Shown: positions 1 to 64,000 of the stretch, piece by piece
Position numbering within the stretch: position 1 is the stretch's first letter
How the letters are laid out: each line of letters opens with the position of its first letter
DNA from: Bacillota bacterium
Lineage (GTDB): Bacteria > Bacillota > Sulfobacillia > RBS10-35 > JAJYVN01
Assembly: GCA_021806565.1 (NCBI GenBank)
Contig: JAJZXK010000001.1
Span: 32,314-96,313 of the forward strand
Length of the DNA: 64,000 nucleotides
Reading direction: 5' to 3'
Program-made: the position numbers and the translations under genes
The notes under the pieces: model-generated
The model's input: the letters and a program-made list of their open reading frames with translations, nothing else
The model's database searches: none
Told to the model about the DNA's origin: nothing

Positions 1-59
1 CAGGTCCGTTGGCGCTGCGTGGGCGGCGCCGCGGAGCGGCCCCGGCGCGCACCGGGATG

Positions 60-346
60 GTCCGCGGGCGGGCATGTTCGGCCTTGGCAGGCGCAGTTCG
101 AGGATGCCGTCGGCGTAGTGGGCCTGCATCGTCAAGGTCGACGGGGACCGGAAGTCCGAGCGTCTGCGCCAGGTCTCCGGCCGGTGTCTGGTGGAGCAGC
201 CATCAAGCGCCCTGCGGGATTTCCGCCGCGCGTCTGGTGCGGATGACCACCTGCCCGCCGTGGTGGCTCACCTGGATGGCCTCCGGTTGCACCCCCGGCA
301 GGTCCGCGACCACCTCGTCCGCCGTCTCATAGACATCCAGCGCCAT
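60..346 (-). pseudogene. Hsp20/alpha-crystallin small heat-shock protein, disrupted (N-terminal 47 codons then TGA, C-terminal part continues in +1 frame)
   Basis: The minus-strand reading from ATG at 346 gives MALDVYETADEVVADLPGVQPEAIQVSHHGGQVVIRTRR... (alpha-crystallin domain start). It stops at TGA 205..203. An Hsp20-like AHYADGILELRLPRP then resumes in another frame. Confidence 0.35.
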
Positions 347-412
347 AAATCACGTGGCGCGGGGACTGTCGGGTTCAGGCGACAGCGGTAGCGCCGCTTC
401 CTCCCTTGCGTT

Positions 413-658
413 GTGAGTACGACGCACAGATGGTACTATGAGAACATGTACCGAACAGCTAGGCTGGCGCTGAATCCGAAGATTAAACAAGCAGTGGCGC
501 TCGCCGAAACGGCGCGCGAGTTTACTGCCGTCTTTAACTTCGTCTCTTCGTCTGCCGCACCGGATGCGACGCCAACGAGAAAAACGGCGTGCGGCTGCAT
601 CACTTCACTTACCGAGAAACAAGAGGCGAGTGCCTGGATCTGGTTTCCGACCTGCTGA
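413..658 (+). pseudogene. IS200/IS605 TnpB (OrfB)-like N-terminal fragment in an AT-rich island
   Basis: The peptide YRTARLALNPKIKQAVALAETAREFTAVFNFV resembles the TnpB N-terminus (kfrLyPtkeQeelLnktfgacRfvyN). The ORF stops after 81 aa. Local GC is clearly lower than the flanks. Confidence 0.3.
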
Positions 659-904
659 TCCGCCGCGGGGTTGGCGTCCATCGGCTGCGGTCGCGCGCGC
701 GCCGTCTTGGCCGTGAACACCCCCCGCTTTCGTCCACGCGGTGTGGGTCCGATTCCGCGGGCACCGCATCCCGCTTCGGTCCACAACTGCCCTGATGCGT
801 TTCCCGCACCGCACGGTGCACACCCGGAGGCTGCCGCTTGCGCGCCACCCTGAATCCTATTACTGTACGCACAGACGATCTGCGCACAGAGTGGAGGCGC
901 TCCG

Positions 905-1324
905 ATGTGGTACCATGAGCATAGCGCCGAGACCGGACTCGCGCCGGCAGCGATCTGGAGGGTATTGCGCGACGTGGATCACTGGACCGACTGGGACACG
1001 TCGATGCGGAGCGTCTCCCTCCTTGGTCCGTTTGGGGTCGGCACGCGGGTCTCCATGACCCCCAAAGGGCAGGATGCCATCATCGCGACCATCGTCGATG
1101 CCAGGGAGAACGAGCGGTATGCCGACGAGACTCAGATCGACGGCCTCACGCTGCGTTTCAGCCACGCACTGACACCGCTGCCCGGCGGCGGAACCCGCAT
1201 CACGCACCGTCTGGAGATCCACGGCGCCGAAGCCGACCGGCTCGGTCCCCGCGTCGGCCCCGCCATCACCGAGGACTTTCCGGAGGCCATGGCGGCCCTG
1301 ATCGGGCAGGCGGCCCGCACGTGA
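905..1324 (+). CDS. SRPBCC (START/polyketide-cyclase-like) domain protein
   Basis: 139-aa ORF with a typical SRPBCC fold sequence. Good GC3 bias. Its stop overlaps the next gene by 4 nt. Confidence 0.65.
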   Translation: MWYHEHSAETGLAPAAIWRVLRDVDHWTDWDTSMRSVSLLGPFGVGTRVSMTPKGQDAIIATIVDARENERYADETQIDGLTLRFSHALTPLPGGGTRITHRLEIHGAEADRLGPRVGPAITEDFPEAMAALIGQAART

Positions 1325-1779
1325 CTCGCTTCGCGGGGGGGCCCACTGACAGTCCCGGGTTCCTTCTGTGGCATGTGACACTGCGCTGGCAGCGGGCGAT
1401 GGCGCAGGCCCTCGCCCCGCTCGGCCTCACCCACGTCCAGTTCGTGCTGCTGGCCTGCGCGTGGTGGCTGAACGAGCACGCCGCCCCCCCCAACCAGCTG
1501 GCCCTGGCCCGCCAGGCCGGAACCGACGTGAAGATGACCTCCGAGGTCGTCCGCCGCTTAGAGGCGCGGTGCCTGATCGAGCGGACGACCGATCCGGGGG
1601 ATGCGCGGGCCAAGGTGATCCGCCTGACACCGCAGGGGCTGCAGAGCGTCGCGCTGGCCATCGCCGCCGTGGAGGACGCGGATGAGGCCTTCTTCGCACC
1701 CGTGGCCGATGGCGCCCAGTTGACCGTCCTCCTGCGGCGGCTGGCCGCCGTTCCCCCCTATGGTGAGGCCAAGGTTTAG
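1321..1779 (+). CDS. MarR family transcriptional regulator
   Basis: 152 aa with a winged-helix MarR signature (LTHVQFVLLACAWW...LARQAGTDVKMTSEVVRRLEARCLIER). ATGA overlap with the upstream gene. Confidence 0.8.
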   Translation: MTRFAGGPTDSPGFLLWHVTLRWQRAMAQALAPLGLTHVQFVLLACAWWLNEHAAPPNQLALARQAGTDVKMTSEVVRRLEARCLIERTTDPGDARAKVIRLTPQGLQSVALAIAAVEDADEAFFAPVADGAQLTVLLRRLAAVPPYGEAKV

Positions 1780-2722
1780 GCCGGGGATGCCGTGGCGGCG
1801 GCAGGCGCGTCGCCCGCCGGGTGGCGGGGGAGGGATCCCCGAGCGGGGTGCGAGCCGGATGGTCCAACGGTCATGGGTGTGGGGGCGCCCGCGCGCCGGT
1901 CTGCGTCGTCGGCGGAGTCGTCGCCGCTTGGCGTGGGCTGGTGCCGCGGTACTGGGTGCGGCGGCCGCGTTCATGCTCTGGTCACGCCGGGTGCCCTACC
2001 TGATGTGGAGTGCCCTGCCCTCGGTGAAAGAAGAAACCGACTGCGGAGCGACGGGCCGTGCGCGGTGACCCGCCACCCCATCTACGTCGCCGTGCAGGGT
2101 GTCCACTACCGTCGGCTAAAGCCGGAGGCTTGTCCACCCGAATCGGCGGACGTTAGGCCGGTGGACGGCGGCCCGCAGGGGCCGGATGTACCCACCCCGG
2201 CAAGGACAGGAGCGATCCGGAGCTATGTGCCCACAGCGGTTGTCCGGCAAGCCGGTGCCTTTGGGCGGCGTCTCCTGCCCGCTGTGCTGCGAGCGTTTTA
2301 CCGGGTGGCAGACTGCCCGCCCGAACCCGCCACGCTCGGTGTTCAAGGTTCCGACCCATGCTACCGCAGGGGGGGGAGCGGCGCTTCCGCTGTCGCCTGA
2401 AGGCGGCAGTCCCCGCGCCGCGTGATTTATGGTCGTGGGCTCCGACCGGATGACCGGGGTCGTTTCGCAGTGGGCGGCGTTCGTCGTGGTCGCGTTTGCG
2501 TGATCAAGAGCCGTGCGGAAGCATCTCTGATGCTCGACACGCCGGGTTCCGCCACGAGGCCCAGCGGCGGCGCACGCCGCTCCTGGTGCCGCGGCCACAG
2601 GCCGGAGGTGGCCGCGCGGGGCGGCGCGCTCGCGGTCGAACCCGCGGCGGGAGGTGCCTTGCAGGCATTTCCGCGCCAGGGTTGACGGCCCCGCCGCCGT
2701 ACCCATGCCCGGGGGGATGGCG

Positions 2723-3733
2723 ATGCGCATCCGGTCGATGGGTACCACCGGTTTGAAGGTGAGCGAGGTCTGCCTCGGAACCATGACCTTCGGCTACCAG
2801 TGTGACGAACAGACATCCATGCGGATCATGGATGTCGCGGACGAGGCCGGCGTGCAGTTTTTCGACACGGCCGACGTCTATCCGCTGGGCGGAGGGGCGG
2901 AGTTGCGGGGACGCAGCGAGGAGATCGTAGGGCGGTGGCTGCAGCAACGCGGGGCACGCGAGCGCATCGTGCTGGCGACCAAATGCCGTGGCGCCACCGG
3001 CCCGGGACCGAACGACCAGGGCCTCAGCCGCAAGCATATCGTGGCCGCGTGCGACGCCAGCCTGCGTCGGCTGCGCACCGATTACCTCGATCTGTATCAG
3101 GTCCACGGCCCGGACCCGACGACGCCGGTCGAAGAGACGCTGCGGGCCCTGGACGACCTGGTGCGTTGCGGAAAGGTCCGCTATGTCGGCTGCTCCAACC
3201 ATGCCGCCTGGCAACTGGCCGACGCGCTTTGGACGAGCGACCGTCGCGGGTTGGCCCGCTACGACTGCGTCCAGCCGCGGTACAACCTGTTGTTCCGGAT
3301 GGTCGAGGCCGAGATCCTGCCGCTGTGCCGGGCGCACGGCGTCGGGGTCATCGTGTACAACCCCCTGGCGGGCGGCATGCTGACCGGCCGCTACCGGGGC
3401 CTGCGCGAGCCTCAGGCCGGGACCCGCTTCACCCTGCCGCACAACGGTGAGGTCTACCGCCGCCGCTACTGGAACGATGCGGTGTTCGAAGCCGTGGATC
3501 AACTGGCACGGCTGGTCGAGCCCCGGGGCAAGTCCCTGCTGCAGGTGGCCCTGGCATGGGCGCTCGCCCAGCCGGGTATCACATCGGCCATCGTGGGGGC
3601 CAGCCGTCCGGAGCAACTCGTCCAGAGCCTGGAGGCGGTCGGAATCGAGCTGGACGCGCAGGAGCTGGAAGCCTGCGACGACGTCTGGTACCGCCTGCCC
3701 AGGGAACGGGATCCCCAGGTGGCCGGGCGCTAG
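2723..3733 (+). CDS. aldo/keto reductase
   Basis: AKR motifs present: LGTMTFG, FFDTADVYP, CSNHAAWQLADAL. Start chosen at the internal Met before MRIRSMGTTGLKV. Confidence 0.85.
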   Translation: MRIRSMGTTGLKVSEVCLGTMTFGYQCDEQTSMRIMDVADEAGVQFFDTADVYPLGGGAELRGRSEEIVGRWLQQRGARERIVLATKCRGATGPGPNDQGLSRKHIVAACDASLRRLRTDYLDLYQVHGPDPTTPVEETLRALDDLVRCGKVRYVGCSNHAAWQLADALWTSDRRGLARYDCVQPRYNLLFRMVEAEILPLCRAHGVGVIVYNPLAGGMLTGRYRGLREPQAGTRFTLPHNGEVYRRRYWNDAVFEAVDQLARLVEPRGKSLLQVALAWALAQPGITSAIVGASRPEQLVQSLEAVGIELDAQELEACDDVWYRLPRERDPQVAGR

Positions 3734-3745
3734 ACTAGCGGCCGG

Positions 3746-4444
3746 TCACGCCAACCCGCGTGCGCCGGCCGCTACCCCTCCCTGTCCCAACGCCACGAGC
3801 GCCTCCAGCGACAGGGGGGTGTAGGCGCGGCTGCGCAGCGTGCGCAGGAGCGACGGTAGGGTCGAGGCTGCCGCCGGATCGACGGCCAGGCGCAGGATGT
3901 CTCCCGGGCGCGCCGCCGCCGCAGTGACCTCTGGCGCCGCGCCTGCGGCCGAAGTCCAGGCCACGGGCTCCAGACCACAGCGCAGAGCGTCACGCCGCAG
4001 CCCCGAGGGGGGGAGCGGTGAGTGGCGCAACTGCAGGAAGACGGGCTGTGCCCCCACCGCTTCCAGGGGACGCAACGCCCCGCAGGCCGGCGCGCCGACG
4101 GCCGCGCCGAGGGCCTCGACCTCCAGACCGGCGTGCAGCAGTTGGCGGAGATGGCCGGGATGGTGTCGGGCGTAGCGGGCGCCGACGAAGAAGGTTGCGG
4201 GGGTTCGCGCCGCGGTCAGGACCTTGATCGTCGCCGCGACCCCGCGCGTGCCGTGGGGCACGGGGAAGGTCAGGGCGACGGCGTCCGAGCGGACCGCGAC
4301 CGACCGCAGCACCCCGACGGGAGCGGAGCCGACTGGTGCGGCTTCCCGCTGCAATCCCCAGCGGATGGCGGCGATCAACAGCGCCGAACTGCAGACGACG
4401 GCCAGCCAACGCCGGATCCCCGCCCCCAGAGGTACCACGATCAC
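3746..4444 (-). CDS. polysaccharide deacetylase-like (NodB homology) protein, catalytic DD motif not conserved
   Basis: N-terminal TM segment followed by ...TFPVPHGT...TFFVGARYARHHPGHLRQLLHAGLEV, which has a NodB-like layout. Probably degenerate. Confidence 0.45.
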   Translation of the reverse strand: MIVVPLGAGIRRWLAVVCSSALLIAAIRWGLQREAAPVGSAPVGVLRSVAVRSDAVALTFPVPHGTRGVAATIKVLTAARTPATFFVGARYARHHPGHLRQLLHAGLEVEALGAAVGAPACGALRPLEAVGAQPVFLQLRHSPLPPSGLRRDALRCGLEPVAWTSAAGAAPEVTAAAARPGDILRLAVDPAAASTLPSLLRTLRSRAYTPLSLEALVALGQGGVAAGARGLA

Positions 4445-4525
4445 GGTTGTATCCCCCCGGCGGTGGGCGGCCGGGGGCCGCGCACCCGGGGCAAGGATAT
4501 GGCGTTCCAGCGGGCGGCAGACGCG

Positions 4526-5779
4526 TCATGTCCCGGCGGCGCGCACCTGGCTTTCCAGGCTCGCCAAGGTCAGTACGCCCACATGTTGCCAGCGCACGGT
4601 GCCGTGCGACCCGACCAGGGCCAGGAATGGGAGGGCCGCGACGCCGTACGCGGAGGCGATCCGCCCGTGCCGGTCCAGGGCGACGGGCAAGCCCAGGCGA
4701 TGGACGGACACGAACCGCCGTACCCACGCGGTGGAAGGCTCGGCCACCCGCAGGTCGACGGCGACGGCCGGAGGCAGGTGCAGCGCCGCCGCCCGCTGCC
4801 GGTAGGCACGCAGGACGCGCATGTCTTCGCGGCAGGCGACACACCAGGTGGCGAAAAACGCGACCAACTGATCGGACCCACTCGCACCTCCGACCCGGAC
4901 GGTGGCGGACCGCCCCGAAGGCGACAGGCCAGGCACGACGCGGATGGCCACCGTGTGCGGCCGGACCGCGCCCTCCGCGAGCACGTGCAGCTGATCCAGG
5001 ATTGCCGCCGTCCGGGACCACACCCCGCCCACCAGCCGCCAGGGTTGGGGCAGGACGGCCGCCGCTTCGGCGGCCAGGGCGCGCGCGCCGGCGCCGACGG
5101 CCGCGAAGTCGCCCGAGGTCTGAGACACGAAGCGTTCGTGTCCCCGAGGTCCGATCACGTAGACGGCCGGCGTGTGGTCGATCAGGCCGCGTACGACGGC
5201 CACGTAGATGTGGTATGCGCGCCAGACCGCCGCCAACTGTGTCGGCGTGCCCGTGAGGAACAGCCAGTGCTGCTGCATGCCGTGCGCCTGGGACCAGGAA
5301 CGCACCGCCGCCACAGAGGTGGCGGTCGGGTTGGCGTTTACGGCGAGCAACTGTACCCTTGCCCCCGCTGGCCCGAGGCGCTGTTGCGCCAAGCGCATTT
5401 CCTGGGCGGTGAGGGGACAGACGGTGGTGCAGCGGCTGTCGACGAACGCCAGCACGATGGTCTTGCCCCGCAGCGAACTTAGGGAGACGCCGCGGCCGAA
5501 CTGATCCGTGAGGCGGAAGCCCGGGGCCGCCGGGGCCGGATGCAGCGCCAGCGCGCCGGCGACGGCCGTTCCGGGGCCCGGGTCCGAGGCGGACCGCACA
5601 GCCATCGCCCCCGCCAGTAGCGCCGCCACTGTCCAGGAGGCCCGCCGCACCCATCGCCAGCGTGGCACCCGCCAAACCCTCCTTATGCTCGCTTGGCTCG
5701 TCGGGGCGATCCGCGGTGTCACGTGCCCACGACCCGCCCGTGTCCATGTCCATCCTGGCACCGCGGCCGACGCTGTCAA
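4526..5779 (-). CDS. SCO1/SenC-like copper chaperone fused to a TlpA/ResA-like thioredoxin domain
   Basis: First domain shows LAFVDSRCTTVCP (SCO1 CxxxC). Second domain shows FFATWCVACRED (WCxxC thioredoxin fold). N-terminal TM/signal segment. Confidence 0.7.
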   Translation of the reverse strand: MTASAAVPGWTWTRAGRGHVTPRIAPTSQASIRRVWRVPRWRWVRRASWTVAALLAGAMAVRSASDPGPGTAVAGALALHPAPAAPGFRLTDQFGRGVSLSSLRGKTIVLAFVDSRCTTVCPLTAQEMRLAQQRLGPAGARVQLLAVNANPTATSVAAVRSWSQAHGMQQHWLFLTGTPTQLAAVWRAYHIYVAVVRGLIDHTPAVYVIGPRGHERFVSQTSGDFAAVGAGARALAAEAAAVLPQPWRLVGGVWSRTAAILDQLHVLAEGAVRPHTVAIRVVPGLSPSGRSATVRVGGASGSDQLVAFFATWCVACREDMRVLRAYRQRAAALHLPPAVAVDLRVAEPSTAWVRRFVSVHRLGLPVALDRHGRIASAYGVAALPFLALVGSHGTVRWQHVGVLTLASLESQVRAAGT

Positions 5780-5889
5780 GCCGCCGCCCTGCCATGGCCG
5801 CGCTGTGGTACAGTGGCTGGCGGGCCGCGCTCGGACGCGGTCGCGCAGGTTTATGACGGTTTTCGAGTGGAGGCGGCAGGCGCAAGACG

Positions 5890-7728
5890 GTGGCAGATCA
5901 GCAGCAGCAACAGATTCGCAACGTGGCGATCATCGCGCATGTGGATCACGGCAAGACGACCTTGGTGGACGCGATCCTGCGGCAGACCGGTGTCTTCCGC
6001 GCCAATCAGGCGGTGTCCGAGCGGGTGCTCGACCGCAACGACCTGGAACGGGAGCGCGGTATCACCATCCTGGCCAAGAACACTGCCGTCGAGTATCGGG
6101 ATCATAAGATCAACATCGTGGACACACCCGGCCACGCCGACTTCGGCGGCGAGGTCGAGCGCATCCTCTCCATGGTCGACGGGGCCCTGCTCGTCGTCGA
6201 CGCCCTGGAGGGCCCGATGCCTCAGACGCGCTTCGTGCTGCACAAGGCACTGGAGCACCGCTTGCGCCCGATTCTGGTCGTCAACAAGCTGGACCGCCCT
6301 GGCGCCGATCCACTGCGCACCGTCGATCAGGTGCTGGATCTGTTTTTCGCCCTCGGCGCCGACGAGGACCAGCTCGAGTTTCCAACCGTGTACGCATCCG
6401 GCCGCGCGGGCGTCGCGGTGCGCGAACTCACGCAGCCGCTGGACCCTCAGGGGATGACCGGCACGATCCTGCCGCTTTTGGACGTGGTGCTCGAGCACGT
6501 GCCGGCGCCCGTGGGGGCACCGGACGCGCCCCTGCAAATGCTGGTAACCACCCTTGACTATGACGACTACGTCGGCCGGATCGGTATCGGCCGCGTCCGC
6601 CAGGGTGTGCTGCGCGCGGGCGAGGCGGTCGCCGCCGTCTACGGATTGGACGGAGCGCCGCGCACGGCGCGCGCGGCGCAGCTTTATACGTTCTCCGGCC
6701 TGCAGCGGGTTGCGGCCGATTTCGTCGGTCCCGGCGACATCGCCGCGGTCGCCGGCCTGGCCGATCTCACGGTGGGGGACACCGTCACCAGTTCCGCCTC
6801 GCCCGCGCCCCTGCCGGCGCTGCATGTCGATCCGCCGACCCTGGCCATGACCTTTTCCGTGAACACCTCGCCGTTCGCCGGGCGTGAGGGGGAGTTCGTC
6901 ACCTCGCGCCAATTGCGCCAGCGCCTGAGGCGGGAGTCCGAGCACAACGTCGGCCTGGAGGTCGAAGACACCGCCAGTCCGGACGCCTTTGTCGTGCGGG
7001 GCCGCGGCGAGTTGCACCTGTCCATCCTGATCGAGACCATGCGGCGGGAAGGGTATGAGTTACAGGTCTCGCGCCCCGAGGTGGTGTTGCGGGACGGTCC
7101 GGAAGGGCTGGCCGAACCGATGGAGGAGTTGGTGGCGGACGTCCCCGACGCGGCGGTGGGATCGGTGATGGAGGCGTTGGGATCGCGGCGCGCGGAACTC
7201 AAGGACATGCAGCCGGCGGGCGACGGGCGGACGCGCCTGGAGTTTTTGGCGCCAGCCCGGGGCCTGGTCGGTTTCGCCTCCGAGTTCCAGACATTGACCA
7301 AAGGGTACGGGGTCATGAGCCACACCTTTGCCGGTTATGGACCACATCGCGGTCCCATCCCCGGGCGGGCCCGCGGCAGCCTGGTGGCGTGGGAGCCCGG
7401 CGCGACCACGGCCTTTGCCCTTGAGAACGCCGAGCAGCGCGGCACCCTGTTCATCGGGCCCGGGGTCGCGGTGTATGCGGGGCAGGTTATGGGCGAAAAC
7501 GCACGGGAGGGCGACCTTGAGATCAATGTCTGCAAGCGCAAGCACCTGACGAACATGCGCTCCAGCACCGGCGAGGAAGAGGTCAAGCTGACCCCGCCGC
7601 GGACCCTCTCGCTGGAGCAGTGCCTTGCCTTCATCCGAGACGATGAACTGGTCGAGGTGACTCCACGGTCGCTACGGCTGCGCAAGGCGGTGTTGGACCG
7701 TCACCAGCGTGCCCGCCAGCGTGGCTGA
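5890..7728 (+). CDS. typA: translational GTPase TypA/BipA
   Basis: [28 protein letters not shown]... with full-length EF-G-like architecture, 612 aa. Confidence 0.95.
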
Positions 7729-7749
7729 ACGGGTACGCTCGCGGGCCGT

Positions 7750-8427
7750 CTACGGTTCGGCTTGGGCGTACGCGATGGGGTCGGCGCAACCGGCGGCCGC
7801 AAACCCGCGTCGGCGCAACTGGCATGCGTCGCAGCGGCCGCAGGCGGGTCGGCTTCCCAGGTAGCAGGTGAGGGTTTGCGCAAAAGGGACGTCCAGGCTC
7901 AGGCCCAGGCGGACAATGCCTGCCTTGTCGAGTTCTGCGAGCGGTGTGTGGATGCTCACCCCGCCCACCGTTCCCAGGCGTACCGCCTCCGTGAAGGCCG
8001 CGATGAACGTCGGGCGGCAGTCGGGGTAGCCGGAGTAGTCGAGCGTGTTCACTCCGATGAAGAGGTCGGTGGCGCCCAGCGGCTCGGCGAAGGCCGTCGC
8101 CAGGGCGAGAAACACGATGTTCCGCGCCGGCACGTAGGTAGCGGGTATGTCCGCGCCGATCTCCTCTGCCGCCCGGTCCAGGGCGACGGCCCGGTCGCCG
8201 GTGAGTGCGCTACCGGAAAAGACATGGCCGAGCCCGAGGACGCGGCGGTGCGCGGCCGGTACGCCGCAGGCCGTCGCGACCGCTTCGGCTGCCGCCAGTT
8301 CGGCGCGGTGGCGCTGCCCATAGTCGAACGACAGGGTCCACGGCTCGAAGCCGTCGCGCTGGGCGACCCGCAGGCAGACCGCTGAGTCCATTCCCCCGGA
8401 TAGCAGCACCACCGCGCGCCGCGCCAT
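7750..8427 (-). CDS. queC: 7-cyano-7-deazaguanine synthase QueC
   Basis: VVLLSGGMDSAVC PP-loop motif and a C-terminal CxxC zinc motif (CGRCDAC). Confidence 0.9.
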   Translation of the reverse strand: MARRAVVLLSGGMDSAVCLRVAQRDGFEPWTLSFDYGQRHRAELAAAEAVATACGVPAAHRRVLGLGHVFSGSALTGDRAVALDRAAEEIGADIPATYVPARNIVFLALATAFAEPLGATDLFIGVNTLDYSGYPDCRPTFIAAFTEAVRLGTVGGVSIHTPLAELDKAGIVRLGLSLDVPFAQTLTCYLGSRPACGRCDACQLRRRGFAAAGCADPIAYAQAEP

Positions 8428-8430
8428 CGT

Positions 8431-9171
8431 TCACACCCCCCGCCGGTTGCCCCACAGGAGCACGTGCAGCTGCGGCAGCACTCGGACGTCCGCCATGTCC
8501 GGGTCGGCCAGCGCCCGGCCCGCCAGCCAGCGCAGCCGGGCCAACAGGCGGCCGCGTCGGTCCCGACCGACGCGGTTTCCTGCCTGCAGTGTGCACGGCA
8601 CAGCCGGATGGCGGCGGTGGACCTCGCGGGCGAACAGAAAGTCCGCGTCGCTGAAGACGACGATCTTCAGATCCGGATCCGCGGCCGCGCGCAGGGTTGC
8701 CTCCAGTGCGTCCCAGTCTGGCGGCATGCCGGAACTTGGTCCCTTGGGGGACACGGTGACCGCGTCCACCCGCCCGAGCCAACCTGGCGCCCGGCTGCCC
8801 TGGGTCTCGACATGAACGTGGTAGTCCGCCGCGTGCAGGGCGTCCACCAGCGGGTCGCAGTCCTGCAGAGTCGGATTGCCGCCGCTGATGGTGACGCTGC
8901 GGCAGGTGGGGCCCAGATCTCGCAGGCGTTGCAGGGTCTCCCGCGGGGTGAGCCGCAGCACGGGCGCCAGTGATCCCGGCTTCCAGGTGAAGGCACTATC
9001 ACACCACGAACAGGACCAGTCACAGCCGGAGAGCCGCACGAACATCGTCGTGCGGCCGATCTGCCGTCCCTCGCCCTGCAGGGTCGGGCCGAAGATCTCC
9101 ACCACGCGAAGGGTGTTTGCTCGCGCGGTCGCCGCACGGTTCGGTTCGGGTAGGGGCCTGCCTTGCGCCAC
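8431..9171 (-). CDS. queE: 7-carboxy-7-deazaguanine synthase QueE (radical SAM)
   Basis: FGPTLQGEGRQIGRTTMFVRLSGCDWSCSWCDS radical-SAM cluster motif. 4-nt gap to queC. Confidence 0.9.
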   Translation of the reverse strand: MAQGRPLPEPNRAATARANTLRVVEIFGPTLQGEGRQIGRTTMFVRLSGCDWSCSWCDSAFTWKPGSLAPVLRLTPRETLQRLRDLGPTCRSVTISGGNPTLQDCDPLVDALHAADYHVHVETQGSRAPGWLGRVDAVTVSPKGPSSGMPPDWDALEATLRAAADPDLKIVVFSDADFLFAREVHRRHPAVPCTLQAGNRVGRDRRGRLLARLRWLAGRALADPDMADVRVLPQLHVLLWGNRRGV

Positions 9172-9196
9172 GGGTTACCTCCGTCCGGTCCCAGGG

Positions 9197-9577
9197 TCAG
9201 GCGCCCGGGGGCGTGTAGACGACGATATTGCGTGTGGTCTCGCGCACCGTCAGTTCGACCAGCCGCGGCCGGTTGGGCTGAGCATCCAGCCGCGTCTGCA
9301 CGCGCCGGGCGAGCACCACGGCCAGGCGCTCTGCCGTGGGCCGCCGACCGCCGGCAGCGAGGTCGGGATCGTCGTTGAGGTCGGTATGGTCGATCGCCCG
9401 CAGCACACTCTTGATCACGGCGAAGTCGACTACCATCTCCTCGTGCAGGTCTTCGGCGGCGATGACCGCTTCCAGCGACCAGTTGTGGCCGTGCGGACGG
9501 GCGCAGGGCCCGTCGTAGCCCGGAAGGTGGTGCGCGGCCGCGATGTCGTCGACCCGGACCCGGACCACGAAGCCCAT
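9197..9577 (-). CDS. queD: 6-carboxy-5,6,7,8-tetrahydropterin synthase QueD
   Basis: 126 aa carrying the CARPHGHNW (CxxxHGH) motif. Confidence 0.85.
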   Translation of the reverse strand: MGFVVRVRVDDIAAAHHLPGYDGPCARPHGHNWSLEAVIAAEDLHEEMVVDFAVIKSVLRAIDHTDLNDDPDLAAGGRRPTAERLAVVLARRVQTRLDAQPNRPRLVELTVRETTRNIVVYTPPGA

Positions 9578-9580
9578 CCC

Positions 9581-10432
9581 TCAGATCCCCCCGGCCAGTG
9601 TCCGCGCTGTGGTGATCTCCTCGGCATAGGTGGCGTAATCGTCCACGGGCGTCTCGATGATCATCGGCAGCCCGCGCAGGAACGGGTGGGTCAGACAGGC
9701 CGCGAGTCCCTGGGGGCCGATCTCTCCGCGGCCCAGGCGCTCGTGGCGGTCCTTGTGGCTGCCCAGCGGGAACTTGCTGTCGTTGAGGTGCAGCGCGCCG
9801 ATCCGGTCCCGGCCGACGGCGGCGTCAAACTCCGCAAGCATGCGGTCGATGCCGTCATGCGTCCGGATGTCCCAGCCGGCGGCGAAGAGGTGGCAGGTGT
9901 CAATGCAGACACCGAGTCTCGCCGGCCGCCCGCACGCGTCCAGGATGGCACCAAGCTCTTGCGGCACCCCGCCGACCTCGCCGGTCTGGCCGGCCATCGC
10001 TTCCAGAAGCAGCAGGCAGTTGCCGTCGCCGGCCTGCTCCAGGGCCTCGGTGATGCCGGCGGCGGCGCGTTGCACGCCGGCGCTCCGCGCTTCGGCGGGG
10101 CAGTGCCCGGGATGTAGCACGATGGCATGCACACCCCAGGAGGAGCAGCGCGCCAGATCTTCGCCCACCACGCGGACGCCGAAGTCCCAGATATCACGGT
10201 CCGATGCGAGGTTGATGACATACGGTAGGTGGCCGACCAACGGGCCGAGCCCGGTTTCGCCCTGATAGCCGCGCCACTCCGAGATCTCTTGCTCACCGAC
10301 CTTGCGCGCCGCGGAGCCGCGGGGATTGCGGGTGTGAAAGCCAAAGGTGTCGGCGCCGACCGACGTGGCGAGTCTGCCGGCCTCCGACAGCCCTCCACTG
10401 ATGGTGAGGTGGGCTCCGATGCGCACCGACAT
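9581..10432 (-). CDS. nfo: endonuclease IV (deoxyribonuclease IV)
   Basis: IGAHLTISGGL...HLNDSKFPLGSHKDRHERLGRGEIG Nfo signature. Start taken at Met19 (GAAAGGG RBS upstream). It lies 3 nt upstream of queD on the same strand. Confidence 0.9.
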   Translation of the reverse strand: MSVRIGAHLTISGGLSEAGRLATSVGADTFGFHTRNPRGSAARKVGEQEISEWRGYQGETGLGPLVGHLPYVINLASDRDIWDFGVRVVGEDLARCSSWGVHAIVLHPGHCPAEARSAGVQRAAAGITEALEQAGDGNCLLLLEAMAGQTGEVGGVPQELGAILDACGRPARLGVCIDTCHLFAAGWDIRTHDGIDRMLAEFDAAVGRDRIGALHLNDSKFPLGSHKDRHERLGRGEIGPQGLAACLTHPFLRGLPMIIETPVDDYATYAEEITTARTLAGGI

Positions 10433-10503
10433 CGCCCTTTCACCGCGCGCGGCATGCGTAGCCCGGCGGCGATGATACAATAGCACGACTTGTCGCCCGC
10501 GGC

Positions 10504-11145
10504 GTGCGCGGGGCGGCTGGAGGAGCGGTTTGGGTGACAGACCTTCGCACCAAGTTCGAGGCCGTGCTGCGGCTCGGCCGGCATCTGCCGCAGAACCCGG
10601 ATATGGCCTTCCTGCTGGGCTTCCTCTCTGGAAACCTTAACCGGTTGCACTTTGTGCGGTCCCTTGAGGGTGCGCCCGTCGCCATCGCCGTGGCCGGTGG
10701 CCGGCGCTATCTCTGGCCCGGGGGTGCCTTTTCGGCCACGGTGCACTCGGTTCCGGTGCCGCTTCCCGGCCCCCTTGTCGGTGCGCTGGCGGAGAACGAT
10801 GAACCCATCTGCGTGCGCGTCAGCCTGGACGATCCGGTCGACGCCGCGTGGTTCGAACCGTTGCTGGTCGATTCGTACGAGACGGTGCGTACGGGGCTCA
10901 AGAGTGACAGTCTGTCGGATCGGGTGCGCGGGGTGCGACGCCGGATCGACCAGGCCCTGGACGTGTATCGGGAGTGCCGCCGCCTGCTGGACGAGGGTAA
11001 GGGCGAGGATGAGGCCCGCCTGAAGTTCTTTCTCGGTGTGGCTGAAACTGAGATCGAGGGTCTTGGCCACCAGTTGTCCGACCTCAACGGCCGTCTGCGC
11101 GAACGGGATGGCCGTTCGGTCGATGAGGGGCGGGAGGCGGATTGA
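10504..11145 (+). CDS. hypothetical protein
   Basis: 213-aa ORF with good GC3 bias and no recognisable motif. Divergent from nfo. Confidence 0.4.
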   Translation: MRGAAGGAVWVTDLRTKFEAVLRLGRHLPQNPDMAFLLGFLSGNLNRLHFVRSLEGAPVAIAVAGGRRYLWPGGAFSATVHSVPVPLPGPLVGALAENDEPICVRVSLDDPVDAAWFEPLLVDSYETVRTGLKSDSLSDRVRGVRRRIDQALDVYRECRRLLDEGKGEDEARLKFFLGVAETEIEGLGHQLSDLNGRLRERDGRSVDEGREAD

Positions 11146-11166
11146 TCGGCCGCCCGCGCCGCCGCG

Positions 11167-11673
11167 TCAACGCAGCCGCATCGCCTGCAGCAGCGTGGCG
11201 GTGAGCCCGGCGGCGATGAGCGGTCCGGTGGGCACGCCGCGCAGGAAGATCGTTCCGAGTACTGAGCCGACGATCATGCCGACCAGAGCCGCCGGGTAGT
11301 TGTGGAGGAAGTCGACCCCATTGCGCCCGAACCAGGCGGCCACGGCGGCGACCCCCAGGCCGATCCAACCGGACGGGCGCAGCAACTCTCCGGCGAAGGC
11401 GCGCATCGTCAGGCGGTCCCCGGCGAGCGGCGCCAGCAGCCCCGCGACCAGGAGCAGGATGCCGAGGCTGGTGCCCCGCTGATCCAGGAAGCGGATCGCC
11501 ACTTCGACCCGCCCGAGGCGCAGCAACAGCAGGACCGCCGCTGCGCCGGCGATCAGGGGATTGCGGCCGGCGATGCCCAGCGCCACGCAGATCAGCAACA
11601 AGATCAGGCCGTCGGCCAACGCCCCACCTCCATCTCTCGCCGTAAGGCCGTATGCCGCCTGGGCGCCGGCCAT
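11167..11673 (-). CDS. DUF441/UPF0756-like membrane protein
   Basis: Hydrophobic 168-aa product starting at the internal ATG (MAGAQAAYGL...). The longer upstream extension of the ORF looks non-coding. Confidence 0.5.
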   Translation of the reverse strand: MAGAQAAYGLTARDGGGALADGLILLLICVALGIAGRNPLIAGAAAVLLLLRLGRVEVAIRFLDQRGTSLGILLLVAGLLAPLAGDRLTMRAFAGELLRPSGWIGLGVAAVAAWFGRNGVDFLHNYPAALVGMIVGSVLGTIFLRGVPTGPLIAAGLTATLLQAMRLR

Positions 11674-11758
11674 GCCCGGCGAACCACTCCATGGAGGGCG
11701 GCATACCCTGCGCCCATGCGCGACCCGGCGTGCCGGGTGGTGAAGGGGTGGTTGGGGC

Positions 11759-12631
11759 ATGGCGGACGGGGATCGCCCGCGTGGGGATTCGGCGTGGGGG
11801 GATACCTGCCCATTTCCGATTTCGGGCCGCGTGGCGAAGCCTCGGACCCACGGATTGACGATGGTGATCGACAAGGGGCTCGGTCTGTCGGCCACGGCCG
11901 ACCTGTTCGAACTGGCGGGTCCGTGTATCGACCTGCTCAAGTTGGCGTTCGGAACTACGGCGTTCTATCCGACGCAGGTGCTGGAGCGCAAACTGCGTCT
12001 GGCCGAGGATGCGGGGGTGCTGGTGTATCCGGGCGGCACCTTCCTGGAGGTGGCCGTCGTCCAGGGCCGTGGCCGCGCCTTCATCGATCAGGCGGCCGCA
12101 CTCGGCTTCCGGGCGATCGAGATCTCCGACGGTACGATCCAGATGTCGACCCACACCCGCTATGCCCTGATGGATCTGGCCGCAAGCCACCACATGCGGG
12201 TGCTGACCGAGGTCGGCAAGAAACACCCGGCCGACCGCGTGCCGCGCAGCAATATCCGCGAACAGATCGGTGCCGACCTGCGGCACGGTGCGTGGAAGGT
12301 GATCGTCGAGGGCAGGGAGTCCGGTAAGGGCGTCGTCATCTACCATGATGATGGCAGCATCGACGAAGAGGAGATGGAAGAGATCGCGGCGTCCGTGGCG
12401 GACGGCACGCGTCTGATCTGGGAGGCGCCGCTCAAGAACCAACAGCAGGATTTGATCCTGCGTTTCGGCTGCAACGTCAACCTGGGCAACATCCATCCCG
12501 ACGAGGCGCTGTCGCTTGAGGCGTTGCGCGTCGGGCTGCGAGGCGACACCCTGAGGGCCGCGATTCTCTCCAACCGCATCCCTTCCGCCAATCACGTGGG
12601 CGAGTCGAGGGACGGCGAGCACGGGGAGTGA
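11759..12631 (+). CDS. phosphosulfolactate synthase (ComA/YitD family)
   Basis: RTHGLTMVIDKGLG...DLLKLAFGTTAFYP...EISDGT is characteristic of (2R)-phospho-3-sulfolactate synthase. Confidence 0.75.
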   Translation: MADGDRPRGDSAWGDTCPFPISGRVAKPRTHGLTMVIDKGLGLSATADLFELAGPCIDLLKLAFGTTAFYPTQVLERKLRLAEDAGVLVYPGGTFLEVAVVQGRGRAFIDQAAALGFRAIEISDGTIQMSTHTRYALMDLAASHHMRVLTEVGKKHPADRVPRSNIREQIGADLRHGAWKVIVEGRESGKGVVIYHDDGSIDEEEMEEIAASVADGTRLIWEAPLKNQQQDLILRFGCNVNLGNIHPDEALSLEALRVGLRGDTLRAAILSNRIPSANHVGESRDGEHGE

Positions 12632-13128
12632 CGGGGCACCAAAGGGCGGCCACCCGTCCACCCCCGGATCGACGGCGCCGCAGTTGCGGAGGTCCCCGGG
12701 TCCACCCACGCGGTGGGGCGGTACTGCGCGAACCCATCGCGCAGTACACGCCGCCCCTGCGCAGACCGCGGCTGAAGTCGACGGAGGCCGGCCGCCGGGC
12801 CGCAGCGCACCCTGATGCGATCAAGCGGCACCATCCGTTCGGATGCAGGGCTTGCGTACGCCGTGGCGAGGGCGGGGAAGGCGGGCCGCATCACGTGTGC
12901 GGCGCCGACGCGTCGTCCGGCATCTACCGCCTTCTCCGCCTTCTCGGCGGCCGGGCACGCCGCCCAGACACACCGGCCCGTAGCTGCATGCCCGTGCCCG
13001 GTCAGGGGGCGGCAGGTACGCTATGGCCCGACTCTGGTCGACCGTTCCGACCCGCGGAGGCGGACATATGGTGATCGCTTGCGGTCGCACGTGGGGATGG
13101 CTGGTGGGTTGGCCGGGACGCGGACGCC

Positions 13129-14088
13129 TCAGGCCATGCCGGGTGCCGGCCGCAGCGGCGGCCGGCCCGTCAGGACACGGACCACGTCCTCCGCCACCTG
13201 CAGGGACACACTCCGCTGGGCCTGGCGCGTCAGAGCCGCCAGATGCGGGGTGCGCAGCAGGTTGGGCACACCGTCCAACGGATCAGGCCGTAGCGGTGGT
13301 TCCGGGTCTCGCACGTCCAGCGCGGCGCCTGCCAGCCAACCCTCGCGCAATGCCATGGCCAAGGCCGGCTCGTCGATCAATCCACCCCGCGCCGTGTTGA
13401 TCAGCATGGCCTCCGGCCGGAGCAGCGCCAACTGCCGCTGCCCGATCAGGTGATGGCTGGCCGGGGTCAGGGTGGCGTGAAGGCTGATGGTGTCAGAGCT
13501 CCGCAGCAGGTCTGGCAGGTCCACCAACTCGGCGCCGACTTCACGCAGGTCGGCGTCGTCCTGGCGGCGACCCGGTTGGCTGACCAACAGCCGCATCCCG
13601 AGGGACCGGGCGCGGCGGGAAAGCGCGCGGCCGACCCGGCCGAAGCCGACGATGCCCAGGGTGTGTCCGCTCAGTTCCTGGCCGACATACGTGGTCCGCG
13701 CCTTCCAATCGGGTCCGGCGGCATCGGCCCAGGAGGGCTGCAGTCCGCGGGCCAGCGCCAGGATGAGCAGCAACGCGAACTCGGCCGTGGCCGCGGTATT
13801 GGCGTCCGGCGCGTGGACGACGGTCACGCCGGCCCGGCGCAGCGCCGGCAGGTCGAGGTTGTCCAAACCGCTGCCCAATCGCCCGACCACCCGCAGACGG
13901 GGCGCCGCGCAGAGGAGGTCGCTTCCCACCCGTACGCGGTTGCGCACCACGAGGCCGTCGATCTCGCGCGCCACGCGCAACCATCCGGGTGGTTGTGCGG
14001 CGAGGTCGGGACGGTATTGGACGGAGAGTGCGGCCTCCAAGACCCCAAGGCCGGCTTCGTCCATGAACTCAGTGACCAGTACCTGCAT
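13129..14088 (-). CDS. D-isomer-specific 2-hydroxyacid dehydrogenase (PGDH-like)
   Basis: GIVGFGRVGRALSRRARSLGMRL NAD-binding motif plus the catalytic region INTARGGLIDEPAL...DVRDPEP. Confidence 0.85.
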   Translation of the reverse strand: MQVLVTEFMDEAGLGVLEAALSVQYRPDLAAQPPGWLRVAREIDGLVVRNRVRVGSDLLCAAPRLRVVGRLGSGLDNLDLPALRRAGVTVVHAPDANTAATAEFALLLILALARGLQPSWADAAGPDWKARTTYVGQELSGHTLGIVGFGRVGRALSRRARSLGMRLLVSQPGRRQDDADLREVGAELVDLPDLLRSSDTISLHATLTPASHHLIGQRQLALLRPEAMLINTARGGLIDEPALAMALREGWLAGAALDVRDPEPPLRPDPLDGVPNLLRTPHLAALTRQAQRSVSLQVAEDVVRVLTGRPPLRPAPGMA

Positions 14089-14203
14089 GGCGGCCGGACC
14101 CTCCCGTCGGTCCGTGGGATCGGTGGTAGGCTATGCGCCGGGCGCGTGGCGGGGTCCGCGTCCGGCGGGCGCAGTGGTATGCTGATGCCTGCGGGCATGC
14201 AAT

Positions 14204-15655
14204 GTGGATCTGGGGGCGGCGGCCGTGTTCGTGCCGGACGAAGAAATGGCTCGCACTCTGGAGGGTTGGATCGGTCTGCTCGCGGCGGACGCGCTGGCCG
14301 ATCTCTGGCCTGGCTGGTCTGCGGCGACGCTGCCGGTGGCCATCGTGCCGCCCGGCAGCGACGGCGTCTTTTTGTTGCGCGGCCCGGCCGATGTGGGCCG
14401 TCCGGTAGCGGGCCGCAACGCGCGGCTCTGGCCGGATCTGGCGCGCGTCGAGGCACGTGAACTCGACCGCGTCGGGATCGAAGCCCCGGGGTCCGCCATC
14501 GGCGTGTTGCGCTGGCGCGGGCATCCGCCGTTGCCGCTCGCCAGTGGCGCGCCGTCTGGCGGTGCCGCCGCGCAACTTGTGGAGGCGTGGTTTTCCGGCT
14601 GGTGGGGCGCGGGGCGGGCGGCGGATGCACAAGCTCCGGCCGCCATCGGGCAGGAGACGGCGGAGGCAGCGGAGGCAGCGGCCCTGGCCACGGTGGAGGG
14701 CCGCCTCCTTGCGACCATCCTTCGTGAGCCGTGCGAGCCGCGGGCGGTTTGGCGCCGGGCCCTGCAGCTACTGCTGGTGCGGCGCGAGCGCCGGGCTGCC
14801 CTGGAGGAGGAAGCGATCGACCGCCAGCGTGCCCGGGAAATACGCGGCGGGCTGCCGGCGTATGTCGCGTTGCGCTGGGCTCAGGGGCGGGCTTCCGCGG
14901 TTGCGGCAGAGTTGGCCGCGGCGTTGGACGCGGTCCTGGCCGATCTGGGCTCCGCGCCTCCCGCCGGCAGGGACGCGAGCGTGGGGATGGCCCTGGCCCT
15001 CGTCCTGGACCGCATGGAGGCCACGTTCGCCGCCGCGGGTCCCTACCGGCGCGCCGGTGTGGACATCGAATGGCGTGAGCGGGTCCGCCGTGCCCCGCAA
15101 GCCGCCGCCCAAGGCCTCGACGCGGCCTTGGAGGCGGTCCTGCCCTTAGATGGCGGCTCGCGCGACGAGGCGGCCCTGCGCGTGGCTTTCGGGGAGCACG
15201 ATCACGCCGCCGCTGTGGAGGCCGCCCGCCGGCAGAGTGAGGCGGCGGCGGGCGCCCGTACCGCCTTGGTGGAACGGATTCTGCACGGCAGCGGGACGTT
15301 GATGGCGGTGGACGTGTCCGCCCTCGGCCCACCGGCCGTGCACAGCCCCGCCGGTGGGGCGCAGCCGGTGCACGCCCGGTTGTATGTCTACCCGGAGGGT
15401 GCCGATTTCCATTTTCCGGGGGGATGCCGCGTCACCTTCGGGCTGCCGGTGGCGTGTGATCTCGCGAGCGGCCTGCTGCAGGCCCGCGTCGCGGCCCGGC
15501 CCGTGTTTGCCGGGGATGACGGTCCCGTGTGGGAAGAGGGCGCGGCGGCGTTCAGCGAGGGGTTGGACCTGCGCCTGCCCGGCCTGCAACTGCTGGCGGT
15601 GGCGGGGACGATCCATCCGATCGACGGAGGTTTCCTCCTGCGCCTGTTGCGGTAG
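14204..15655 (+). CDS. hypothetical Ala-rich protein
   Basis: 483-aa ORF with consistent GC3 and no recognisable domain. Divergent from the dehydrogenase. Confidence 0.4.
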   Translation: MDLGAAAVFVPDEEMARTLEGWIGLLAADALADLWPGWSAATLPVAIVPPGSDGVFLLRGPADVGRPVAGRNARLWPDLARVEARELDRVGIEAPGSAIGVLRWRGHPPLPLASGAPSGGAAAQLVEAWFSGWWGAGRAADAQAPAAIGQETAEAAEAAALATVEGRLLATILREPCEPRAVWRRALQLLLVRRERRAALEEEAIDRQRAREIRGGLPAYVALRWAQGRASAVAAELAAALDAVLADLGSAPPAGRDASVGMALALVLDRMEATFAAAGPYRRAGVDIEWRERVRRAPQAAAQGLDAALEAVLPLDGGSRDEAALRVAFGEHDHAAAVEAARRQSEAAAGARTALVERILHGSGTLMAVDVSALGPPAVHSPAGGAQPVHARLYVYPEGADFHFPGGCRVTFGLPVACDLASGLLQARVAARPVFAGDDGPVWEEGAAAFSEGLDLRLPGLQLLAVAGTIHPIDGGFLLRLLR

Positions 15656-15714
15656 GCGCCCGGCAGGGATCGCGGCGCCGGTCCGGAAGTATCGATGCAA
15701 TTGGATAGGGGCGT

Positions 15715-15812
15715 ACGCTAGGGGTGTCCGCCGCGGGGTGGACTGAGAACGGGTCGTGGGACCTGTACCCTTGAACCTGATCTGGGTCACACCAGCGGAG
15801 GGAAGCGGCCGT
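15715..15812 (+). promoter_or_regulatory. TPP (THI-box) riboswitch upstream of thiC
   Basis: Core motif present: GGGGUG...CUGAGA...ACCCUUGAACCUGAUCUGGGUCACACCAGCGGAGGGAAG. It lies about 90 nt upstream of the thiC ATG. Confidence 0.85.
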
Positions 15813-15845
15813 GGGGTATGCAACGGTCTGGCACCAGGTGGGTGA

Positions 15846-17684
<1,839 letters not shown>

Positions 17685-17703
17685 CGGAGGAGGGGGTGTG
17701 CGC

Positions 17704-18873
17704 ATGCAGCCGGACCATTTCCTGGGCTATCGGCGACCCGCGGGTGATGTAGGGGTCCGCAACCATGTGCTCCTCCTGCCGACGATCACCTGTGCGAACC
17801 AGGTGGCGGCTTCGGCCGCCACCCTGGCGCGCGGCGCGGTGTTTGTGACGCACCAGCACGGCTGCGGGCAGACCGGTCGCGACTTGGAACAGACCATGCG
17901 CACCTTCATCGGCTATGGCAGCAACCCCAACGTATACGGGGTGGTCGTCTGCGGTCTGGGGTGCGAGGCGGCCTCGGCCCGCATCGTGGCCGAGGGCATC
18001 GCTCGCCGGGGGGGCAAGCCGGTTGAGTTGGTGCTGATCCAGGAGTCCGGTGGCACCCTGCGGGCCATCGAAGATGCGGCGCGGGCCGCCGCGTGGATGC
18101 TGCAGGACGCGTCCGAATTGGTGCGGGAGCAGGTGCCTGTGTCCGAGTTGGTGCTGGGGACCGAATGCGGCGGGTCGGACGCCTGCTCCGGTATCTCGGC
18201 CAATCCGGCGGTCGGTTCGGTCGCCGACCGGTTGGTCGACGCCGGGGGCACCGTGCTGTTGGCGGAGACGACCGAGTTGATCGGGGCCGAGCACCTCCTG
18301 GCTGAGCGGGCCGCACGGCCGGAGGTCGCGCAGCGGGTGTATGAGGTGATCGAGCGTTATGAGCGCGAGATCCTCGCCACCGGTTACGATATGCGCGGCG
18401 GCAATCCCTCGCCAGGCAACATGGCCGGCGGGCTGACGACAATCGAGGAGAAGTCGCTGGGGGCGGCCCACAAGGCCGGGACGCGCCCCCTGATGGACGT
18501 CATCCCCTACGCGACCCGTCCGAAGACGCGCGGCCTGGTCTGGATGGATACGCCCGGCCACGACATCGAGCAGTTGACCGGCATGGTGGCCGGCGGGGCG
18601 CAGGTGGTGCTGTTCACCACGGGGCGCGGCACGCCGACCGGCTGCTGCATCGCCCCCGTCCTCAAGATCGCCACCAACACCGCGACGTTCGAACGGCTGC
18701 GCGACAATACCGATGTGGATGCGGGGGCCATCGTCGCCGGGACCGCTTCGGTGGAGGAGGTCGGGGAGCGTTTGTATGGGGAGTTGGTGCGTACCTGCTC
18801 GGGCCGGCTGACCCGCGCGGAGGTTCTCGGGCACCAGGAGTTCGGCCTCTGGCGCATCGGACCGACGCTCTAA
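17704..18873 (+). CDS. UxaA-family (altronate/galactarate dehydratase-like) large subunit
   Basis: D-galactarate dehydratase/altronate hydrolase C-terminal domain. GGAGGAGGGGG RBS sits 19 nt after the thiC stop. Confidence 0.75.
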   Translation: MQPDHFLGYRRPAGDVGVRNHVLLLPTITCANQVAASAATLARGAVFVTHQHGCGQTGRDLEQTMRTFIGYGSNPNVYGVVVCGLGCEAASARIVAEGIARRGGKPVELVLIQESGGTLRAIEDAARAAAWMLQDASELVREQVPVSELVLGTECGGSDACSGISANPAVGSVADRLVDAGGTVLLAETTELIGAEHLLAERAARPEVAQRVYEVIERYEREILATGYDMRGGNPSPGNMAGGLTTIEEKSLGAAHKAGTRPLMDVIPYATRPKTRGLVWMDTPGHDIEQLTGMVAGGAQVVLFTTGRGTPTGCCIAPVLKIATNTATFERLRDNTDVDAGAIVAGTASVEEVGERLYGELVRTCSGRLTRAEVLGHQEFGLWRIGPTL

Positions 18874-18906
18874 TGGCTGGCACCGGGGGAGGCGGCGGCG
18901 GTGGCC

Positions 18907-19206
18907 ATGGCGTCCCTGCTCGTGCTGGACGCACGCGATAACGTGGCGGTCGCTCTGGAGTCGCTGGAAGCGGGTAGCCGCGCACGTGTCGCCGGCGGCG
19001 CGCTGGAGTTGCGGGATGCCGTGCCCATGGGCCACAAGGTGGCGCTGCGTGCGATCGCCGCCGGCGAGCAGGTCCTGAAGTATGGGGCGGTCATCGGGCG
19101 CGCCACAGTGGACATCGCTCAGGGTGCGCACGTCCACGTCCACAACCTCGAAGGCCTGCGCGGCCGGGGCGACCGACGCCCCGGGGCGTCGGGGCAGGAT
19201 GGCTGA
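18907..19206 (+). CDS. SAF-domain small subunit of a UxaA-like dehydratase
   Basis: ASLLVLDARDNVAVALESLEAG...VPMGHKVALRAIAAGEQVLKYG matches the SAF/UxaA N-terminal domain. Confidence 0.7.
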   Translation: MASLLVLDARDNVAVALESLEAGSRARVAGGALELRDAVPMGHKVALRAIAAGEQVLKYGAVIGRATVDIAQGAHVHVHNLEGLRGRGDRRPGASGQDG

Positions 19207-19876
19207 GGAGGTCGTTGGGGTGCGGATCGCGCGCATGCTGGACCTGAGTCAGGAGCTCTACCCGAACAGTCCGGGACTGCCCGACGTGCCGCCGCCATCC
19301 ATGGAGCTGTTGCGCAACGGCCCGCGCGACGGTTGGAACCTGGAGGTGTTGACCACCCCGCTGCATTGGGGGACGCACTTGGACGCCCCGGCGCACATGG
19401 CGGAGTTTTCACGCACCATGGACACCTATGCGGTGGAGGAACTCCAGGGGCCGGCCGTGGTCTGCGACCTGCGCGGTAAGGCCCCGCGGGCACCGATCAC
19501 AGTGGCAGATCTCGAGGGCGCGCAAGTGTCGGCCGGCAGCGTCGTCCTGCTGGTGACCGGCTGGGGGGCGTATCTGGGGTGGAGCCGCCGCTGGGTGCTT
19601 GAGTCGCCCTTCCTCGATCCGGCGGCCGCCAGGTGGCTCGCCGGGCGTGGCATCCGGGGTGTGGGCATCGACCACCTGAGCATCGGCGGTCTTGGGCCGG
19701 AGAACCCCGAGACGCACCGCGCCCTGCTCGGGGCCGATGTCTGGATCGCCGAGAACCTCTCCTATCCGGATGAGATCCTTGACGGCGGCCCCTGGCACGT
19801 CATCGCCCTACCTGTGCGGATCCGGGCGGCGAGCGGCGGTCCCGCCCGTGTCGTGGCGGTGCGTGGGGCGCCGTAG
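19199..19876 (+). CDS. cyclase family protein (kynurenine formamidase-like fold)
   Basis: HLDAPAH...VGIDHLSIG motifs. Its ATG overlaps the SAF gene stop. Confidence 0.7.
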   Translation: MAEEVVGVRIARMLDLSQELYPNSPGLPDVPPPSMELLRNGPRDGWNLEVLTTPLHWGTHLDAPAHMAEFSRTMDTYAVEELQGPAVVCDLRGKAPRAPITVADLEGAQVSAGSVVLLVTGWGAYLGWSRRWVLESPFLDPAAARWLAGRGIRGVGIDHLSIGGLGPENPETHRALLGADVWIAENLSYPDEILDGGPWHVIALPVRIRAASGGPARVVAVRGAP

Positions 19877-20009
19877 GCCGGGTCGTTGGGGCCGTGACGG
19901 CCCGCGTCCATGCCGGGGGCCCCGGGCGCCGGGCGTCGCTTGTGGTCGGGTGCGCGCCGTCGAGCCGGGTGCGCCAGCCACGGTATCCCTGAGCCGGGGG
20001 GCCTTGGTT

Positions 20010-21596
20010 TCAGTCGGCGGCAGCACCCGGCTTCGGCTCGCCGAGCGGTTCCGCCCGCAGACGGGCCGCCAGCGCCGTACGGCAGAGGGCGCGATCATCC
20101 AGGGGCACGCTGCCGCCAGGACCGGCTTGGCGCGTCTCGTGGCCGCGTCCGGCGACGAGCACCAGGTCGCCGGGGCGCGCGGCGAAGATGGCCTCCGCCA
20201 CGGCCGCGCGGCGGTCCAGCAGAGTGTGCCATCGCGCGCCCGCGCGGTGCAGTCCGACGGACACCGCGGCTGCGATGGCCGCGGGGTCTTCCGCATACGG
20301 GTCGTCGGTAGTCAGATAGACGTGATCGGCGTACCGCCCGGCGAGTTCCCCCATGCGGCTCCGCTTTTCACTGTCCCGGTCGCCGCCCTTGCAGCCGAAG
20401 ACCAGGCGTAGCTGGTTGCGGCACGCCCGGCGCGCCGTCTGCAGGGCGGCGGCGAGTCCGGCCGGGTTGTGCGCAAAGTCCACGACGACTTCGAAGTCCT
20501 GGCCCAGCATCACAGGTTCGAAGCGGCCGGGTATCGGGGGCAGGTGCTCCAGGGCGTGGGCGGCCATTTCCGGATGCACCCCGTTTCCGAGCGCGGCGGC
20601 GACGGCCGCCAGGGCGTTCTGGGCGTTGTGCGCTCCGGGGAGGCCCAGATGGAACTCCAGCCGGCCGAAGTCGCCCTCGGCCCGTATCACTGCGCCGCTG
20701 TTCACCGCCCGATAGTGGCCGCGCACGTCGGCCGGGGACTGGATGCCGAAGGTGACGAGGCGGCGGTGGCCGCGGGATTCCCGCGCCACCAGCCGGCCGG
20801 CGGCCGTGTCGGTGCAGACCACGGCCAGGGCGGGGTGCGTCTTGGATCCGCCGCGCGGTCGGAAGAGGCGGCGCTTGGCGGCGAAATAGGCCATGGCGTT
20901 GCCGTGGTAGTCGAGATGGTCGCGTGAGAGATTGGTGAAGACGGCGGTGTCCACCTCCAATCCCTCCAGCCGCTTCTGGGCCAGGGCGTGGGAACTGGCC
21001 TCCAGGGCGACGCCGTGCAGGCCGGCGGTGGCGATTTCCGCCAGCATGCCGTGGAGGGCCGGGGCATCCGGTGTCGTCAACGGCGAGGTGACCTCCCGCT
21101 GGCCCAGGCGGTAACAGACGGTGCCGATCAGTCCGACCGGCCGCTGGGCCACCGCAAAGATGGCCTGGAGCATGAAGGTGGTCGTGGTCTTGCCGTTGGT
21201 GCCGGTCACCGCCAGCACGAGCAGGCGCCGGTCGGGATACCCATGCAGCGTCCGGCTCAGCATGGCAAGGGCGGAGCGCACATCCGGCACCTCCACCTGG
21301 GGGACTCCGGCGAGTTGCGGTAGCGGGTGCGCCACGAGCAGGGCGGCGGCGCCGCGCGCGACGGCGGCTTCGGCCCAGGCGTGCCCGTCCTGACTGGTAC
21401 CGGGGACGCACGCGAACAGGGTCCCTGGCCGGACAAGGTCTGTGTGGCAGGCCAGACCCTGGATCGCGAGCGGTTGGATCGGACCGTGAATTCGGTACTG
21501 GGGCAACTGCGCCACGAGGTGGGCGAGCGGGATGCCGCTGGTTTCACGTTGCGGCGCGGCGACGGCTGCGGGAAGCGGGGCGAGCGGCGGTGTCAC
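20010..21596 (-). CDS. murE: Mur ligase, MurE-like (UDP-MurNAc-tripeptide synthetase paralog) with DDPY in place of DNPR
   Basis: MurE N-terminal domain plus GTNGKTTT P-loop. The diamino-acid selectivity motif reads TTDDPYAEDP. It lies outside any dcw cluster. Confidence 0.8.
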   Translation of the reverse strand: MTPPLAPLPAAVAAPQRETSGIPLAHLVAQLPQYRIHGPIQPLAIQGLACHTDLVRPGTLFACVPGTSQDGHAWAEAAVARGAAALLVAHPLPQLAGVPQVEVPDVRSALAMLSRTLHGYPDRRLLVLAVTGTNGKTTTTFMLQAIFAVAQRPVGLIGTVCYRLGQREVTSPLTTPDAPALHGMLAEIATAGLHGVALEASSHALAQKRLEGLEVDTAVFTNLSRDHLDYHGNAMAYFAAKRRLFRPRGGSKTHPALAVVCTDTAAGRLVARESRGHRRLVTFGIQSPADVRGHYRAVNSGAVIRAEGDFGRLEFHLGLPGAHNAQNALAAVAAALGNGVHPEMAAHALEHLPPIPGRFEPVMLGQDFEVVVDFAHNPAGLAAALQTARRACRNQLRLVFGCKGGDRDSEKRSRMGELAGRYADHVYLTTDDPYAEDPAAIAAAVSVGLHRAGARWHTLLDRRAAVAEAIFAARPGDLVLVAGRGHETRQAGPGGSVPLDDRALCRTALAARLRAEPLGEPKPGAAAD

Positions 21597-21719
21597 GCGG
21601 GATCAGCCCCTTTCACGCGGCGGCGGCGCCGTCGCGGCGGTGTCTGCTGGTCGGCGGCGGCATGCTATGTGGCGGTGCGTTTGTCCGGAGCCTGGACGAA
21701 TGCCGAAAGGGGTGGCGCG

Positions 21720-22328
21720 ATGCGGGTGGCGGTGACCGGTGGCACGGGCCGCTTTGGTACGGCCCTGGTGGAAAGGCTGGCGGCGTCTGGAGCGGGCGGC
21801 CAACGCGGCCGCCGTGGCCGCCAGCCAAGTGGACAACGCCGTCCCGGTGGAGGGGGCCCGGAATGAGGCCGCAGTTGCCGCCGCGGACATCATCGTGTTG
21901 GCGGTGCTGGCCCGCGGGCATGCGGAGACGCTGCGGGGGGATCGCCGCCTGCACCCGGGGCAAGGTGGTGGTGGATACCTGTGTCTGCCACCATCCTGAC
22001 GGCGGTGGGCATTGGTTGGCGCCGCCGGAGGCTCGGCGGCGGCCAGGGCAAGGCGGTCTCCCGCGGCCTGCGCTTCCCTCGCCCCTTCCTGGTGGGCGAC
22101 ACGCTGTTGGTGTCCGACGGGGACGGCGCGCGCGATGGGGCGTGGCAGATCCTGTCCGCCCTGGGCCTGGGTTGGGTGGACGCCGCCGGCCCGGAAGCGG
22201 CGGCCGCCCTCGAGCAGGTGGCAGCGCTTGTCGCGAGGCTGGAAGACCGACGGGGCGTTCCGCCTCCGGCCCTGCGCCTGCACTGGGCCGGGCGCGGCCC
22301 CTTGCCCGCGGCACCGATGGGCGGCTAG
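21720..22328 (+). pseudogene. NADPH-dependent F420 reductase-like Rossmann oxidoreductase, disrupted by three +1 frameshifts/deletion
   Basis: Homology jumps frames three times. Frame 0 gives MRVAVTGGTGRFGTALVERLAASG. Frame 1 gives VDNAVPVEGARNEAAVAAADIIVLAV. Frame 2 gives GKVVVDTCV. Frame 0 again gives PFLVGDTLLVSDGDGARDGAWQILSALGLGWVDAG. Confidence 0.45.
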
Positions 22329-22452
22329 GGTGGTTTCCGGCGCACCCCGCCGGCCGAATCGTGGGGCAGGTCATGTTTGGCGCGCGGCGCGGGCGCATCA
22401 CCCCTGGGACGCTCCCCCGGCGCAGGCTGCGTAGAGAGGGTTAGGACCTGTC

Positions 22453-23541
22453 GTGGGCAAACGTCGCCGTCGTTTCCGACCCGGACCGATCCGCATCGCC
22501 TTCATGGCCACCGTCGGACTGGCGCTGTGTGCAGGCGTCTGGACGGCCTGCGCGCGGCGGGCGTCGCCTCCAGGCGCGCGTCCGCCCGCCACGGCGCCTT
22601 CGGCGGCCGGCCACACACCCACGTCGTCGTCCTCCTCACCCGCGGTGCGGCCGGTGACCTCGGTGCGGGTGCGGTCGCTGGGCGCGTTGCTGCCCACGCC
22701 CTTGATGGGCCTTGCGGCTGCGACCGTCGGCCGGCACATCTATCTCGTCGGTGGCGCGGGACCGCAGGGCTACAGCGCGGCGATCTACGCGTTTACCCCG
22801 CCGTCGGCCAGCGCGAAGGCCCGCATCACCAAGGTGGCGTCCCTCCCGGCGGGCCGCCATGACGGCGCGGCGGTTTCCAGCGGCGGCGCGCTACTGTTTT
22901 GCGGGGGGGGCCGCAACCGCGGCCACCGGGCGGTGTATCGCTACCGGCCAGGGGGAACGGTGCACCTGTTGGGCCGGATGTCCCAGCCCCTGTCCGACCT
23001 GGCCGGGGTGACGGCGGGGGGGACGGCCTATTGCCTGGGTGGATACAACGGCACGTCGCAGTACAGCGCGGCCGTCTACGCCGTCGGTGGCGCCACGGCC
23101 GCCCGCCAGGTGGCCACCCTGCCGCGGCCGGTGCGGTACGCCGCCGCGGCTGCGGCGGGGCACGGTATCCTGGTCGTGGGCGGCCGCACCAACGGGTGGC
23201 GGGCCGTCGCCGACATCCAGTGGGTGCCGTTGCGGGGCGGCGGCAAGCCGGTCGTCGTCGGAAGCCTGCCGCGGCCGCTTTATAAGGCCATGGGCGCGAC
23301 GCTCCCGGGGGCGGCACTGGTCATCGGCGGCTGCGGGCCGCACAGCCATGTCCATCGCCATGTGTATGCGTTGTCGGCGTCCGGGGCGGAGACCGGCGTG
23401 GGGCGCCTACCGACAGGATGGTGTTACGGCGCCGCCGCGGTGCTGGGGGGGCGCGTCTACGTCTTCGGCGGCCACGGGCCCAGTGGTCGACCGTCCGATC
23501 GGGTCTGGGAACTCATCCCAGGCCAAGGGGCCGGCGGTTGA
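22453..23541 (+). CDS. Kelch-repeat beta-propeller (lipo)protein
   Basis: Signal/lipobox-like N-terminus, then repeated Y..GG motifs typical of Kelch blades. Confidence 0.6.
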   Translation: MGKRRRRFRPGPIRIAFMATVGLALCAGVWTACARRASPPGARPPATAPSAAGHTPTSSSSSPAVRPVTSVRVRSLGALLPTPLMGLAAATVGRHIYLVGGAGPQGYSAAIYAFTPPSASAKARITKVASLPAGRHDGAAVSSGGALLFCGGGRNRGHRAVYRYRPGGTVHLLGRMSQPLSDLAGVTAGGTAYCLGGYNGTSQYSAAVYAVGGATAARQVATLPRPVRYAAAAAAGHGILVVGGRTNGWRAVADIQWVPLRGGGKPVVVGSLPRPLYKAMGATLPGAALVIGGCGPHSHVHRHVYALSASGAETGVGRLPTGWCYGAAAVLGGRVYVFGGHGPSGRPSDRVWELIPGQGAGG

Positions 23542-23637
23542 TCCCCCGCAGGCCGGCGGTTCGGCTGGAGATCGGGAGCGGGACGCGTTGCGGGCGGGGT
23601 TGCGCGGTGGTACCGTGAATCCAGGGGGAGTGGCACT

Positions 23638-25257
23638 TTGGCCGGTGCGCGCATCCAGGTCTACGACACGACGCTGCGGGACGGGGCGCAGCAGGTCGGT
23701 ATCTCCCTTTCACTGAAGGACAAAATTCAGTTACTTCAGGGCCTTGACGCCTTTGGCGTCGACTACGTCGAAGGCGGTTGGCCGGGCAGCAACCCCAAGG
23801 ACCTGGAGTTCTTCCAACAGGCGACGGCGTTGCCGCTCCGCTCCCGGTTGGCGGCCTTCGGCGCCACCCGCCGCGCGGGCGTCTCGGTGGAGGCCGACCC
23901 CAGCGTGCAGGCACTGCTGGCCAGTGGCACTCGGACCGTGACCATTTTCGGCAAGAGTTGGCTTTTGCACGTGCGTGAGGCACTCGGGACGACGGCTGAG
24001 GAGAACCTGGCGATGGTGCGCGACACCGTGGCCTTTCTCAAGCAGCACGGCCGCGAGGTCCTTTATGACGCTGAACACTTCTTTGATGGCGCCGCGGATG
24101 CGGACGGCGGAGCCTATGCCCTGGCGACCCTGCGGGCGGCGGCGGAGGCGGGCGCCGACACCCTGGTGCTTTGCGACACCAACGGCGGGAGTCTGCCCGA
24201 GCATGTCGCGGCATGGACCCGGCGCGTGCGCGACGAGTTCGGCCTGCCGGTGGGTATTCACACCCACGACGACGCTGGCCTGGCGGTGGCCAACGCAATG
24301 GCGGCCGTGGCCAGCGGCGCCGGGCAGGTGCAGGGAACGATCAACGGCTATGGGGAGCGGTGCGGCAACGTCAATCTGGCAACCCTGCTTCCCAACCTGG
24401 TGCTCAAGTGTGGCTATGACTGCACGGCGGCGTCATCGCTCGGAGAGTTGACCGCCCTGTCGCGGTTGGTCAGTGAGGCGTGCAACCTGCCGCCGGTGCC
24501 CGGTGCCCCGTATGTGGGGCCGAACGCTTTCGCCCACAAGGGTGGTGTGCACGTCAGCGCCGTCAATCGCAACCCCGCCACCTATGAGCATGTACCACCG
24601 GACGCGGTGGGCAACGCGCGGGAGGTGGTGGTCTCCGAACTGTCCGGCGCCAGCAACCTCGCATACAAGGCGCGTGAACTCGGGTGGGACTGGCTGACGC
24701 CTGAGGGGCGGCGGCTCCTCTTGGAGCGGGTCAAAGAACTGGAGTACGCGGGATATCAGTTCGAGGGGGCCGACGCCAGCTTCGAGTTGCTGGCGCGGCG
24801 CGTTCTCCATACCCAGCGGCCGTTTGTCGAACCGGTCGGCTATACGATCTCGGTCGCCCGGCGCAACGGGGCCGAGCCGGACGCCGAGGCGACGGTGCGA
24901 GTCCGCGTCGGCGGGCGCTTGCTGCACACCGTGGCCGACGGCGATGGGCCGGTGAACGCGATCGACCGCGCCCTGCGCAAGGCGCTGGAGGATCCCTACC
25001 CCGAGGTGCGCGACATGCGTCTGGCGGATTACAAGGTTCGAGTGATCGACGGCCGCGAGGGGACGGCGTCGCGCGTCCGGGTGCTCATCGCGACGGAGGC
25101 GCCCGACGGCTACTGGACCACGGTGGGGGTTTCAGACAATATCCTCGACGCCAGTTGGCTGGCGTTGTTGGACAGCCTGGAGTATGGGGTGACCAAGCGG
25201 CGGTTGCCCAAGTCCGCCGAGGCGCCTGCCGGCCCCGCGAGCGGGGCGGCAGGCTGA
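23638..25257 (+). CDS. cimA: (R)-citramalate synthase / 2-isopropylmalate synthase family
   Basis: IQVYDTTLRDGAQQVGISLS... HMGL-like domain plus a C-terminal LeuA-dimer domain, 539 aa. Confidence 0.85.
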   Translation: MAGARIQVYDTTLRDGAQQVGISLSLKDKIQLLQGLDAFGVDYVEGGWPGSNPKDLEFFQQATALPLRSRLAAFGATRRAGVSVEADPSVQALLASGTRTVTIFGKSWLLHVREALGTTAEENLAMVRDTVAFLKQHGREVLYDAEHFFDGAADADGGAYALATLRAAAEAGADTLVLCDTNGGSLPEHVAAWTRRVRDEFGLPVGIHTHDDAGLAVANAMAAVASGAGQVQGTINGYGERCGNVNLATLLPNLVLKCGYDCTAASSLGELTALSRLVSEACNLPPVPGAPYVGPNAFAHKGGVHVSAVNRNPATYEHVPPDAVGNAREVVVSELSGASNLAYKARELGWDWLTPEGRRLLLERVKELEYAGYQFEGADASFELLARRVLHTQRPFVEPVGYTISVARRNGAEPDAEATVRVRVGGRLLHTVADGDGPVNAIDRALRKALEDPYPEVRDMRLADYKVRVIDGREGTASRVRVLIATEAPDGYWTTVGVSDNILDASWLALLDSLEYGVTKRRLPKSAEAPAGPASGAAG

Positions 25258-25279
25258 GCGACGGTGCGGGCGTCTGGTC

Positions 25280-25486
25280 TCAGCGGCTCAGGCGTGCCGC
25301 CCATTTCCACGCATCGATCCAGACGATCACCATCACTAGGACGAAGGCCAGCACCCCGTCCCACGGACCGAGGGGTTTGACCAAGGTGGCGACGATCACG
25401 AAGGCGGCCGCCAGACCGAGCAGTTGCAGGGTGTCGCCGATGAAGAACTTCCAGAGATAGCGCCCGATCGCCGTAATGGTGTTCAT
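25280..25486 (-). CDS. small membrane protein (68 aa)
   Basis: Two hydrophobic helices. ATGA overlap with the upstream membrane-protein gene suggests translational coupling. Confidence 0.4.
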   Translation of the reverse strand: MNTITAIGRYLWKFFIGDTLQLLGLAAAFVIVATLVKPLGPWDGVLAFVLVMVIVWIDAWKWAARLSR

Positions 25487-26193
25487 GCCCGCTCACCCCC
25501 GGCCGAGGCGCGATTGGGCGCCGTGGACCGCAGCAGCGTCACTGCGAGCCAGGCCAGGACGAGGTTGCCGATCGCCAGCCAGATCACGGAGGCGTCCGCG
25601 CCCCACCAGTGGATCCCGAGTGCCTCACCGAGCCAGAGGGTGCCGAAGCTGGTCAGCATGACGCCGACCACGAACTTCAGCGCCACCTCGGGAACGCGGC
25701 CGAGCGGACCGCGGGCGATGGCCGCCGCGACCACGCAGAGCAAGGCGGCCGCTACCGCACCGACGATGGCCGAGCCCAGCGCCCCTCCGGTCACGCCCAG
25801 TGCCAGCACGATGAAGACGACCTCCGCGCCCTCCAGCAGGACCCCGTTGAACGCCATCAGGAATGCCGCGTGTGGTGATGCGTCCGCGTCGTCGTGGTGT
25901 CCGCCGCCGGGGCGCGGCCGGCCCAGGCGGACGGTGGCCTTAGAAAGCCACTTCACCCCGAACAGCAGGAGCAACCCCCCGATGATGGCGCGGAGCACCG
26001 GCAGCGGAACGGTGTGCAGTAGGCCGACGCCCAGCACCGCCACGGCCACGGCCAGGATGCCGGTCGCCGCGAGCGTCCCGTACAGCGCGGGCCCCCAGCT
26101 GGCCAGCGTCGCGGCGGCGATGACGATCACGGCCGCCTCCACAAATTCCACCAGTGCGCCGCCAAAGGCGGTGAACAGGTATCCCCAATGCAA
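25483..26193 (-). CDS. membrane protein with an internal duplicated (E-rich helix) repeat
   Basis: TTG start at 26193 preceded by GAGGGAGGG. Only the C-terminal 237 codons of the long ORF look coding. Confidence 0.5.
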   Translation of the reverse strand: MHWGYLFTAFGGALVEFVEAAVIVIAAATLASWGPALYGTLAATGILAVAVAVLGVGLLHTVPLPVLRAIIGGLLLLFGVKWLSKATVRLGRPRPGGGHHDDADASPHAAFLMAFNGVLLEGAEVVFIVLALGVTGGALGSAIVGAVAAALLCVVAAAIARGPLGRVPEVALKFVVGVMLTSFGTLWLGEALGIHWWGADASVIWLAIGNLVLAWLAVTLLRSTAPNRASAGGERA

Positions 26194-26340
26194 ACGCGTA
26201 CCCTCCCTCGCATCCCACGGTGACTTGCGGCCCGGCGCTACATCGCGCCCAAGCCATGCGGACGGATCCCGCCACCCCACCCTTTCGCACAAGCCTTCTC
26301 CACTACCATTCCTTATGCGGCCGGGGCCCCGTATCCTTCC

Positions 26341-26396
26341 GCCGCAAGCCGCAAGCCGCAAGCCGCAAGCCGCAAGCCGCAAGCCGCAAGCCGCAC
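26341..26396. repeat. heptanucleotide tandem repeat (GCCGCAA)x8
   Basis: Eight perfect 7-nt units seen directly. The repeat is intergenic, between a minus-strand membrane gene and a plus-strand GNAT gene. Confidence 0.9.
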
Positions 26397-26601
26397 GTGC
26401 GCAGGGGCGCATTTCCGCGGGGAGTCGCGATCCAGAGTCCGGGCATGGCGGGTCCGGTGGAGACGTTTTCGGGCCGATCGCCGACGTGGCGCCATTGGGG
26501 CGCATGGACTCAGGTCGTGGCGTCGTGTGGGCCGCAGGTGGGCCGGGCCCCGGGGCGAATCGGCGCCCGGGGGCGGTGTGGCGGTGGCCAATCGGATACC
26601 G

Positions 26602-27057
26602 ATGTCCGAGGTGCGGCTGGCGGCGGCGGCCGTCGGCGCCGATCCGGAGTTTGGCACCCGTCTGGCCGCGTACTGGCGCGACCTGGGGGTCGAGCCGCCG
26701 GCCGCATGGCATCTTCAATACATGCGCCGCCTGCTGGTGGAAAACGGCCGCTCCCGGCACGCCTTTTGGGGTGAGTGCGCGGGCGCCCGCGTCGGTTTGG
26801 CCATCCTTCGTCTGGAGGAGGACTGGATGTGGCCGGCCCGGCGTGTGGGCCACATCGCGGAGTTCACCGTCTTTCAGCCCTGGCGGCGCCAGGGCCTTGG
26901 CAGGGCGATGGCCTGGGCCTGCTGCGATTGGCTGCGGGCGCAGGGCTGCGCTTCCATCGAACTGGACGTGCTGCCAGGCAACGTGCGGGCGCACGCCTTT
27001 TGGACGGCGGTCGGCGGCGAGGCGATCTGTGTCCGCATGCGGCTGCCCCTGCGCTGA
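26602..27057 (+). CDS. GNAT family N-acetyltransferase
   Basis: HIAEFTVFQPWRRQGLGRAMAW is a GNAT acetyl-CoA-binding motif. Confidence 0.7.
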   Translation: MSEVRLAAAAVGADPEFGTRLAAYWRDLGVEPPAAWHLQYMRRLLVENGRSRHAFWGECAGARVGLAILRLEEDWMWPARRVGHIAEFTVFQPWRRQGLGRAMAWACCDWLRAQGCASIELDVLPGNVRAHAFWTAVGGEAICVRMRLPLR

Positions 27058-27204
27058 CTCCAGCGGCCGGCCCCCTGTCCTTGGCCGTCCGGGCTGGATT
27101 CGACCGCGGCCGGATGGACGGCGTGCGCTTGTACCCCGGTTGGACCCGGGCGTAGACTGCGCCATGGTCCATGATGCCCGTGTGGCGATACGGGGGGGCG
27201 GCCG

Positions 27205-28050
27205 GTGGCTGCGGCGGGGTTTGCCTGGGGGAGTCGCACGTTCGTGATGGGGATCGTGAACGCGACCCCCGATTCGTTTTCGGGGGACGGCTGTGGCGCG
27301 GACGTGGAGGGCGCCATCGCGCGGGGACTGGCCCACCTGGACGCCGGCGCCGACATCTTGGACGTGGGTGGCGAGTCCACGCGGCCGGGTGCCCAGCCGG
27401 TGGCGGCGGAAGAAGAATGCGAGCGCGTCGTGCCCGTGATCCGCGGCTTGAGGGCCCGCACGCAGGCACCGCTTTCGGTCGACACCTTCAAGGCGGAAGT
27501 GGCGCAGGCCGCCCTGGAGGCCGGTGCCGATATCGTCAACGACGTCTGGGGGTTGCGGCGGGACCGCGCCATCGCGTCCGCCGCGGCCCGCTTCGGTGCC
27601 ACACTGGTCATCGTGCACAACCGGCCCGCCGAGGCGACCGTCGATCCGCTCGGCGGGATGTATCCGCGGGCGGTGTACGGGGACGTGGTGGCCGAGGTCG
27701 CGGCGGAACTCCAGGAGGCGGCGGGCTGGGCATTGGCCGCGGGGGTACCGGCCGAGCGCATCTGGCTTGACCCCGGGTTGGGTTTCGGCAAGACGCCGGC
27801 CCAGAGCCTGGAACTGCTGCGGCGCCTAGGCGGGTTGCGTCTGGGGTATCCACTCTTGGTGGGTCCGTCCCGCAAGTCGTTCATCGGCCGGACTCTCGGA
27901 CTGCCGGTGGGCGAGCGGGACGAGGGCACCGCGGCGGCGGTGGCGCTTTCGGTCGCCTTCGGCGCGGATGTGCTGCGAGTCCACGACGTTCGCACCATGG
28001 TGCGCGTGGCGCGGATGGCCGACGCGGTGTGCCGCGGCGGTCCGGCGTGA
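27205..28050 (+). CDS. folP: dihydropteroate synthase
   Basis: MGIVNATPDSFSGDG...ADILDVGGESTRPGA DHPS signature. Confidence 0.9.
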   Translation: MAAAGFAWGSRTFVMGIVNATPDSFSGDGCGADVEGAIARGLAHLDAGADILDVGGESTRPGAQPVAAEEECERVVPVIRGLRARTQAPLSVDTFKAEVAQAALEAGADIVNDVWGLRRDRAIASAAARFGATLVIVHNRPAEATVDPLGGMYPRAVYGDVVAEVAAELQEAAGWALAAGVPAERIWLDPGLGFGKTPAQSLELLRRLGGLRLGYPLLVGPSRKSFIGRTLGLPVGERDEGTAAAVALSVAFGADVLRVHDVRTMVRVARMADAVCRGGPA

Positions 28051-29318
28051 ATCCCCTCTCGGAGGCCGACGTCTATCGCGGCTATGAGGCATTGCTTGGG
28101 TTGCCGGACAAGGAGCGGGGCGGCGCCGATCTGCTCGGCTGGGATCCCCGCCGCATGCGGCGCTGGCTGGGACGGCTCGGCGACCCCCAGTTGCAACTGC
28201 GCTGCACCCTGGTCGCCGGCAGCAAGGGCAAGGGATCAACCGCCGCCATGCTGGAGGCGATGCTGCGCGCGGCCGGCCGCCGCACGGGGCTGTATGCGCA
28301 GCCGCACCTGCACCGCTACGCGGAGCGGATCCGCGTCGACGGCCGGCCGCTCACCCCGCCGGCGAGCCGCGCCGCGTTGGACCACGTCCTGGGCTTGGCG
28401 CCCGGTCCGGTGACCGCCTTCGAGGCGGCAACGGCTGCGGCCCTATGGGTGTTCGCGCGGTCGCGGGTGCAGGACGCGGTGCTGGAGGTCGGTTTCGGCG
28501 GCAGGCTGGACGCGGTCGCCGAGGCGGACCCGGCCGTGGTGCTGATGGCATCCCTGGAGTCTGAGCACGTGGACCTGCTCGGCCCGACGCTTGCAGATGT
28601 CGCGGCCCACGACCTGGCGCTGTGCCGCTACGGCCGCGTCTGCTGGTCCGTGCCGCAACCGCCTCCCGTCGACCGCTGGTGGGCCGACCGACTGCGGGCC
28701 CAGGCGGTGGACGGCGGGGTCGTTTCCCCACCCGAGGTGCTCGTGGGCGGGCGGGTGCGGTTGCGGACGCCGGCCGGTGCGGTCGACGCAGGCCTCCGTC
28801 TGCACGGTGCGTTCCAGCGGGTCAATGCGGCACTGGCCGCGGCGGGGGCGGCCAGCCTCGGCGTGGGACCCGGGGCGATGGCCGGCGGTCTGGAGGCCGT
28901 AAGCTGGCCGGGCCGTTTCGAATGCGTGTCGGACCGGCCGCTGGTGGTCGTGGACGGGGCGCACACCCCCGCCTCGGCCCAGGCCCTGGCGGCGGCGGTC
29001 CACTCCCTGGTCGGACCGCGGGGACGCGTCGCCCTCGTGGCGGGAATGCTGAGCGACAAAGACGCCGTCGGTTTTGCCTCCGCACTGCGGGTGCTGTGCG
29101 CCCGGACCGTCACGGTGGCACCGCGCCACCCCAGGGCACTGGATGCGGATGTGCTGGCCCGGGCCTTCGGGTCCGGGGCCGAACCCGCGCCCGACCTGGA
29201 AGCGGCCATGGCCCTGGCGCGGGCATGGGCCGGCGCGGACGGACTGGTGCTGGTCGCGGGCAGCCTGCACCTGGCGGCCGAGGCGCGGCTTGTGTGCGGT
29301 CAAAGTGCGTGCGTGTAG
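28029..29318 (+). CDS. folC: dihydrofolate synthase / folylpolyglutamate synthase
   Basis: LVAGSKGKGST Mur-ligase P-loop. Overlaps the folP 3' end. Confidence 0.8.
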   Translation: MPRRSGVNPLSEADVYRGYEALLGLPDKERGGADLLGWDPRRMRRWLGRLGDPQLQLRCTLVAGSKGKGSTAAMLEAMLRAAGRRTGLYAQPHLHRYAERIRVDGRPLTPPASRAALDHVLGLAPGPVTAFEAATAAALWVFARSRVQDAVLEVGFGGRLDAVAEADPAVVLMASLESEHVDLLGPTLADVAAHDLALCRYGRVCWSVPQPPPVDRWWADRLRAQAVDGGVVSPPEVLVGGRVRLRTPAGAVDAGLRLHGAFQRVNAALAAAGAASLGVGPGAMAGGLEAVSWPGRFECVSDRPLVVVDGAHTPASAQALAAAVHSLVGPRGRVALVAGMLSDKDAVGFASALRVLCARTVTVAPRHPRALDADVLARAFGSGAEPAPDLEAAMALARAWAGADGLVLVAGSLHLAAEARLVCGQSACV

Positions 29319-29670
29319 TCTGAGCTCCGGCGCACCCGGGATGGTGCCGGCGGGCCCCACGGATACGTCGTTACCGCTGCAGGAGGGCCGACCCCAGGGA
29401 CGTGAAGAGGGAGGGGCCTGCCGGTTCCCTTGCCTCGGTATGGCCGCGCAATACCTTGCCAATGAACCACAAGCGGTTCAGCTCGTCCGGGCAATGGATC
29501 CTGCGGAGCGGCTTTTCGCCCGCTTCGTCCACCCTCCGTCCGCAGCGATCTCTTGCAAGGCGCCACCACGGGCCACAGACCGCGGGTACGGTTTCGTGCC
29601 GTTGCAGGGATGCGGCGCCGCGGCGCCAAGGCCGCTGCGCCGCGCTTCGCCGGGACGCCAACTCGGCCGT

Positions 29671-30780
29671 TTACGGGCGCGGCGATTCCTGCAGGGTCGA
29701 GGCCCGCAGGCCTCCACGGGCGCGCCGCCAGCGCACGGCGGTACACAGCAGCCAAGCGGCTGGGCCGGCGGTCTGCAGGGTGCGGGTTGCTGGTCCGACC
29801 AAGTCCTGGGCGGCCACCTTCGGATCGGACAGGTAGAGCGCGGGCAAACCGCGGACGACGGTACGGTGGAAACCGGCCAGGGGCAGGTGCGCCACCGCCG
29901 CGTCGGCTTGGCGGCCGAAAACGACCAGCCGCGCGGCGGCCGCGTTCGCGTCCGGATACCAGAACGTGAAGTTCATGTCTCCGCCCCGCCGGTCCTCTTC
30001 GCGGTCGATCCAATAGTCCAGCAGGATGTGCAGCCCGGTCACCCACGGGAAGTAGGCGCGGCGCAGCTTCAGCGCGGCCGCCTCGTCCAGCGCGCCGGCG
30101 GCGGCGGCGGCGAAGAGAGCGAAGATACCGAGTGTGGAGCCGGTGGCGGCGGCGATCTCCCACCAGTCGAGGCCGGGGGCCTCCGCGGCAAGACCGGCCG
30201 CCCAGTCGCGGACGGCCTGTTCCCGTTGTCTGGGGCGGTGTTTGTGCTCCTGGAGGTCGGAGTACCAGGCCGCCAGGCGCGCGGCCTGGGTGCAAAAGGC
30301 CCCGCGCGCCCGTGCCGGCAGGCGCAAGACCTCCGCCTGACAGGTCGCCACCAGGGCGTCCAGGTAGCCACCGTCATCGCGGCGCGGATAGTCGTCGTAG
30401 AAGGAGGAACCGGGTGCCGTCGTCGACGGCGCCTGCACCGCGGCGCGCATGGCGTCGTGCAACCGGCGGAAGGCGGGCGCCCCGGCGGCGGGGGCGCGGT
30501 CGCAGAGGTTGTCCAGGTAGTCGCTGATGGTCTGTAGAGCGATGATATAGCGCAGGGCGGCCGGGGCGGCGCCCGCCGCGGCCAGGGCATAGATGGCGCC
30601 GCCCTCGCAGTGGAAGCGCTTATCGTGCAGACTGGCCAGGGCGTGGCGGCGCAACTCCGGATCCGGGATGGCGGCGGCCGTGGCCTGCCACGGAGCCATC
30701 GCCTGCGCCACGGCGCGGGACAGACCGGGCAGGGCGAGCACGACGCCGAGCGGGCTGGTCGGGGTACGCTGCACGTGCAT
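29671..30780 (-). CDS. ytpB: tetraprenyl-beta-curcumene synthase family (YtpB/DUF2600), sporulene pathway
   Basis: IIALQTISDYLDNLCDR is the DUF2600 signature. Start taken at the internal Met (MHVQRTP). Confidence 0.7.
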   Translation of the reverse strand: MHVQRTPTSPLGVVLALPGLSRAVAQAMAPWQATAAAIPDPELRRHALASLHDKRFHCEGGAIYALAAAGAAPAALRYIIALQTISDYLDNLCDRAPAAGAPAFRRLHDAMRAAVQAPSTTAPGSSFYDDYPRRDDGGYLDALVATCQAEVLRLPARARGAFCTQAARLAAWYSDLQEHKHRPRQREQAVRDWAAGLAAEAPGLDWWEIAAATGSTLGIFALFAAAAAGALDEAAALKLRRAYFPWVTGLHILLDYWIDREEDRRGGDMNFTFWYPDANAAAARLVVFGRQADAAVAHLPLAGFHRTVVRGLPALYLSDPKVAAQDLVGPATRTLQTAGPAAWLLCTAVRWRRARGGLRASTLQESPRP

Positions 30781-30893
30781 GCGGTCAGCATACCCGCTGT
30801 CCGCCGCGGGCCGGAAGGCCTGGACCCGGCAGGGGCTGGTCGCCTCGGGGACGAAGTGCCACGCGGCCGGGAGCCGGAGGGAGAGGGTGCCAG

Positions 30894-31790
30894 GTGCCGG
30901 GCGTCGTCCGGCGGGTCGGAGTGCTCGTCCATGCCGACAAACCTGGCGCGCTTCCACTGACGGCGCGGTTGGTGGCGTGGTTGCAGGCGCGCGCCGTGGA
31001 GGTTGCGGTGCTGCCGGAGGTGGGCGCGGCGCTGGGCGGCGGCGTGTCGGTTTGCCTGTTGCCCGAAATGGCCTCGCAGTGCGGTTTGGTGATGGTGCTG
31101 GGCGGGGATGGGACGCTGCTGGGTGCGGCCCGGCGGACGGCGCCGTACGCTCCGGCCCTCTTGGGTGTCAATCTGGGGCGCCTCGGGTTCTTGACCGAAT
31201 TGGAGCAGGCGGAACTGTTTGCCGAGCTGCCGGGCATCCTGTCGGGCCGCTTCGAGATCGACGAACGTGCCATGCTGGCCGCGGTGGTGCGCGGCGGTGC
31301 GTCGGAGGCGCAGACCTACCTGGCGCTCAACGACGTGGTCGTTGCCAAAGGACCGTTCTCGCGCCTGATGCGCTTGTGCGTGCGCTCCGGGGGGCGCGAG
31401 GTGGCCGCCTACCCCGGCGACGGGGTCATCCTTTCCACCCCCACCGGGTCGACGGCATACGCCCTTTCTGCGGGTGGACCCATCCTGCATCCGCAGGTGC
31501 ACGGAATCTTGATCACGCCCATCTGTCCGCACAGTTTTTATGCGCGACCGACGGTGGTCGGCGCTGGCGAGCGGTTGCGGGTCGAGGTCTCGTCCGTCGC
31601 CGGTCCGCACGGCCCGGTGGATGTGGCGCTGACGGTCGACGCCCAGGAAGGCCGATCCCTGAGGCCAGGCGAGTGGGTCGATGTCTCCGCTGCGCCACAG
31701 CGTGCCCGCCTGGTCCGCCGGCCCGGCTGGAACTTCTACGAGGTGTTGCGCGGCAAGCTTGCCGATGGCGGTGTTCGTGGAGGCGGCTGA
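30894..31790 (+). CDS. nadK: NAD kinase
   Basis: VMVLGGDGTLLGAAR and NDVVV...GDGVILSTPTGSTAYALSAGGP. Confidence 0.9.
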   Translation: MPGVVRRVGVLVHADKPGALPLTARLVAWLQARAVEVAVLPEVGAALGGGVSVCLLPEMASQCGLVMVLGGDGTLLGAARRTAPYAPALLGVNLGRLGFLTELEQAELFAELPGILSGRFEIDERAMLAAVVRGGASEAQTYLALNDVVVAKGPFSRLMRLCVRSGGREVAAYPGDGVILSTPTGSTAYALSAGGPILHPQVHGILITPICPHSFYARPTVVGAGERLRVEVSSVAGPHGPVDVALTVDAQEGRSLRPGEWVDVSAAPQRARLVRRPGWNFYEVLRGKLADGGVRGGG

Positions 31791-31858
31791 GGCGCCGCCG
31801 CGGGTCGAGCCGGCTGTACCGGCGCCCTGCCGCCGGGTGAGGGGAGGTCCGACCCAGG

Positions 31859-32344
31859 GTGCGTACCAAGGAGCAGCGGCAGGAGCGCATCCTGCAGTTG
31901 GTGCGGACGCGTGCGGTGGACACGCAGGAAGACCTGGCCGCCCTGTTGCACGCCGAGGGGTTTACCGTCACCCAGGCGACCGTCAGCCGTGACATCCGCG
32001 AACTGAGGTTGGCCAAGGTCCCGACGGGCGCGGGCCGCTCCCGGTACGCCGTGGCCAACGGGGCTCCCGGCGAACGCCTGCGCCAACTGGTCCGCGATTG
32101 CGTCACCGGGGTGGATGCCAGTGAGAACATCGTGGTGCTCAACACGCTTCCAGGGATGGCGCAGGCGGTGGCCGAGGTGCTGGACGGCGTGGGTGCCCCA
32201 GAGGTGATCGGCACGATCGCCGGCGAGCGGGTGGTCTTTGCCGTGATCAAGCCGCGGGCCGCGGTGCCGGCGTTTCTGGCACGGCTGCGCGGGCTGCGCG
32301 GGCAGGAAGCGGGCGGCACCGGGGCGATGCCGTCGTCACCCTGA
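31859..32344 (+). CDS. argR: arginine repressor ArgR/AhrC
   Basis: QERILQLVRTRAVDTQEDLAALLHAEGFTVTQATVSRDIREL plus a C-terminal oligomerisation domain. Confidence 0.9.
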   Translation: MRTKEQRQERILQLVRTRAVDTQEDLAALLHAEGFTVTQATVSRDIRELRLAKVPTGAGRSRYAVANGAPGERLRQLVRDCVTGVDASENIVVLNTLPGMAQAVAEVLDGVGAPEVIGTIAGERVVFAVIKPRAAVPAFLARLRGLRGQEAGGTGAMPSSP

Positions 32345-32804
32345 ACCGCGAACCTTGCCGCGACCCCGATGCGCCGAGACCGCAGACCCGAAGCCGCCGC
32401 AGGGGGCGAAAGGTGCGCCGGGCGCGCCGGGTGGACACAGGGAAGCGGCCGGCGGTGGGGAAACCGGCGGGTGCGTGCGGTGGTCGGGCCACCCCCCGGC
32501 GGTCGGTTGCTGCGGGTGCGGTGGTGCCGGTGCGCATGGGCCGTTCGCGGGATCAGCGAGCCCGTGGGGTGCCCTGACGGGGCCGTCGAGGGTCGGTGTG
32601 TGCGGCCGGGCCGGTTGCGGCGGAGCGTGGCGCCCTGCGGGCGCAACCCGGTCCGGGTGGAGGTTCCGGCGTGCGCGGCGGTGTCGCCGCGCGGCCCGAG
32701 TCCGCCGGTTGCCCAGGCCCCGCGAGGGGCAAATCGTGGGACGAAAGGGGCAAGGCCTGGTCGGGCTGGCGGTGTGGAACGGCGGGCGACCGGCCTATCC
32801 ACAT

Positions 32805-34541
32805 ATGCGGACCAGGGCGGGCAGCTTGTTGCGCAGGCTCGAGGTGGAGCAACTGGCCATCCTGCAAGAGGCGGCGGTGGCGTTCGGTCCCGGGCTTAAC
32901 GTCCTGACGGGTGAGACCGGCGCTGGAAAGTCGCTATTGCTGGACGCGTTGTTGTTGGCCCTGGGCGGCCGGGCGGACGCCGGGCTGGTGCGCGACGGCG
33001 CGCGCTCATTGCGCGTGACCGCCGAGTTCGCGCTACCCACGTCGGATCCGCTCTGGCAGGTTCTTGCCGCGGAGGGCCTGGAGCCGGATGACGGAGTCTT
33101 GGTCCTGACGCGCGAACTGGGTCGGGATGGGCGTTCGACCTGCCGGGTGAACGGCCGCCTGGTGACCGCCGGGACCCTGCGTACCGCTGGGGCGCATCTG
33201 GTGTCGGTGTTGGGGCAGGGTGGCCAGGGGCGGTTGGCCCAGCCGGCGGCGCAACTCGCCTTCGTCGACGCCTGTGGCGGCGCGGACTTGGCGAGGGCGT
33301 CCGCCGAGGTGGCCGGCGTCTATGCCCTTTGGCGCGAGGCGGTCGACGCCCGCCGGGAATTGGGTGGGGGATCGCAGGATCGCGCCCGCCGGAGGGACGA
33401 CCTGGCGGCGGCGGTGCGGGAGATCGACGCCCTGGGCCTGCGGGTGGACGAAGAGGCCGAGTTGGAGGTACGGCGCCGGCGGATGGCGGCGGCCGGCCGG
33501 TTGTTGGAGTCGGTAGGCCGGACGCTGGAAGCGCTGTGCGACGGCGACGGCTCCGCACGCGACCGGTTGGGCCACGCGGCGGCGGAGATCGGGTCGGTGT
33601 CCCGCCTGGACGATGCGCTGTCCGAGGCCGTCGGCTTGCTGGATCAGGCGTGCATCGCGGTGGACGAGGCGGCGCGCCTGCTGCACACGTACGCCGAGGG
33701 CCTGAACTTCGACCCCGGGGCCGTAGCGGAGTTGGAGGAGCGCTGGTCCGCCATCCAGCGATGCAAGCGCCGGTATGGGGGCGACGCGGCGGCGGTGCTC
33801 GCCTACCGCGATGAGGCCGAGGCGCAGGTGCGGGCCCTGGAGGCGGCGGAGGCTGAAGCGGCTGGGCTGGAGGCCGAGATCGAGGCGCGCGGCCGCGAAC
33901 TGGGATCGGCTGCGGCCAGGCTGGGCGTCCTGCGGCGCCAGGCGGCCGAATCCCTGGAGGCCGCGTTGGCGGAGCAGTTGCAGGATTTGGGCATGGCGGG
34001 GGCGCGATTGAGGATCGGCCTGGAGGTCGCCGAAGACCCCGCCGGGGTGATGGTGGGGGAGACGCGCCTGCGCTGCGGGCCGGCGGGATGCGAACGGACG
34101 ATGTGGCTCTGGGCGGCCAACCCCGGCGAGGGTGGCCAGGAACTGGGCCGGGCCGCTTCGGGTGGGGAGCTTTCGCGGCTGTATCTGGCGCTGCACGCCC
34201 TGCGGGCCGAGACCGGGGACGTGCCCACGCTGGTGTTTGACGAGGTGGACGCCGGGGTGGGCGGTCGCGCCGCCGCGGCGGTCGCGGCGCGGTTGGCTGC
34301 CCTGGGGGCGCACCGCCAGGTGCTCTGCGTCACACACCTGGCGACGGTGGCGGCGGCGGCGGAGCGCCAGTTCGCGGTCGGCAAGCGTACGGTCCAAGGG
34401 CGGACCGCCGCTGAGATTGTGGAGTTGCAAGGTGCGGAGCGCGTCCGCGAGTTGGCGCGCATGTTGGACGGCAGTGCGTCCGCCGGCGCGATCGCCCACG
34501 CCCGGGAACTGCTGCAGCGGCGGTCGCGGCCGGCGGGTTGA
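32805..34541 (+). CDS. recN: DNA repair protein RecN
   Basis: LNVLTGETGAGKSLLLDALLLALGGRA Walker A and a C-terminal ABC signature. Start at the internal ATG 32805 gives a 578-aa product. Confidence 0.9.
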   Translation: MRTRAGSLLRRLEVEQLAILQEAAVAFGPGLNVLTGETGAGKSLLLDALLLALGGRADAGLVRDGARSLRVTAEFALPTSDPLWQVLAAEGLEPDDGVLVLTRELGRDGRSTCRVNGRLVTAGTLRTAGAHLVSVLGQGGQGRLAQPAAQLAFVDACGGADLARASAEVAGVYALWREAVDARRELGGGSQDRARRRDDLAAAVREIDALGLRVDEEAELEVRRRRMAAAGRLLESVGRTLEALCDGDGSARDRLGHAAAEIGSVSRLDDALSEAVGLLDQACIAVDEAARLLHTYAEGLNFDPGAVAELEERWSAIQRCKRRYGGDAAAVLAYRDEAEAQVRALEAAEAEAAGLEAEIEARGRELGSAAARLGVLRRQAAESLEAALAEQLQDLGMAGARLRIGLEVAEDPAGVMVGETRLRCGPAGCERTMWLWAANPGEGGQELGRAASGGELSRLYLALHALRAETGDVPTLVFDEVDAGVGGRAAAAVAARLAALGAHRQVLCVTHLATVAAAAERQFAVGKRTVQGRTAAEIVELQGAERVRELARMLDGSASAGAIAHARELLQRRSRPAG

Positions 34542-34564
34542 GGACGGGAGGGGGCGGCCGTGGC

Positions 34565-35125
34565 GTGATCTTCCTGGCTGCGATCGTCGTGGGGATCGTC
34601 GCCGGTTGGGCCGGCGGCGGGCGGCTGATCGCCCTGTCCGAGGTGCGGCTGCACGCCTGGCCGGCAGTGTTGGCGGGCGTCCTGTTCAACGTGCTGCTGC
34701 CGCTGCTGTGGCCTGGCCTGCGCGCCCACCTCTGGGCGGAACTGGCCCGGGCCTGTCTACTTTACGGTGCGATCGGCTATTTGCTATGGGCCAACCGGGC
34801 GATGGCCGGCGGCGCCGCGGTGGCGGCGGGTATGGTGTGCAACGCCGTGGCGACGCTGCGCTACGGTGGCCGCATGCCGGTCTGGGTGGCGGCCGCCTGG
34901 CGTCAACTCGCCGCCCGGGCGCGCTTGGTGGCCGGTGGATATGTGGACCACGCGCCCATGTGGCACCCGCACCTTGTCGGCTGGCTCGGCGATGTGTTCA
35001 CGGTACCACCTCCCCTGCGTCCCGACGTGTTCAGCATCGGTGATGTCGGCATCGCCATCGGGTTGGCCATGTTCCTCTCCGCAGCCATGCGCCCGCGCCG
35101 CGGGTCCCTCACGACGGGCTCATAG
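34565..35125 (+). CDS. hypothetical membrane protein (DUF5317-like)
   Basis: GTG start with GGGAGGGGG RBS. Multiple TM helices. Lies between recN and spoIVB. Confidence 0.5.
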   Translation: MIFLAAIVVGIVAGWAGGGRLIALSEVRLHAWPAVLAGVLFNVLLPLLWPGLRAHLWAELARACLLYGAIGYLLWANRAMAGGAAVAAGMVCNAVATLRYGGRMPVWVAAAWRQLAARARLVAGGYVDHAPMWHPHLVGWLGDVFTVPPPLRPDVFSIGDVGIAIGLAMFLSAAMRPRRGSLTTGS

Positions 35126-35203
35126 CCCGGGGGCGTCGTGGGGATGGTGGGAGTGGGGGGCGATCGGCCCTCCCGCGGGGGGCGAGGCAAGCTGCGCGGG
35201 CGG

Positions 35204-36514
35204 ATGACGCGCTGGCTCGGGGCGGTGCTGGCCGCCGTCGTGGTCTTCGCCGGTCGGGCGCCCGGGGCACGGGCCGCCCTGCGCCTGCCTGGGACGATCT
35301 CCATTGCGGTCGGGCAGAGACAGCGACTCGACCTGGGTCTGCCAGGTACGGTGGCCGTGCGGGTCAGCGGCTCCGGTGCCAAGTGGTTGAACGTCGACGG
35401 AGCCCCGGCCATGACGTGGCGGGAGGTTCCGGCGGCGGCGCTGTGGCTTGAGCCGCTGCGCCCCGGATCCACCACGATGCAGTTGCGTCTGTTTGGGTTC
35501 ATGCCATGGCGGCCGGTGCGGCTGCGGATGGTGCAGGTTCCCCGGGTGACGGTGGGAGGCCAGTCCATCGGCGTCGTGCTGCACGGCGACGGCCCGCTGG
35601 TGGTGCGGACGGTCCAGGTGCCGCAGGCCGGTGGGGCCGTCGCATCGCCCGCCGCCGGGGCGGATCTGGAGGCGGGAGACGTCGTGGTGGCGGCCGGCGG
35701 CCGGCCCGTGCGCAGCCCGCAGGCGGTCTCGCGCGCAGTCCAGTCGGTGGGGCGGATGGGAGGCTCGCTCACGCTGACCGTCCTGCGCCACGGCCGCATG
35801 GAGTCGGTGCGGGTGCACCCGGTTCGGTCGCCGACGGGCCGCTATCTGATTGGGGCCTGGCTGGTGCGCGACGGGGCATCCGGCGTCGGCACCCTCACCT
35901 TTTACAGGTCGCCGCTGGGTCCGTACGGGGCCCTGGGCCATCCGGTCCTCAACGCGTCCGGGCAGCCGCCGCAGATGGCTGCCCCGGGCATCCTGTGGCC
36001 GACGGTGATTTCCGGACTGATCCCGGGTCGTCCCGGCCGGCCGGGCGAGAAGGTCGGCCAGTTGGAACCCGGCGGGCGCCCGCTGGGCAGCGTGCGCGCC
36101 AACACCCCCGTGGGGGTTTTCGGCCGGTTGGCCGCGGCGCCTGCGGCCGGTGTTCCGGGGGAGGTGCTGCCGATGGCGCTGGCGGACCAGATCCAGGTCG
36201 GCGCCGCGCACCTGTTGACGGTGTTGGACGGCCAAGAGGTCCGCTCCTACCGCGTCGAGATCACCGCCGTGCTGCCGCAACGCAGGATGAGTAGCCGTGG
36301 CTTCGTGCTGCGCGTGGTCGACCCGCGTCTGCTGTCGGCCAGCGGCGGCATCGTTCAGGGCATGAGCGGCAGCCCCATCGTGCAGGACGGCCGCCTGGTC
36401 GGGGCCGTCACCCACGTCTTCGTGGACGAACCGGCCCGCGGCTACGGCGTCTGCGGCTGCTGGATGGCGTCGATGGCGGGGTTGTTGCCATCGACGCCCG
36501 ATGGCGCGTCCTGA
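35204..36514 (+). CDS. spoIVB: SpoIVB peptidase (S55)
   Basis: PDZ domain plus [26 protein letters not shown]55 catalytic motif. N-terminal signal anchor. Confidence 0.85.
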
Positions 36515-36653
36515 CGAAACGAGGCTGACGTTCGTGGTATGGGTTACCCATCTCATGGCAGGACCCCCTCTGCCCGACCAGAATCCAACGCGTGCGGCCG
36601 GCCCCGCACCCCGCGGCCGAGGCGGTGCATCGACCGGTCGATCGTCGGAAGAG

Positions 36654-37439
36654 GTGGAGAGCTTGGCCGTCAGCGCCGAATCGGTGGCCCCATACCGGAT
36701 CCTGGTGGCGGACGACAATCGCGAGTTCTGTGACCTGCTTGCCCAGTTCATTCAGAGCCAGAGTGACTTTAAGCTCGTGGGGGTGGCGCAGAACGGCCGC
36801 CAGGTGCTTGAGCTTGTGGAAAGCGAAAGCCCTGATGTGCTGATTCTGGACATCATCATGCCGCACCTCGATGGCATCGGCGTGTTGGAGCAGTTGAACG
36901 CGCTTGGGTTGCCGCGCCGACCGCGCGTGATCATGTTGACGGCGTTCGGCCAGGAAAACATCGCCCAGAGGGTGGTGTCCTTGGGGGCGGACTATTACAT
37001 CCTGAAGCCATTCGACCTTGCCGTCCTGACCAAGCGCATCCGGCAGATCGCGAGCGGCCAGGCGGTCAAGCGACCACAGGGGGAGGCGCGGAGCCTCGAG
37101 TTCGAGGTGACCGAGGTCCTGCACGAGATCGGTATCCCCGCCCACATCAAAGGCTATCTCTATCTCCGCGAGGCCATCTGTCTGGTCGTCCAGCGGGTGG
37201 AACTCCTCGGCGGCGTCACCAAGGAGCTTTACCCGACGATCGCCAAGCGCTTTCAGACGACGCCCAGCCGGGTGGAGCGGGCCATCCGCCACGCGATCGA
37301 GGTCGCGTGGAGCCGTGGCAATGTGGATCTGATCCACAGCCTGTTCGGGCATACGGTGAACTCCGATCGGGGCAAGCCGACCAACTCCGAGTTCATTGCG
37401 ATGGTGGCGGACAAGCTGCGCATGGAACTGCGCTCCTGA
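36654..37439 (+). CDS. spo0A: sporulation master regulator Spo0A
   Basis: REC domain ([11 protein letters not shown]...DIIMPHLDG) and the 0A-specific C-terminal domain ([18 protein letters not shown]...[11 protein letters not shown]). Start is uncertain: GTG 36654, TTG 36663 or GTG 36684. Confidence 0.95.
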
Positions 37440-37476
37440 ACGCGATGCAGGAAATCGATGGGTCGTGGTGGTAATT

Positions 37477-37523
37477 CCGCTGTGACGGGGCGGCGGATAG
37501 GGCGATCCGTCCCGCCACAGCGG
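37477..37523 (+). terminator. imperfect GC hairpin downstream of spo0A (possible terminator, no U tract)
   Basis: CCGCUGUGACGGGG...CCGUCCCGCCACAGCGG inverted repeat seen directly. Confidence 0.3.
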
Positions 37524-37555
37524 ATCTCCCGGATGGTACGAGGGGTGGGGGCTCA

Positions 37556-38341
37556 GTGGAGGAAGGCCAGGGATCGGCCGGGACTCGCGCCAAAGTGTCG
37601 GTGCGTTCCGTGGAGCAACTCATCGAAGGGTTCGCCGCGGTGGAAGGCGCGCGCATCGTGCTGGACGACTGGGGCGCGGTGCAGCAGATCCATGTGCTGG
37701 CCGACGACTCGCGCCCGCCCAAGGCGATCGCGCGCGACATCCAGTCCGGCCTCCAGGCCCGATGGGGTTTGGTGGTCGATCATCGGCGGATCAGCATCGC
37801 CCAGATGGAAGATGTCGCGCCGCGCCCCCAGTGGTCGCGCCTCCGCCTGGAACAGTTCGCGGTCAGTACCGATCCGGTGCGCGGGCGCATCGAGATCGCG
37901 GTGAGCCTCGCGCCGGACGGCGGTCGCGACGCCACAGGGCGTTCGCCGTTGTCCGGCACCTCCCTTTGGCAGGGGAGGGCTGCCGGTGCAAGCGGCGCGG
38001 GGACCGGGCTGCGTCTGGCGTCGGAGGCGACGCTCCAGGCCCTGAACCAGGCGTTGCGGCCGGACCACGCCTTCAGCGTCGCCGATATCGGGCGGATGTC
38101 GCTTGGGGGCCAGGAGATCGTGGTCTGCCTGCTGCAGTACCACGCGCCCCGCGGGGCGGTCGAGATGCTCAGCGGCTCCGCGCTTGTCCGCAGCGAACCG
38201 CTGGAGGCGGCGGTGCGGGCCGTGCTCAACGCCAGCAACCGCTCGTATGGGATCGCCGGGCGGCGCTTGGGCGCCGGAAGCCTGACCCAGGACTTATCGG
38301 CGACGGAGGCGGCCGCCGGTCAGGAATCCGAAGACCACTGA
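37556..38341 (+). CDS. hypothetical protein with two internal repeats
   Basis: GTG start after a GAGGGGTGGGGG RBS. Two ~90-aa repeats. No assignable family. Confidence 0.45.
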   Translation: MEEGQGSAGTRAKVSVRSVEQLIEGFAAVEGARIVLDDWGAVQQIHVLADDSRPPKAIARDIQSGLQARWGLVVDHRRISIAQMEDVAPRPQWSRLRLEQFAVSTDPVRGRIEIAVSLAPDGGRDATGRSPLSGTSLWQGRAAGASGAGTGLRLASEATLQALNQALRPDHAFSVADIGRMSLGGQEIVVCLLQYHAPRGAVEMLSGSALVRSEPLEAAVRAVLNASNRSYGIAGRRLGAGSLTQDLSATEAAAGQESEDH

Positions 38342-38643
38342 CCGTGCCCTTTGGGCGAATGCCCGCCTTCAGTTGTGGGCGCGCGCCAGTGCCATCCATG
38401 CCCTCAGGCCCGGTCCGGTGCGCACGACCGCCAGCCAGCGACGGAACTCGCGGACGCTGCCGTAAAACCGCAATCCTTGCCGCGGTCCGCGGAGCATGCC
38501 ATCGAGGGTGGCCACGTGCATCCCCCCTGCCGTCTGGACGCCCAGGCGCGTCCCCCGGTAGCATGTGCGGGTGCCGCGGCGAACATGCCGGTGTGGCCTG
38601 TGGAGCCGTCGTGGGGGGCTCGCGCGTGGGGGAGTCTTCTTCG

Positions 38644-39858
38644 GTGAATCAGGCCGAAGTGTGGGTCGACCTGCATGTGCATCTGGGCCGGGCGGCCGGG
38701 CGGCCGGTGAAGATCAGCGCCTCCCCGGCCCTGGACCTTGCCGGTGTTCTCGCCACAGCCAAGGCCGCCGTCGGATTGGATGGCGTGGGCGTCGTGGATG
38801 CCTGCACGGTCGGTGGCCTGGCGGACCTGCGCGCGGCGGTGGCCGCAGGGGCGCTTCGTCCCGTCGCCGGCGGCGGTCTGGTCGCGGCGGACGGGCTGGT
38901 CATCTTGCCGGCCGCCGAGGTCGAACTCGACATGGCTGGGCACCGGGTGCATTTTGTGGCGCTGCTTCCCGATCTGGACGCCGCGTCGTCCCTGGGGCAG
39001 CGACTCGCGCGGCATGTGCGCAATCCCTGGCTGTCGAGCCAGATGGCCCACGATCTGGACCCCGCCGGCCTGCTGGCCATGGCTGCCACCGTTGGCGGTG
39101 TGGTGTGGCCGGCCCACGCCTTCACTCCGCACCGCGGTCTCTACGGGTGTGCCGTGCGTTCCGCGGCGGCGCCGCCTCCGCTGGGGCTCGGGCCGCGGGT
39201 GTTCGAGGGCTTTATCGCCGTGGAACTCGGTTTGTCGGCGGACACCGCCATGGCGGACCGACTGGGCGAACTGGCGGAACTGAGCTTTGTCAGCAACTCC
39301 GATGCCCACGGGCTGGCGACCCTTGGCCGTGAGGTGAACCGGATGCGCCTTCGCGGGCCGCTCGACTTCACGGGCGTCGTGCGCTGCCTGCGGCGCGAGG
39401 CGGGATTCGAGATGGTGGCCAACTACGGGATGGAGCCGGCGATGGGGAAGTATCACCGAACGGGGTGCCTACGGTGCGGCCGCACGGCGGATGGTCCGCC
39501 GCCACAAGCGTCCTGTGCCGACTGTCCGGGCTCCCGCGTCGTGACCGGGGTGCTCGACCGGTTGGCCGCGATCGCCGACCGGGCCGAACCGCAGCATCCT
39601 GCCCACCGCCCCCCCTATCACCGCCAGGTGCCGCTTTCGAGCCTGCCCGGGGTCGGCCCGCGTACCCTCGGTCGTTTGCGCTCGGCGCTGGGCCCGGATC
39701 TGGCGGTCCTGCATCGAGCGGAGGCCGACGCGATCGCCGCCGTCGCGGGTGGGACGGTGGCCCGGTGGATTCTGGCCGCCCGCCAGGGGAGGTTGCGGCT
39801 GCAGGCGGGCGGCGGCGGCACCTATGGCAAGGTGCTGGGGGTGGCGCGACTGGCATAG
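38644..39858 (+). CDS. PHP-domain protein with C4 zinc finger, endonuclease Q (TIGR00375)-like
   Basis: VDLHVHLG PHP motif, CLRCGRTADGPPPQASCADCPGSRV zinc finger, HhH-like C-terminus. GTG start with GGGGGAG RBS. Confidence 0.55.
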   Translation: MNQAEVWVDLHVHLGRAAGRPVKISASPALDLAGVLATAKAAVGLDGVGVVDACTVGGLADLRAAVAAGALRPVAGGGLVAADGLVILPAAEVELDMAGHRVHFVALLPDLDAASSLGQRLARHVRNPWLSSQMAHDLDPAGLLAMAATVGGVVWPAHAFTPHRGLYGCAVRSAAAPPPLGLGPRVFEGFIAVELGLSADTAMADRLGELAELSFVSNSDAHGLATLGREVNRMRLRGPLDFTGVVRCLRREAGFEMVANYGMEPAMGKYHRTGCLRCGRTADGPPPQASCADCPGSRVVTGVLDRLAAIADRAEPQHPAHRPPYHRQVPLSSLPGVGPRTLGRLRSALGPDLAVLHRAEADAIAAVAGGTVARWILAARQGRLRLQAGGGGTYGKVLGVARLA

Positions 39859-39896
39859 CCTCCGCCGGGACGGTGGTGCCCGTGCCGTGGCTGCGG

Positions 39897-40475
39897 ATGC
39901 GCATCGTGCGCTGGCGCCGGCCGGCGCCGCGCTGGCCCGGCCTTGCCGCTGCGGGTGCCTTGACCGGTGGTCTCGCGGCTGGGGTGGTGGCGGCCTACGC
40001 ATTGGCGCCGGCGGAGCGCGCCGCCCTTGGGGCGGCCATTGCCGCGTACGTTCGCAGCCGCGCCCATGGCCGCGGCCATGTTCTGGGCCCGGCCCTGCGC
40101 GGTTGGCTGCAGGCGGCCGCGCCGGTCTGGGCCGCGGGGATGGTGCGCGGCGTCGGGGTGCCGCTGGCGATCGCCGCGCTCGCCCTGCATGCGTTTGCCC
40201 TCGGAATGGGACTGGGGGTCGCCGCGGCGAGCGGCGGAGTGGCCGGCTTGGTCGCCGGGGCCCTGGCCATCCTGCCCGGCAATCTCCTGGCGCTTCCCGC
40301 CCTGGCGTGGATGGGCGGCCGCGCGGTCGCCCTTGCGGCCCGCCCGGCGGCGAGTCCCCTGCCGCCGACGTACGTGCGCGTCGGCGCGACGGTACTGATC
40401 GGGGTCACCCTCAGCAGCGTGGGGGAGGCGGAACTGGCGCCGCTACTCTTGCACGCCTTTCACATCGGGGGCTGA
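39897..40475 (+). CDS. spoIIM: stage II sporulation protein M (SpoIIM)-like membrane protein
   Basis: Matches the SpoIIM C-terminal half: ILPGNLLALPALAWMGGRAVALA and VGEAELAPLLLHAF (compare IEGYASPLLMEYL). Confidence 0.45.
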   Translation: MRIVRWRRPAPRWPGLAAAGALTGGLAAGVVAAYALAPAERAALGAAIAAYVRSRAHGRGHVLGPALRGWLQAAAPVWAAGMVRGVGVPLAIAALALHAFALGMGLGVAAASGGVAGLVAGALAILPGNLLALPALAWMGGRAVALAARPAASPLPPTYVRVGATVLIGVTLSSVGEAELAPLLLHAFHIGG

Positions 40476-40575
40476 GCCGGCACGGCCGCGGTCGGCTTGG
40501 AAAGGAGGGGCCCGGTCGGGATGGCGCCCGACCAGGCCCCTTGCTGTGCCGGTGCGTTGGACGCGGGGCGGCGGC

Positions 40576-41664
40576 TCAGGGCGCGATGCCGAGTGCCAGG
40601 GCGGTGAGGCCGAGTGCCAGGGCGGCCACCGCCACCGCCGCGCCGGCCAGGGCGACCAGTCGCGGTGCGATGGTGCGCCGCCGGGCCACCATGAGCATCG
40701 ACGGCAGGCTGATGGCCGGCAGCGCCAGGAGCAGCACGCCGAAGCTGCCGGCGCCCAGGCCATACCGGGAGAGGACCTGTAGGATCGGCACCTCCCCCGC
40801 CGTCGGGATCACAAAGAGGGTGCCGGCGATCGCGAACGCAGGCAGGAGCCAGAGTGCCGCTCCGATCGCCGGATTCATGGCCGGAAACAACCAGGCGCGC
40901 GCGAAACCCAGGAGCAGGACGATGACGAGCCATTCCGGCACCACGCCGAGCGCGAGGCCCGCCAGGCTGTGCAGCCAACGCCGCCAGACGTTGCCGTCCT
41001 CGTCCTGGGCGGGAGGTTGCGGCAGTCCGGAGGCGTCCCCGGCCGCGTCCCCCGCGAAGCGGTTGACCAGCCAGCCGGCACCCAAGACCAGGACCGCGCC
41101 GGCGACGATGCGCACCAGGGCCCAGCGCCAGCCGAGCACAAAGCCGATGAACACGATCGTAGCCGGATTCAGCACCGGATTGCCGAGCCAATAGGCAATC
41201 GCCGCGCCCGGCGCGACGCGACGGGCCCCGAGCCCCACTGCCAGTGGGGCGCTGCAGCACGTTCACATCATGGACGGCGTTGCGGCGAGTCCCGCCAGCG
41301 CGACCGAGCCGAGCCCGCTGCTTCCCAGCAGGCGGCGCAGCCAGTCTGCCGGGATCAGCGCCTGCACGCCGGCGCCAAGCAGCAGGCCGAGGACCATGGC
41401 CTGCCAGACGTCGCCCACGTAGGTGCGCGTATACGTCCAGGCCGTGGCGAGCGACGGCGCCGGGGCGGCGGCGGCCGTGCCGCTGACGATCGACCCGCCC
41501 AGGGTGTGGTGTGCCGCGGCGGCCAGGCTCTTATGGAAGAGCGGGTCCCACTTCACGTAGAACAATCCCGCGACGGCGATAGCGGTGAACACGGCGATGC
41601 CCCACGCAGCGCGCACCGGTCGCGGCGCCGAGCGCGTGATGGACGTTTGGGCCAAGCAACACAC
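40576..41664 (-). CDS. DUF318/UPF0718 (ArsP/YraQ-like) permease interrupted by one in-frame TGA (41265..41263): candidate selenoprotein or nonsense pseudogene
   Basis: Both halves are collinear in one frame: ...GLAATPSMM-TGA-TCCSAPLAVGL... The TGA falls inside the conserved Cys-rich motif. PTAGEVPI motif is present in the C-terminal half. A GC hairpin starts 12 nt 3' of the TGA. Confidence 0.5.
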
Positions 41665-41726
41665 ATCCTTCCGCTGGCGGAACCCTTCATCTCAGCATAA
41701 CTGGGTATGCGGCGGCCGCCAACGGA

Positions 41727-42590
41727 TCATGCCGGATGCGCATCGGGGATGGGATGGATGCCCCGGGTCGCCGTCACGATGCACCAAGCGCCCCGTTCCT
41801 GTACGCAGGTGCCGGAGCGGGCCAGGAGGCCGCAGACCTCCGCACCATACACCTCGCCCAGCGGGGGGCAACCGGGGCGTGGTGCGGCCAAAAGGGTCCG
41901 TTGCACCGCAGGCGGGTCCGCGGCCTGGCGCCAGGTGGTGGAGTGGGCTTCCAGTTCGAACGGGCAGAACAGTTCGGGGGAAAAGGCCGCCTCCAGTGCC
42001 TCGCGGCGGAGCGCGAAGGGTAGGCGCCGCCAGCGTTGCAGAGCGGCATCGCTTTGTTCCGAGGATGGCGCGGGCAGAAGCGGCTCGGCGTCGCCGTGCA
42101 GGAGTTCGAAAGCAGCCATCCGCCCCCCCGGACGCAGCACGCGGGCAAGTCCCGCGATGACGCTGGGCAGTGCCTCCTGCGCATACTGCAGTACGGAGCG
42201 GGCGACGACGGCGTCGACCGTCAGCGATTCGAGCGGCAGGTTCACCATATCCGCGTGCAGCCAGCGCACCCGCTCGGCCAGCGGGTGGGATCGGACCGAC
42301 GTCCGGGCCTGTTCCAAGAGTTCAGCGGAAATGTCCAGGGCCAGAACCGTGCCCTGCGGACCGACCGCATCCAGCAGTGCGGGGAGGAACTCGCCGGTGC
42401 CGCAGCCGAGTTCGAGGACGGTCTGGCCGGGCGCCGGAGCCGTGGCCTGCAACAGGCGCTGGCGGATCCCCGCGATGAAGGCGAGGGCCGCCTGTGCCTC
42501 TTCGGGGGTGGCTGCGTTGAAGCGGGTGCGGTTCAACCAGTCGGCCCAGATGTCGGGCATGGTCTGCCTGGTTGGAACAGGGCGTGGCAT
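41727..42590 (-). CDS. class I SAM-dependent methyltransferase
   Basis: VLELGCGTGEF motif I. Cys-rich C-terminus. Lies 62 nt upstream of the permease on the same strand. Confidence 0.75.
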   Translation of the reverse strand: MPRPVPTRQTMPDIWADWLNRTRFNAATPEEAQAALAFIAGIRQRLLQATAPAPGQTVLELGCGTGEFLPALLDAVGPQGTVLALDISAELLEQARTSVRSHPLAERVRWLHADMVNLPLESLTVDAVVARSVLQYAQEALPSVIAGLARVLRPGGRMAAFELLHGDAEPLLPAPSSEQSDAALQRWRRLPFALRREALEAAFSPELFCPFELEAHSTTWRQAADPPAVQRTLLAAPRPGCPPLGEVYGAEVCGLLARSGTCVQERGAWCIVTATRGIHPIPDAHPA

Positions 42591-42859
42591 CGAGCGTTCG
42601 ATCCCTCACCGCGTCCACGTGACCAGGCCTGCGCCCCCCTTCAGCTTTGAATCGCCCCCGGCCCGTCCTGCGGGCGGGCGGCGGGGGCTCACGGCGGGTG
42701 TGCCGCACGCCCCACCCCCAGGGCCCACGCCCTACATCGTATGGTCGCCTTCGTCGGCCGCGTTCCCTGCACCTGCCAACCGCTTGAAGGTGGTTGCCTT
42801 CGGCGCTACGCTGGTCGCGCAAGCTCGGCAACCGCGGTCCCGTCCAGGGGGGGATCGAC

Positions 42860-43974
42860 ATGCGCATCGGGGTGCCACGCGAGGTCAAAGACGGCGAATA
42901 CCGGGTTGCGCTGACACCGGCGGCGGTCCACGCGCTGGTCGAAGACGGGCACGATCTGGTCGTGGAGCGCGGGGCGGGAGAGGGTAGCGGCTGGGCCGAC
43001 CCGGAGTTCCTAGCGGCGGGCTGCCGGCTCGGCGACACCTCGGAGGCCTGGGGCGGCGACCTGGTGGTCAAGGTCAAAGAGCCCCAGCCGGGAGAGTTCG
43101 TCCACTTTCGCCCCGGATTGGTGCTGTTTGCCTACCTGCACCTCGCCCCGGCGCCGGAACTCACCACGGCGCTGGTGTCTTCCGGCATGGTCGCCATCGC
43201 TCTGGAGACGGTCCAGCGCGGCGACGGCCACCTGCCCCTGCTGGCCCCCATGAGTGAGATCGCCGGCCGGATGGCGGTGCAGGTCGGCAGCCACTTTTTG
43301 CAGCGGCCGTTGGGCGGCAGCGGCATCCTCCCCGGGGGCGTGCCTGGAGTGGCCCCGGCCCGCTGCGCGATCGTCGGTGGGGGTACCGTGGGCCATGGCG
43401 CGGCGCGGGTCGCCCTGGGCCTCGGCTACCGCGTCACCCTCCTGGACATCCAGCCGGATCGGCTGCGCGCCCTGGACGACCGCTTCGACGGACGCGTGGA
43501 CACGGTGGCCGCCCAGCCGCTCGCGGTCGCCGCCGCCGTGGTGGAGGCGGATTTGGTGGTGGGGGCGGTGTTGGTGCCCGGTGCGCGGGCCCCGCGCGTC
43601 GTGAGTGAGGCGATGGTCCGGGCCATGCGCCCCGGGAGTGTCGTGCTGGACGTCGCGGTCGACCAGGGGGGGTGTGTCGCGACCTGCGACCACCAGAGCA
43701 CCCACCAGGATCCCACCTACATCCGCCACGGGGTCGTGCACTATGCCGTCGCGAACATGCCCGGGGCGGTGCCGCGTACGGCTACGGCCGCGCTCGCCAA
43801 CGCGACGCTGCCCTTCCTGCGGGCCATGGCCGCCCGCGGGTGGCGCCAGGCGGCGGAGGCCGACCCGGCGCTGGCGCTCGGGGTCAACGTGGCTGGGGGA
43901 GCCGTGGTCTGCGCACCGGTCGCCCAGGCCCAGGGTCTTGAATGTCCGCCGCTGGCGTCCATCGGTGTCTGATG
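42860..43974 (+). CDS. ald: alanine dehydrogenase
   Basis: MRIGVPREVKDGEYRVALTP and AIVGGGTVGHGAARVALGLG NAD motif. Confidence 0.9.
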
Positions 43975-44104
43975 CCCGCCGATTGCCCGACGACTGCCGG
44001 ACGAAGATTGAGATGGGCGAGAAGGTCTGGTTTCCGTCCGGGTCGGTGCCGCCGCTCGTGGAAGCGCGTGCTGGCCGCCCCCCCGGCGTCTGGAGGCAGC
44101 AAGG

Positions 44105-45037
44105 ATGGCCGTGGCACCGTCCCCGCGGGTGTGCAGCGGCCCTGTCGCGTCCTTCACCGCCTATCTGGCGGCGGAGCGCGGGTTGGCGGCGCACAGCGTC
44201 GCGGCCTACCGGCGCGACCTGGAGGATTTCGAGCGCTTTCTGCTCGCGCGCGGCCAGGCCCTGGCCGGACCTCCCGACCCGGACGGCGCGGAGGCTTACC
44301 TGCGATCGCTGGTGGAACTTGGCCGCGCCCCGACGACCATTGCCCGCCGGCTTTCGGCGTTGCGCGCCTATGAGCGGTATTGCCTGGAAGAAGGCGCGCG
44401 GCCGGAGCGGCCGGGCGGCTTGGCCCGGTTGCCGCGGCCGGGGCGCCGTCTGCGTCTGCCACGGGTGCTTGGGGTGCATGAGGCGGCGGCCCTCTTGGAG
44501 GCCGTGCGCGCCGACGGACCGATCGGCCTGCGCGACCGGGCGGTGGTCGAGTTGCTGTATGCCAGCGGGTTGCGGGTGTCGGAACTGGTCGGTCTGGATC
44601 AAGGCGACATCGACCTGGAGCGCCGGTCCCTGCGCTGTTTCGGCAAGGGAGGCCGCGAGCGCGTGGTGCCGTTCGGCCGCCCGGCGGCCGCGGCGGTGGA
44701 GCGCTACCTTCAGGAGGGCCGGCCGGCTCTGGACCGTGGCGGGCGGCGGTCCGGCGACGCCGTCTTCCTGGGGTCGCGCGGAGGCCGGCTGGCGCGCCAG
44801 ACGTGCTGGAGGCTGTTGAAGCTGTATGCCCGGGCCGCCGGGCTGCCGCGGCCGCCCTCGCCGCACGTGCTGCGACACAGCTTTGCCACGCACCTGCTGG
44901 CCGGCGGCGCGGACCTGCGCGTCGTCCAGGAGTTGCTGGGCCATGCGGACATCGGGACGACGCAGCGGTACACACACCTCACCCTCGGCCACCTGCGGCA
45001 GGCGTACCTGCAGGCACATCCTCGAGCGCGAAGATAG
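44105..45037 (+). CDS. xerD: tyrosine recombinase XerD
   Basis: RHSFATHLL...LGHADIGTTQRYTH catalytic R-H-R-Y region. Confidence 0.8.
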   Translation: MAVAPSPRVCSGPVASFTAYLAAERGLAAHSVAAYRRDLEDFERFLLARGQALAGPPDPDGAEAYLRSLVELGRAPTTIARRLSALRAYERYCLEEGARPERPGGLARLPRPGRRLRLPRVLGVHEAAALLEAVRADGPIGLRDRAVVELLYASGLRVSELVGLDQGDIDLERRSLRCFGKGGRERVVPFGRPAAAAVERYLQEGRPALDRGGRRSGDAVFLGSRGGRLARQTCWRLLKLYARAAGLPRPPSPHVLRHSFATHLLAGGADLRVVQELLGHADIGTTQRYTHLTLGHLRQAYLQAHPRARR

Positions 45038-45055
45038 GGGGAGACCGCGACGTAC

Positions 45056-45883
45056 TTGCACCTCGACCCATATCTGTTGCGGCTGGGACCGCTGGGCATC
45101 CGCTGGTACGGGGTGTTCATGGCGATCTCCATGGCCATCGGCATCCGCTACTTCGTCCGCCGCGGCAGGCAGGCCGGTGTGGATGAGGACACGCTGTATA
45201 ACATGGCGCTGTTGAGCATCCTCGCGGGCGTCGCCGGGGCGCGGCTAGTGTATGTGCTGACGAATTGGCACTACTTCCAACTGCATCCGGCGCAGATCCT
45301 CCAGATCGAACAGGGCGGGCTGGCGATTCACGGGGCCATTGTCGGCGGGGTGGCCATCGGCATGTGGTATGCCTGGATCCGGCGCCTTCCCTTCTGGGCC
45401 CTGGTGGACGGGATGGTCCCCGGGATCTGTGTGGGTGTGTTCCTGGTGCGCATCGGCAACATTTTCAACGGTGAGATTCTCGGTCACGCGGCGGTGCTGC
45501 TCGGGGGGCACCGCCAGCCGGCCCAGGTGTATGAGATGGTGTTTGCCCTCATCCTCTGGGCCGTCTACTGGCGGCAGTTGCGCAGGGATCCCGCGGACGG
45601 CGTACCGTTTTGGACGTTCATGCTCGGTTACAGTATTCTGCGCTTCATGAGTGAGGCCTTTCGCGACAATCCGCAATACGGGATGCACTATACCAACCAC
45701 TACCTGGGTATCGGCTTCGCGACGCTGGAGCAATGGTTCACGCCGCTCATCCTGGCGTTGACCCTCTGGGCCCTGGCTTGGCGGCGCGGCGTCGACCGGC
45801 ATACATTCACCGAAGGCCCTCGCTGGTCGCCTGGACCGGCGGGCATGGCCGCGGTACCCCAGGGAAGCGGCGAGGGGGCGTAG
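45056..45883 (+). CDS. lgt: prolipoprotein diacylglyceryl transferase
   Basis: RIGNIFNGEILG Lgt signature and multiple TM segments. Confidence 0.9.
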   Translation: MHLDPYLLRLGPLGIRWYGVFMAISMAIGIRYFVRRGRQAGVDEDTLYNMALLSILAGVAGARLVYVLTNWHYFQLHPAQILQIEQGGLAIHGAIVGGVAIGMWYAWIRRLPFWALVDGMVPGICVGVFLVRIGNIFNGEILGHAAVLLGGHRQPAQVYEMVFALILWAVYWRQLRRDPADGVPFWTFMLGYSILRFMSEAFRDNPQYGMHYTNHYLGIGFATLEQWFTPLILALTLWALAWRRGVDRHTFTEGPRWSPGPAGMAAVPQGSGEGA

Positions 45884-47308
45884 GTGATCGCGGGGCAGAA
45901 GGGCTCGGGGGACCGTCGTCGACGCCTGCCGCCCGTGCACGCGTTACTGGCGGACGCCCGGCTGGAGTCTTGGCAGGAGCGACTTGGCCGGGACGTCGTG
46001 CGCCGCGGGGTCGCCGCGGTGTTGGCCGTGGCGCGGACGCAGGCCGAGGCGGGGGATGTTCCGGACGCGGCCGCCATCCTGGACCGGGTAGAGCGGCGGC
46101 TGCGTGGAGAGTCGCGACCCCGCCTGCGGGCGGTGATCAACGCCACCGGCATCGTGCTGCATACCGGTCTGGGGCGCGCGCCCCTGGCAGCGGAGGCCGT
46201 GGAGGCGGTGGCGCGCGTCGCCGCTGGGTACAGCAACCTGGAGTTCGACCTCCAGGATGGCGAGCGCGGCGACCGCCACGCACTGGTGGCGTCCGCGCTG
46301 GGCGAACTCACGGGTGCGCCCGCGGCGATGGTCGTCAACAACAACGCCGCCGCGGTGCTGCTGCTTTTGGCCGCTCTGGCGGCGGGGCGCGAGGTGGTCG
46401 TCTCGCGCGGCGAACTGGTGGAAATCGGCGGCAGCTTCCGCATCCCAGAGGTGCTGGCGCAAAGCGGCGCGTCCCTGGTCGAAGTCGGCACGACCAACCG
46501 CACCTACGCCCGCGATTACACCGCGGCGACGAAGCGGCCCGGCGCAACGGTGGCCCTGCTGCTCAAGGTGCACCAGAGCAACTTCCGCCAGGTCGGCTTC
46601 ACGGCGGCACCGGGCATCGCCGAATTGGCGGCGGTCGCCCGCGGCGGCGGGATTCCGTTGGCCTATGACATGGGATCCGGCACGCTCTGGCCTGGACTCG
46701 GACCGCAGGGAGCGGTCGGGGAACCAACGGTGCGCGAGGCGCTGGCCGCTGGCGCCGACGTGGTGACCTGGAGCGGCGACAAGCTGTTGGGGGGGCCGCA
46801 GGCGGGCGTGCTGTGCGGGCGGGCCGACCTGATCCGGCACTGCGCCCGCCACCCACTTGCGCGGGCCGTGCGCGTCGACAAGTTGACGCTTGCGGCCCTG
46901 GAGGCGACCTTGGCCTTGTATCGGGAGGGACGGGCGGCGCAGGCGGTGCCGGCACTGCGCATGCTGCGCCGCCCGCCGGGCGAACTGGCGCGTGAGGCCG
47001 AGGCCCTGGCGGCAGCCTGCGGCCGCCGTCTGGGGCCCCGGGTCGAGGTGACCGTCGTGGCGGGGGCCTCGGCGGCGGGCGCCGGCGCCCTGGCCGCCGT
47101 GGAACTGCCCACCGCGCTGGTGCGACTGCGGGCCCGGGGGGCCGCGGTCTCCGAGTGGGCCGCTGCCCTGCGCACCGGCGAGGTGCCGTTGGTGGCCCGC
47201 GTCCAGGACGACGCACTCCTGTTGGATCCCCGGACCCTGCTGCCCGGTCAGTCCGAAGGGGTGCCCGACCTCCTGGCGGCCGCGCTGACGGCGCTTGCGG
47301 CTGGCTGA
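45884..47308 (+). CDS. selA: L-seryl-tRNA(Sec) selenium transferase (selenocysteine synthase) SelA
   Basis: VINATGIVLHTGLGRAPL, VVNNNAAAVLL, VSRGELVEIGGSFRIPEV, PLP-lysine motif WSGDKLLGGPQAG. Its start abuts the lgt stop. Confidence 0.9.
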   Translation: MIAGQKGSGDRRRRLPPVHALLADARLESWQERLGRDVVRRGVAAVLAVARTQAEAGDVPDAAAILDRVERRLRGESRPRLRAVINATGIVLHTGLGRAPLAAEAVEAVARVAAGYSNLEFDLQDGERGDRHALVASALGELTGAPAAMVVNNNAAAVLLLLAALAAGREVVVSRGELVEIGGSFRIPEVLAQSGASLVEVGTTNRTYARDYTAATKRPGATVALLLKVHQSNFRQVGFTAAPGIAELAAVARGGGIPLAYDMGSGTLWPGLGPQGAVGEPTVREALAAGADVVTWSGDKLLGGPQAGVLCGRADLIRHCARHPLARAVRVDKLTLAALEATLALYREGRAAQAVPALRMLRRPPGELAREAEALAAACGRRLGPRVEVTVVAGASAAGAGALAAVELPTALVRLRARGAAVSEWAAALRTGEVPLVARVQDDALLLDPRTLLPGQSEGVPDLLAAALTALAAG

Positions 47309-47506
47309 AGGCGGATGCTGTCACGTGGGGTCGAACGTATCCCCGCCGCGTGTGGCCGACGGCCGGGGGGCGCGGCAGGAAGCGGGTGGCGCATGGGCGA
47401 AGAGGACGCGCGTCCAAGGAGCGCTCATGATTCCGACGGTGGTGCCGGACCGCAGCCCTCGGCGTGTGGAAGCGCTGGCGCGGGGTCCGGGCGGGGAGGC
47501 GCACCC

Positions 47507-47734
47507 ATGCTGGTGCTGACGCGGCGCGTCAACGAGACGATCATGATTGGCGACGACATTACGGTGACCGTGGTGTCTGTGCAGGGCCACGGTCCGCACG
47601 CGCAGGTTCGCCTCGGGATCACCGCCCCCCGCAAGACGGTGGTACTGCGCCGCGAGGTGGCGTCCCGCAACGAGGGCCCCCGCGCCAGGGATGCGACGGC
47701 GCCGACGGATGGCGGACCCGTCGCGGCGGGTTAG
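47507..47734 (+). CDS. csrA: carbon storage regulator CsrA
   Basis: [51 protein letters not shown]. Confidence 0.85.
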
Positions 47735-47897
47735 GTCGGCGCGGCACGGGCCTTCCTTGCGGCGTCCGCCCGCGGATCTCGAGTGTGGCGCGGCGCCGGT
47801 CCCTCCACCACGTGCGCTGGGCGGTCTTTGGCCGTCCTCGCCGCGCTTCGGGATGCCGGTCCGCTCGTGGCTTGTCCGGATACGTTTCCGCCTGGTT

Positions 47898-48224
47898 TCA
47901 CCCGTCCTGCCCCTCGGCCGCCCTGAGTCGGTCGGGCGGAAATCCGGCATGGCGCTGGTAGGCACGGCGGGCGGCGAGACCGCGGGCGCGCTCACCCATC
48001 TCCTCCGTCGCTTTGTGCAGCGTTTGCTGGAGGCGCAGGTCCAGATGGGCGACTTCGGCCAGTGCCGGACCAGTGGCGCGCAGACCGGCCGCCGTCGTGA
48101 GGGCGCGTTCCACTTCGCGGCACAGGCCGGGCAGCGCCTGCCAGTCTCCGCGTTCGGCGCAGGCGAGTTGCTGTCGCAGCAGGGAACGCAGGTGGGTGAG
48201 CTCCGGGTCGCCCGGAGGGTTCAC
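47898..48224 (-). CDS. small helical protein, possible flagellar chaperone (FliT/FlgN-like)
   Basis: 108 aa. GTG start overlaps the GNAT stop. Assigned by position in the flagellar filament locus only. Confidence 0.3.
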   Translation of the reverse strand: MNPPGDPELTHLRSLLRQQLACAERGDWQALPGLCREVERALTTAAGLRATGPALAEVAHLDLRLQQTLHKATEEMGERARGLAARRAYQRHAGFPPDRLRAAEGQDG

Positions 48225-48742
48225 TTCGGTTCGGCCGCTGGGAGAAGGATGAGGCCGAACAGGACCTCGTCGCAGAAGGTGTCGCCGATGCGCAACTGGT
48301 CGCGTTGCACCCCTTCGACCGCATAGCCGGCCCGGTGGAAAAGCGCCAGCGCGGCCGCGTTGGACCGGGCGACCCCCGCGCCGATGCGGCGCAGTCCGGC
48401 CGCCATGGCCCAGGCGCGCACCCCCTGGAGCAGTAGCTGCCCGATGCCCCGTCGGCGCCATCGGGGGTCCACGGCGAGGGACGCCGTGGCCGTATGGACG
48501 GTGGTCGGTTCGAGCCCGCGCACCCCGACCGCGAAACCGACCACGCAGCTTTGGTGGACGGTCACCAGGGCGCAGGCATGCTCCAGTTCGAGGGCCGCGA
48601 GGCGTACCGCCTCCTCCTTTGGGTTCAGCGAGGCCGCGTCGATGCCGAGCATGCCCTCGGCCGCGACCGAGCGCAGGAGTGCCACGATGGCGTCGGCGTC
48701 GGCCTCGGTCGCGGCGCGCAGGCGGATCGCCGACTCAACCAC
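48221..48742 (-). CDS. GNAT family N-acetyltransferase within the flagellar filament locus
   Basis: VGFAVGVRGL...VDPRWRRRGIGQLLLQGVRAWA is a GNAT motif. Start set just after the fliD stop. Confidence 0.6.
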   Translation of the reverse strand: MVESAIRLRAATEADADAIVALLRSVAAEGMLGIDAASLNPKEEAVRLAALELEHACALVTVHQSCVVGFAVGVRGLEPTTVHTATASLAVDPRWRRRGIGQLLLQGVRAWAMAAGLRRIGAGVARSNAAALALFHRAGYAVEGVQRDQLRIGDTFCDEVLFGLILLPAAEPK

Positions 48743-50207
48743 CACTGCTGCTGCCCCCTGATCCACCCGATCCCTGGGCGGCATACTGCGCCTGCAGGAA
48801 GCCCGAAACCTGCTGGCTCTGGGCGTGGCTTGCCATCAAGCCCTGAATCATCTGCGAGAACTGCGACTGCATCTGTTGTTGCTGCTGCTGGATCATCTGG
48901 TTGATCGGGCTGTTTGGGTCGTTGATCTCCTGGCCCAGGCTCTGGGCCTGCTGCTGCAGGTCGCTGATCTGGGCGGGGATCGAGCCGTTGGGCCCCACAA
49001 AGAGGCTGAGTTGCTGTTGGAGTTGGGTGGCGATGCCGCCGCTGGCGCCGTTCATCAGCATGGCGACCGCGGCGGGATTGTCTGCCAGGGCCGTCTGCAA
49101 CGTGGTGGGGGAGACGCTGAGGGCGAGGTTGCTCGGGGAGCCGACCGGCGCGGAGAGCGTGACGCCGATCTGCGAAAGGGACTGGTACCCCGCCGGTTGA
49201 CCTGGCTGCACGGCGGTCAGGGCCTGAGTGATGCTGTTGGTCAGCGACAGCAGGGCGGCGTTGCCTTCGAGCGCCCCGTTTTTGCCCCCAAACTTCTGCA
49301 CGTCGCCCAGCAGGGTGTTGAAATCCTTGGCCAACTGCGAAAAAGCCCCGCTGATCGCGGACTGGTTTTGGGTGACGCTGATGGTGGCGGGGCTGCCGGA
49401 GGGCGTCGGCGCCAGCAGTTGCAGCGTGACGCCCGGGATGGTGGTGTTGTCGGTGTTGGTGAGGCCGGTCTCGGCCAAGCCGTTGACGGTGTATTGCGCG
49501 GCGTGGGCGGCCTGCAGTTGGTTGGCGGGCGTGGCGCTCGAGTTCAGGACGCCGAGCGACTTGAGGATGCCGCTCCCATCCGTCCACTGGATGGCCGTGC
49601 CCTGGGTGGACGCGATGTTGAGGGCGTAACCGCCGGTGGTCGGCATGACGGTCGCCGTGACGTTGTCGCTGGCGGCGTTGATCGAGTGGGAGATGGACTG
49701 GAGGCTGTCGGTGGACGCCACGCTGATCGTCTGACCGTTGATGGTGAAGCTGCCGCTTTGGTTGAGCGCGGCCGAAGAGCTCGTCTGGGTCGCTGAGTTG
49801 TCGATCTCCATCTGGGCCAGTTGGCTGACGGATACCTGGAAGGTGCCGGGCGAACCCGATGCGCTGGCGGACGTCGACACGTTCACCTGCGTGGGCGCGG
49901 AACTGGCCGCGCTCACCCCCTGATACAGGCCGGTGCCGGCCAGGCTCTGGGCGTCGGTCTGCAGGTTCGAGACATCCGTCTGCAACTGCTGCCAGGCCTG
50001 CTCCTGGGTGTTGACGGTGGAGAGTTGTTGAGAAAGCTGATTGAGGGGCAGGGCGTCGACGCCCAACTGGGCCTGCATGGCCTGATCCAGGGCGGAGATG
50101 TTGTAGCCGGGCAGGAGCGCCCCGAGGATCTGCGGATTGTTCCAGACGCTGGACGCACCCGAGGAAGATGATCCAAGAAGGCCCATGCCCCCGATGCTGC
50201 TGCTCAC
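48735..50207 (-). CDS. fliD: flagellar filament cap protein FliD
   Basis: Ser/Thr/Gln-rich 490 aa with N- and C-terminal FliD heptad regions. Confidence 0.8.
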   Translation of the reverse strand: MSSSIGGMGLLGSSSSGASSVWNNPQILGALLPGYNISALDQAMQAQLGVDALPLNQLSQQLSTVNTQEQAWQQLQTDVSNLQTDAQSLAGTGLYQGVSAASSAPTQVNVSTSASASGSPGTFQVSVSQLAQMEIDNSATQTSSSAALNQSGSFTINGQTISVASTDSLQSISHSINAASDNVTATVMPTTGGYALNIASTQGTAIQWTDGSGILKSLGVLNSSATPANQLQAAHAAQYTVNGLAETGLTNTDNTTIPGVTLQLLAPTPSGSPATISVTQNQSAISGAFSQLAKDFNTLLGDVQKFGGKNGALEGNAALLSLTNSITQALTAVQPGQPAGYQSLSQIGVTLSAPVGSPSNLALSVSPTTLQTALADNPAAVAMLMNGASGGIATQLQQQLSLFVGPNGSIPAQISDLQQQAQSLGQEINDPNSPINQMIQQQQQQMQSQFSQMIQGLMASHAQSQQVSGFLQAQYAAQGSGGSGGSSSGG

Positions 50208-50632
50208 CGCCGTACCCCCCCCGCCGCCGCGGCCGGTTGGCCGTGCAACTCAAGGTCGGCCGCCTGTTGCCAAGCCTCGCGCAACTCGGTGATCAATGGG
50301 ATCAGCGCGGCCAGCCGCTCGCGGCTCTTTTCGACGTTTGCTCGACCGAGTTCGGTGGACAGGTAGCCATATACAGCGTCCAGGTTCTTCGCCACGTCGC
50401 CGCCCACCTCGAGGTTGAGGCTGCCGCGCAGCAGCCCCAGGACCTGCTGGGCGTTGGTCAGTGCTTCGTGCGCCGCGGGGACGTCTTGGGCCGCGATGGC
50501 GCGGTCGGCCTGCCCGATGGCCATGAGCACGGCCGCCAGTGCCGTGGCGGGCACGCGTTGCGGCGGCAGCAGGGCTGCGGCGGCGCTGTGGTAGGCACAG
50601 ACGCGGGCGTGAAGGGTCGGGTCGGACACCAC
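50204..50632 (-). CDS. fliS: flagellin-specific chaperone FliS
   Basis: ALTNAQQVLGLLRGSLNLEVGGDVAKNLDAVYGYL matches the FliS core. ATGA overlap with fliD. Confidence 0.85.
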   Translation of the reverse strand: MVSDPTLHARVCAYHSAAAALLPPQRVPATALAAVLMAIGQADRAIAAQDVPAAHEALTNAQQVLGLLRGSLNLEVGGDVAKNLDAVYGYLSTELGRANVEKSRERLAALIPLITELREAWQQAADLELHGQPAAAAGGVRR

Positions 50633-50659
50633 AAGCCACCCCCGTTCGGGCTGGAAGCC

Positions 50660-50688
50660 GACAGGGGGCGGGCGTACCCGCCCCCCGC
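50660..50688 (-). terminator. GC-rich hairpin terminator downstream of flagellin
   Basis: The minus-strand RNA carries GGGGGCGGGUACGCCCGCCCCC (9-bp stem) followed by a U-containing tract, 25 nt after the flagellin stop. Confidence 0.5.
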
Positions 50689-50710
50689 GGTTGGCGTGGG
50701 ACCGTCGGGA

Positions 50711-52417
50711 CTAGGGCAGGAGCTTGAGCAGGGCCTGGGGCACCTGGTTTGCCTGGGCGAGCATCGCGACGCCCGACTGCTGTAGCACCTGGTCCTTGGA
50801 GAGCTTGACCATCGCCAGGGCCATGTCGGCGTTCATGATCCCGCCGCGGGCCGTGGTCAGGTTCTGCTGCGAGGTCTGCAGATCGTTGCTGGCCTGGGTC
50901 AGCCGGTTCATCAGCGATCCCACCTGGGCGCGCTCACCGGAGATCTGGGTCAGGGCCGCCTGGATAGCGGTCTGGGCCGTCGTCGCCTGGCTGTAGTTCA
51001 TGACCGAGAGGCCGCCGCCGACGCTGGCCTTCTGCTGCACCGTACCGCCGGAACCGGCCGCCGCCGTGTTGGTGGCGTAGGTGAGGGCGAAGTTGGACGC
51101 GGCGCCGGAGCCGAGGGTGCTGGTTGCGGCACCGTTGGTTCCGTAGGTGACACCGGACGAGGCTCCGAAGAGCGTCGACGCGGAGACGTTGACCGACACG
51201 GCCTGGCCGTCGTTGGCGTTGCCCACGGTCGCCGGGTTGGTGGTGGCCGCGTTGATGGTGGTGGCGCTGCCGATCGCCGTGCCGTTGGAGTCGACCAGCT
51301 GTACGGAGGCCGATTCGGGGGTCAGGGCGATGTTGTAGGTGTCGGTGCTCGTCGCCGTACCGGAGCCGGCGGCGGTGCCGGACTGGGTGGGTGCCGTGAT
51401 CTTGCTCAGATCGACGCTGGCTCCCGTCGTGCCGAGTTGTTGCGTGCCGGTGAGCGTGGACAGTCCGCTGGCGACGGTGGTGTAGGTGCTGCCGCCATCC
51501 GTGCTGTAGAGCACGTTGTAGGTGGTGGTGCCGGCGGTGCCGCTGGTGTACGGGGTGACCGCCTGGACCTGGACGGAGATGTTCTGGGACGTCGTGCCGG
51601 AATAGGTGAGCGCGTCGTACTTCATGGTGCCGGCGGTGCCGCTCAGACCGGTCAGCGTATTGCTTTCCGTAAAACCGTTGCTTCCCGCTGCGGTGGTGGT
51701 GCTGACTAGGGATGTCTGGCTGCCGCCGTTGATGGCGGCGGCCGATTGCTGGGCGGCGGTGATCTGCAGGCCGTAGTTGGTACCCGTCAGACCGTAGCTG
51801 CCATAGGGGTTGCTGGTGCTGGAGCCGCCATACAGCGCCAGAGCGGATAGGCCGTAGGTGGCCGCCGTGCTGGCGCTGCCGAAGGCGACGCTGTTCGGGT
51901 TCTGGCCTGAGACACCGAGGCTTTTGGCGTCCACCGCTCCCAACGAGAACTGCAGGGCCTGGTTGGGGTCGGCGCCGATGGCCAGGTTGACGTTGCCGAG
52001 CACACCGTCCAGCAGGTTCTTGTTGTTGAAGGCGGTCTGGTTGGTGATGCTGTTGATTTCCTTGGTGTACTGGTTCATCTGCGACTGGATCGAGCCGCGG
52101 TCGACACCCACGTTGGTGCCGTTGGCGGCCTGCGTGGCCAGGGAATACATCGACTGCAGGATGTTCTGAATCTGGCTGAGGGCGCCGTCGGCGGTCTGCA
52201 GGAAGCTGATGCCGGACTGGGCGTTCTGATTCGCCTGGTTCATGCCGTCGATCTGGGACTGCATCTGCTGGCTGATGGCCAGACCGGCCGGGTTGTCGGC
52301 GGCGGAGTTGATCTTGTACCCGGACGACAACTGCTGCAGCACGCCGTTCATGCTTGTCTGGGTGTTCTCGAGGTTGCGCCACGCATTCAGGGCCGCAACG
52401 TTGGTGTTCACAAACAT
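50711..52417 (-). CDS. hag: flagellin
   Basis: Conserved D0/D1 regions at both termini (NTNVAALNAWRNL...; ...LAQANQVPQALLKLL). 568 aa with a long variable middle. Confidence 0.95.
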   Translation of the reverse strand: MFVNTNVAALNAWRNLENTQTSMNGVLQQLSSGYKINSAADNPAGLAISQQMQSQIDGMNQANQNAQSGISFLQTADGALSQIQNILQSMYSLATQAANGTNVGVDRGSIQSQMNQYTKEINSITNQTAFNNKNLLDGVLGNVNLAIGADPNQALQFSLGAVDAKSLGVSGQNPNSVAFGSASTAATYGLSALALYGGSSTSNPYGSYGLTGTNYGLQITAAQQSAAAINGGSQTSLVSTTTAAGSNGFTESNTLTGLSGTAGTMKYDALTYSGTTSQNISVQVQAVTPYTSGTAGTTTYNVLYSTDGGSTYTTVASGLSTLTGTQQLGTTGASVDLSKITAPTQSGTAAGSGTATSTDTYNIALTPESASVQLVDSNGTAIGSATTINAATTNPATVGNANDGQAVSVNVSASTLFGASSGVTYGTNGAATSTLGSGAASNFALTYATNTAAAGSGGTVQQKASVGGGLSVMNYSQATTAQTAIQAALTQISGERAQVGSLMNRLTQASNDLQTSQQNLTTARGGIMNADMALAMVKLSKDQVLQQSGVAMLAQANQVPQALLKLLP

Positions 52418-52562
52418 GGTCTCTTGCCCGTCTTCCGCCCCGGCCGTGCGGGCTTCACTCCCTCGAATTTATGGATTGCGATCCTTCCGCCCCACGGGGG
52501 AGGTGCGACGGGGGACCGCCTCTTGGCCGGGCTCCGCTGGCCTTGTGCCAGCGTCACTTTCC

Positions 52563-52589
52563 TTATCGGCCCGTGGTCGCCGATGTTTA
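52563..52589 (-). promoter_or_regulatory. sigma-D (sigma-28)-type promoter for flagellin
   Basis: The minus strand reads TAAA-N15-GCCGATAA (consensus TAAA-N15-GCCGATAT). It lies about 145 nt upstream of the flagellin ATG. Confidence 0.55.
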
Positions 52590-52626
52590 GACCCGGGGTG
52601 ATCATCTTTGAAGAACTGCGTTTGGT

Positions 52627-54144
52627 TTACGCGCAGCCGGGCGGGATGCGCGGCGCTTGCTGGGGCAGGGTGAACACCGGCGTGCCGCGGACGTACCGTT
52701 CGGCCATATGGGTCTGGAGGTAGCGGGTCAGACAGGGGCCGACCCCGCCCTGGTCCACCAGGTAGCGGGCGCCGCCGGCGATGTCCGCCCGCAGCAGGGG
52801 CGGGGTGAGTGGGTTGACGCGGTAAGCGTGGCGGCGGGCGTAGAAGAGGACCGTGGGGTTGTACGTGCCACTGAGGATGATCGTGGTGTGGGCCGGAAGG
52901 ACGCGGTTCAGGGCGCGGCCGAGGCGATAGACCGGCCAGGCCGGAGGCCAGTAGCCGCGGATCCCATACAGCCCGCCGCTGAGGGTCGCCAGCGTCAGCA
53001 AGACCGCGGCCAGGGCGGGGGCGGCGCGAAGCCGCCGCGGCAGTTGCATGGGCAGTTGCCGCGCCAGAGCGTCCAGGGCCACGCCCATCGGAATGGCGAG
53101 CCATGGCAGCACCGGCATGAGGTAATACTGGAAGCGGATCGCGCGTAGCACCACCACCCCATACAGTCCGATCGCCACGGCCCAGACCCAAAACCAACGG
53201 ACGCGGCCGGGGTGGCGGATGCCAAGCAGCGCGCACCCGAAGAGCAGGAGCAGCAGGCCGGTGGGGGTGATGGCAAGGGCGAGGACGTCGCGCATGAGGA
53301 AGACGGTGAAGTGGCGGTGACCGGCGATATAGGGATCGGTCAGCGATGTGAGGATGAAGTCGACGTAATGCGTGCCATGCGGCGCGAGTTGCCGCTGGAT
53401 CAGCGTGTACGCGGCGCCGGCCGCCACCGGCGCCGCCAGGAGCGGGAAGGTGACCACCAGCCAGCGGCGGGAGAGCATGGTGCGCCATTGCCAGAGCACG
53501 TCCTGGTAGACCAGGGCGGCAGCCCCGGGCAGGAGCATCAGGTTGGGCAGCTTGGCCAGGACGGCGAGGCACAGCAGTCCACAGGCGGCGGCGAAGCGGC
53601 CGGCCGTTTGGCGCACCGCGAAGCGGTCGACCGCCCAGAGCGCGCATAGCCCCGTCAGCAGCATCATCGCTTCGGGTTGGAAGGCGCGCCCGAAGAAGAT
53701 GCCGATCGGCAGCAACGCGTAGATCAGCGTGCTCCAGGCGGCCGCGCCTGGACCGAGGTGGCGGCGCACCAGCGCCCAGAGCGGAAGGGCCGATAAAGTG
53801 AACAGGGCGTCTGGGACGATGTGCAGGAGCCAGGTGTGCCAACCGACGAGGTGCGCCAGTAGTGCGGTGAGCGCCGGGGTCAACTGCAACTCCAACTGGG
53901 TGTAGTCGGGTCCGGGGCCGTCGTGCCACAGTTGCGGGTGCAGCAGGCGGATGCCCAGGTGGGTATAGAAGTAGGCGACGGCCGCCGTATCTGTCTGCCG
54001 CCAGTCCGATGTATCCACCAACGGCACTCCGAGGTGGTAGGTGCGTAGGGCGAAGGCGAGTGCCAGGGCGGCCGCCAGGGCCGCCCCCTCCCGCCACGTC
54101 ACCGCTGTGCGCTCCGGCCCCGTCCCCATCCCCTCCTCATGCAC
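52627..54144 (-). CDS. GT-C family glycosyltransferase (GT39/PMT/ArnT-like)
   Basis: 505 aa with about 11 TM helices and the PMT_2/ArnT-type N-terminal loop with a conserved acidic motif. Co-directional with and immediately upstream of flagellin. Confidence 0.7.
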   Translation of the reverse strand: MHEEGMGTGPERTAVTWREGAALAAALALAFALRTYHLGVPLVDTSDWRQTDTAAVAYFYTHLGIRLLHPQLWHDGPGPDYTQLELQLTPALTALLAHLVGWHTWLLHIVPDALFTLSALPLWALVRRHLGPGAAAWSTLIYALLPIGIFFGRAFQPEAMMLLTGLCALWAVDRFAVRQTAGRFAAACGLLCLAVLAKLPNLMLLPGAAALVYQDVLWQWRTMLSRRWLVVTFPLLAAPVAAGAAYTLIQRQLAPHGTHYVDFILTSLTDPYIAGHRHFTVFLMRDVLALAITPTGLLLLLFGCALLGIRHPGRVRWFWVWAVAIGLYGVVVLRAIRFQYYLMPVLPWLAIPMGVALDALARQLPMQLPRRLRAAPALAAVLLTLATLSGGLYGIRGYWPPAWPVYRLGRALNRVLPAHTTIILSGTYNPTVLFYARRHAYRVNPLTPPLLRADIAGGARYLVDQGGVGPCLTRYLQTHMAERYVRGTPVFTLPQQAPRIPPGCA

Positions 54145-54201
54145 TGAACGGAACCCGGCCCCCGGCCGCGATGGTATCCGCCGCGGCTCGGACCTATACG
54201 G

Positions 54202-55560
54202 CTAAACGCGTCCGGCCGCCGCGACGGCGTCGATGAACTGGCGGGCGGTGCGCCCGGAGCGTCCGTTGTATGTGAGGGCCCAGCGCAGCGCCTGGGCCCT
54301 CAACTCGGCCGCGGGTAGATCCAGTCCGGCCGCAGCCGCCAAATGGGATACGATCTCCAGATACAGGGCTTGGTCCGGCGCCGGAAACACCACTGTAAGT
54401 CCGAAGCGGTCCGACAGCGAAAGCATCTCTTCGACCGCATCTCCGGCCCGCGGGTCGTCGTCGTCCGGCCGGGGCCGGTCCGCGAAGCGCTCCTGCAACA
54501 GGTGGCGGCGGTTGCTGGTCGCGTACACCCGTACGTTCGGCGGCCGGGCCACCAGCCCGCCCTGCAGGGCCGCCTTGGCGTCCCGGTAGCTCCCGTCGTC
54601 CGCCCCGAAGGAGAGATCGTCGACGAATACGATGAAGTGCTGGGGTTGACCGGCGAGCCGCTCGCAGATCTCCGCCAAGTCTGGAAGGTCGCGGCGGTTC
54701 AACTCGAGCAGCCGCAACCCGCGCCCCGCGAAGCGTGGCAGCAGGGCCTTGACGGTCGAGGACTTGCCGGTGCCCCGGTCTCCATACAGGAGGACATCGT
54801 TGGAAGGAAGGCCGTTCAGAAACCGTTCGGTGTTGGCGGTGACCTGGGCGCGCTCCATTTCGTAACCATGGAGTGTGCCGGGGTTGTCGGGGTGGGCGAT
54901 CGGCTGCGCGATCCCGTGGCCGCCTGGGTCGGTGACCCATCGCCATGCGTCCGTGGCGGCAAAGGGTCCGGCGCCCCCCGCCAACGCGGCCTGCCGGAGG
55001 GTGTCGGCCAGCCGGGCCCAGTCGCGGCCTCCGGCGAGGCGGCCGGCGACCCCCTGGGGACGCCTGTGGCCAAGATCCCTAGCCGGAACGACGGCGTGGC
55101 CCGCGTCGGCCAGGGCGGCCGCTGCGGCGTCCAGTACACCGCCGTGGGCGAGGTGTTCCAGGTGCTCGAGGTCGGCGCGCGCCGCGGCGCTCAGCCCGGC
55201 CGCGGGGTCCGCGGCGAGCGTGAACGGATTGGCGCAGGTGGCGACCGCTTGGGCGATGTGTGCTGCCCAGGCGTCGCCGGCCCAGCCTTCGTCGGCCAGG
55301 ATGCGGAACCAGCGGCAGTAGGCGGCCGCCGCCCGGTCTGTGCGGCCGGCGGCCAGGTGGCGCAACAGCGCCGCGCAAGCCTCTCCGCCCGCGTCCTTGA
55401 GGACGGGGGCGAACAGGTGCAGGGTCCGGATGGCGGATGGCCGGCCGGCCGCTGCGGCGTCGGGTCCCGTCGGCATCGTCAGGTGGATCCCTCCCGCGGC
55501 GGTATCGCTGGACGCTTCGGGGCAGGCGCCCGCGCTCCTCGTGCGCGCGGTGTTCGACAA
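54202..55560 (-). CDS. AAA+ ATPase of the DUF815/COG2607 family
   Basis: LLYGDRGTGKSSTVKAL Walker A, FIVFVDDLSF Walker B, VYATSNRRHL. Confidence 0.7.
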   Translation of the reverse strand: MSNTARTRSAGACPEASSDTAAGGIHLTMPTGPDAAAAGRPSAIRTLHLFAPVLKDAGGEACAALLRHLAAGRTDRAAAAYCRWFRILADEGWAGDAWAAHIAQAVATCANPFTLAADPAAGLSAAARADLEHLEHLAHGGVLDAAAAALADAGHAVVPARDLGHRRPQGVAGRLAGGRDWARLADTLRQAALAGGAGPFAATDAWRWVTDPGGHGIAQPIAHPDNPGTLHGYEMERAQVTANTERFLNGLPSNDVLLYGDRGTGKSSTVKALLPRFAGRGLRLLELNRRDLPDLAEICERLAGQPQHFIVFVDDLSFGADDGSYRDAKAALQGGLVARPPNVRVYATSNRRHLLQERFADRPRPDDDDPRAGDAVEEMLSLSDRFGLTVVFPAPDQALYLEIVSHLAAAAGLDLPAAELRAQALRWALTYNGRSGRTARQFIDAVAAAGRV

Positions 55561-55694
55561 CGTTCGTGAAAGTTGGGGGGAAGGCCCCCTTGCCGGAAGG
55601 TGGCGGCTGGTGACGTGTGGTACTAGCTCCGTCGACCCAGCACCACGGCGAGTGTACGCGAGGGCTCGGCAAAGGGGGTGCGCACCTGCGCAGG

Positions 55695-55850
55695 TGCTGA
55701 AGCTCGGGCATGCCCGGGCGCGGGGGAGTTTCCGGCACCGTGGGGTGAATCTCGCCGATACGGCGGGTAGGGCGGCCCGGCCGGCCCGAACCCGACAACT
55801 AACCCCGCAAGCACACGGTCGGGGAGGGTCGTCCTCCCCTCAGGTCTGGC
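55695..55850 (+). promoter_or_regulatory. c-di-AMP (ydaO/yuaA-type) riboswitch upstream of a LysM/M23 peptidase
   Basis: GGGGUGAAUC, GGGUAGGG and CCCGAACCCGACAACUAACCCCGCAAGC match the ydaO consensus. Followed by a GGGGAGGGUCGUCCUCCCC terminator-like hairpin and then the RBS/TTG of the peptidase. Confidence 0.7.
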
Positions 55851-55877
55851 AACGCCACACCCAGCGGAGGTGACCCG

Positions 55878-57017
55878 TTGGCATCGCCTGAAGACAAACC
55901 GCGGCCTCGTTCGGCCTTTTCCGGCCGTCGGCGCCGCTTCCGTGCCGAAGTGTTTGCCCGTAACGTCTCCCGCCGGTTGCACGGGTGGTCCCAACATCCT
56001 CATGGACGTCACTTCTGGATCGCGGCGGCCGTCCCGATTGCCCTGGCCCTGGTTCCCTGGGAGGCCGCCGGCTTCGGAACCGCACAGGCGGCGTCGCCCG
56101 TGACCCCGCTGGCTATGGCGCCGGCCCATCCCGACGTGCTCCAGGTCACGGCATCCAGACAGCGTTCTCATCATTCGACCCAGGCGACGCAGACCCGCCA
56201 GCGGCTGTCCAGCATGGCGCGCCCGGCGGCGGCCGAGCGGCAGGGTCCGGTGATTTCCTCCTACGCCGTTCGGGCGGGTGACACCCTGAGCGGCATCGCG
56301 GCGCGTTTCGGCACCGACATGGCCAGCCTGGAGCGCATCAACCACCTGTCGGCCGACTCGATCCTGCAACCCGGCCAGAAACTGACCGTCTTGCATCAGA
56401 TCGGCTGGCTGTACACGGTGCGCTCCGGCGACACCCTGGATGGCATCGCGTCCGCGACGGGTGCGTCGCCCCGCGCCATTGCGCGAAGCAATGGCATGGG
56501 CGGAGGCGGCGCCATCCTGCACATCGGCCAGCGCTTGGTGATCCCCAAGAATCCGCCAGTGGCGATCGCGGCCGCGCGGCCCGCATCGGCTGCCGATCCC
56601 GCCCCGACGGCGCCGCCTCCGAGCCGCGGCGCGGCGTTGCAGTGGCCGGTCCAAGGCGTCATCACCAGCCCGTTTGGTTGGCGGCCCAATCCCTGGGGTG
56701 GTGCCGGGATGTTCTTCCACCACGGCATTGACATCGGGGTGCCGCAGGGTACGCTGGTGCACGCGGCCTGCAGCGGACGGGTGGTGCTGGCGCGATGGGA
56801 CGGCGGCTATGGCAACGCCGTCAAGGTTGCGTGCAACGACGGGTTGCTGACGCTGTACGCGCACAACTCCAGGTTTGCCGTGCACTACGGGCAACTGGTC
56901 GCCCAGGGTCAGGTGCTCGCCTATTCGGGTATGACCGGCAACGCCACCGGACCGCACGTGCACTTCGGCGTCATGCGCGGCGGCGTGTGGCAGAACCCGA
57001 TGAACTACCTGCCGTGA
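55878..57017 (+). CDS. LysM-domain M23 family metallopeptidase
   Basis: Two LysM repeats (YAVRAGDTLSGIA; YTVRSGDTLDGIA). M23 motifs HHGIDIGVPQGT and HVHFGV. Confidence 0.85.
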   Translation: MASPEDKPRPRSAFSGRRRRFRAEVFARNVSRRLHGWSQHPHGRHFWIAAAVPIALALVPWEAAGFGTAQAASPVTPLAMAPAHPDVLQVTASRQRSHHSTQATQTRQRLSSMARPAAAERQGPVISSYAVRAGDTLSGIAARFGTDMASLERINHLSADSILQPGQKLTVLHQIGWLYTVRSGDTLDGIASATGASPRAIARSNGMGGGGAILHIGQRLVIPKNPPVAIAAARPASAADPAPTAPPPSRGAALQWPVQGVITSPFGWRPNPWGGAGMFFHHGIDIGVPQGTLVHAACSGRVVLARWDGGYGNAVKVACNDGLLTLYAHNSRFAVHYGQLVAQGQVLAYSGMTGNATGPHVHFGVMRGGVWQNPMNYLP

Positions 57018-57143
57018 CGCGTGTGCCTGGGCGGGGGTGCGGGATCGGCCCGCGCCTCCCCGCCGGGACGCGCGTGCTTGCCAACCGGGGCGTCATGTGT
57101 GCGCGACTCCATGGTCGCCGACGCTCCGACCCGGGTGGTGAAC

Positions 57144-57176
57144 CAAAAAGGGACGCGACCTCTGGTCGCGCCCCCT
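57144..57176 (-). terminator. rho-independent terminator for the RRM-protein gene
   Basis: The minus-strand RNA carries GGGGCGCGACCAGAGGUCGCGUCCC followed by UUUUUGG. About 35 nt downstream of the gene. Confidence 0.65.
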
Positions 57177-57209
57177 GGGGTATCCTTATTGGTTCGCTGG
57201 CGGTGCCGC

Positions 57210-57485
57210 CTAGTAGCGGCGGGGGCCACCGGGACGCGGCTCACGCGGCCGGGCCTCGTTGACAGTGAGCAGACGACCGCCCATTTCCACGTTCTGCAAC
57301 GCGTCGATGGCGACCTGCGCCTGATCGTCTTCCACCTCGACGAAACCGAAACCCCTGGAACGTCCCGTCTCGCGATCCATCGCCACGCGCGCCGAAACGA
57401 CCTGCGCGTGCGGGGAAACCAACTGCGAAAGATCATCTTCGGTAGCGCTCCACGGCAGGTTCCCGATATACAGAGTCTTGGCCAA
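57210..57485 (-). CDS. RRM-type RNA-binding protein
   Basis: KTLYIGNLPW (RNP2) and SRGFGFVEV (RNP1). TTG start with GGAGAAGGGG RBS. Confidence 0.75.
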   Translation of the reverse strand: MAKTLYIGNLPWSATEDDLSQLVSPHAQVVSARVAMDRETGRSRGFGFVEVEDDQAQVAIDALQNVEMGGRLLTVNEARPREPRPGGPRRY

Positions 57486-57703
57486 GCTCTCGTACCCCTT
57501 CTCCTGGAACGGTCTGGGTGGGTCTCGGGGGGTTCCGGGAGACATGGCCCTCGGAGACCAGCCACAAGACACCGACCAGCGCCTGTAGCATACGTGCAAC
57601 CGGGTCAAGAGCGCAAGGGGCAGCGAAAAAAATTTGACAGTCCACCGCCGCGCACTTGACGGCGCTATGCTCGCCATGCTTTACTGCGGTAAAGCGATGA
57701 AGT

Positions 57704-58711
57704 TTGCCGCGAAGCATTCGGGCTCCTTGGGGGATTGGCGTGGCGAGGGCGTCGGGCGCGTTGGACGCGGTGCTCGCGACGGTCGCGCGCCGCCGCAGGC
57801 TGGCCGAGGCGCTACGGGTCGTCGTGGAGGCGCGCGGCTACGGCGAGGTGGCGGTGCCGCTCCTGCAGCCTGCGGAGGGCAGCGGCGACTGGGGCGGGGC
57901 CTACCGCGTGCTGGACCAGGATGGCTCGGTGCTGGCCTTGCGGCAGGATATCACCGGTCCGGTCGCACGGCTGTGCGCCAGCGGGGATGGCGGTGGACCT
58001 CGGCCGCGGCGGTTGCACTACCAGGCGACGATTGTGCGGCGCCTGCCGGGCGAGGGCGCCCGTGAGATCTTGCAGGCGGGCGTCGAGCGGATCGGCGCCG
58101 CGGCGCAGGAGCCGGCCGGTGAGGGCGATTTCGAGATGCTGGACCTGACCGCGTCCTGCCTGCAGGCCGCCGGGGCGCAGCGGTTCCTGCTGGCGGTGGG
58201 GAACGTCTCCTATGTGCGGGAGATGCTGGACGAGGGCGGTGTGCCGGCGGAGCCGGCGATGGCGGCGCTGCGGGCGCGCGACTATGTCGCGCTGAGCGCC
58301 CTGGTGCCGTCGCGCCTGCTGGCCGAACTGAGTTTCCGCGGCCCGCTGCCACAGGCGTTGGTGCGGTGCCGCCGCCGCCACGGTCCGGCGGCGCGCGCCT
58401 GGCGGGCCTTTCTCGAGCGTAGCGCCGACGCCGATTGGCAGCGGCATGTGCTCGTGGAACCCGGACTGGTCCTTTCGGCCGAGTACTACACCGGCCTGGT
58501 GTTCGAGGCGCTCTTGGCGGGGGTGCCATGGCCGGTCGGCGACGGCGGCAGATATGACCGCCTGCTCGGACATTGGGGTGTGGATGAACCGGCGGTAGGC
58601 TTTGCGCTGGACTGTGACCGCCTGCTGCGCGCCCTGGCCGGGTCTGCGGTCGCGGATGGCGATCGTCGCGTCTGGGCCCTGCTGCGCGATGCCGAAGGCG
58701 GGAGGCGATAG
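57704..58711 (+). CDS. hisZ: ATP phosphoribosyltransferase regulatory subunit HisZ
   Basis: Class-II aaRS-like fold, GFALDCDRL motif. TTG start. Confidence 0.8.
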   Translation: MPRSIRAPWGIGVARASGALDAVLATVARRRRLAEALRVVVEARGYGEVAVPLLQPAEGSGDWGGAYRVLDQDGSVLALRQDITGPVARLCASGDGGGPRPRRLHYQATIVRRLPGEGAREILQAGVERIGAAAQEPAGEGDFEMLDLTASCLQAAGAQRFLLAVGNVSYVREMLDEGGVPAEPAMAALRARDYVALSALVPSRLLAELSFRGPLPQALVRCRRRHGPAARAWRAFLERSADADWQRHVLVEPGLVLSAEYYTGLVFEALLAGVPWPVGDGGRYDRLLGHWGVDEPAVGFALDCDRLLRALAGSAVADGDRRVWALLRDAEGGRR

Positions 58712-58716
58712 GCGTC

Positions 58717-59364
58717 ATGGAACGCGTTACGCTGGTGCTGCCGCGCGGGCGGCCGTGGGAGACCCTGGAGCCGATTCTGCGCCGCGCCGGCGTTCCGGGC
58801 GTCGCGGCGGCGGATCCGGACCGGCAATTGGTGGTGGAAGGCGAACGGGTGCGCCTGCTTTTCACACGGCCCGCGGATGTGGTGACTTACGTTCGAGAAG
58901 GCGTGGCGGATCTGGGGGTCACCGGCAAGGATGTCCTCCTGGAGGACGGCTCCGGGATCGTGGAGTTGCTGGAACTGCCGGTGGGACGCTGGCGCCTGTC
59001 GGTCGCCGTCCCGGAAGCGGGATCCCCGTGGCCGGAGTTGCTCGCCCAGCGGGGTGAGTCGCTGCGGGTGGCGACGAGCTATCCCAGGGCCGCCGCCTCC
59101 CACTTCGCGGCCCGCGGTCTGACGCCCCATGTCGTGCACCTGCGCGGCGCCGTCGAACTGGCGGCGGTCGTCGGCCTGGCCGACTGCGTGGTGGATGTGG
59201 TCGATACGGGGCGGACCCTGGCCGCCCACGGCCTGGTCGAGGTGGAGCGCATCGCGGAAGTGTCGCTGCGCCTTGTGGCCAACACGGTCAGCCACCGCCT
59301 GCGACACGCGGAGTTGGACGCACTGGCGCGTGGCCTGCGGCGGGCTCTGCGTACTTCCGCCTGA
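58717..59364 (+). CDS. hisG: ATP phosphoribosyltransferase (short form) HisG
   Basis: LPRGRPWETLEPIL...DLGVTGKDVLLE...DVVDTGRTLAAHGL. Confidence 0.9.
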   Translation: MERVTLVLPRGRPWETLEPILRRAGVPGVAAADPDRQLVVEGERVRLLFTRPADVVTYVREGVADLGVTGKDVLLEDGSGIVELLELPVGRWRLSVAVPEAGSPWPELLAQRGESLRVATSYPRAAASHFAARGLTPHVVHLRGAVELAAVVGLADCVVDVVDTGRTLAAHGLVEVERIAEVSLRLVANTVSHRLRHAELDALARGLRRALRTSA

Positions 59365-59466
59365 TCCATGCGGAGCCGGTAGAATCGGCCCGGAGGTCGG
59401 GTTCGTCCGCTACGCGCGGTTGGTCTATCCGCGCTCAGGTGGGGGGACGGGAGGAGGGGGAAGCGG

Positions 59467-61896
59467 GTGATGATGACGATGGATTCGTTCTGGCGGCCCT
59501 GCCCGCCGGAGCGGTGGCGGCGTCCCCCGGTCGACGGGGGCACGGGGGCGGTTGCGCAGAGGGTGGCCGAACTTCTTGCCGCGCTGCGTGCGGGTGGCGC
59601 GGCCGGCCTCGCCCGCATCGAGGCGGCGCTGCGCGCCGACCCCGCGGTCGCGGTGGACCGGGCGTTGCAAACGGACCCGCTGGATCCTTCCGTGATGGTA
59701 GAGGTCCCGGCCGCCGACGTGGCCGCCGCCTGGGATTCGGCGCCGGCGGCGTTGCGGGAGGCGCTGCGCACGACGCGGCGACGGCTGCGTGATGTCCTCG
59801 CCCCGGCGGTACCTCGGCCCCGCCGGCACCTGGACGCGGGTGGCAACCTGGCGCAACTGCGCCCGGTGCCGCTCGAGCGGGTCGGGGTATACGTCCCCGG
59901 CGGCCGCGCGGCGTATCCCTCCAGCGTGCTCATGTGTGTGGTGCCGGCGCGCCTGGCCGGTGTCGGCACGGTGGTGCTGTGTACTCCGGCTGGTGCGGAC
60001 GGACGCGCCGATCCGGCGGTCCTGGCCGCGGCCGCGGTGGCCGGGGTGGATCGGGTCTTCCGGCTGAATGCAGTTCCGGCGCTGGCCGCCATGGCCTGGG
60101 GACTTTCCCCGCTGCCGCCTTGCGACAAGGTGGTGGGACCCGGGAATCCGTACGTGGTGGAGGCCAAGCGGCAGTTGTATGGTGCGGTCGGCCTGGACGG
60201 CCTGCCCGGGCCTTCGGAGATCGTGGTGTTGGCATCCACGGGTGCGGATCCGCAGTGGGTGGCGGCCGACCTCTTGGCCCAAGCCGAGCACGGGCCCGAC
60301 AGCCTCTGCCTGTTGGTGACCGACGACGCTGATCTCGCCGCGGCCGTCGGAGCCGCTCTGGCGGCGCGGCTCGACGCCCTGCCGGCACAGCGGGCCCGGG
60401 ACGCGGCCGCTTCGTTGCGCGCCAGCGGCGGCCCCGTGCTGGTGGCGGCGCCGGCTGCCGGGTTGGCGTTCGCGGAGCACGTCGCCCCGGAGCACCTCTC
60501 GCTTCAGGGAAGTGCCGCGGAGTCCCTGGCGCCCCGGGTGCGCCGCGCGGGGGCGCTCTTTGTGGGGCCCTGGTCTCCGGTGGCCGGGGGCGATTACGCC
60601 GCCGGCACAGACCACGTGCTGCCGACGGCTGGCGCGGCGCGGTACGCCTCGGCCCTGGGGCCGTCGGACTTCGTGCGCACCATGCAAGTCTTTCATGGCA
60701 GTGCGGCCGGCTGTCGGCTCTGGGCCCCGGCCGCGGCGACGCTGGCCCGGGCGGAAGGTTTCGCCGCCCACGCCGCATCCATCGAGGAGCGGTTGGCGGT
60801 GGCACCCGCCGGAGAACTCGCGGCGGCACCGCCGGCGCCGTATGTGCCGGCGGTGCCGCCGGGAGCGGTGCGCATGGACCTCAACGAAAACCCCTTCGCC
60901 TGGTCGGAGCCGCTTTGGCAAGACGTGTTGGCGCGTCTACGCACCGCCGAGCCGACCCGATACCCGCGCGACACGCAGCGGTTGGAGGCGGCGCTGGCGG
61001 AGTATGCCGGGGTCGCGCCCTCCCAGTGTCTGGCGGCCAACGGTTCCGACGAACTGCTGCTGGCGGCCGTCGCCGCCTGGGGCCACCGGGTGCGGCGCGT
61101 CCTGTTTCCGGCGCCGACCTTCGGTATGTATCGTCGCTTGGCCGAGGCGGCCGGGCTGGAGGCGGTCGCGCTCCCTGTCGGTCCCGCGCCCGGCTTCGCG
61201 CTGCCGGTGGATGACCTGCTGGCCGAGGTGGCCAAGGGTGGGGAGACGCTGCTGTTTTTGTGCCGGCCGAACAACCCGACGGGCAGCCTCTGGCCGCGGG
61301 ATGCGGTGGAGCGGCTGGTTGCGGCCGAAGGTGTCTGGGCGGTCCTCGACGAGGCATACCTGGAGTTTGCGGGTCCGGGGGCCGGACTCACCGAGTGGAT
61401 CGACCGCCACCCGCGACTGTGCCTGCTGCGCACGATGAGCAAGGCGTTCGGTCTGGCCGGTTTGCGTGTCGGTTACGCCCTGTGCGGCGCGCAGGGTCTG
61501 GAGCCGCTGCGGGCGGCCGTGCAGCCCTGGGCGGTCAGCAGCTTCTCGTGCGTCGCCGCCCTGGCAGCCCTGGGCCGGCGGGACGAGATGTCGCGGACGG
61601 TTGCGCTGTTGGTCGCCGAGCGGGACCGCCTGACCTCCGGCCTGGCGCGCCTTCGCGGGGTGACCCCGTATCCCAGTTCCGCGAACTACATTCTGTTTCA
61701 AGTGGACGCGCAGCGCAGTGGTTGGCGGGCCCCGGAATTGTTTGAGGCCCTCTACCGGGAGGGCTCGGTGCTGCGCCGGTTCGCCAGCGAGCCCGCTCTG
61801 GCGGACTGTCTGCGTGTGAGTGTTGGCCAACCGCACGAAAACGACCGGTTGTTGGCGCTGCTCGAGGCGGCGTTGGGGGCGCGGGCGGGCGCCTGA
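59467..61896 (+). CDS. hisD: apparent fusion of histidinol dehydrogenase (HisD) and histidinol-phosphate aminotransferase (HisC) in one 809-aa frame
   Basis: N-terminal about 440 aa carry HisD motifs (GPGNPYVVEAKRQLYG, AEHGPDS). A Pro/Ala linker follows. The C-terminal about 345 aa carry HisC motifs (MDLNENPF, TMSKAFGLAGLRVGY). No stop codon lies between them. Confidence 0.8.
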   Translation: MMMTMDSFWRPCPPERWRRPPVDGGTGAVAQRVAELLAALRAGGAAGLARIEAALRADPAVAVDRALQTDPLDPSVMVEVPAADVAAAWDSAPAALREALRTTRRRLRDVLAPAVPRPRRHLDAGGNLAQLRPVPLERVGVYVPGGRAAYPSSVLMCVVPARLAGVGTVVLCTPAGADGRADPAVLAAAAVAGVDRVFRLNAVPALAAMAWGLSPLPPCDKVVGPGNPYVVEAKRQLYGAVGLDGLPGPSEIVVLASTGADPQWVAADLLAQAEHGPDSLCLLVTDDADLAAAVGAALAARLDALPAQRARDAAASLRASGGPVLVAAPAAGLAFAEHVAPEHLSLQGSAAESLAPRVRRAGALFVGPWSPVAGGDYAAGTDHVLPTAGAARYASALGPSDFVRTMQVFHGSAAGCRLWAPAAATLARAEGFAAHAASIEERLAVAPAGELAAAPPAPYVPAVPPGAVRMDLNENPFAWSEPLWQDVLARLRTAEPTRYPRDTQRLEAALAEYAGVAPSQCLAANGSDELLLAAVAAWGHRVRRVLFPAPTFGMYRRLAEAAGLEAVALPVGPAPGFALPVDDLLAEVAKGGETLLFLCRPNNPTGSLWPRDAVERLVAAEGVWAVLDEAYLEFAGPGAGLTEWIDRHPRLCLLRTMSKAFGLAGLRVGYALCGAQGLEPLRAAVQPWAVSSFSCVAALAALGRRDEMSRTVALLVAERDRLTSGLARLRGVTPYPSSANYILFQVDAQRSGWRAPELFEALYREGSVLRRFASEPALADCLRVSVGQPHENDRLLALLEAALGARAGA

Positions 61897-61914
61897 TCGC
61901 AAAGGGGGGTGCGA

Positions 61915-62515
61915 GTTGGCAGAGGTGGGGCGCCGGGCCGAGGTGCGCCGGCAGACCAAGGAGACAGACATCCGCCTGCGTCTGGATGTGGACGGCACGG
62001 GAACCTGCGGCAGTGCGACCGGGGTGGGATTCCTCGATCACATGTTGTCGGCGTTCTGCCGCACCGCGTTGTGCGACCTGGAGGTGCAGTGCCGCGGCGA
62101 CCTTGTCGTGGAACCGCACCACAGCGTCGAGGATGTCGGGTTGTGCCTCGGACAGGCCCTGCGCCAGGCGCTGGGGGACCGTGCCGGGGTGCGGCGCTAC
62201 GGTGCGGCCCTGGTACCCATGGACGATGCCCTCGCCCAGGTGGCGCTGGACCTGTCGGGCCGTCCCTATCTCGCATGGGGGCCGCAACTGCCCCTGCAGA
62301 CCCTCGGGACCTTCCAGACCGACCTGGCCGAGGAGTTCTGGCGGGCCGTGACGGCGCAGGCGGCGTGGACCCTGCACGTGGACCTGCTGCGCTGGCGCAA
62401 TGCCCACCACGCCCTGGAGGCAATCTGGAAGGCCGCCGGCCTGGCGCTGCGATCGGCGGCCGCGCGGGATGCGCGCATCGTCGGCACGCTCTCGACCAAG
62501 GGCGTGCTGGCATGA
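61915..62515 (+). CDS. hisB: imidazoleglycerol-phosphate dehydratase HisB
   Basis: VRRQTKETDIRLRLDVDG...GFLDHML...HHSVEDVGL. TTG/GTG start just after the hisDC stop. Confidence 0.85.
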
Positions 62516-63153
62516 GTTCGGCGCCTTCACCGCCGATCGCGATTGTGGACTACGGCGCCGGCAACCTGCACAGCGTTGCCAAGGCGGCGGCGGCGGCCGG
62601 GCTGTGTGCGGTGGTGACCGGAGATCCGGGTAGGGTGGCGGCGGCGCAGGCGATCATCCTGCCGGGGGTCGGCGCCTTCGCGCAGTGCATGGCCGAACTG
62701 GCTGCGCGCGGGCTGACCGAACCCCTGCGGGCGCATCTGGCGGCGGGCCGGCCCCTGTTGGGGATCTGCCTCGGCCTCCAGGTGCTGTTTGAGCGCGGCG
62801 AGGAGGGGGCCGGAGCGGCCGGGTTCGGCCACCTGCCGGGTACGGTCTGTCGTCTTTCGGCCCCGGGGCTGAAGGTGCCCCACATGGGATGGAACGCGGT
62901 GCGGCCGCTGCGGTCTTCACCGCTTTTCGACGGTATCCCGTCCGGCGCCTATTTCTACTTTGTGCACAGCTACCAGGCTATGGCTCAGGATCGACACGAT
63001 GTCCTGGCGGTGGCCGACTATGGCGGCCCGGTGACCGCAGCCGTGCAGCGCGGTCAAGTCTTCGCAGTACAGTTCCACCCGGAGAAGTCCAGTGTGGTCG
63101 GGCTGCGGCTGTTGCGGAACTTCGCGGCGCTCGCCGCAGGTGGTGCCGCGTGA
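62512..63153 (+). CDS. hisH: imidazole glycerol phosphate synthase, glutamine amidotransferase subunit HisH
   Basis: IAIVDYGAGNLHSV...GICLGLQVLF...VQFHPEKS. ATGA overlap with hisB. Confidence 0.9.
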   Translation: MSSAPSPPIAIVDYGAGNLHSVAKAAAAAGLCAVVTGDPGRVAAAQAIILPGVGAFAQCMAELAARGLTEPLRAHLAAGRPLLGICLGLQVLFERGEEGAGAAGFGHLPGTVCRLSAPGLKVPHMGWNAVRPLRSSPLFDGIPSGAYFYFVHSYQAMAQDRHDVLAVADYGGPVTAAVQRGQVFAVQFHPEKSSVVGLRLLRNFAALAAGGAA

Positions 63154-63890
63154 CGAGGTTCACCGTGTGGCCCGCCATCGATCTGCGCGGGCGGCAGTGT
63201 GTGCGCTTGGTGCAGGGGGACCCCGACCAGGCGGAGGTGTTCGCCCGCGATCCGGTTGCGGTCGCCTGCCGCTTCGCGGCGGAGGGCGCGACCGCCCTAC
63301 ATGTGGTGGACCTGGACGGCGCCTTCGCCGGCCGGCCGCGCCAATTGGATCTGGTGGCCGATATCGTCCGGGCGGCCGCCGTGCCGGTGCAATTCGGCGG
63401 GGGGCTGCGCAGTGAGCGTGACGTGGAGGCCGCGTTTGAAGCGGGCGTGGCGCGGGTGGTCCTGGGCACGCGGGCGCTGGACCCTTCCTTTCTAGAAGGC
63501 ATGCTGCAGCGGTGGGGCCCCGACCGCTTGCTCGCCGGCCTGGATGCGCGTGGCGAGGAGTTGGCGGTTGCGGGCTGGCAGGAGCGCACGGGGCTGGACG
63601 CGGCGGCCGCGGCGGCCCGTTTGCGGGCGGCCGGGGTGGAGAGCGCCGTCTACACGCAGGTGCAGCGCGACGGGATGTTGGCCGGCCCGGACCTGGAGGG
63701 GATCCGCCGCATCGCCGCCAGCGGGCTGCAGGTGATCGCCTCCGGTGGGGTGACGACGGCAGAGGACATCCGAACCCTGTCGGCGATGCGGTCGCAGGGG
63801 GTGTGCGGCGCCATCCTCGGCCGGGCGCTGTATGCGGGGCGCGTGACGCTTGCCGAGGCGTTGGCTGCGGCGGCCTTCGCCGCCGGGTAG
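63150..63890 (+). CDS. hisA: ProFAR isomerase HisA
   Basis: [19 protein letters not shown]...VQFGGGLRS...[15 protein letters not shown] overlap with hisH. Confidence 0.9.
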
Positions 63891-63918
63891 GATGGCCGGA
63901 AGGGGCGGGTGGTCTCCG

Positions 63919-64000
63919 GTGCTGGCGCGGCGCATCATTCCTTGCCTGGACATCGATGAGGGGCGCGTCGTCAAGGGCGTGCGTTTCGAGAATACGAGGG
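63919..64000 (+). CDS. hisF: imidazole glycerol phosphate synthase cyclase subunit HisF (5' partial, runs off the window)
   Basis: [27 protein letters not shown] matches the HisF N-terminus. Confidence 0.7.

What the first reader, a model, noticed from the sequence alone, without database searches (positions are those of the whole stretch)
26300..26420. Eight-copy GCCGCAA heptanucleotide tandem repeat in a divergent promoter region
A perfect (GCCGCAA)x8 array (56 nt) sits between a minus-strand membrane-protein gene pair (TTG start at 26193) and a plus-strand GNAT gene. Because 7 is not a multiple of 3 the repeat cannot be coding. Short-unit tandem repeats in promoters are classic slipped-strand phase-variation switches that alter -35/-10 spacing or transcription-factor binding. 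Nothing else in the window is repetitive at this scale.
Basis: seen in the sequence. Interest (0 to 1): 0.5.

Follow-up and report, generated by a model that had tools for sequence, protein, structure and literature searches.

The report
Variable seven-base repeat between two genes
A perfect run of the 7-base unit GCCGCAA lies in non-coding DNA between two divergently oriented gene groups of an uncultured high-GC bacterium, and its copy number (8 versus 5) is the only length difference between two almost identical genomes, so it is a real, fast-changing microsatellite of a known kind whose role as a gene switch is unproven.

Summary
The array is real: window 26341..26395, seven GCCGCAA units plus GCCGCA (55 nt, 7.9 copies, 100% perfect). 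It is the strongest tandem repeat in the window. It lies in a 408-nt spacer with no coding signal, between an OFeT_1-type permease operon (minus strand) and GNAT-folP-folC (plus strand).

An independent metagenome contig matches the window over 21.6 kb except for 3 substitutions and one indel, which is exactly 3 repeat units (5 versus 8 copies). Three k=31 contigs from two further samples break inside the array. Relatives at 85-88% protein identity keep the gene layout but have no array. They also lack an adjacent ~130-nt segment. So the repeat is young and lineage-specific, not a conserved RNA or operator.

There is no Rfam match and no stable fold. The array is too long to be a -35/-10 spacer. 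It abuts a 35-nt block conserved across relatives that looks like the permease operon's core promoter or operator.

GCCGCAA arrays occur in at least 120 stretches of DNA from many phyla and are almost always intergenic. This fits the published over-representation of heptanucleotide repeats in prokaryotes.

Verdict: a hypermutable slippage microsatellite and a new member of a known kind. Any regulatory effect is plausible but untested.

The parts
26341..26395 (.). Heptanucleotide tandem array: (GCCGCAA)x7 plus GCCGCA, 55 nt, perfect. It reads TGCGGC(TTGCGGC)x7 on the minus strand.
   Evidence: The allele with 4 units plus GCCGCA (34 nt) is in ENA contig L001/L004.
26306..26340 (-). Conserved 35-nt block directly abutting the array on the permease side. 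Read on the minus strand it is GGAAGG, then 17 nt, then CATAAG, then GAAT. It has two conserved boxes and a less conserved spacer, so it is a candidate core promoter or operator of the permease operon.
   Evidence: It is about 89-92% identical in relatives with 85-88% protein identity, while the rest of the spacer is poorly conserved. The motif does not recur significantly in the window. The function is inferred.
26396..26527 (.). Unique segment of about 130 nt adjacent to the array. It is absent from the relatives that can be aligned. Together with the array it forms a lineage-specific block of about 185 nt between CACCTGCGGCCC and GGCGGAAGGATACGG.
   Evidence: Pairwise alignments. There is no other copy in the window or in the fetched loci. 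No coding periodicity.
25483..26193 (-). OFeT_1 / COG4280 (GDT1-like) membrane permease, 236 aa, TTG start. The array lies 148-202 nt upstream of its start codon.
   Evidence: Pfam PF16955, E=2.6e-12. The same 236-aa product is called on other assemblies. Homologues.
25280..25486 (-). 68-aa small membrane protein. It overlaps the permease stop by 4 nt, so it is the second gene of that operon.
   Evidence: The pairing is conserved in relatives.
26584..27057 (+). GNAT acetyltransferase. The start is GTG at 26584 (157 aa, as called in relatives) or ATG at 26602 (151 aa, as called in the same species). The array lies 189-261 nt upstream.
   Evidence: Pfam PF00583, E=2e-14..
27247..28050 (+). folP (dihydropteroate synthase), downstream of GNAT.
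   Evidence: TIGR01496, E=9.8e-86. Pfam PF00809.
28047..29318 (+). folC-like Mur-ligase-family gene, overlapping the end of folP.
   Evidence: PF02875 and PF08245. Gene calls.
26611..26626 (+). G-rich stretch in GNAT codons 4-8 (after the ATG at 26602), 92-93% complementary to the array. It is a possible pairing partner if the array is transcribed in the GNAT leader.
   Evidence: Inverted repeats I3-I10. Duplex energy -52.6 kcal/mol, in the top 0.64% of plus-strand windows. However, it encodes a conserved peptide also found in relatives without the array. This is a lead only.

Best explanation
This is a young, lineage-specific, hypermutable heptanucleotide microsatellite (a 'long simple sequence repeat') in non-coding DNA.

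Shown: it is a perfect array. It is absent from the nearest relatives. Its copy number differs by three units between two otherwise nearly identical genomes.

Inferred mechanism: slipped-strand mispairing during replication adds or removes whole 7-nt units. Loops of 7 nt are poorly recognised by MutS-type mismatch repair, and heptamers are the unit length most prone to expansion in prokaryotes.

Inferred consequence: the array begins exactly at the upstream edge of a conserved promoter/operator-like block of the permease operon, and it lies about 190-260 nt upstream of GNAT-folP-folC. Each unit therefore moves everything on the GNAT side 7 bp (about 240 degrees of helix) relative to that block, or lengthens the GNAT leader if the array is transcribed. 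At most it would act as a graded 'rheostat' rather than an ON/OFF switch.

I consider it more likely than not that it is a nearly neutral by-product of heptamer-biased slippage and not a selected contingency switch.
For: The array is perfect and the top-scoring repeat in the window. It is non-coding by GC3 periodicity, and no gene is called there.

Window versus ENA contig ERZ27237474 k141_414420: over 21,641 aligned bases there are 3 substitutions and a single indel, which is exactly 21 nt (3 units) inside the array.

Logan k=31 contigs from SRR13222495 and SRR13236502 stop exactly 30 nt into the array, from both sides. A simulation shows that a homogeneous 34-nt array has no repeated 31-mer, whereas arrays of 41 nt or more do. 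Those samples therefore hold at least 6 copies or a mixture of alleles.

Relatives at 88% and 85% permease identity keep the divergent gene layout but have a single CCTGCGGCC and no array. Relatives at 72% and 67% have spacers that cannot be aligned, and no array.

GCCGCAA arrays of 3-17 perfect units occur in at least 120 stretches of DNA from many phyla. Of 80 that could be classified, 78 are intergenic or at gene edges. In their flanks, period-7 arrays with other units far outnumber every other period. This matches the published over-representation of heptanucleotide SSRs and the polymerase-slippage explanation proposed for it (Mrazek et al. 2007, as summarised in PMC4679880, and PMC4692102).
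Against: Only two complete alleles were recovered. Five further long contigs with identical flanking proteins were collapsed by the look-up tool and could not be read.

Both alleles come from short-read metagenome assemblies, so an assembly error cannot be formally excluded. It is unlikely, because both arrays (34 and 55 nt) are shorter than one read and shorter than the final k of 141.

The difference of exactly 3 units preserves both helical phase and reading frame. That could hint at selection, either regulatory or coding, rather than neutrality.

The position right beside the only strongly conserved non-coding block, and the complementarity to the GNAT start region (top 0.64%), are compatible with a function.
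Confidence: 0.62

Rival explanations
1. It is a genuine contingency locus or expression rheostat. Copy-number changes tune transcription of the permease operon, because the array sits at the UP-element/activator position immediately upstream of the promoter-like block. Alternatively they tune expression of GNAT-folP-folC. One version of the second option resembles hmw: the array is transcribed in the GNAT leader and pairs with the G-rich start of the coding region, so that longer arrays sequester the initiation region.
For: Copy-number polymorphism between near-clonal genomes. The array abuts a 35-nt block conserved across relatives, with a two-box, 17-nt-spacer layout. The two alleles differ by 21 bp, which is two helical turns, so they stay in phase. 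The array is 92-93% complementary to 26611..26626. The duplex energy of -52.6 kcal/mol is the best within 400 nt downstream and in the top 0.64% of the window. The predicted fold of the leader pairs the array with that region. There is precedent: the H. influenzae hmw (ATCTTTC)n array is transcribed, forms a hairpin with a G-rich arm, and sets expression level (PMC12721329).
Against: No promoter or transcription start could be located. The leader fold is not significantly better than shuffles (z = -1.5, with 5 of 100 shuffles as good). The G-rich partner encodes a conserved peptide (VRLxAAxVG) that is already present in relatives lacking the array. The array is absent from all relatives, so any function is very recent. 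The target genes are not typical contingency genes. Heptamer arrays arise abundantly in intergenic DNA without known function. Only one allele pair was observed.
Confidence: 0.25
2. The array is real but its copy number is fixed. On this view the 5-versus-8 difference and the contig breaks are artefacts of short-read metagenome assembly.
For: All the sequences are metagenome assemblies. Tandem repeats are a known source of assembly error (title of PMC6868369, listed; the paper was not read). k=31 graphs necessarily break at arrays of 38 nt or more.
Against: Arrays of 34 and 55 nt with unique flanks fit inside a single 100-150-nt read and inside one 141-mer, so a k141 assembler has no reason to collapse them. 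The indel is a clean multiple of the unit with identical flanks. Perfect 8-copy heptamer tracts are within the range where slippage is well documented.
Confidence: 0.08
3. The array is coding. It would encode a 7-residue peptide repeat (CGLRLAA) in a small minus-strand protein (47-aa ORF, 26303..26446), and only changes of three units would be tolerated.
For: An ATG-initiated ORF reads through the array. The two alleles differ by exactly 3 units, which is in frame.
Against: There is no coding periodicity in either flank. No Shine-Dalgarno-like sequence precedes the ATG (read from the sequence). There is no Pfam match. The product was never called as a gene in the public assemblies. The start of the ORF lies in the lineage-specific insertion, so it has no orthologue. 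High-GC DNA produces long spurious ORFs here, including 607-aa and 711-aa ORFs across the same spot.
Confidence: 0.03
4. The array is part of a conserved structured RNA, or is a conserved array of binding sites for a regulator.
For: None beyond its location in a long leader-like spacer.
Against: There is no Rfam match. The best overlapping hit scores 17.8 bits against a gathering score of 41.2, with E=5.5. Both strands of the array fold worse than shuffled sequence (z about +3). The array is absent from every relative examined. The unit does not recur as arrays elsewhere in the window.
Confidence: 0.02

Closest known systems
Long simple sequence repeats (LSSR) of prokaryotes, heptanucleotide class (Mrazek, Guo and Shah 2007, as summarised in PMC4679880 and PMC4692102)
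   Same: A perfect head-to-tail array of a 7-nt unit, far longer than chance allows. It is intergenic, it varies between close relatives, and it is sporadically distributed. The same unit forms arrays in Burkholderiales, Pseudomonas, Actinomycetota and other groups.
   Different: The host is an uncultured high-GC Bacillota lineage not covered by those surveys. Only one such array is visible in the 64 kb available, so it is unknown whether the genome is SSR-rich.
Haemophilus influenzae hmw1A/hmw2A (ATCTTTC)n upstream repeat (PMC12721329; PMC2651432)
   Same: A 7-nt unit upstream of an operon, with copy number varying between clonal relatives. The repeat is complementary to a downstream G-rich segment, as in the hmw 5'-UTR hairpin.
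   Different: No evidence that the array is transcribed or affects expression. The predicted pairing is not statistically convincing, and its partner is constrained by coding. [quoted passage not shown] The target is a permease or folate operon, not an adhesin. The organism is free-living and uncultured, not a host-adapted pathogen.
Xanthomonas GGGAATC and Nostoc GGGGA(T/C)T intergenic heptamer repeats (PMC4692102); cyanobacterial tandem heptanucleotides (Calothrix, cited there)
   Same: Intergenic heptamer arrays with extensive length variation between close relatives and no clear link to gene function.
   Different: Those units are G-tract-rich and form G-quadruplexes, and they occur at very many loci per genome. 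GCCGCAA has no G-tracts, neither strand forms a stable structure, and only one locus is seen here.
TAACTGA direct repeats of marine Beggiatoaceae, Cyanobacteria and Bacteroidetes (PMC4679880)
   Same: A heptamer unit in tandem, located in intergenic DNA upstream of genes.
   Different: TAACTGA sets lie within a few nucleotides of start codons at more than 100 loci per genome, which suggests a binding factor. This array is 148 nt and about 190-207 nt from the two start codons, and it is unique in the window.
Promoter-spacer SSR switches (repeats between the -35 and -10 elements that change their spacing, as reviewed in PMC12721329)
   Same: An intergenic SSR between divergent genes.
   Different: Those tracts lie inside a 16-18-bp spacer. 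This array is 34-55 nt and cannot.

Membership tests
Prokaryotic long simple sequence repeat (heptanucleotide LSSR) | Head-to-tail copies of a 1-11-nt unit, longer than expected by chance | tested here: met
   7.9 perfect copies, TRF score 110, the top score in the window. Double-unit matches: 10 against 2.2 expected.
Prokaryotic long simple sequence repeat (heptanucleotide LSSR) | Non-coding location, as is typical for units whose length is not a multiple of 3 | tested here: met
   GC3 minus GC2 is 0.04 and 0.07 in the flanks, against at least 0.25 in genes. No gene is called there.
Prokaryotic long simple sequence repeat (heptanucleotide LSSR) | Copy number varies between closely related genomes by whole units | tested here: met
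   8 versus 5 units, the sole indel in 21.6 kb that otherwise shows 3 substitutions. Only two complete alleles were seen.
Phase-variable contingency locus (promoter/5'-UTR SSR switch) | Hypermutable SSR with several alleles inside one population, changing reversibly | tested here: inconclusive
   Alleles differ between samples. k=31 contig breaks in two samples imply at least 6 copies or mixed alleles. No read-level data are available.
Phase-variable contingency locus (promoter/5'-UTR SSR switch) | The SSR lies between the -35 and -10 elements so that unit number changes their spacing | tested here: not met
   The array is 34-55 nt long, whereas a promoter spacer is 16-18 nt.
Phase-variable contingency locus (promoter/5'-UTR SSR switch) | The SSR lies within or next to mapped promoter, operator or 5'-UTR elements of the regulated gene | tested here: inconclusive
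   It abuts a conserved two-box block. However, no promoter can be recognised by consensus anywhere in 20 kb, and no transcription-start data exist.
Phase-variable contingency locus (promoter/5'-UTR SSR switch) | Expression of the adjacent gene depends on unit number | not testable with these tools
   This needs reporter assays or transcriptomics by allele.
Phase-variable contingency locus (promoter/5'-UTR SSR switch) | The regulated gene is of a class under fluctuating selection (surface structures, restriction-modification, uptake receptors) | tested here: inconclusive
   The neighbours are an OFeT_1/GDT1-like permease, and GNAT, folP and folC. A transporter could qualify. Folate biosynthesis would be unusual.
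hmw-type transcribed repeat hairpin (H. influenzae) | The repeats are transcribed and pair with a downstream G-rich arm in a stable long hairpin | tested here: inconclusive
   Complementarity to 26611..26626, duplex in the top 0.64%. But the whole-leader fold has z = -1.5, and the partner is a conserved coding segment. Whether the array is transcribed is unknown.
Conserved structured RNA / riboswitch | Match to a curated RNA family, or conservation with a stable fold | tested here: not met
   No Rfam match near the gathering score. The array folds worse than shuffles. It is absent from relatives.
Multi-locus heptamer families (TAACTGA, STRR, GGGAATC) | The same unit forms arrays at many loci in one genome | tested here: inconclusive
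   There is no second GCCGCAA array in the 64-kb window. The rest of the genome was not available, and the window's organism was not among the returned genome hits.
Multi-locus heptamer families (TAACTGA, STRR, GGGAATC) | Arrays lie within a few nucleotides of start codons (TAACTGA type) | tested here: not met
   The array is 148 nt from the permease start and 189-207 nt from the GNAT start.
Repeat-containing small protein | Coding signal, a called gene, or a homologue | tested here: not met

The most novel reading that the evidence does not exclude
The array would be a recently evolved expression rheostat in a free-living, uncultured, spore-former-like Bacillota lineage. Unit number would set the level of a metal-type permease operon, or, through an hmw-like leader hairpin that pairs the repeats with the GNAT initiation region, the level of GNAT-folP-folC. 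That would extend SSR-based contingency regulation, so far studied mainly in host-adapted pathogens, to core metabolism in an environmental organism, and it would catch such a switch at birth.
Probability: 0.12. Interest if true: 0.55.

Novelty: new member of a known kind. Interest (0 to 1): 0.3.

Why it matters
As it stands, this is a clean example of a microsatellite caught soon after its birth. It is absent from sister species, perfect in sequence, and already polymorphic between near-clonal populations. It sits beside the only conserved non-coding block of a divergent regulatory region.

It is useful as a strain-typing marker for this uncultured lineage, and as a warning that short-k assemblies break at this point. 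If the regulatory rival were true, it would show that contingency-type tuning arises readily outside pathogens.

The broader pattern, in which heptamers dominate the tandem repeats around GCCGCAA arrays in many phyla, reproduces a published but still mechanistically unexplained bias.

Tried and rejected
- **Rfam.** An E-value scan of 25000..28000 found only chance-level hits.
- **Promoter and terminator consensus scans.** They found nothing near the array. They also found no promoter in 20 kb of this genome, so the method is uninformative here and its silence is not evidence.
- **Conserved-block motif.** A search for GGAAGG-N17-CATAAG elsewhere in the window gave no enrichment: 3 matches against 1.6 expected.
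- **JGI metagenome scans.** The left-flank and right-flank junctions each gave 0 hits.
- **Attempts to see the five long contigs hidden as 'similar places'.** Querying the window's DUF5317 allele found nothing on record. Querying GNAT, folP and the small protein gave the same collapse. The NAD kinase difference is synonymous, so that query was not tried.
- **Origin of the ~130-nt insertion.** A BLAST of that piece found no other copy, so there is no sign of a multi-copy mobile element.
- **Literature.** The top-ranked papers contained only the single heptamer, not the double unit GCCGCAAGCCGCAA or TTGCGGCTTGCGGC. None of the six sample, assembly or contig-prefix accessions searched appears in any paper.
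- **Organism naming.** The nearest named RecN relatives are at most 44% identical (Bacillota or Limnochordales MAGs), so only a phylum-level placement is possible. No source gives a name for the cluster members.
- **Coding readings of the array.** These were rejected.
- **tRNA scan.** None found in the window.

Full report
**Observation**

The sequence at 26341..26395 reads (GCCGCAA)x7 followed by GCCGCA. Tandem Repeats Finder gives period 7, 7.9 copies, 100% matches and score 110. That is the highest score of 71 rows for the 64-kb window; the next best is 79. The array is therefore 55 nt, not 56, with seven full units and one unit lacking its last base. A double unit with up to 2 mismatches matches 10 times against 2.2 expected, and 7 of those matches are inside the array.

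**Setting**

The minus-strand neighbour is a 236-aa OFeT_1 (PF16955) permease with its TTG start at 26193. It is followed by an overlapping 68-aa membrane protein. The plus-strand neighbours are a GNAT acetyltransferase, folP and a folC-like ligase. Gene calls on independent assemblies give the same boundaries and call nothing in the 408-nt spacer.

ORFs of 607 and 711 aa run across the spacer, but they are artefacts of 70% GC. The difference between third- and second-codon-position GC is 0.25-0.38 in the five real genes tested. It is 0.04 and 0.07 in the two flanks of the array.

The array lies 148-202 nt upstream of the permease start. It lies 189-261 nt upstream of the GNAT start, which is GTG 26584 or ATG 26602.

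**Is it variable?**

Exact-protein look-ups found the same species in other public assemblies. ENA contig ERZ27237474 k141_414420 aligns to the window over 21,641 columns with 3 substitutions and one gap. The gap is 21 nt inside the array, so that contig has 4 units plus GCCGCA where the window has 7 plus GCCGCA.

Both arrays are shorter than a read and shorter than the final k-mer of that assembler, so collapse is unlikely.

Three Logan contigs from SRR13222495 and SRR13236502 end or begin exactly 30 nt inside the array. A simulation shows that a homogeneous 34-nt array contains no repeated 31-mer, while arrays of 41 nt or more do. Those samples therefore carry at least about 6 copies or a mixture. 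That these contigs were built with k=31 is my own knowledge of the Logan resource.

Five further long contigs were collapsed by the look-up tool as 'similar places' and could not be read. Only two complete alleles are documented. They differ by three units, which preserves both reading frame and helical phase (21 bp is two turns). With a single comparison, this cannot be interpreted.

**Is it conserved?**

Homologues of the permease led to orthologous loci. Relatives at 88% (L129) and 85% (L130-L132, which include NCBI GCA_027335515.1) keep the divergent permease/GNAT layout, but their spacers are only about 140-210 nt and contain no array.

Pairwise alignment with cheap gap extension shows that the window lineage has one extra block of about 185 nt. 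It consists of about 130 nt of unique sequence (26396..26527) plus the array. It sits between CACCTGCGGCCC and GGCGGAAGGATACGG, and the relatives have a single TGCGGC-like heptad at the junction. The unique piece has no other copy in the window or in any fetched locus.

Relatives at 72% and 67% have spacers that cannot be aligned, and no array. The array is therefore young and lineage-specific.

Directly next to it on the permease side lies the only strongly conserved non-coding block of the spacer (26306..26340). On the minus strand this block reads GGAAGG, then 17 nt, then CATAAG. The two boxes are conserved and the spacer is variable. That layout is promoter-like, but the motif does not recur in the window, so its function is inferred.

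**Structure and known RNA families**

Rfam gives nothing near threshold. Each strand of the array folds worse than its shuffles (z about +3). The permease-side leader is unremarkable (z = -0.7).

The GNAT-side leader folds with z = -1.5, and its minimum-energy structure pairs the repeats with the start of the GNAT coding region. That segment (26611..26626) is 92-93% complementary to the array. Its duplex energy with the array (-52.6 kcal/mol) is the best within 400 nt downstream and in the top 0.64% of plus-strand windows.

However, the segment encodes a conserved peptide (VRLxAAxVG) that exists in relatives lacking the array. I treat this as a lead resembling the hmw leader hairpin of H. influenzae (PMC12721329), not as evidence.

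**Promoters**

The consensus scan finds no sigma-70-type promoter near the array. It also finds none in 20 kb holding about 20 genes, so it is uninformative in this organism.

A 34-55-nt tract cannot be a -35/-10 spacer. The array must lie upstream of a -35 element, inside a leader, or both, one for each direction.

**Wider context**

The hits span Pseudomonas, Burkholderiales, Actinomycetota, Acidobacteriota, Planctomycetota and others, with 3-17 perfect units. The window's organism was not among those returned.

Using the calibrated periodicity test, 80 arrays in high-GC genomes could be classified:
- 43 had no coding signal on either flank.
- 32 sat at a gene edge. From the printed orientations I count about 24 upstream and 8 downstream of the coding flank.
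- 3 lay between opposed genes.
- 2 may be inside genes.
- Separately, 18 further arrays lay at contig ends and were not classified.

In the 855 kb around these arrays, period-7 repeats with other units (22 arrays) far outnumber periods 2, 5, 6 and 8 (2 each).

This reproduces the published finding that heptanucleotides are the most abundant long SSR class in most prokaryotic genomes. Slippage favoured by the polymerase footprint has been proposed as the explanation (Mrazek et al. 2007, as summarised in PMC4679880, and PMC4692102). The top-ranked papers in the library search held only the single heptamer, not the double unit.

**Organism**

The synteny (a SpoIVB-type peptidase, DUF5317, RecN, ArgR and NAD kinase) and RecN relatives named Bacillota or Limnochordales at no more than 44% identity place it in an uncultured high-GC Bacillota lineage known only from metagenomes.

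**Conclusion**

The array is a slippage-type, copy-number-polymorphic SSR in a divergent regulatory region, and the structured-RNA alternative fails. Nothing shows that it controls expression, and the -35/-10 spacing mechanism is impossible.

The most likely account is a recently born, hypermutable heptanucleotide microsatellite. It is more likely than not to be nearly neutral, although its position beside a conserved promoter-like block makes a graded regulatory effect possible.

It is a new member of a known kind. Interest is modest (0.3).

Noticed in passing
L007-L126 (about 855 kb from 120 genome loci): Around GCCGCAA arrays in many phyla, period-7 tandem repeats dominate all other periods. 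With at least 4 copies and at least 90% match there are 96 period-7 arrays, against 2 each for periods 2, 5, 6 and 8. Twenty-two of the period-7 arrays have unrelated units (CGTTCCG, AACCCCA, CTTTTCC, AGTAGGA and others), and about 10 of those lie far from the GCCGCAA array. This matches the published heptamer bias, whose mechanism is still only hypothesised.
   Followed up: partly
L034 3752-3814; L125 1689-1743; L070 1210-1275: These are composite arrays, in which two different heptamer units lie directly adjacent or overlap. In L034, CTTTTCC arrays also occur in both orientations nearby. The origin is unexplained.
   Followed up: no
window 26306-26340 (minus strand): A 35-nt block, GGAAGG-N17-CATAAG-GAAT, is the only strongly conserved non-coding element of the permease/GNAT spacer across relatives with 85-88% protein identity. 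It has a two-box layout with a variable spacer. It is a candidate non-consensus promoter or operator.
   Followed up: partly
window 26396-26527: This unique segment of about 130 nt is present only in this lineage and lies next to the array. It has no second copy in the window or the fetched loci, no coding signal and no RNA-family match. Whether it is an insertion here or a deletion in the relatives is not resolved, because the more distant spacers cannot be aligned.
   Followed up: partly
window 17552-17799: All 58 differences between the window and Logan contig SRR13222495_10171 fall in one 250-nt patch at the thiC / next-gene boundary, at the end of that contig. The remaining roughly 8.6 kb are identical. 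This could be a recombination tract, a second strain, or a chimeric contig end.
   Followed up: no
L129 1683-4131; L130 618-2388: In the 88% relative, a resolvase plus OrfB_IS605 pair (an IS607-like element), a Uma2-family gene and small ORFs lie between GNAT and folP. In the 85% relative, an APH (phosphotransferase) and a Uma2 gene follow GNAT instead of folP. The region downstream of GNAT is a rearrangement hot spot in this clade.
   Followed up: no
L129 2328-2396: A 12-nt tandem repeat (TTCCTTGACCGT, up to 5.8 copies) lies inside the OrfB_IS605-type gene of the relative.
   Followed up: no
window 16001-36000: No sigma-70 consensus promoter (at least 9 of 12 positions) is found in 20 kb holding about 20 genes. 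Promoters in this lineage evidently diverge from TTGACA/TATAAT or are too GC-shifted for consensus scanning.
   Followed up: no
L133/L134 3181-4741: [quoted passage not shown] The divergent arrangement is therefore not universal in the wider clade.
   Followed up: no

What the first reader, a model, noticed from the sequence alone, without database searches (positions are those of the whole stretch)
41225..41270. In-frame TGA inside the Cys-rich signature of an ArsP/DUF318-like permease, with a hairpin 12 nt downstream and selA nearby: candidate selenoprotein
The permease reads continuously on the minus strand through a single TGA: ...AGLAATPSMM[TGA]TCCSAPLAVGLGARRV... The TGA falls within the cysteine-rich motif region (TP..C.C..P) that these transporters use for substrate (organoarsenical/thiol) binding, where an extra chalcogen is chemically plausible. 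Exactly 12 nt 3' of the TGA, the mRNA can form a 7-bp all-Watson-Crick GC stem (GCCCCAC/GUGGGGC) with loop UGGCA. This placement is reminiscent of bacterial SECIS elements. selA is encoded about 4.6 kb away in this window, so the organism is expected to decode UGA as Sec. The alternative is a simple nonsense mutation in a genome that shows other decayed genes.
Basis: partly seen in the sequence, partly recalled or inferred. Interest (0 to 1): 0.75.

Follow-up and report, generated by a model that had tools for sequence, protein, structure and literature searches.

The report
Selenocysteine-containing YraQ-type permease gene
The in-frame TGA is almost certainly a real selenocysteine codon with its own recoding hairpin, in a membrane transporter that public annotations cut into two fragments, and relatives of this transporter often sit next to selenium-metabolism genes.

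Summary
A minus-strand PF03773 (ArsP_1; YraQ/UPF0718-type) permease, 41664..40576, has one in-frame TGA at 41265..41263. A perfect hairpin starts 12 nt downstream, and an intact selA lies 4.6 kb away.

The TGA column is an invariant Cys (P-S-M-M-C-T-C-C-S-A-P) in all full-length homologs.

- **Conservation:** the TGA is kept in four sister lineages (88% aa identity, dS about 0.5). dN/dS is 0.06-0.15 on both sides.
- **Spread:** the same TGA occurs in 21 permease lineages, in Bacillota, Chloroflexota, Rokubacteria, NC10 and Deltaproteobacteria.
- **Hairpin specificity:** the full 8-bp hairpin is present in 31 of 37 TGA forms and in 0 of 105 Cys forms. It shows compensatory base changes that even alter the encoded amino acids.

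So this is a genuine selenoprotein gene with a bacterial SECIS, not a nonsense mutation.

The closest precedent is the USC variant of SO_0444 Cu/Zn efflux permeases. This protein fails that family's cutoff (54.7 versus 300 bits). No paper in the searched library, including a 2026 review's selenoprotein table, mentions this subfamily.

There was also an unexpected result. In 17 of 65 lineages the permease lies within 6 kb of selD, selA, senA (selenoneine synthase) or a selenium-type LysR regulator. In one Hyphomicrobium locus it sits inside a selA-selB-selD-fdh cluster. This suggests selenium-related transport. Substrate and direction are unproven.

The parts
40576..41664 (-). Full-length permease coding sequence read through the internal TGA, about 362 codons. 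The start is uncertain (GTG 41664 or TTG 41655). The terminal stop is TGA 40578..40576. Public gene calls split it into fragments of about 133 aa and 220 aa.
   Evidence: PF03773, 53.9 bits; P0002 is the 220-aa fragment at 100% identity; alignment to full-length homologs; GC3 0.87 in both halves; dN/dS 0.06-0.15 in both halves.
41263..41265 (-). UGA codon read as selenocysteine. It aligns with the first, invariant Cys of the M-M-C-T-C-C motif.
   Evidence: invariant C134; TGA conserved in L001, L002-5, L006; 25 species-level genomes with MMUTCC; identical in two further assemblies.
41232..41250 (-). SECIS-type hairpin. The 5' arm is 41250..41243, the GGC loop is 41242..41240, and the 3' arm is 41239..41232. 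It starts 12 nt after the UGA.
   Evidence: -13.8 kcal/mol; 89.7% of cells paired, 3 pairs with compensatory changes, 0/500 shuffles reach the covariation score; 8/8 pairs in 31/37 TGA forms versus 0/105 Cys forms; Fisher p 1e-25 by locus, 3e-10 by lineage.
41217..41274 (-). 58-nt block around the UGA and hairpin with only one synonymous change among four lineages, although dS is about 0.5 elsewhere in the gene. This indicates constraint at the nucleotide level.
   Evidence: (alignment A2) compared (dS 0.44-0.68).
41727..42590 (-). SAM-dependent methyltransferase (UbiE/Methyltransf_25 type) immediately upstream on the same strand. It is probably co-transcribed with the permease and is conserved in the sister lineages only.
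   Evidence: generic methyltransferase hits, none above an equivalog cutoff; same arrangement in L001, L002, L004.
45884..47308 (+). selA (L-seryl-tRNA(Sec) selenium transferase), intact. It is the only Sec-machinery gene in the window.
   Evidence: PF03841, E 6e-130, 1-366/367; TIGR00474, 517 bits, cutoff 267.9; synteny with L002.

Best explanation
The gene encodes one full-length selenoprotein, not two fragments and not a pseudogene.

Shown:
- The single internal UGA replaces the first Cys of the invariant M-M-C-T-C-C motif of a YraQ/UPF0718-type permease (Pfam ArsP_1).
- The UGA is followed after 12 nt by a conserved, covarying 8-bp hairpin with a G-rich loop.

Inferred, by analogy with the established bacterial SelB/SECIS mechanism: during translation SelB.GTP.Sec-tRNA(Sec) binds this hairpin on the mRNA and delivers selenocysteine to the UGA in the ribosomal A site. 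The result is a roughly 362-residue protein carrying U-T-C-C.

In an AlphaFold model of the closest Cys homolog, the motif lies in an unwound break between two membrane helices. The fold resembles DASS/INDY and ArsB elevator-type transporters, so the selenol plus two thiols most likely form the substrate site (inferred).

Gene neighbourhoods of the subfamily (selD, selA, selB, senA, Se-type LysR, fdhE/fdh) suggest the cargo is a selenium species, or that the transporter serves SelD-dependent pathways. Substrate and direction are inferred only. A side effect (inferred) is that full-length transporter would be made only when selenium is available.
For: 1. The TGA column is an invariant Cys in 65 full-length homologs at 46-67% identity.
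2. Four sister lineages keep the TGA, with dS 0.44-0.68 and dN/dS 0.06-0.15 both upstream and downstream.
3. A pattern scan found 25 further species-level genomes with MMUTCC in intact frames. They include the isolate Ammoniphilus resinae DSM 24738 and MAGs of Bacillota, Dehalococcoidia, Thermomicrobiales, Rokubacteria, NC10 and Deltaproteobacteria.
4. Hairpin covariation: C-G to G-C in 5 sequences, U-A to C-G in 3, A-U to U-A or G-C in 2. Some of these swap the encoded residues (APLAVGL versus APVALGL). The covariation score is 0.201 versus 0.108 in shuffles (0/500 reach it), and slid registers give 0.07 or less.
5. Specificity: all 8 pairs form in 31/37 TGA forms and in 0/105 Cys forms (maximum 6). 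By lineage this is 15/21 versus 0/44 with 7 or more pairs, p = 3e-10. A Cys form with the same peptide, APLAVGL, uses other codons and forms no hairpin (L123).
6. Geometry fits bacterial SECIS as I recall it: a 12-nt spacer, the loop about 20 nt after the UGA, and G at the start of the loop.
7. selA is intact in the window. The Sec-form locus L031 carries selD, selA and tRNA-Sec(UCA) within 6 kb.
8. TGA is the usual stop codon in this genome, including for this gene, so the genetic code is not reassigned.
10. Selenium link: selD lies beside the permease in 19 loci from 11 lineages, at a median 132 nt. selA occurs in 8 loci, SenA (533 bits, cutoff 420) in 4 Sec-form loci, and Se-type LysR in 4. 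The Hyphomicrobium locus reads selA-selB, selD, permease, fdhE-fdoIHG. A rough null expectation for selD adjacency in 11 of 65 lineages is about 1e-20.
Against: - There is no experimental evidence of selenium incorporation.
- selB, selC and selD were not found in the 64-kb window, and the rest of the genome could not be searched.
- No Rfam family matches the hairpin.
- The single-sequence fold is not significant (z = -1.55).
- Six Sec-form lineages lack the canonical hairpin. They have other or shifted stems, which are weak in L026 and L030.
- The selenium link is not universal. E. coli-type yraQ loci, Paraburkholderia acidisoli, Sulfobacillus harzensis and the closest Cys homolog P0001 have no selenium genes nearby.
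- In the window itself selA is 4.2 kb away, separated from the permease by alaDH, an integrase and lgt.
- Characterised relatives (ArsP, SO_0444) export arsenicals or Cu/Zn, so a metal or metalloid substrate remains possible.
Confidence: 0.88

Rival explanations
1. Pseudogene: a simple nonsense mutation (TGC/TGT to TGA) has inactivated the permease.
For: A Cys codon is one substitution away from TGA. Public gene callers report two fragments. selB, selC and selD were not seen in the window.
Against: The TGA is retained in four lineages separated by dS of about 0.5, with dN/dS of about 0.1 on both sides. The same TGA occurs in 21 lineages across at least five phyla, always in intact frames. A covarying hairpin is found only in the TGA forms.
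Confidence: 0.02
2. Sequencing or assembly error at 41263-41265: the true codon is TGC or TGT.
For: The source appears to be a metagenome-derived, high-GC contig, where base errors do occur.
Against: The identical 1080-nt sequence, TGA included, is found in ENA and Logan assemblies. The same TGA is present in dozens of unrelated assemblies.
Confidence: 0.01
3. Genuinely split gene: translation stops at the UGA and restarts at GTG 41238, giving two polypeptides (133 and 220 aa) that assemble into the transporter. The hairpin would serve termination-reinitiation or mRNA stability.
For: The gene callers' model is consistent across assemblies. The fold has two inverted repeats, so a two-piece transporter is conceivable.
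Against: The split would delete the invariant T-C-C-S-A-P-L-A residues between the stop and the restart. The frame between them stays open and conserved at the amino-acid level in all lineages. The break falls inside a repeat rather than between repeats. The stop codon is always TGA, never TAA or TAG, and always sits at a Cys column.
Confidence: 0.04
4. It is a true selenoprotein, but the cargo is not selenium. It would be a soft-metal or metalloid efflux pump (Cu/Zn/Hg/As, as for SO_0444, SaoE and ArsP), and Sec simply gives a stronger ligand. This rival concerns function only.
Against: No ars, cop or mer genes are among the recurrent neighbours. The most frequent neighbour is selD, at a median 132 nt, with selA, selB, senA, Se-type LysR and fdhE also present. 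Scores against SO_0444 and SaoE are far below their cutoffs.
Confidence: 0.35

Closest known systems
SO_0444 family Cu/Zn efflux transporter (NCBIfam NF033936), selenoprotein variants with U-S-C, e.g. WP_014809615.1 of Desulfomonile tiedjei (Haft and Gwadz preprint 10.1101/2022.07.06.499078; review PMC13188914)
   Same: Same Pfam superfamily (ArsP_1). Sec replaces the first Cys of the conserved C-x-C motif. It is a non-enzymatic membrane transporter with Sec as a presumed ligand.
   Different: The window protein scores 54.7 bits against a cutoff of 300. Its motif is M-M-U-T-C-C, not U-S-C. Only residues 72-209 align. Neighbours are selenium-metabolism genes, not metal-resistance genes. The review does not list this subfamily.
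E. coli YraQ / UPF0718 family of uncharacterised permeases
   Same: Homologs at 52-66% identity carry this name in JGI annotation. Loci with the yraP(BON)/yhbP/yraR-type neighbourhood carry the same MMCTCC motif.
   Different: Those members have Cys, no hairpin, and no selenium genes nearby. Their function is unknown.
ArsP, the methylarsenite/organoarsenical efflux permease (TCDB ArsP family), and SaoE
   Same: Same Pfam family and a Cys-containing motif in the same region. SaoE aligns to residues 89-208.
   Different: SaoE scores 36.3 bits against a cutoff of 325. No ars gene was among the recurrent neighbour clusters at any of the 139 loci. SaoE is reported never to contain Sec.
Bacterial SECIS elements (E. 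coli fdhF type; bSECIS model of Zhang and Gladyshev, from memory)
   Same: A hairpin inside the coding sequence, starting about 11-12 nt after the UGA, with G at the start of the apical loop. The structure is conserved by compensatory changes.
   Different: The sequence is unrelated to known examples and there is no Rfam match. I see no bulged U. Six lineages use a different or shifted stem.
YedE/YeeE, the previously predicted prokaryotic selenium-related transporter (PMC5322559)
   Same: A membrane protein with a conserved Cys that is linked to SelD by gene neighbourhood. Some members are listed as selenoproteins.
   Different: A different family (PF04143). Here the link to SelD is partial: selD is adjacent in 11 of 65 lineages.

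Membership tests
Bacterial selenoprotein gene (UGA-Sec with SECIS) | An in-frame UGA aligned with Cys (or Sec) in homologs | tested here: met
   Invariant Cys column C134 in 65 homologs. There are 105 Cys forms and 37 TGA forms of the same motif.
Bacterial selenoprotein gene (UGA-Sec with SECIS) | The UGA is conserved among orthologs, with purifying selection on both sides | tested here: met
   TGA in four lineages; dN/dS 0.06-0.15 upstream and downstream; intact frames in 25 further genomes.
Bacterial selenoprotein gene (UGA-Sec with SECIS) | A stem-loop at the proper distance downstream of the UGA, conserved by covariation and absent from Cys forms | tested here: met
   The spacer is 12 nt, the stem 8 bp and the loop GGC. 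Three pairs show compensatory changes. The hairpin is complete in 31/37 TGA forms versus 0/105 Cys forms.
Bacterial selenoprotein gene (UGA-Sec with SECIS) | The genome encodes selA, selB, selC (tRNA-Sec) and selD | tested here: inconclusive
   selA is intact in the window. Related Sec-form locus L031 has selD, selA and tRNA-Sec.
Bacterial selenoprotein gene (UGA-Sec with SECIS) | Selenium is actually incorporated (75Se labelling or mass spectrometry) | not testable with these tools
   Requires an experiment.
Rfam-curated SECIS families | A match to a covariance model | tested here: not met
   The only hit in 41100..41350 at E up to 10 is a chance CRISPR-DR20 hit.
Pfam ArsP_1 (PF03773) | A score above the gathering threshold | tested here: met
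   53.9 bits against 32.3. All homologs carry PF03773.
SO_0444 family Cu/Zn efflux transporter (NF033936) | A score above the curated equivalog cutoff | tested here: not met
   54.7 bits against 300, and only residues 72-209 align.
SaoE efflux transporter (NF040736) | A score above the curated cutoff; occurrence within the SAO locus | tested here: not met
   36.3 bits against 325. No SAO genes appear among the neighbours.
ArsP organoarsenical exporter | Location in an ars operon; arsenical efflux activity | tested here: not met
   No ars gene is among the recurrent neighbour clusters of the 139 loci. The window neighbours are a generic methyltransferase and alaDH. Efflux activity is not testable here.
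DASS/ArsB-like (ion-transporter superfamily) elevator fold | Structural similarity, with the substrate site at broken helices or hairpin tips | tested here: inconclusive

The most novel reading that the evidence does not exclude
The M-M-C/U-T-C-C subfamily of YraQ/UPF0718 permeases is a dedicated selenium transporter that serves SelD-dependent pathways: Sec-tRNA synthesis, formate dehydrogenase maturation and selenoneine biosynthesis. It would import or export a reduced selenium species bound as a selenenyl-sulfide or diselenide at the C/U-x-C-C site. In the Sec forms, the transporter's own synthesis would be gated by selenium supply through the UGA and SECIS. This would supply a candidate for the dedicated prokaryotic selenium transporter that recent reviews say has not been identified (PMC9312934, PMC13188914).
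Probability: 0.35. Interest if true: 0.8.

Novelty: new member of a known kind. Interest (0 to 1): 0.66.

Why it matters
1. **Annotation.** This gene is reported as two fragments in every public assembly I looked at (about 130-160 aa plus 220 aa). The same mis-call probably applies to the 21 lineages found here, including a cultured isolate, Ammoniphilus resinae DSM 24738. A simple rule (MMUTCC plus hairpin) would correct the annotations.

2. **Selenoproteome.** It adds a second, distinct ArsP-superfamily permease clade to the very short list of transporter selenoproteins. It has an unusually clean natural control: the hairpin is present in the TGA forms and absent from 105 Cys forms.

3. **RNA versus protein constraint.** The hairpin visibly constrains the protein sequence (APLAVGL versus APVALGL versus APPAVGL). 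This is a clear example of RNA structure shaping a coding sequence.

4. **Selenium transport.** The recurrent adjacency to selD, selA, selB, senA and fdh genes turns an uncharacterised, widespread permease family that includes E. coli YraQ into a testable candidate for selenium transport. That is an open question in prokaryotic selenium biology.

Tried and rejected
- **Rfam:** the scan of the hairpin region gave only a chance CRISPR-repeat hit. The whole-window scan found only TPP and c-di-AMP riboswitches.
- **Single-sequence folding:** the z-score of -1.55 is not informative in a 71% GC genome.
- **Other Sec genes in the window:** the search for tRNA-Sec, selD, senA and SelB-type GTPases found none. 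The region after selA holds an unknown ORF, a GNAT gene and flagellar genes.
- **Other same-frame ORF pairs separated by TGA** (4526 and 8431, minus strand): these are just adjacent genes, AhpC/SCO1-like plus a deacetylase and queE plus queC.
- **Cluster look-up** returned no names or accessions.
- **First neighbour-ORF selection** by length picked spurious high-GC ORFs and was replaced by a GC3-filtered selection.
- **Literature searches** for YraQ plus selenium, and for selenoneine plus permease, found nothing relevant. The sen-cluster preprint mentions only an unspecified 'putative selenate transporter'.
- **Methyltransferase-permease pairing** as a general feature was rejected: it occurs only in the window's own clade.
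Full report
**1. Observation**

On the minus strand, one reading frame runs from 41691 to the stop at 40578..40576. It is interrupted only by TGA at 41265..41263...AGLAATPSMM*TCCSAPLAVGLGARRV.... With the TGA masked, the product matches Pfam ArsP_1 (PF03773) at 53.9 bits, gathering score 32.3. The stretches before and after the TGA both have GC3 of 0.87, which is the coding signature of this 71% GC genome.

Twelve nucleotides after the TGA, the mRNA can form GCCCCACU/AGUGGGGC with a GGC loop. The hairpin alone folds at -13.8 kcal/mol. selA lies at 45884..47308 (+) and is intact: TIGR00474 517 bits, PF03841 positions 1-366 of 367.

A stem of this quality follows only 8 of the 975 TGA triplets in the window. 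The 76-nt fold by itself is unremarkable (z = -1.55). The identical 1080-nt gene, TGA included, is present in an ENA assembly and a Logan assembly.

**2. The TGA sits at an invariant cysteine**

A protein search returned more than 1200 relatives. In 65 full-length homologs at 46-67% identity, the column under the TGA is an invariant Cys within an invariant M-M-C-T-C-C..P motif.

Four hits at 88-100% identity were only 220-221 aa long and began exactly where the window's downstream ORF begins. Their contigs (L001, L002-L005, L006) show the same split. The DNA alignment shows the TGA conserved in every one.

Among these four lineages, dS is 0.44-0.68 and dN/dS is 0.06-0.14 upstream and 0.11-0.15 downstream of the TGA. 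Both halves have therefore remained under purifying selection while the TGA was retained. A 58-nt block around the TGA and hairpin carries a single synonymous change, although the gene-wide dS predicts several.

**3. The Sec form is widespread**

I scanned one genome per GTDB species for ATGATGTGAACNTGYTGYNNNGCNCC. This gave 27 hits, of which 25 are intact full-length permease frames reading MMUTCC. They come from:
- many Bacillota MAGs
- the isolate Ammoniphilus resinae DSM 24738
- Dehalococcoidia
- Thermomicrobiales
- Rokubacteria
- NC10
- Deltaproteobacteria

At 75% identity the 139 loci form 65 permease lineages. Twenty-one are Sec and none is mixed. A rough neighbour-joining tree puts the Sec forms in about seven clades.

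**4. The hairpin behaves as a SECIS**

In the alignment of 29 distinct Sec forms (A3), the 8-bp helix at +15..+33 is paired in 89.7% of cells. Three pairs show changes on both sides:
- C-G to G-C in five sequences
- U-A to C-G in three sequences
- A-U to U-A or G-C in two sequences

The covariation score is 0.201, against 0.108 ± 0.013 in shuffles (0 of 500 reach it) and 0.07 or less for slid registers.

The compensatory changes also alter the protein. APLAVGL becomes APVALGL, APPAVGL or APLAEGL, so the RNA structure is being preserved at the expense of the peptide.

Six lineages lack this helix. Read directly from A3:
- L010 and L032 form CCGG-U-GGC(C)...(G)GCC-U-CCGG.
- L026 and L030 form CGC-U-GGC...GCC-U-GCG, with a G-C to C-G swap between the two groups.
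- L012 and L033 have other strong stems.

The decisive control is the Cys forms. All 8 pairs form in 31 of 37 TGA loci and in 0 of 105 Cys loci (maximum 6, mean 3.9). Fisher's p is 1e-25 by locus. By lineage, 15 of 21 Sec lineages have all 8 pairs and 0 of 44 Cys lineages have 7 or more, p = 3e-10. The one Cys form with the same peptide, APLAVGL, uses different codons and has no hairpin (L123).

The geometry agrees with what I recall of bacterial SECIS elements: a 12-nt spacer, the loop about 20 nt after the UGA, and G at the start of the loop. No Rfam model matches.

TGA is the commonest ordinary stop codon in the window and also ends this gene, so codon reassignment is excluded.

**5. Sec machinery**

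Only selA is in the window. There is no tRNA, and no selD and no SelB-type GTPase motif. The region after selA holds an unknown ORF, a GNAT gene and flagellar genes. This point therefore stays open for this genome.

In the related Sec-form locus L031, the permease is followed by selD at 208 nt, then by selA, and by a tRNA-Sec(UCA) gene within 6 kb.

**6. What the protein is**

NCBIfam gives only sub-threshold hits: SO_0444 Cu/Zn efflux transporter at 54.7 bits (cutoff 300) and SaoE at 36.3 bits (cutoff 325). JGI names homologs 'uncharacterized membrane protein YraQ (UPF0718 family)'. Loci with the enterobacterial yraP/yhbP/yraR-like neighbourhood carry the same MMCTCC motif.

No relative has a solved structure. 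An AlphaFold model of the closest natural Cys form (P0001, 67% identical) is confident, with pLDDT 90 and pTM 0.89. It places M-M-C132 in an unwound break between helices 116-129 and 133-145. A matching break at I-P-T-A-G-E (283-289) lies in the second half of the protein.

**7. Unexpected result: selenium neighbourhoods**

I clustered neighbour ORFs across the 139 loci and annotated cluster representatives.

| Neighbour | Score vs cutoff | Loci | Permease lineages | Notes |
|---|---|---|---|---|
| SelD | NF002098, 495.7 vs 299 | 19 | 11 | commonest neighbour; median 132 nt, often same strand |
| SelA | TIGR00474, 530.9 vs 267.9 (L031 representative) | 8 | 6 | |
| SenA, selenoneine synthase | NF041186, 533 vs 420 | 4 | 4 | all Sec-form: L007, L010, L013, L024 |
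| GT4 glycosyltransferase | SenB model 93 bits, below cutoff | 9 | 9 | 7 of the 9 loci are Sec forms |
| Selenium-metabolism-type LysR | 188 vs 250, below cutoff | 4 | 4 | |
| FdhE | TIGR01562, 232.2 vs 187.65 | 7 | 2 | |

In total, 27 of 139 loci (17 of 65 lineages) have SelD, SelA, SenA or the LysR regulator within 6 kb. Only 39 loci have at least 1.5 kb of sequence on both sides, so this is likely an undercount. A crude null expectation for selD adjacency in 11 of 65 lineages is about 1e-20. That figure is my estimate and is not corrected for phylogeny.

A Hyphomicrobium genome shows selA-selB, then selD, then the permease (Cys form), then fdhE-fdoI-fdoH-fdoG. The fdoG gene is itself split where its UGA should be.

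The association is not universal. Paraburkholderia acidisoli, Sulfobacillus harzensis, the closest Cys form P0001 and the E. coli-type loci have no selenium genes nearby. In the window's own clade, the immediate partner is a UbiE-type SAM methyltransferase (41727..42590, same strand), which is conserved only within that clade. selA is 4.2 kb away, beyond alaDH, an integrase and lgt.

**8. Literature**

Haft and Gwadz (bioRxiv 10.1101/2022.07.06.499078) report that SO_0444-family permeases occasionally carry U-S-C in place of C-S-C. They also state that this family and MerT-like proteins were the only prokaryotic transporter selenoproteins they could validate at that time.

A 2026 review (PMC13188914) lists SO_0444 (UxC, 'GenBank annotated'), SaoP, YeeE/YedE and a few others. 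My term searches of the review found no mention of a YraQ/UPF0718/ArsP-type permease. Reviews state that no dedicated high-affinity selenium transporter is known, and YedE is the predicted candidate (PMC5322559, PMC9312934).

No paper in the searchable library pairs YraQ with selenium. The sen-cluster preprint mentions only an unspecified 'putative selenate transporter' near some clusters. The protein database holds the window's product only as the 220-aa fragment, including from NCBI, so these records do not recognise the gene as a selenoprotein gene.

**9. Verdict**

This is a real selenocysteine codon with a cognate SECIS in a permease (confidence about 0.88). Pseudogene, sequencing-error and split-gene readings are each contradicted by several independent results.

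It is a new member of a known kind. Sec at the first Cys of the C-x-C motif of an ArsP-superfamily permease has a precedent in SO_0444, but this subfamily fails that family's membership test and is not catalogued.

The more novel possibility is that this subfamily transports selenium for SelD-dependent pathways. Gene neighbourhoods support it, but it is unproven (about 0.35), and a soft-metal or metalloid efflux role remains a serious rival.

Noticed in passing
L159:2344-13712 (Hyphomicrobium sp., GCA_964523815.1): A compact selenium and formate dehydrogenase cluster: selA, selB, selD, the Cys-form permease, fdhE, fdoI, fdoH, and fdoG. The fdoG gene is called as two pieces (197 aa and 821 aa), split where its Sec UGA should be.
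   Followed up: partly
L007:2045-7615; L010:280-4172; L013:1114-4584; L024:2115-7745: Sec-form permease genes lie inside or beside selenoneine-type clusters: SenA above its NCBIfam cutoff, a GT4 glycosyltransferase that scores below the SenB cutoff, and a SelD/SenC-like gene. Some loci also have a divergent selenium-type LysR regulator.
   Followed up: partly
L031:7482-7576: A tRNA-Sec (anticodon UCA) gene lies about 6 kb from a Sec-form permease, with selD and selA in between.
   Followed up: no
L010, L012, L026, L030, L032, L033 (columns 25-48 of alignment A3): Six Sec-form lineages lack the canonical hairpin and use a shifted or different stem. In L026 and in L030 (Ammoniphilus resinae) the stem is weak, about -9 kcal/mol. 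This may be a second SECIS type or a case of SECIS turnover.
   Followed up: partly
window 55685-55828 (+): c-di-AMP riboswitch (RF00379, 65.6 bits) directly upstream of the ORF at 55803..57017.
   Followed up: no
window 15710-15820 (+): TPP riboswitch (RF00059, 58.8 bits) upstream of the ORF at 15846..17684.
   Followed up: no
window 4526-5929 (-): A 467-aa ORF with two thioredoxin-fold domains: AhpC-TSA/SCO1-SenC at residues 134-263 and Redoxin at 343-454. It is followed in the same frame, after a TGA, by a polysaccharide-deacetylase-like ORF. I judged them to be two separate genes.
   Followed up: partly
window 7750-9580 (-); 35126-36514 (+); 48735-52468 (-): Queuosine genes (queD-like PTPS, a radical-SAM queE-like gene, queC), SpoIVB peptidase, and fliD-fliS-flagellin. 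Together with Spo0A in the syntenic L002, these indicate a motile, spore-forming, high-GC Bacillota bacterium.
   Followed up: no
window 47321-47995 (-), 38404-39456 (-), 39995-40408 (-), 37475-38341 (+): ORFs around the permease and selA with no Pfam or NCBIfam match. The one at 39995-40408 is conserved next to the permease in the sister lineages (tblastn, 80-83% identity).
   Followed up: partly
L099, L113 and similar metagenome loci: Enterobacterial-type yraQ loci, with neighbours BON-domain YraP/DolP, YhbP and an NAD-binding YraR-like gene, carry the same MMCTCC motif. The uncharacterised E. coli YraQ therefore belongs to this motif group.
   Followed up: partly

What the first reader, a model, noticed from the sequence alone, without database searches (positions are those of the whole stretch)
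40576..42590. SAM-methyltransferase plus ArsP-like permease pair (possible organo-arsenic/selenium methylation-efflux module)
A class I SAM-dependent methyltransferase with an unusually Cys-rich C-terminus lies 62 nt upstream of the DUF318/ArsP-like permease on the same strand. This arrangement looks like an operon. ArsM/ArsP pairs detoxify methylated arsenicals. Here the methyltransferase lacks the canonical N-terminal ArsM cysteines, the permease may contain Sec, and no ArsR is adjacent, so it is not a textbook ars module.
Basis: inference. Interest (0 to 1): 0.5.

Follow-up and report, generated by a model that had tools for sequence, protein, structure and literature searches.

The report
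Selenocysteine YraQ-type permease beside orphan methyltransferase
The gene pair is real, but the transporter is not an arsenic pump: it is an unrecognised selenocysteine-containing member of the uncharacterised YraQ permease family, whose cysteine forms sit inside selenium-utilisation operons in many bacteria, which makes the family a testable candidate for the still-missing bacterial selenium transporter; the neighbouring methyltransferase is a rare orphan and its link to the permease is weak.

Summary
Observation confirmed. On the minus strand, a class I SAM methyltransferase (41727-42560) lies 62 nt upstream of a PF03773 permease (40576-41664) with one in-frame TGA (41263-41265).

The TGA aligns with a near-invariant Cys in the motif PSMM-C-TCCSAP of about 350-aa homologues, including E. 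coli YraQ (42% identity). An 8-bp hairpin follows it at a fixed distance. The hairpin pairs in 96.5% of cells across 18 TGA-type genes with compensatory changes, against 48% in 76 Cys-type genes. selA lies 4.2 kb away. The permease is therefore very probably a selenoprotein.

The ArsM/ArsP reading fails. The methyltransferase scores 57.7 bits against a cutoff of 263 for ArsM and lacks ArsM's cysteines, and no ars genes are nearby.

In 55 of 80 genomes, the Cys-type permease has mnmH, selD or selA within the 6-kb flanks, mostly directly adjacent. The arrangements differ among Burkholderiaceae, Hyphomicrobium, Caulobacteraceae, Dyella, Sulfobacillus and Paenibacillaceae. This points to a selenium-handling transporter.

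The methyltransferase belongs to a tiny unnamed family. It neighbours the permease only in three close lineages. Unrelated methyltransferases flank two other TGA-type permeases, which is unexplained.

Verdict: a new selenoprotein variant of a known transporter superfamily, with a new and testable functional lead.

The parts
41727..42560 (-). Class I SAM-dependent methyltransferase, 277 aa (longest ORF reaches 42590). Member of a very small unnamed family. Motif I is LELGCGTGEF; the RPGCP cysteine is invariant.
   Evidence: The structure model (pLDDT 76.6) matches small-molecule methyltransferases RebM/AtmM/TleD/MitM at TM about 0.57.
41665..41726 (-). Intergenic gap of 62 nt. It is conserved (89% over a 121-nt alignment spanning the gap) in three lineages. 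It holds -35/-10-like hexamers TTGGCG (41722..41717) and TATGCT (41699..41694) 17 nt apart, the palindrome TTCCGC-CA-GCGGAA (41682..41669), and the RBS-like GGAAGG (41672..41667).
   Evidence: alignment A6; sequence. The consensus scanner found no promoter or terminator. The palindrome occurs once in the window, which is within chance expectation. The promoter reading is an inference.
40576..41664 (-). YraQ/UPF0718-type permease of Pfam ArsP_1 (PF03773): 362 codons including one UGA (Sec134), then a TGA stop at 40576..40578.
   Evidence: Third-codon-position changes dominate in both halves against L004 (10/4/35 and 25/12/69), so both halves are under purifying selection in one frame.
41263..41265 (-). 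In-frame UGA read as selenocysteine (residue 134), the first residue of the U-T-C-C motif.
   Evidence: It aligns with the near-invariant Cys of PSMM-C-TCCSAP in 15 full-length homologues and in 70 further homologues. The same TGA is present in L004, L010/L012, L029 and 17 metagenome contigs.
41232..41250 (-). SECIS-like hairpin GCCCCACU-GGC-AGUGGGGC. The stem starts 12 nt after the UGA codon; the loop is GGY.
   Evidence: Across 18 distinct TGA-type genes, 96.5% of cells pair, 4 of 8 pairs show changes on both sides, and 0 of 500 shuffles reach the score; slid registers pair at 37-63%. The same columns pair in only 48% of cells in 76 Cys-type genes. The single-sequence fold energy is not significant on its own (z = -0.83).
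41254..41265 (-). U-T-C-C motif. In the model of the 68% identical Cys homologue, the MMC|TCC stretch sits at a break between two membrane helices.
   Evidence: model pLDDT 90.3; helices 116-129 and 133-145.
40792..40806 (-). P-T-A-G-E motif of the second half of the permease. P, T, A and E are invariant in the family (G in at least 90%), and the motif lies at a second helix break in the model.
45884..47308 (+). selA (L-seryl-tRNA(Sec) selenium transferase). It shows that the organism makes selenocysteine. It lies 4.2 kb from the permease, on the opposite strand, directly after lgt and xerD.
   Evidence: NCBIfam TIGR00474 scores 517 bits against a cutoff of 267.9.

Best explanation
The permease is a genuine selenoprotein. 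Its UGA at 41263-41265 is decoded as selenocysteine with the help of the hairpin 12 nt downstream. Sec replaces the first cysteine of a C-T-C-C cluster that, in the structural model, sits at a break in a membrane helix where a substrate site would be expected. The protein belongs to the uncharacterised YraQ/UPF0718 branch of PF03773. Cysteine forms of this branch are built into selenium-utilisation operons (selD-mnmH-permease, selD-permease, selA<>permease, often with a LysR regulator). The most likely job is therefore to move a selenium species across the membrane through a thiol/selenol-lined site in service of selenophosphate synthesis. Uptake is favoured over export, but only slightly. The methyltransferase upstream is a small-molecule-type class I SAM enzyme of a tiny unnamed family. 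It is a lineage-specific neighbour; if it is coupled at all, it would methylate the transported chalcogen species or a product of it. Status of each step: gene structure, the Sec/Cys correspondence, hairpin covariation and the selenium-gene neighbourhoods are shown. Sec insertion, the substrate, the direction of transport and any role of the methyltransferase are inferred.
For: The TGA aligns with a near-invariant Cys. Both halves are under purifying selection in one frame. The hairpin keeps its register and shows compensatory changes in 18 TGA-type genes, and is absent from Cys-type genes. TGA forms occur in at least 5 separate places in the family tree. selA is in the window. 55 of 80 Cys-type loci from species-representative genomes have mnmH, selD or selA within the 6-kb flanks, mostly directly adjacent. 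Curated models confirm these calls: MnmH 544 bits, SelD 355 bits. At least six arrangement types occur in different families. FdhE lies on the other side of the permease in Dyella. Two TGA-type metagenome loci are LysR-selD-permease and selD<>permease. Sequence: 42% identity over 340 aa to E. coli YraQ, with the same MMCTCC and PTA(G/A)E motifs. Recent papers state that no specific prokaryotic selenium transporter is known (PMC13188914; PMC11097638). No held paper links YraQ/COG0701 to selenium. There is a precedent for Sec in a C-x-C motif of another PF03773 family, SO_0444 with USC (bioRxiv 10.1101/2022.07.06.499078).
Against: There is no experiment. In the window itself the permease is not adjacent to selD or mnmH. 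selA is 4.2 kb away on the other strand, with ald, xerD and lgt in between, so that proximity could be coincidence. 25 of 80 Cys-type loci, E. coli yraQ, and the closest Cys relatives (L008, L013-L015, L217) have no selenium gene nearby. The characterised PF03773 members are exporters: ArsP (PMC6205960) and SO_0444. A selenium importer that itself needs selenium to be translated is an awkward design. The hairpin's energy alone is unremarkable in this 71% G+C DNA. selB, selD and tRNA-Sec are not in the window. Burkholderiaceae dominate the 80 loci, so the number of independent observations is nearer 6-8 than 55.
Confidence: 0.55

Rival explanations
1. Selenium (or tellurium/sulfur) detoxification module. 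The methyltransferase methylates selenide or selenols, and the permease exports the reactive or methylated species.
For: The genes share a strand with a 62-nt gap and no terminator. The pair is kept in three lineages, and in L004 nothing resembling the upstream flank is found in the window. Unrelated class I methyltransferases lie upstream of TGA-type permeases in L029 (together with a MetE-like thiol methyltransferase and an ArsR-rhodanese regulator) and in L158. None lies next to the other 79 loci from the genome scan, all Cys-type. Characterised PF03773 members are exporters.
Against: The window's methyltransferase family is not linked to the permease or to selenium genes in its 44-48% relatives. 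Most TGA-type permeases have no methyltransferase neighbour. An exporter inside selD/mnmH biosynthetic operons is less natural than an importer. Volatile methyl selenides need no carrier (own knowledge). The conserved gap carries promoter-like hexamers, so the permease may be transcribed on its own.
Confidence: 0.15
2. Thiophilic metal efflux pump (Cu, Zn, Hg, Ag and similar), like the SO_0444 and SaoE relatives, with Sec or Cys as metal ligands. On this view the selenium-gene neighbourhoods would reflect protection of selenium chemistry from metals, or co-regulation only.
For: The best NCBIfam hits are SO_0444 (54.7 bits) and SaoE (36.3 bits). SO_0444 has USC selenoprotein forms aligned to CSC. 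ArsR-type regulators lie next to the TGA-type permeases in L029 and L096.
Against: The scores are far below the family cutoffs of 300 and 325. Where neighbours could be identified, no metal-resistance genes (copA, merR, czc and similar) lie next to the permease; instead the neighbours are selD, mnmH, selA and fdhE. E. coli yraQ is a core gene, not part of a resistance island.
Confidence: 0.15
3. ArsM/ArsP-type organoarsenical module. The methyltransferase methylates arsenite and the permease exports methylarsenite.
For: Both proteins fall in the same broad Pfam families as ArsM and ArsP. ArsM is among the weak NCBIfam hits.
Against: ArsM scores 57.7 bits against a cutoff of 263, and only the Rossmann core matches. 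The three cysteine motifs present in ArsM-labelled proteins are absent. ArsM structures are not among the top 50 fold matches. No arsR, arsC, acr3 or arsB lies in the neighbourhood. The permease family's recurrent neighbours are selenium genes.
Confidence: 0.03
4. The TGA is a true stop, so the permease is a split or decaying gene.
For: Gene callers and databases list two ORFs of 130-133 aa and 220 aa. No direct proof of read-through exists.
Against: The same TGA at the same codon occurs in at least 18 distinct sequences from several phyla. Both halves are under purifying selection. A downstream restart at the called start would drop the TCCSAP motif, most of which is invariant in the family. 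A covarying hairpin is found only in the TGA forms. selA is present.
Confidence: 0.03

Closest known systems
E. coli YraQ (UPF0718 / COG0701 'permease'), function unknown
   Same: Full-length homologue: 42% identity over 340 aa, E = 6e-81. It shares the P-x-M-M-C-T-C-C-x-A-P and P-T-A-(G/A)-E motifs and has the same length.
   Different: YraQ has Cys where the window protein has Sec. yraQ lies next to yraR and dolP, with no selenium or methyltransferase neighbour. No functional study was found.
SO_0444 family Cu/Zn efflux transporter (NCBIfam NF033936), including its USC selenoprotein members such as WP_014809615.1
   Same: Same Pfam superfamily (PF03773). Sec replaces the first Cys of a C-x-C motif: USC there, UTC(C) here.
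   Different: The score is only 54.7 bits against a cutoff of 300, and the match covers only part of the protein. The subfamily differs, the motif has an extra Cys, and the neighbours are selenium-utilisation genes rather than metal-resistance genes.
ArsP, the methylarsenite/roxarsone(III) efflux permease of Campylobacter jejuni
   Same: Same Pfam family name (ArsP_1). Both are membrane permeases with cysteines thought to bind a soft metalloid (PMC6205960; the cysteine pair is recalled from own knowledge of Chen et al. 2015, which could not be read).
   Different: There is no ars operon context and no ArsR. The sequence subfamily is YraQ. The substrate has not been tested.
YedE/FdhT, the previously proposed selenium-transport candidate
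   Same: It is also a multi-pass membrane protein with a conserved cysteine, proposed as a selenium transporter only from co-occurrence and neighbourhood with selD. It also has selenoprotein forms (PMC5322559; PMC13188914).
   Different: It belongs to an unrelated protein family (PF04143). The 2015 survey does not mention PF03773/COG0701.
ArsM (arsenite S-adenosylmethionine methyltransferase) and UbiE/MenG
   Same: Class I SAM fold with the same motif I region.
   Different: All family cutoffs are missed by a factor of 3-4. ArsM's cysteine motifs are absent. The 110-residue C-terminal part with the invariant RPGCP has no counterpart in named families.

Membership tests
ArsM (arsenite methyltransferase) | Reaches the curated score of NCBIfam NF008823 (263 bits) | tested here: not met
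   57.7 bits, matching residues 52-161 only.
ArsM (arsenite methyltransferase) | Conserved As(III)-binding cysteines (LGCGxP, SNCV and GC(I/V)AGA motifs) | tested here: not met
   Alignment with four ArsM-labelled proteins shows ARSVLQYA in place of SNCVINL, and no counterpart of the other two motifs.
ArsM (arsenite methyltransferase) | Class I SAM-dependent methyltransferase fold | tested here: met
   Pfam Methyltransf_25/11; Foldseek matches to class I methyltransferases.
UbiE/MenG quinone methyltransferase (housekeeping) | Reaches the curated cutoffs (216 bits for NF001244, 158 bits for TIGR01934) | tested here: not met
   59.8 and 51.5 bits.
Pfam ArsP_1 (PF03773) permease superfamily | Reaches the Pfam gathering score (32.3 bits) | tested here: met
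   66.1 bits over residues 76-352 when read through the UGA.
ArsP organoarsenical exporter | Encoded in an ars operon (arsR, arsC, acr3/arsB and similar) | tested here: not met
   Neighbours are ald, xerD, lgt, selA, an unnamed membrane protein, spo0A and spoIVB.
ArsP organoarsenical exporter | Extrudes MAs(III) or roxarsone(III) | not testable with these tools
   Needs expression in an arsenic-hypersensitive host.
SO_0444 family Cu/Zn efflux transporter | Reaches NCBIfam NF033936 cutoff (300 bits) | tested here: not met
   54.7 bits, partial match.
SaoE efflux transporter | Reaches NCBIfam NF040736 cutoff (325 bits) | tested here: not met
   36.3 bits.
YraQ / UPF0718 (COG0701) permease subfamily | Full-length similarity to E. 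coli YraQ with the MMCTCC and PTA(G/A)E motifs | tested here: met
   42% identity over 340 aa, E = 6e-81, with motifs shared; 50-68% identity to proteins that JGI labels YraQ/UPF0718.
Bacterial selenoprotein | In-frame UGA aligned with a conserved Cys in homologues | tested here: met
   Alignment A1 has Cys in all 15 homologues at that column; C132 is invariant in 70 sequences.
Bacterial selenoprotein | Stem-loop just downstream of the UGA, conserved in position, with covariation | tested here: met
   The loop GGY starts 20 nt after the UGA codon. There is no Rfam match, and none was expected.
Bacterial selenoprotein | Sec machinery (selA, selB, selC, selD) in the genome | tested here: inconclusive
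   selA is present. selB, selD and tRNA-Sec are not in this 64-kb window, and the rest of the genome was not available.
Bacterial selenoprotein | Selenium found in the polypeptide | not testable with these tools
   Needs 75Se labelling or mass spectrometry.

The most novel reading that the evidence does not exclude
CTCC/UTCC-type YraQ permeases are the dedicated selenium transporter that bacteria have been said to lack. They would feed SelD through a thiol/selenol relay at two broken helices. On this reading, several lineages upgraded the first cysteine to selenocysteine, which makes the transporter's own synthesis dependent on selenium (a positive feedback loop). The methyltransferases found only beside Sec forms would mark a sub-variant that handles methylated selenium species.
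Probability: 0.3. Interest if true: 0.85.

Novelty: new variant of a known kind. Interest (0 to 1): 0.65.

Why it matters
Two recent papers state that no specific selenium transporter is known in prokaryotes (PMC13188914, PMC11097638). This window led to a widespread, conserved and completely uncharacterised permease family. The family includes E. coli YraQ, a core gene in 5425 of 5426 complete genomes. In several bacterial families, spanning both Pseudomonadota and Bacillota, its members are wired into selD, mnmH and selA operons. In several lineages the family has itself become a selenoprotein, which databases currently split into two 'hypothetical' ORFs.

The hypothesis is directly testable in tractable organisms such as E. 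coli, Burkholderia and Paraburkholderia. It would add a selenoprotein family to annotation pipelines, and it would correct the misleading 'ArsP-like' label. The methyltransferase question is smaller, but it could point to a selenium-methylating enzyme.

Tried and rejected
1. Rfam scan of 40400-42800 at E <= 10 returned only chance hits.

2. The consensus promoter/terminator scan found nothing. The promoter-like hexamers in the gap came only from the three-way alignment.

3. Single-sequence folding of the SECIS region gave z = -0.83, which is uninformative in 71% G+C DNA. Overall minimum free energy did not separate Sec-type from Cys-type genes either.

4. The methyltransferase's substrate could not be inferred from structure. 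Only generic small-molecule methyltransferases matched, at TM about 0.57, and the PDB sequence profile matched the Rossmann core only.

5. An exhaustive HMMER search for more methyltransferase relatives found a tight family of only a few clusters, then a continuum of unnamed proteins of about 290 aa. None reaches any NCBIfam cutoff.

6. The permease model has no solved structural relative (best Foldseek E = 0.37).

7. My first, naive ORF clustering of neighbourhoods was swamped by spurious high-GC ORFs. I replaced it with a codon-position GC filter and targeted BLAST.

8. My first 'no methyltransferase nearby' test used a profile too narrow to see the L029 enzyme. I redid it with a broad profile.

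9. The 18-base TGA pattern scan of metagenomes returned mostly chance hits: 17 of 120 loci were real permeases.

10. The palindrome in the gap occurs once in the window, within chance expectation.

11. The original ArsP paper (PMC4681449) is not held.

12. I considered the 199-aa downstream gene as a third module member. It is better explained as conserved sporulation-region synteny, and this remains unresolved.
Full report
**What is there**

The window is about 71% G+C and carries sporulation genes (spoIVB, spo0A). It is identical in this region to a contig of an uncultured-bacterium assembly (GCA_027418245.1). Its closest relatives are metagenome-assembled Bacillota.

- A 287-codon ORF lies at 41727..42590 on the minus strand. 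The real start is probably M11 at 42560, giving 277 aa.
- After a 62-nt gap come two ORFs of 133 and 220 codons. They are in the same frame and are separated by a single TGA at 41263..41265.
- Pfam calls the first protein a generic class I SAM methyltransferase. Read through the TGA, the second is ArsP_1/PF03773 at 66 bits against a cutoff of 32.

**The TGA is very probably selenocysteine**

- In an alignment with 15 full-length homologues (49-67% identity), the TGA falls on a cysteine present in all of them, in the motif P-S-M-M-C-T-C-C-S-A-P. That cysteine is invariant in 70 further sequences.
- Against the 80% identical DNA of L004, changes are concentrated at third codon positions both upstream (10/4/35) and downstream (25/12/69) of the TGA.
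- The same TGA occurs in L004 and L010/L012 (methyltransferases 71-75% identical), in an Acidobacteriota genome (L029), and in 17 metagenome contigs found by a pattern scan.
- All of these carry an 8-bp stem with a GGY loop starting 12 nt after the UGA codon. Across 18 distinct sequences 96.5% of cells pair and four pairs show changes on both sides (for example CUG...GUG against GUG...CUG, which swaps Leu and Val in the protein). None of 500 shuffles reaches the score, and slid registers pair at 37-63%.
- In 76 distinct Cys-type genes the same columns pair in only 48% of cells, with at most 6 of 8 pairs formed.
- The fold energy of the single sequence is not significant (z = -0.83), so the case rests on comparative evidence.
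- selA lies at 45884..47308 (517 bits, cutoff 268). selB, selD and tRNA-Sec are not in the window.
- In a neighbour-joining tree the TGA forms sit in at least five places among Cys forms.

**The permease is not an ArsP in any useful sense**

- The only NCBIfam hits are SO_0444 (54.7 bits, cutoff 300) and SaoE (36.3 bits, cutoff 325).
- It is 42% identical over 340 residues to E. coli YraQ, which has the same MMCTCC and PTAAE motifs. YraQ is annotated only as 'permease' and is present in 5425 of 5426 complete E. coli genomes.
- An AlphaFold model of the 68% identical Cys homologue (pLDDT 90.3) places MMC|TCC and PTAGE each at a break between helices. No solved structure resembles the fold.

**What the family keeps company with**

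I fetched 80 loci of Cys-type homologues from species-representative genomes. In 55 of them a selenium-utilisation gene lies within the 6-kb flanks, mostly directly adjacent. Arrangements by lineage:

| Lineage | Arrangement |
|---|---|
| Burkholderia, Paraburkholderia, Caballeronia, Trinickia | mnmH immediately upstream on the same strand, often preceded by selD or a LysR gene |
| Hyphomicrobium | selD divergent, selA 3 kb away |
| A Caulobacteraceae genome | mnmH-permease |
| Dyella | selA divergent from the permease; an FdhE-like gene convergent on the other side |
| Sulfobacillus and a Bacillota MAG | selD-permease, where selD itself has Sec |
| A Paenibacillaceae genome | selD divergent |

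Curated models confirm the calls: MnmH 544 bits, SelD 355 bits. Two TGA-type metagenome loci read LysR-selD-permease and selD<>permease.

The remaining loci show no such neighbour. They include E. coli yraQ, the closest Cys relatives of the window protein, and an Alicyclobacillaceae locus. LysR alone is the divergent neighbour in L013, L014 and L218.

Because Burkholderiaceae dominate the sample, I count about six to eight independent observations. That is still far beyond chance for genes that occur once per genome.

**Literature**

- The 2015 comparative survey of selenium genes does not mention this family (PMC5322559).
- A 2026 review lists only the SO_0444 family as a PF03773 selenoprotein, and says no specific high-affinity selenium transporter is known in prokaryotes (PMC13188914). 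A 2024 paper says the same about transporters (PMC11097638).
- Haft and Gwadz describe USC replacing CSC in SO_0444 proteins. This is the closest precedent.
- I found nothing on YraQ function.

**The methyltransferase**

- It misses every specific NCBIfam cutoff: ArsM 57.7 bits against 263, UbiE 59.8 against 216, BioC and CpaM similar.
- Aligned with ArsM-labelled proteins, it lacks all three cysteine motifs.
- PDB sequence and fold searches match only the Rossmann core and generic small-molecule methyltransferases.
- Word-indexed and exhaustive searches find a tight family of only a few clusters. Beyond that lie unnamed proteins of about 290 aa.
- Within the family only the RPGCP cysteine is invariant.
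- The methyltransferase neighbours the permease only in the window lineage, L004 and L010/L012. The 44-48% relatives sit in unrelated contexts: next to a xanthine-dehydrogenase-like cluster, a GT87 gene, or ThiI.
- A profile of the family found no member within 6 kb of any other permease.

One oddity remains. With a broad class I profile, unrelated methyltransferases appear just upstream of TGA-type permeases in L029 and L158, but within 5 kb of none of the other 79 loci from the genome scan, all Cys-type. L029 reads ArsR-rhodanese / methyltransferase / MetE-like / permease. The numbers are small: roughly 3 of 11-13 lineages against 0 of about 12.

**Operon status**

- No terminator is predicted in the gap.
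- An alignment spanning the 62-nt gap is 89% conserved across the three lineages, more than the coding DNA (80%). The gap contains TTGGCG-17 nt-TATGCT and a palindrome overlapping the ribosome-binding site.
- The permease may therefore have its own promoter. Co-transcription is possible but not shown.

**Conclusion**

- The arsenic interpretation is rejected.
- The selenocysteine suspicion is upheld.
- The best-supported function is selenium handling by a YraQ-type transporter, with direction unresolved. The methyltransferase is a weakly linked, lineage-specific neighbour.
- This is a new selenoprotein variant within a known transporter superfamily. It also yields a new, experimentally accessible hypothesis for an acknowledged gap in selenium biology.

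Noticed in passing
window 44105..47308 (+): xerD (44105..45037), lgt (45056..45883) and selA (45884..47308) form a tight same-strand run, with selA starting 1 nt after lgt. No selB, selD or tRNA-Sec lies in the 64-kb window, and ARAGORN finds no tRNA at all.
   Followed up: partly
window 39876..40475 (+): A 199-aa Ala/Gly-rich membrane protein is convergent with the permease. It has no Pfam or NCBIfam hit. It is 90% identical in L004, where it still flanks the pair although nothing resembling L004's upstream flank is found in the window. It may be a SpoIIM-like protein by synteny (my guess).
   Followed up: partly
L021 4871..5947 and L051 4852..5940: The selD genes directly upstream of Cys-type permeases in a Bacillota MAG and a Sulfobacillus MAG are themselves selenoprotein forms (...MTSKSG-TGA-GCKLGP).
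   Followed up: yes
L029 2380..7068 (Candidatus Acidiferrales MAG): A cluster of an ArsR-rhodanese fusion regulator (divergent), a class I methyltransferase, a MetE-like (Meth_synt_2) protein and a TGA-type permease. This is an independent Sec form with methyl-transfer neighbours.
   Followed up: partly
L158 2..1564; L192: Another unrelated methyltransferase (only its C-terminus is on the contig) ends 64 nt before a TGA-type permease. The closely related L192 has a divergent radical-SAM-like gene (judged by eye, not scanned) instead.
   Followed up: partly
L013, L014, L218, L021, L051, L178, many Burkholderia loci: A LysR-family regulator recurs divergent from the permease or upstream of selD/mnmH-permease. 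It may be the selenium-associated LysR subfamily proposed by Lin et al. 2015 (PMC5322559).
   Followed up: no
L100, L115, L096: An MsrA-like gene (judged by eye from a GCFWG-like motif, not scanned) is divergent from TGA-type permeases in L100 and L115. In L096 the permease is flanked by an ArsR-family-like HTH regulator (weak Pfam hits) and a gene that by eye looks HesB/IscA-like, ending in GGGCGCGHGTCGCGHSH.
   Followed up: no
L086 7031..8005 (Dyella koreensis): An FdhE-like protein (identified by eye from its cysteine motifs, not scanned) is convergent with the permease, whose other neighbour is selA. Together they form a formate dehydrogenase/selenium cluster.
   Followed up: partly
window 41665..41726 (-): The intergenic gap is better conserved than the flanking genes. 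It contains -35/-10-like hexamers and the palindrome TTCCGC-CA-GCGGAA overlapping the ribosome-binding site. It may be a promoter/operator of the permease.
   Followed up: partly
model of P0121 (68% identical Cys homologue): The PF03773/YraQ fold is predicted with high confidence (pLDDT 90.3) but has no recognisable relative among solved structures (best Foldseek E = 0.37, TM 0.29).
   Followed up: yes
L215 1..1988: The 44% identical relative of the methyltransferase starts 12 nt after a ThiI (tRNA 4-thiouridine sulfurtransferase) gene. This is the only hint of a sulfur or tRNA link for the family.
   Followed up: no
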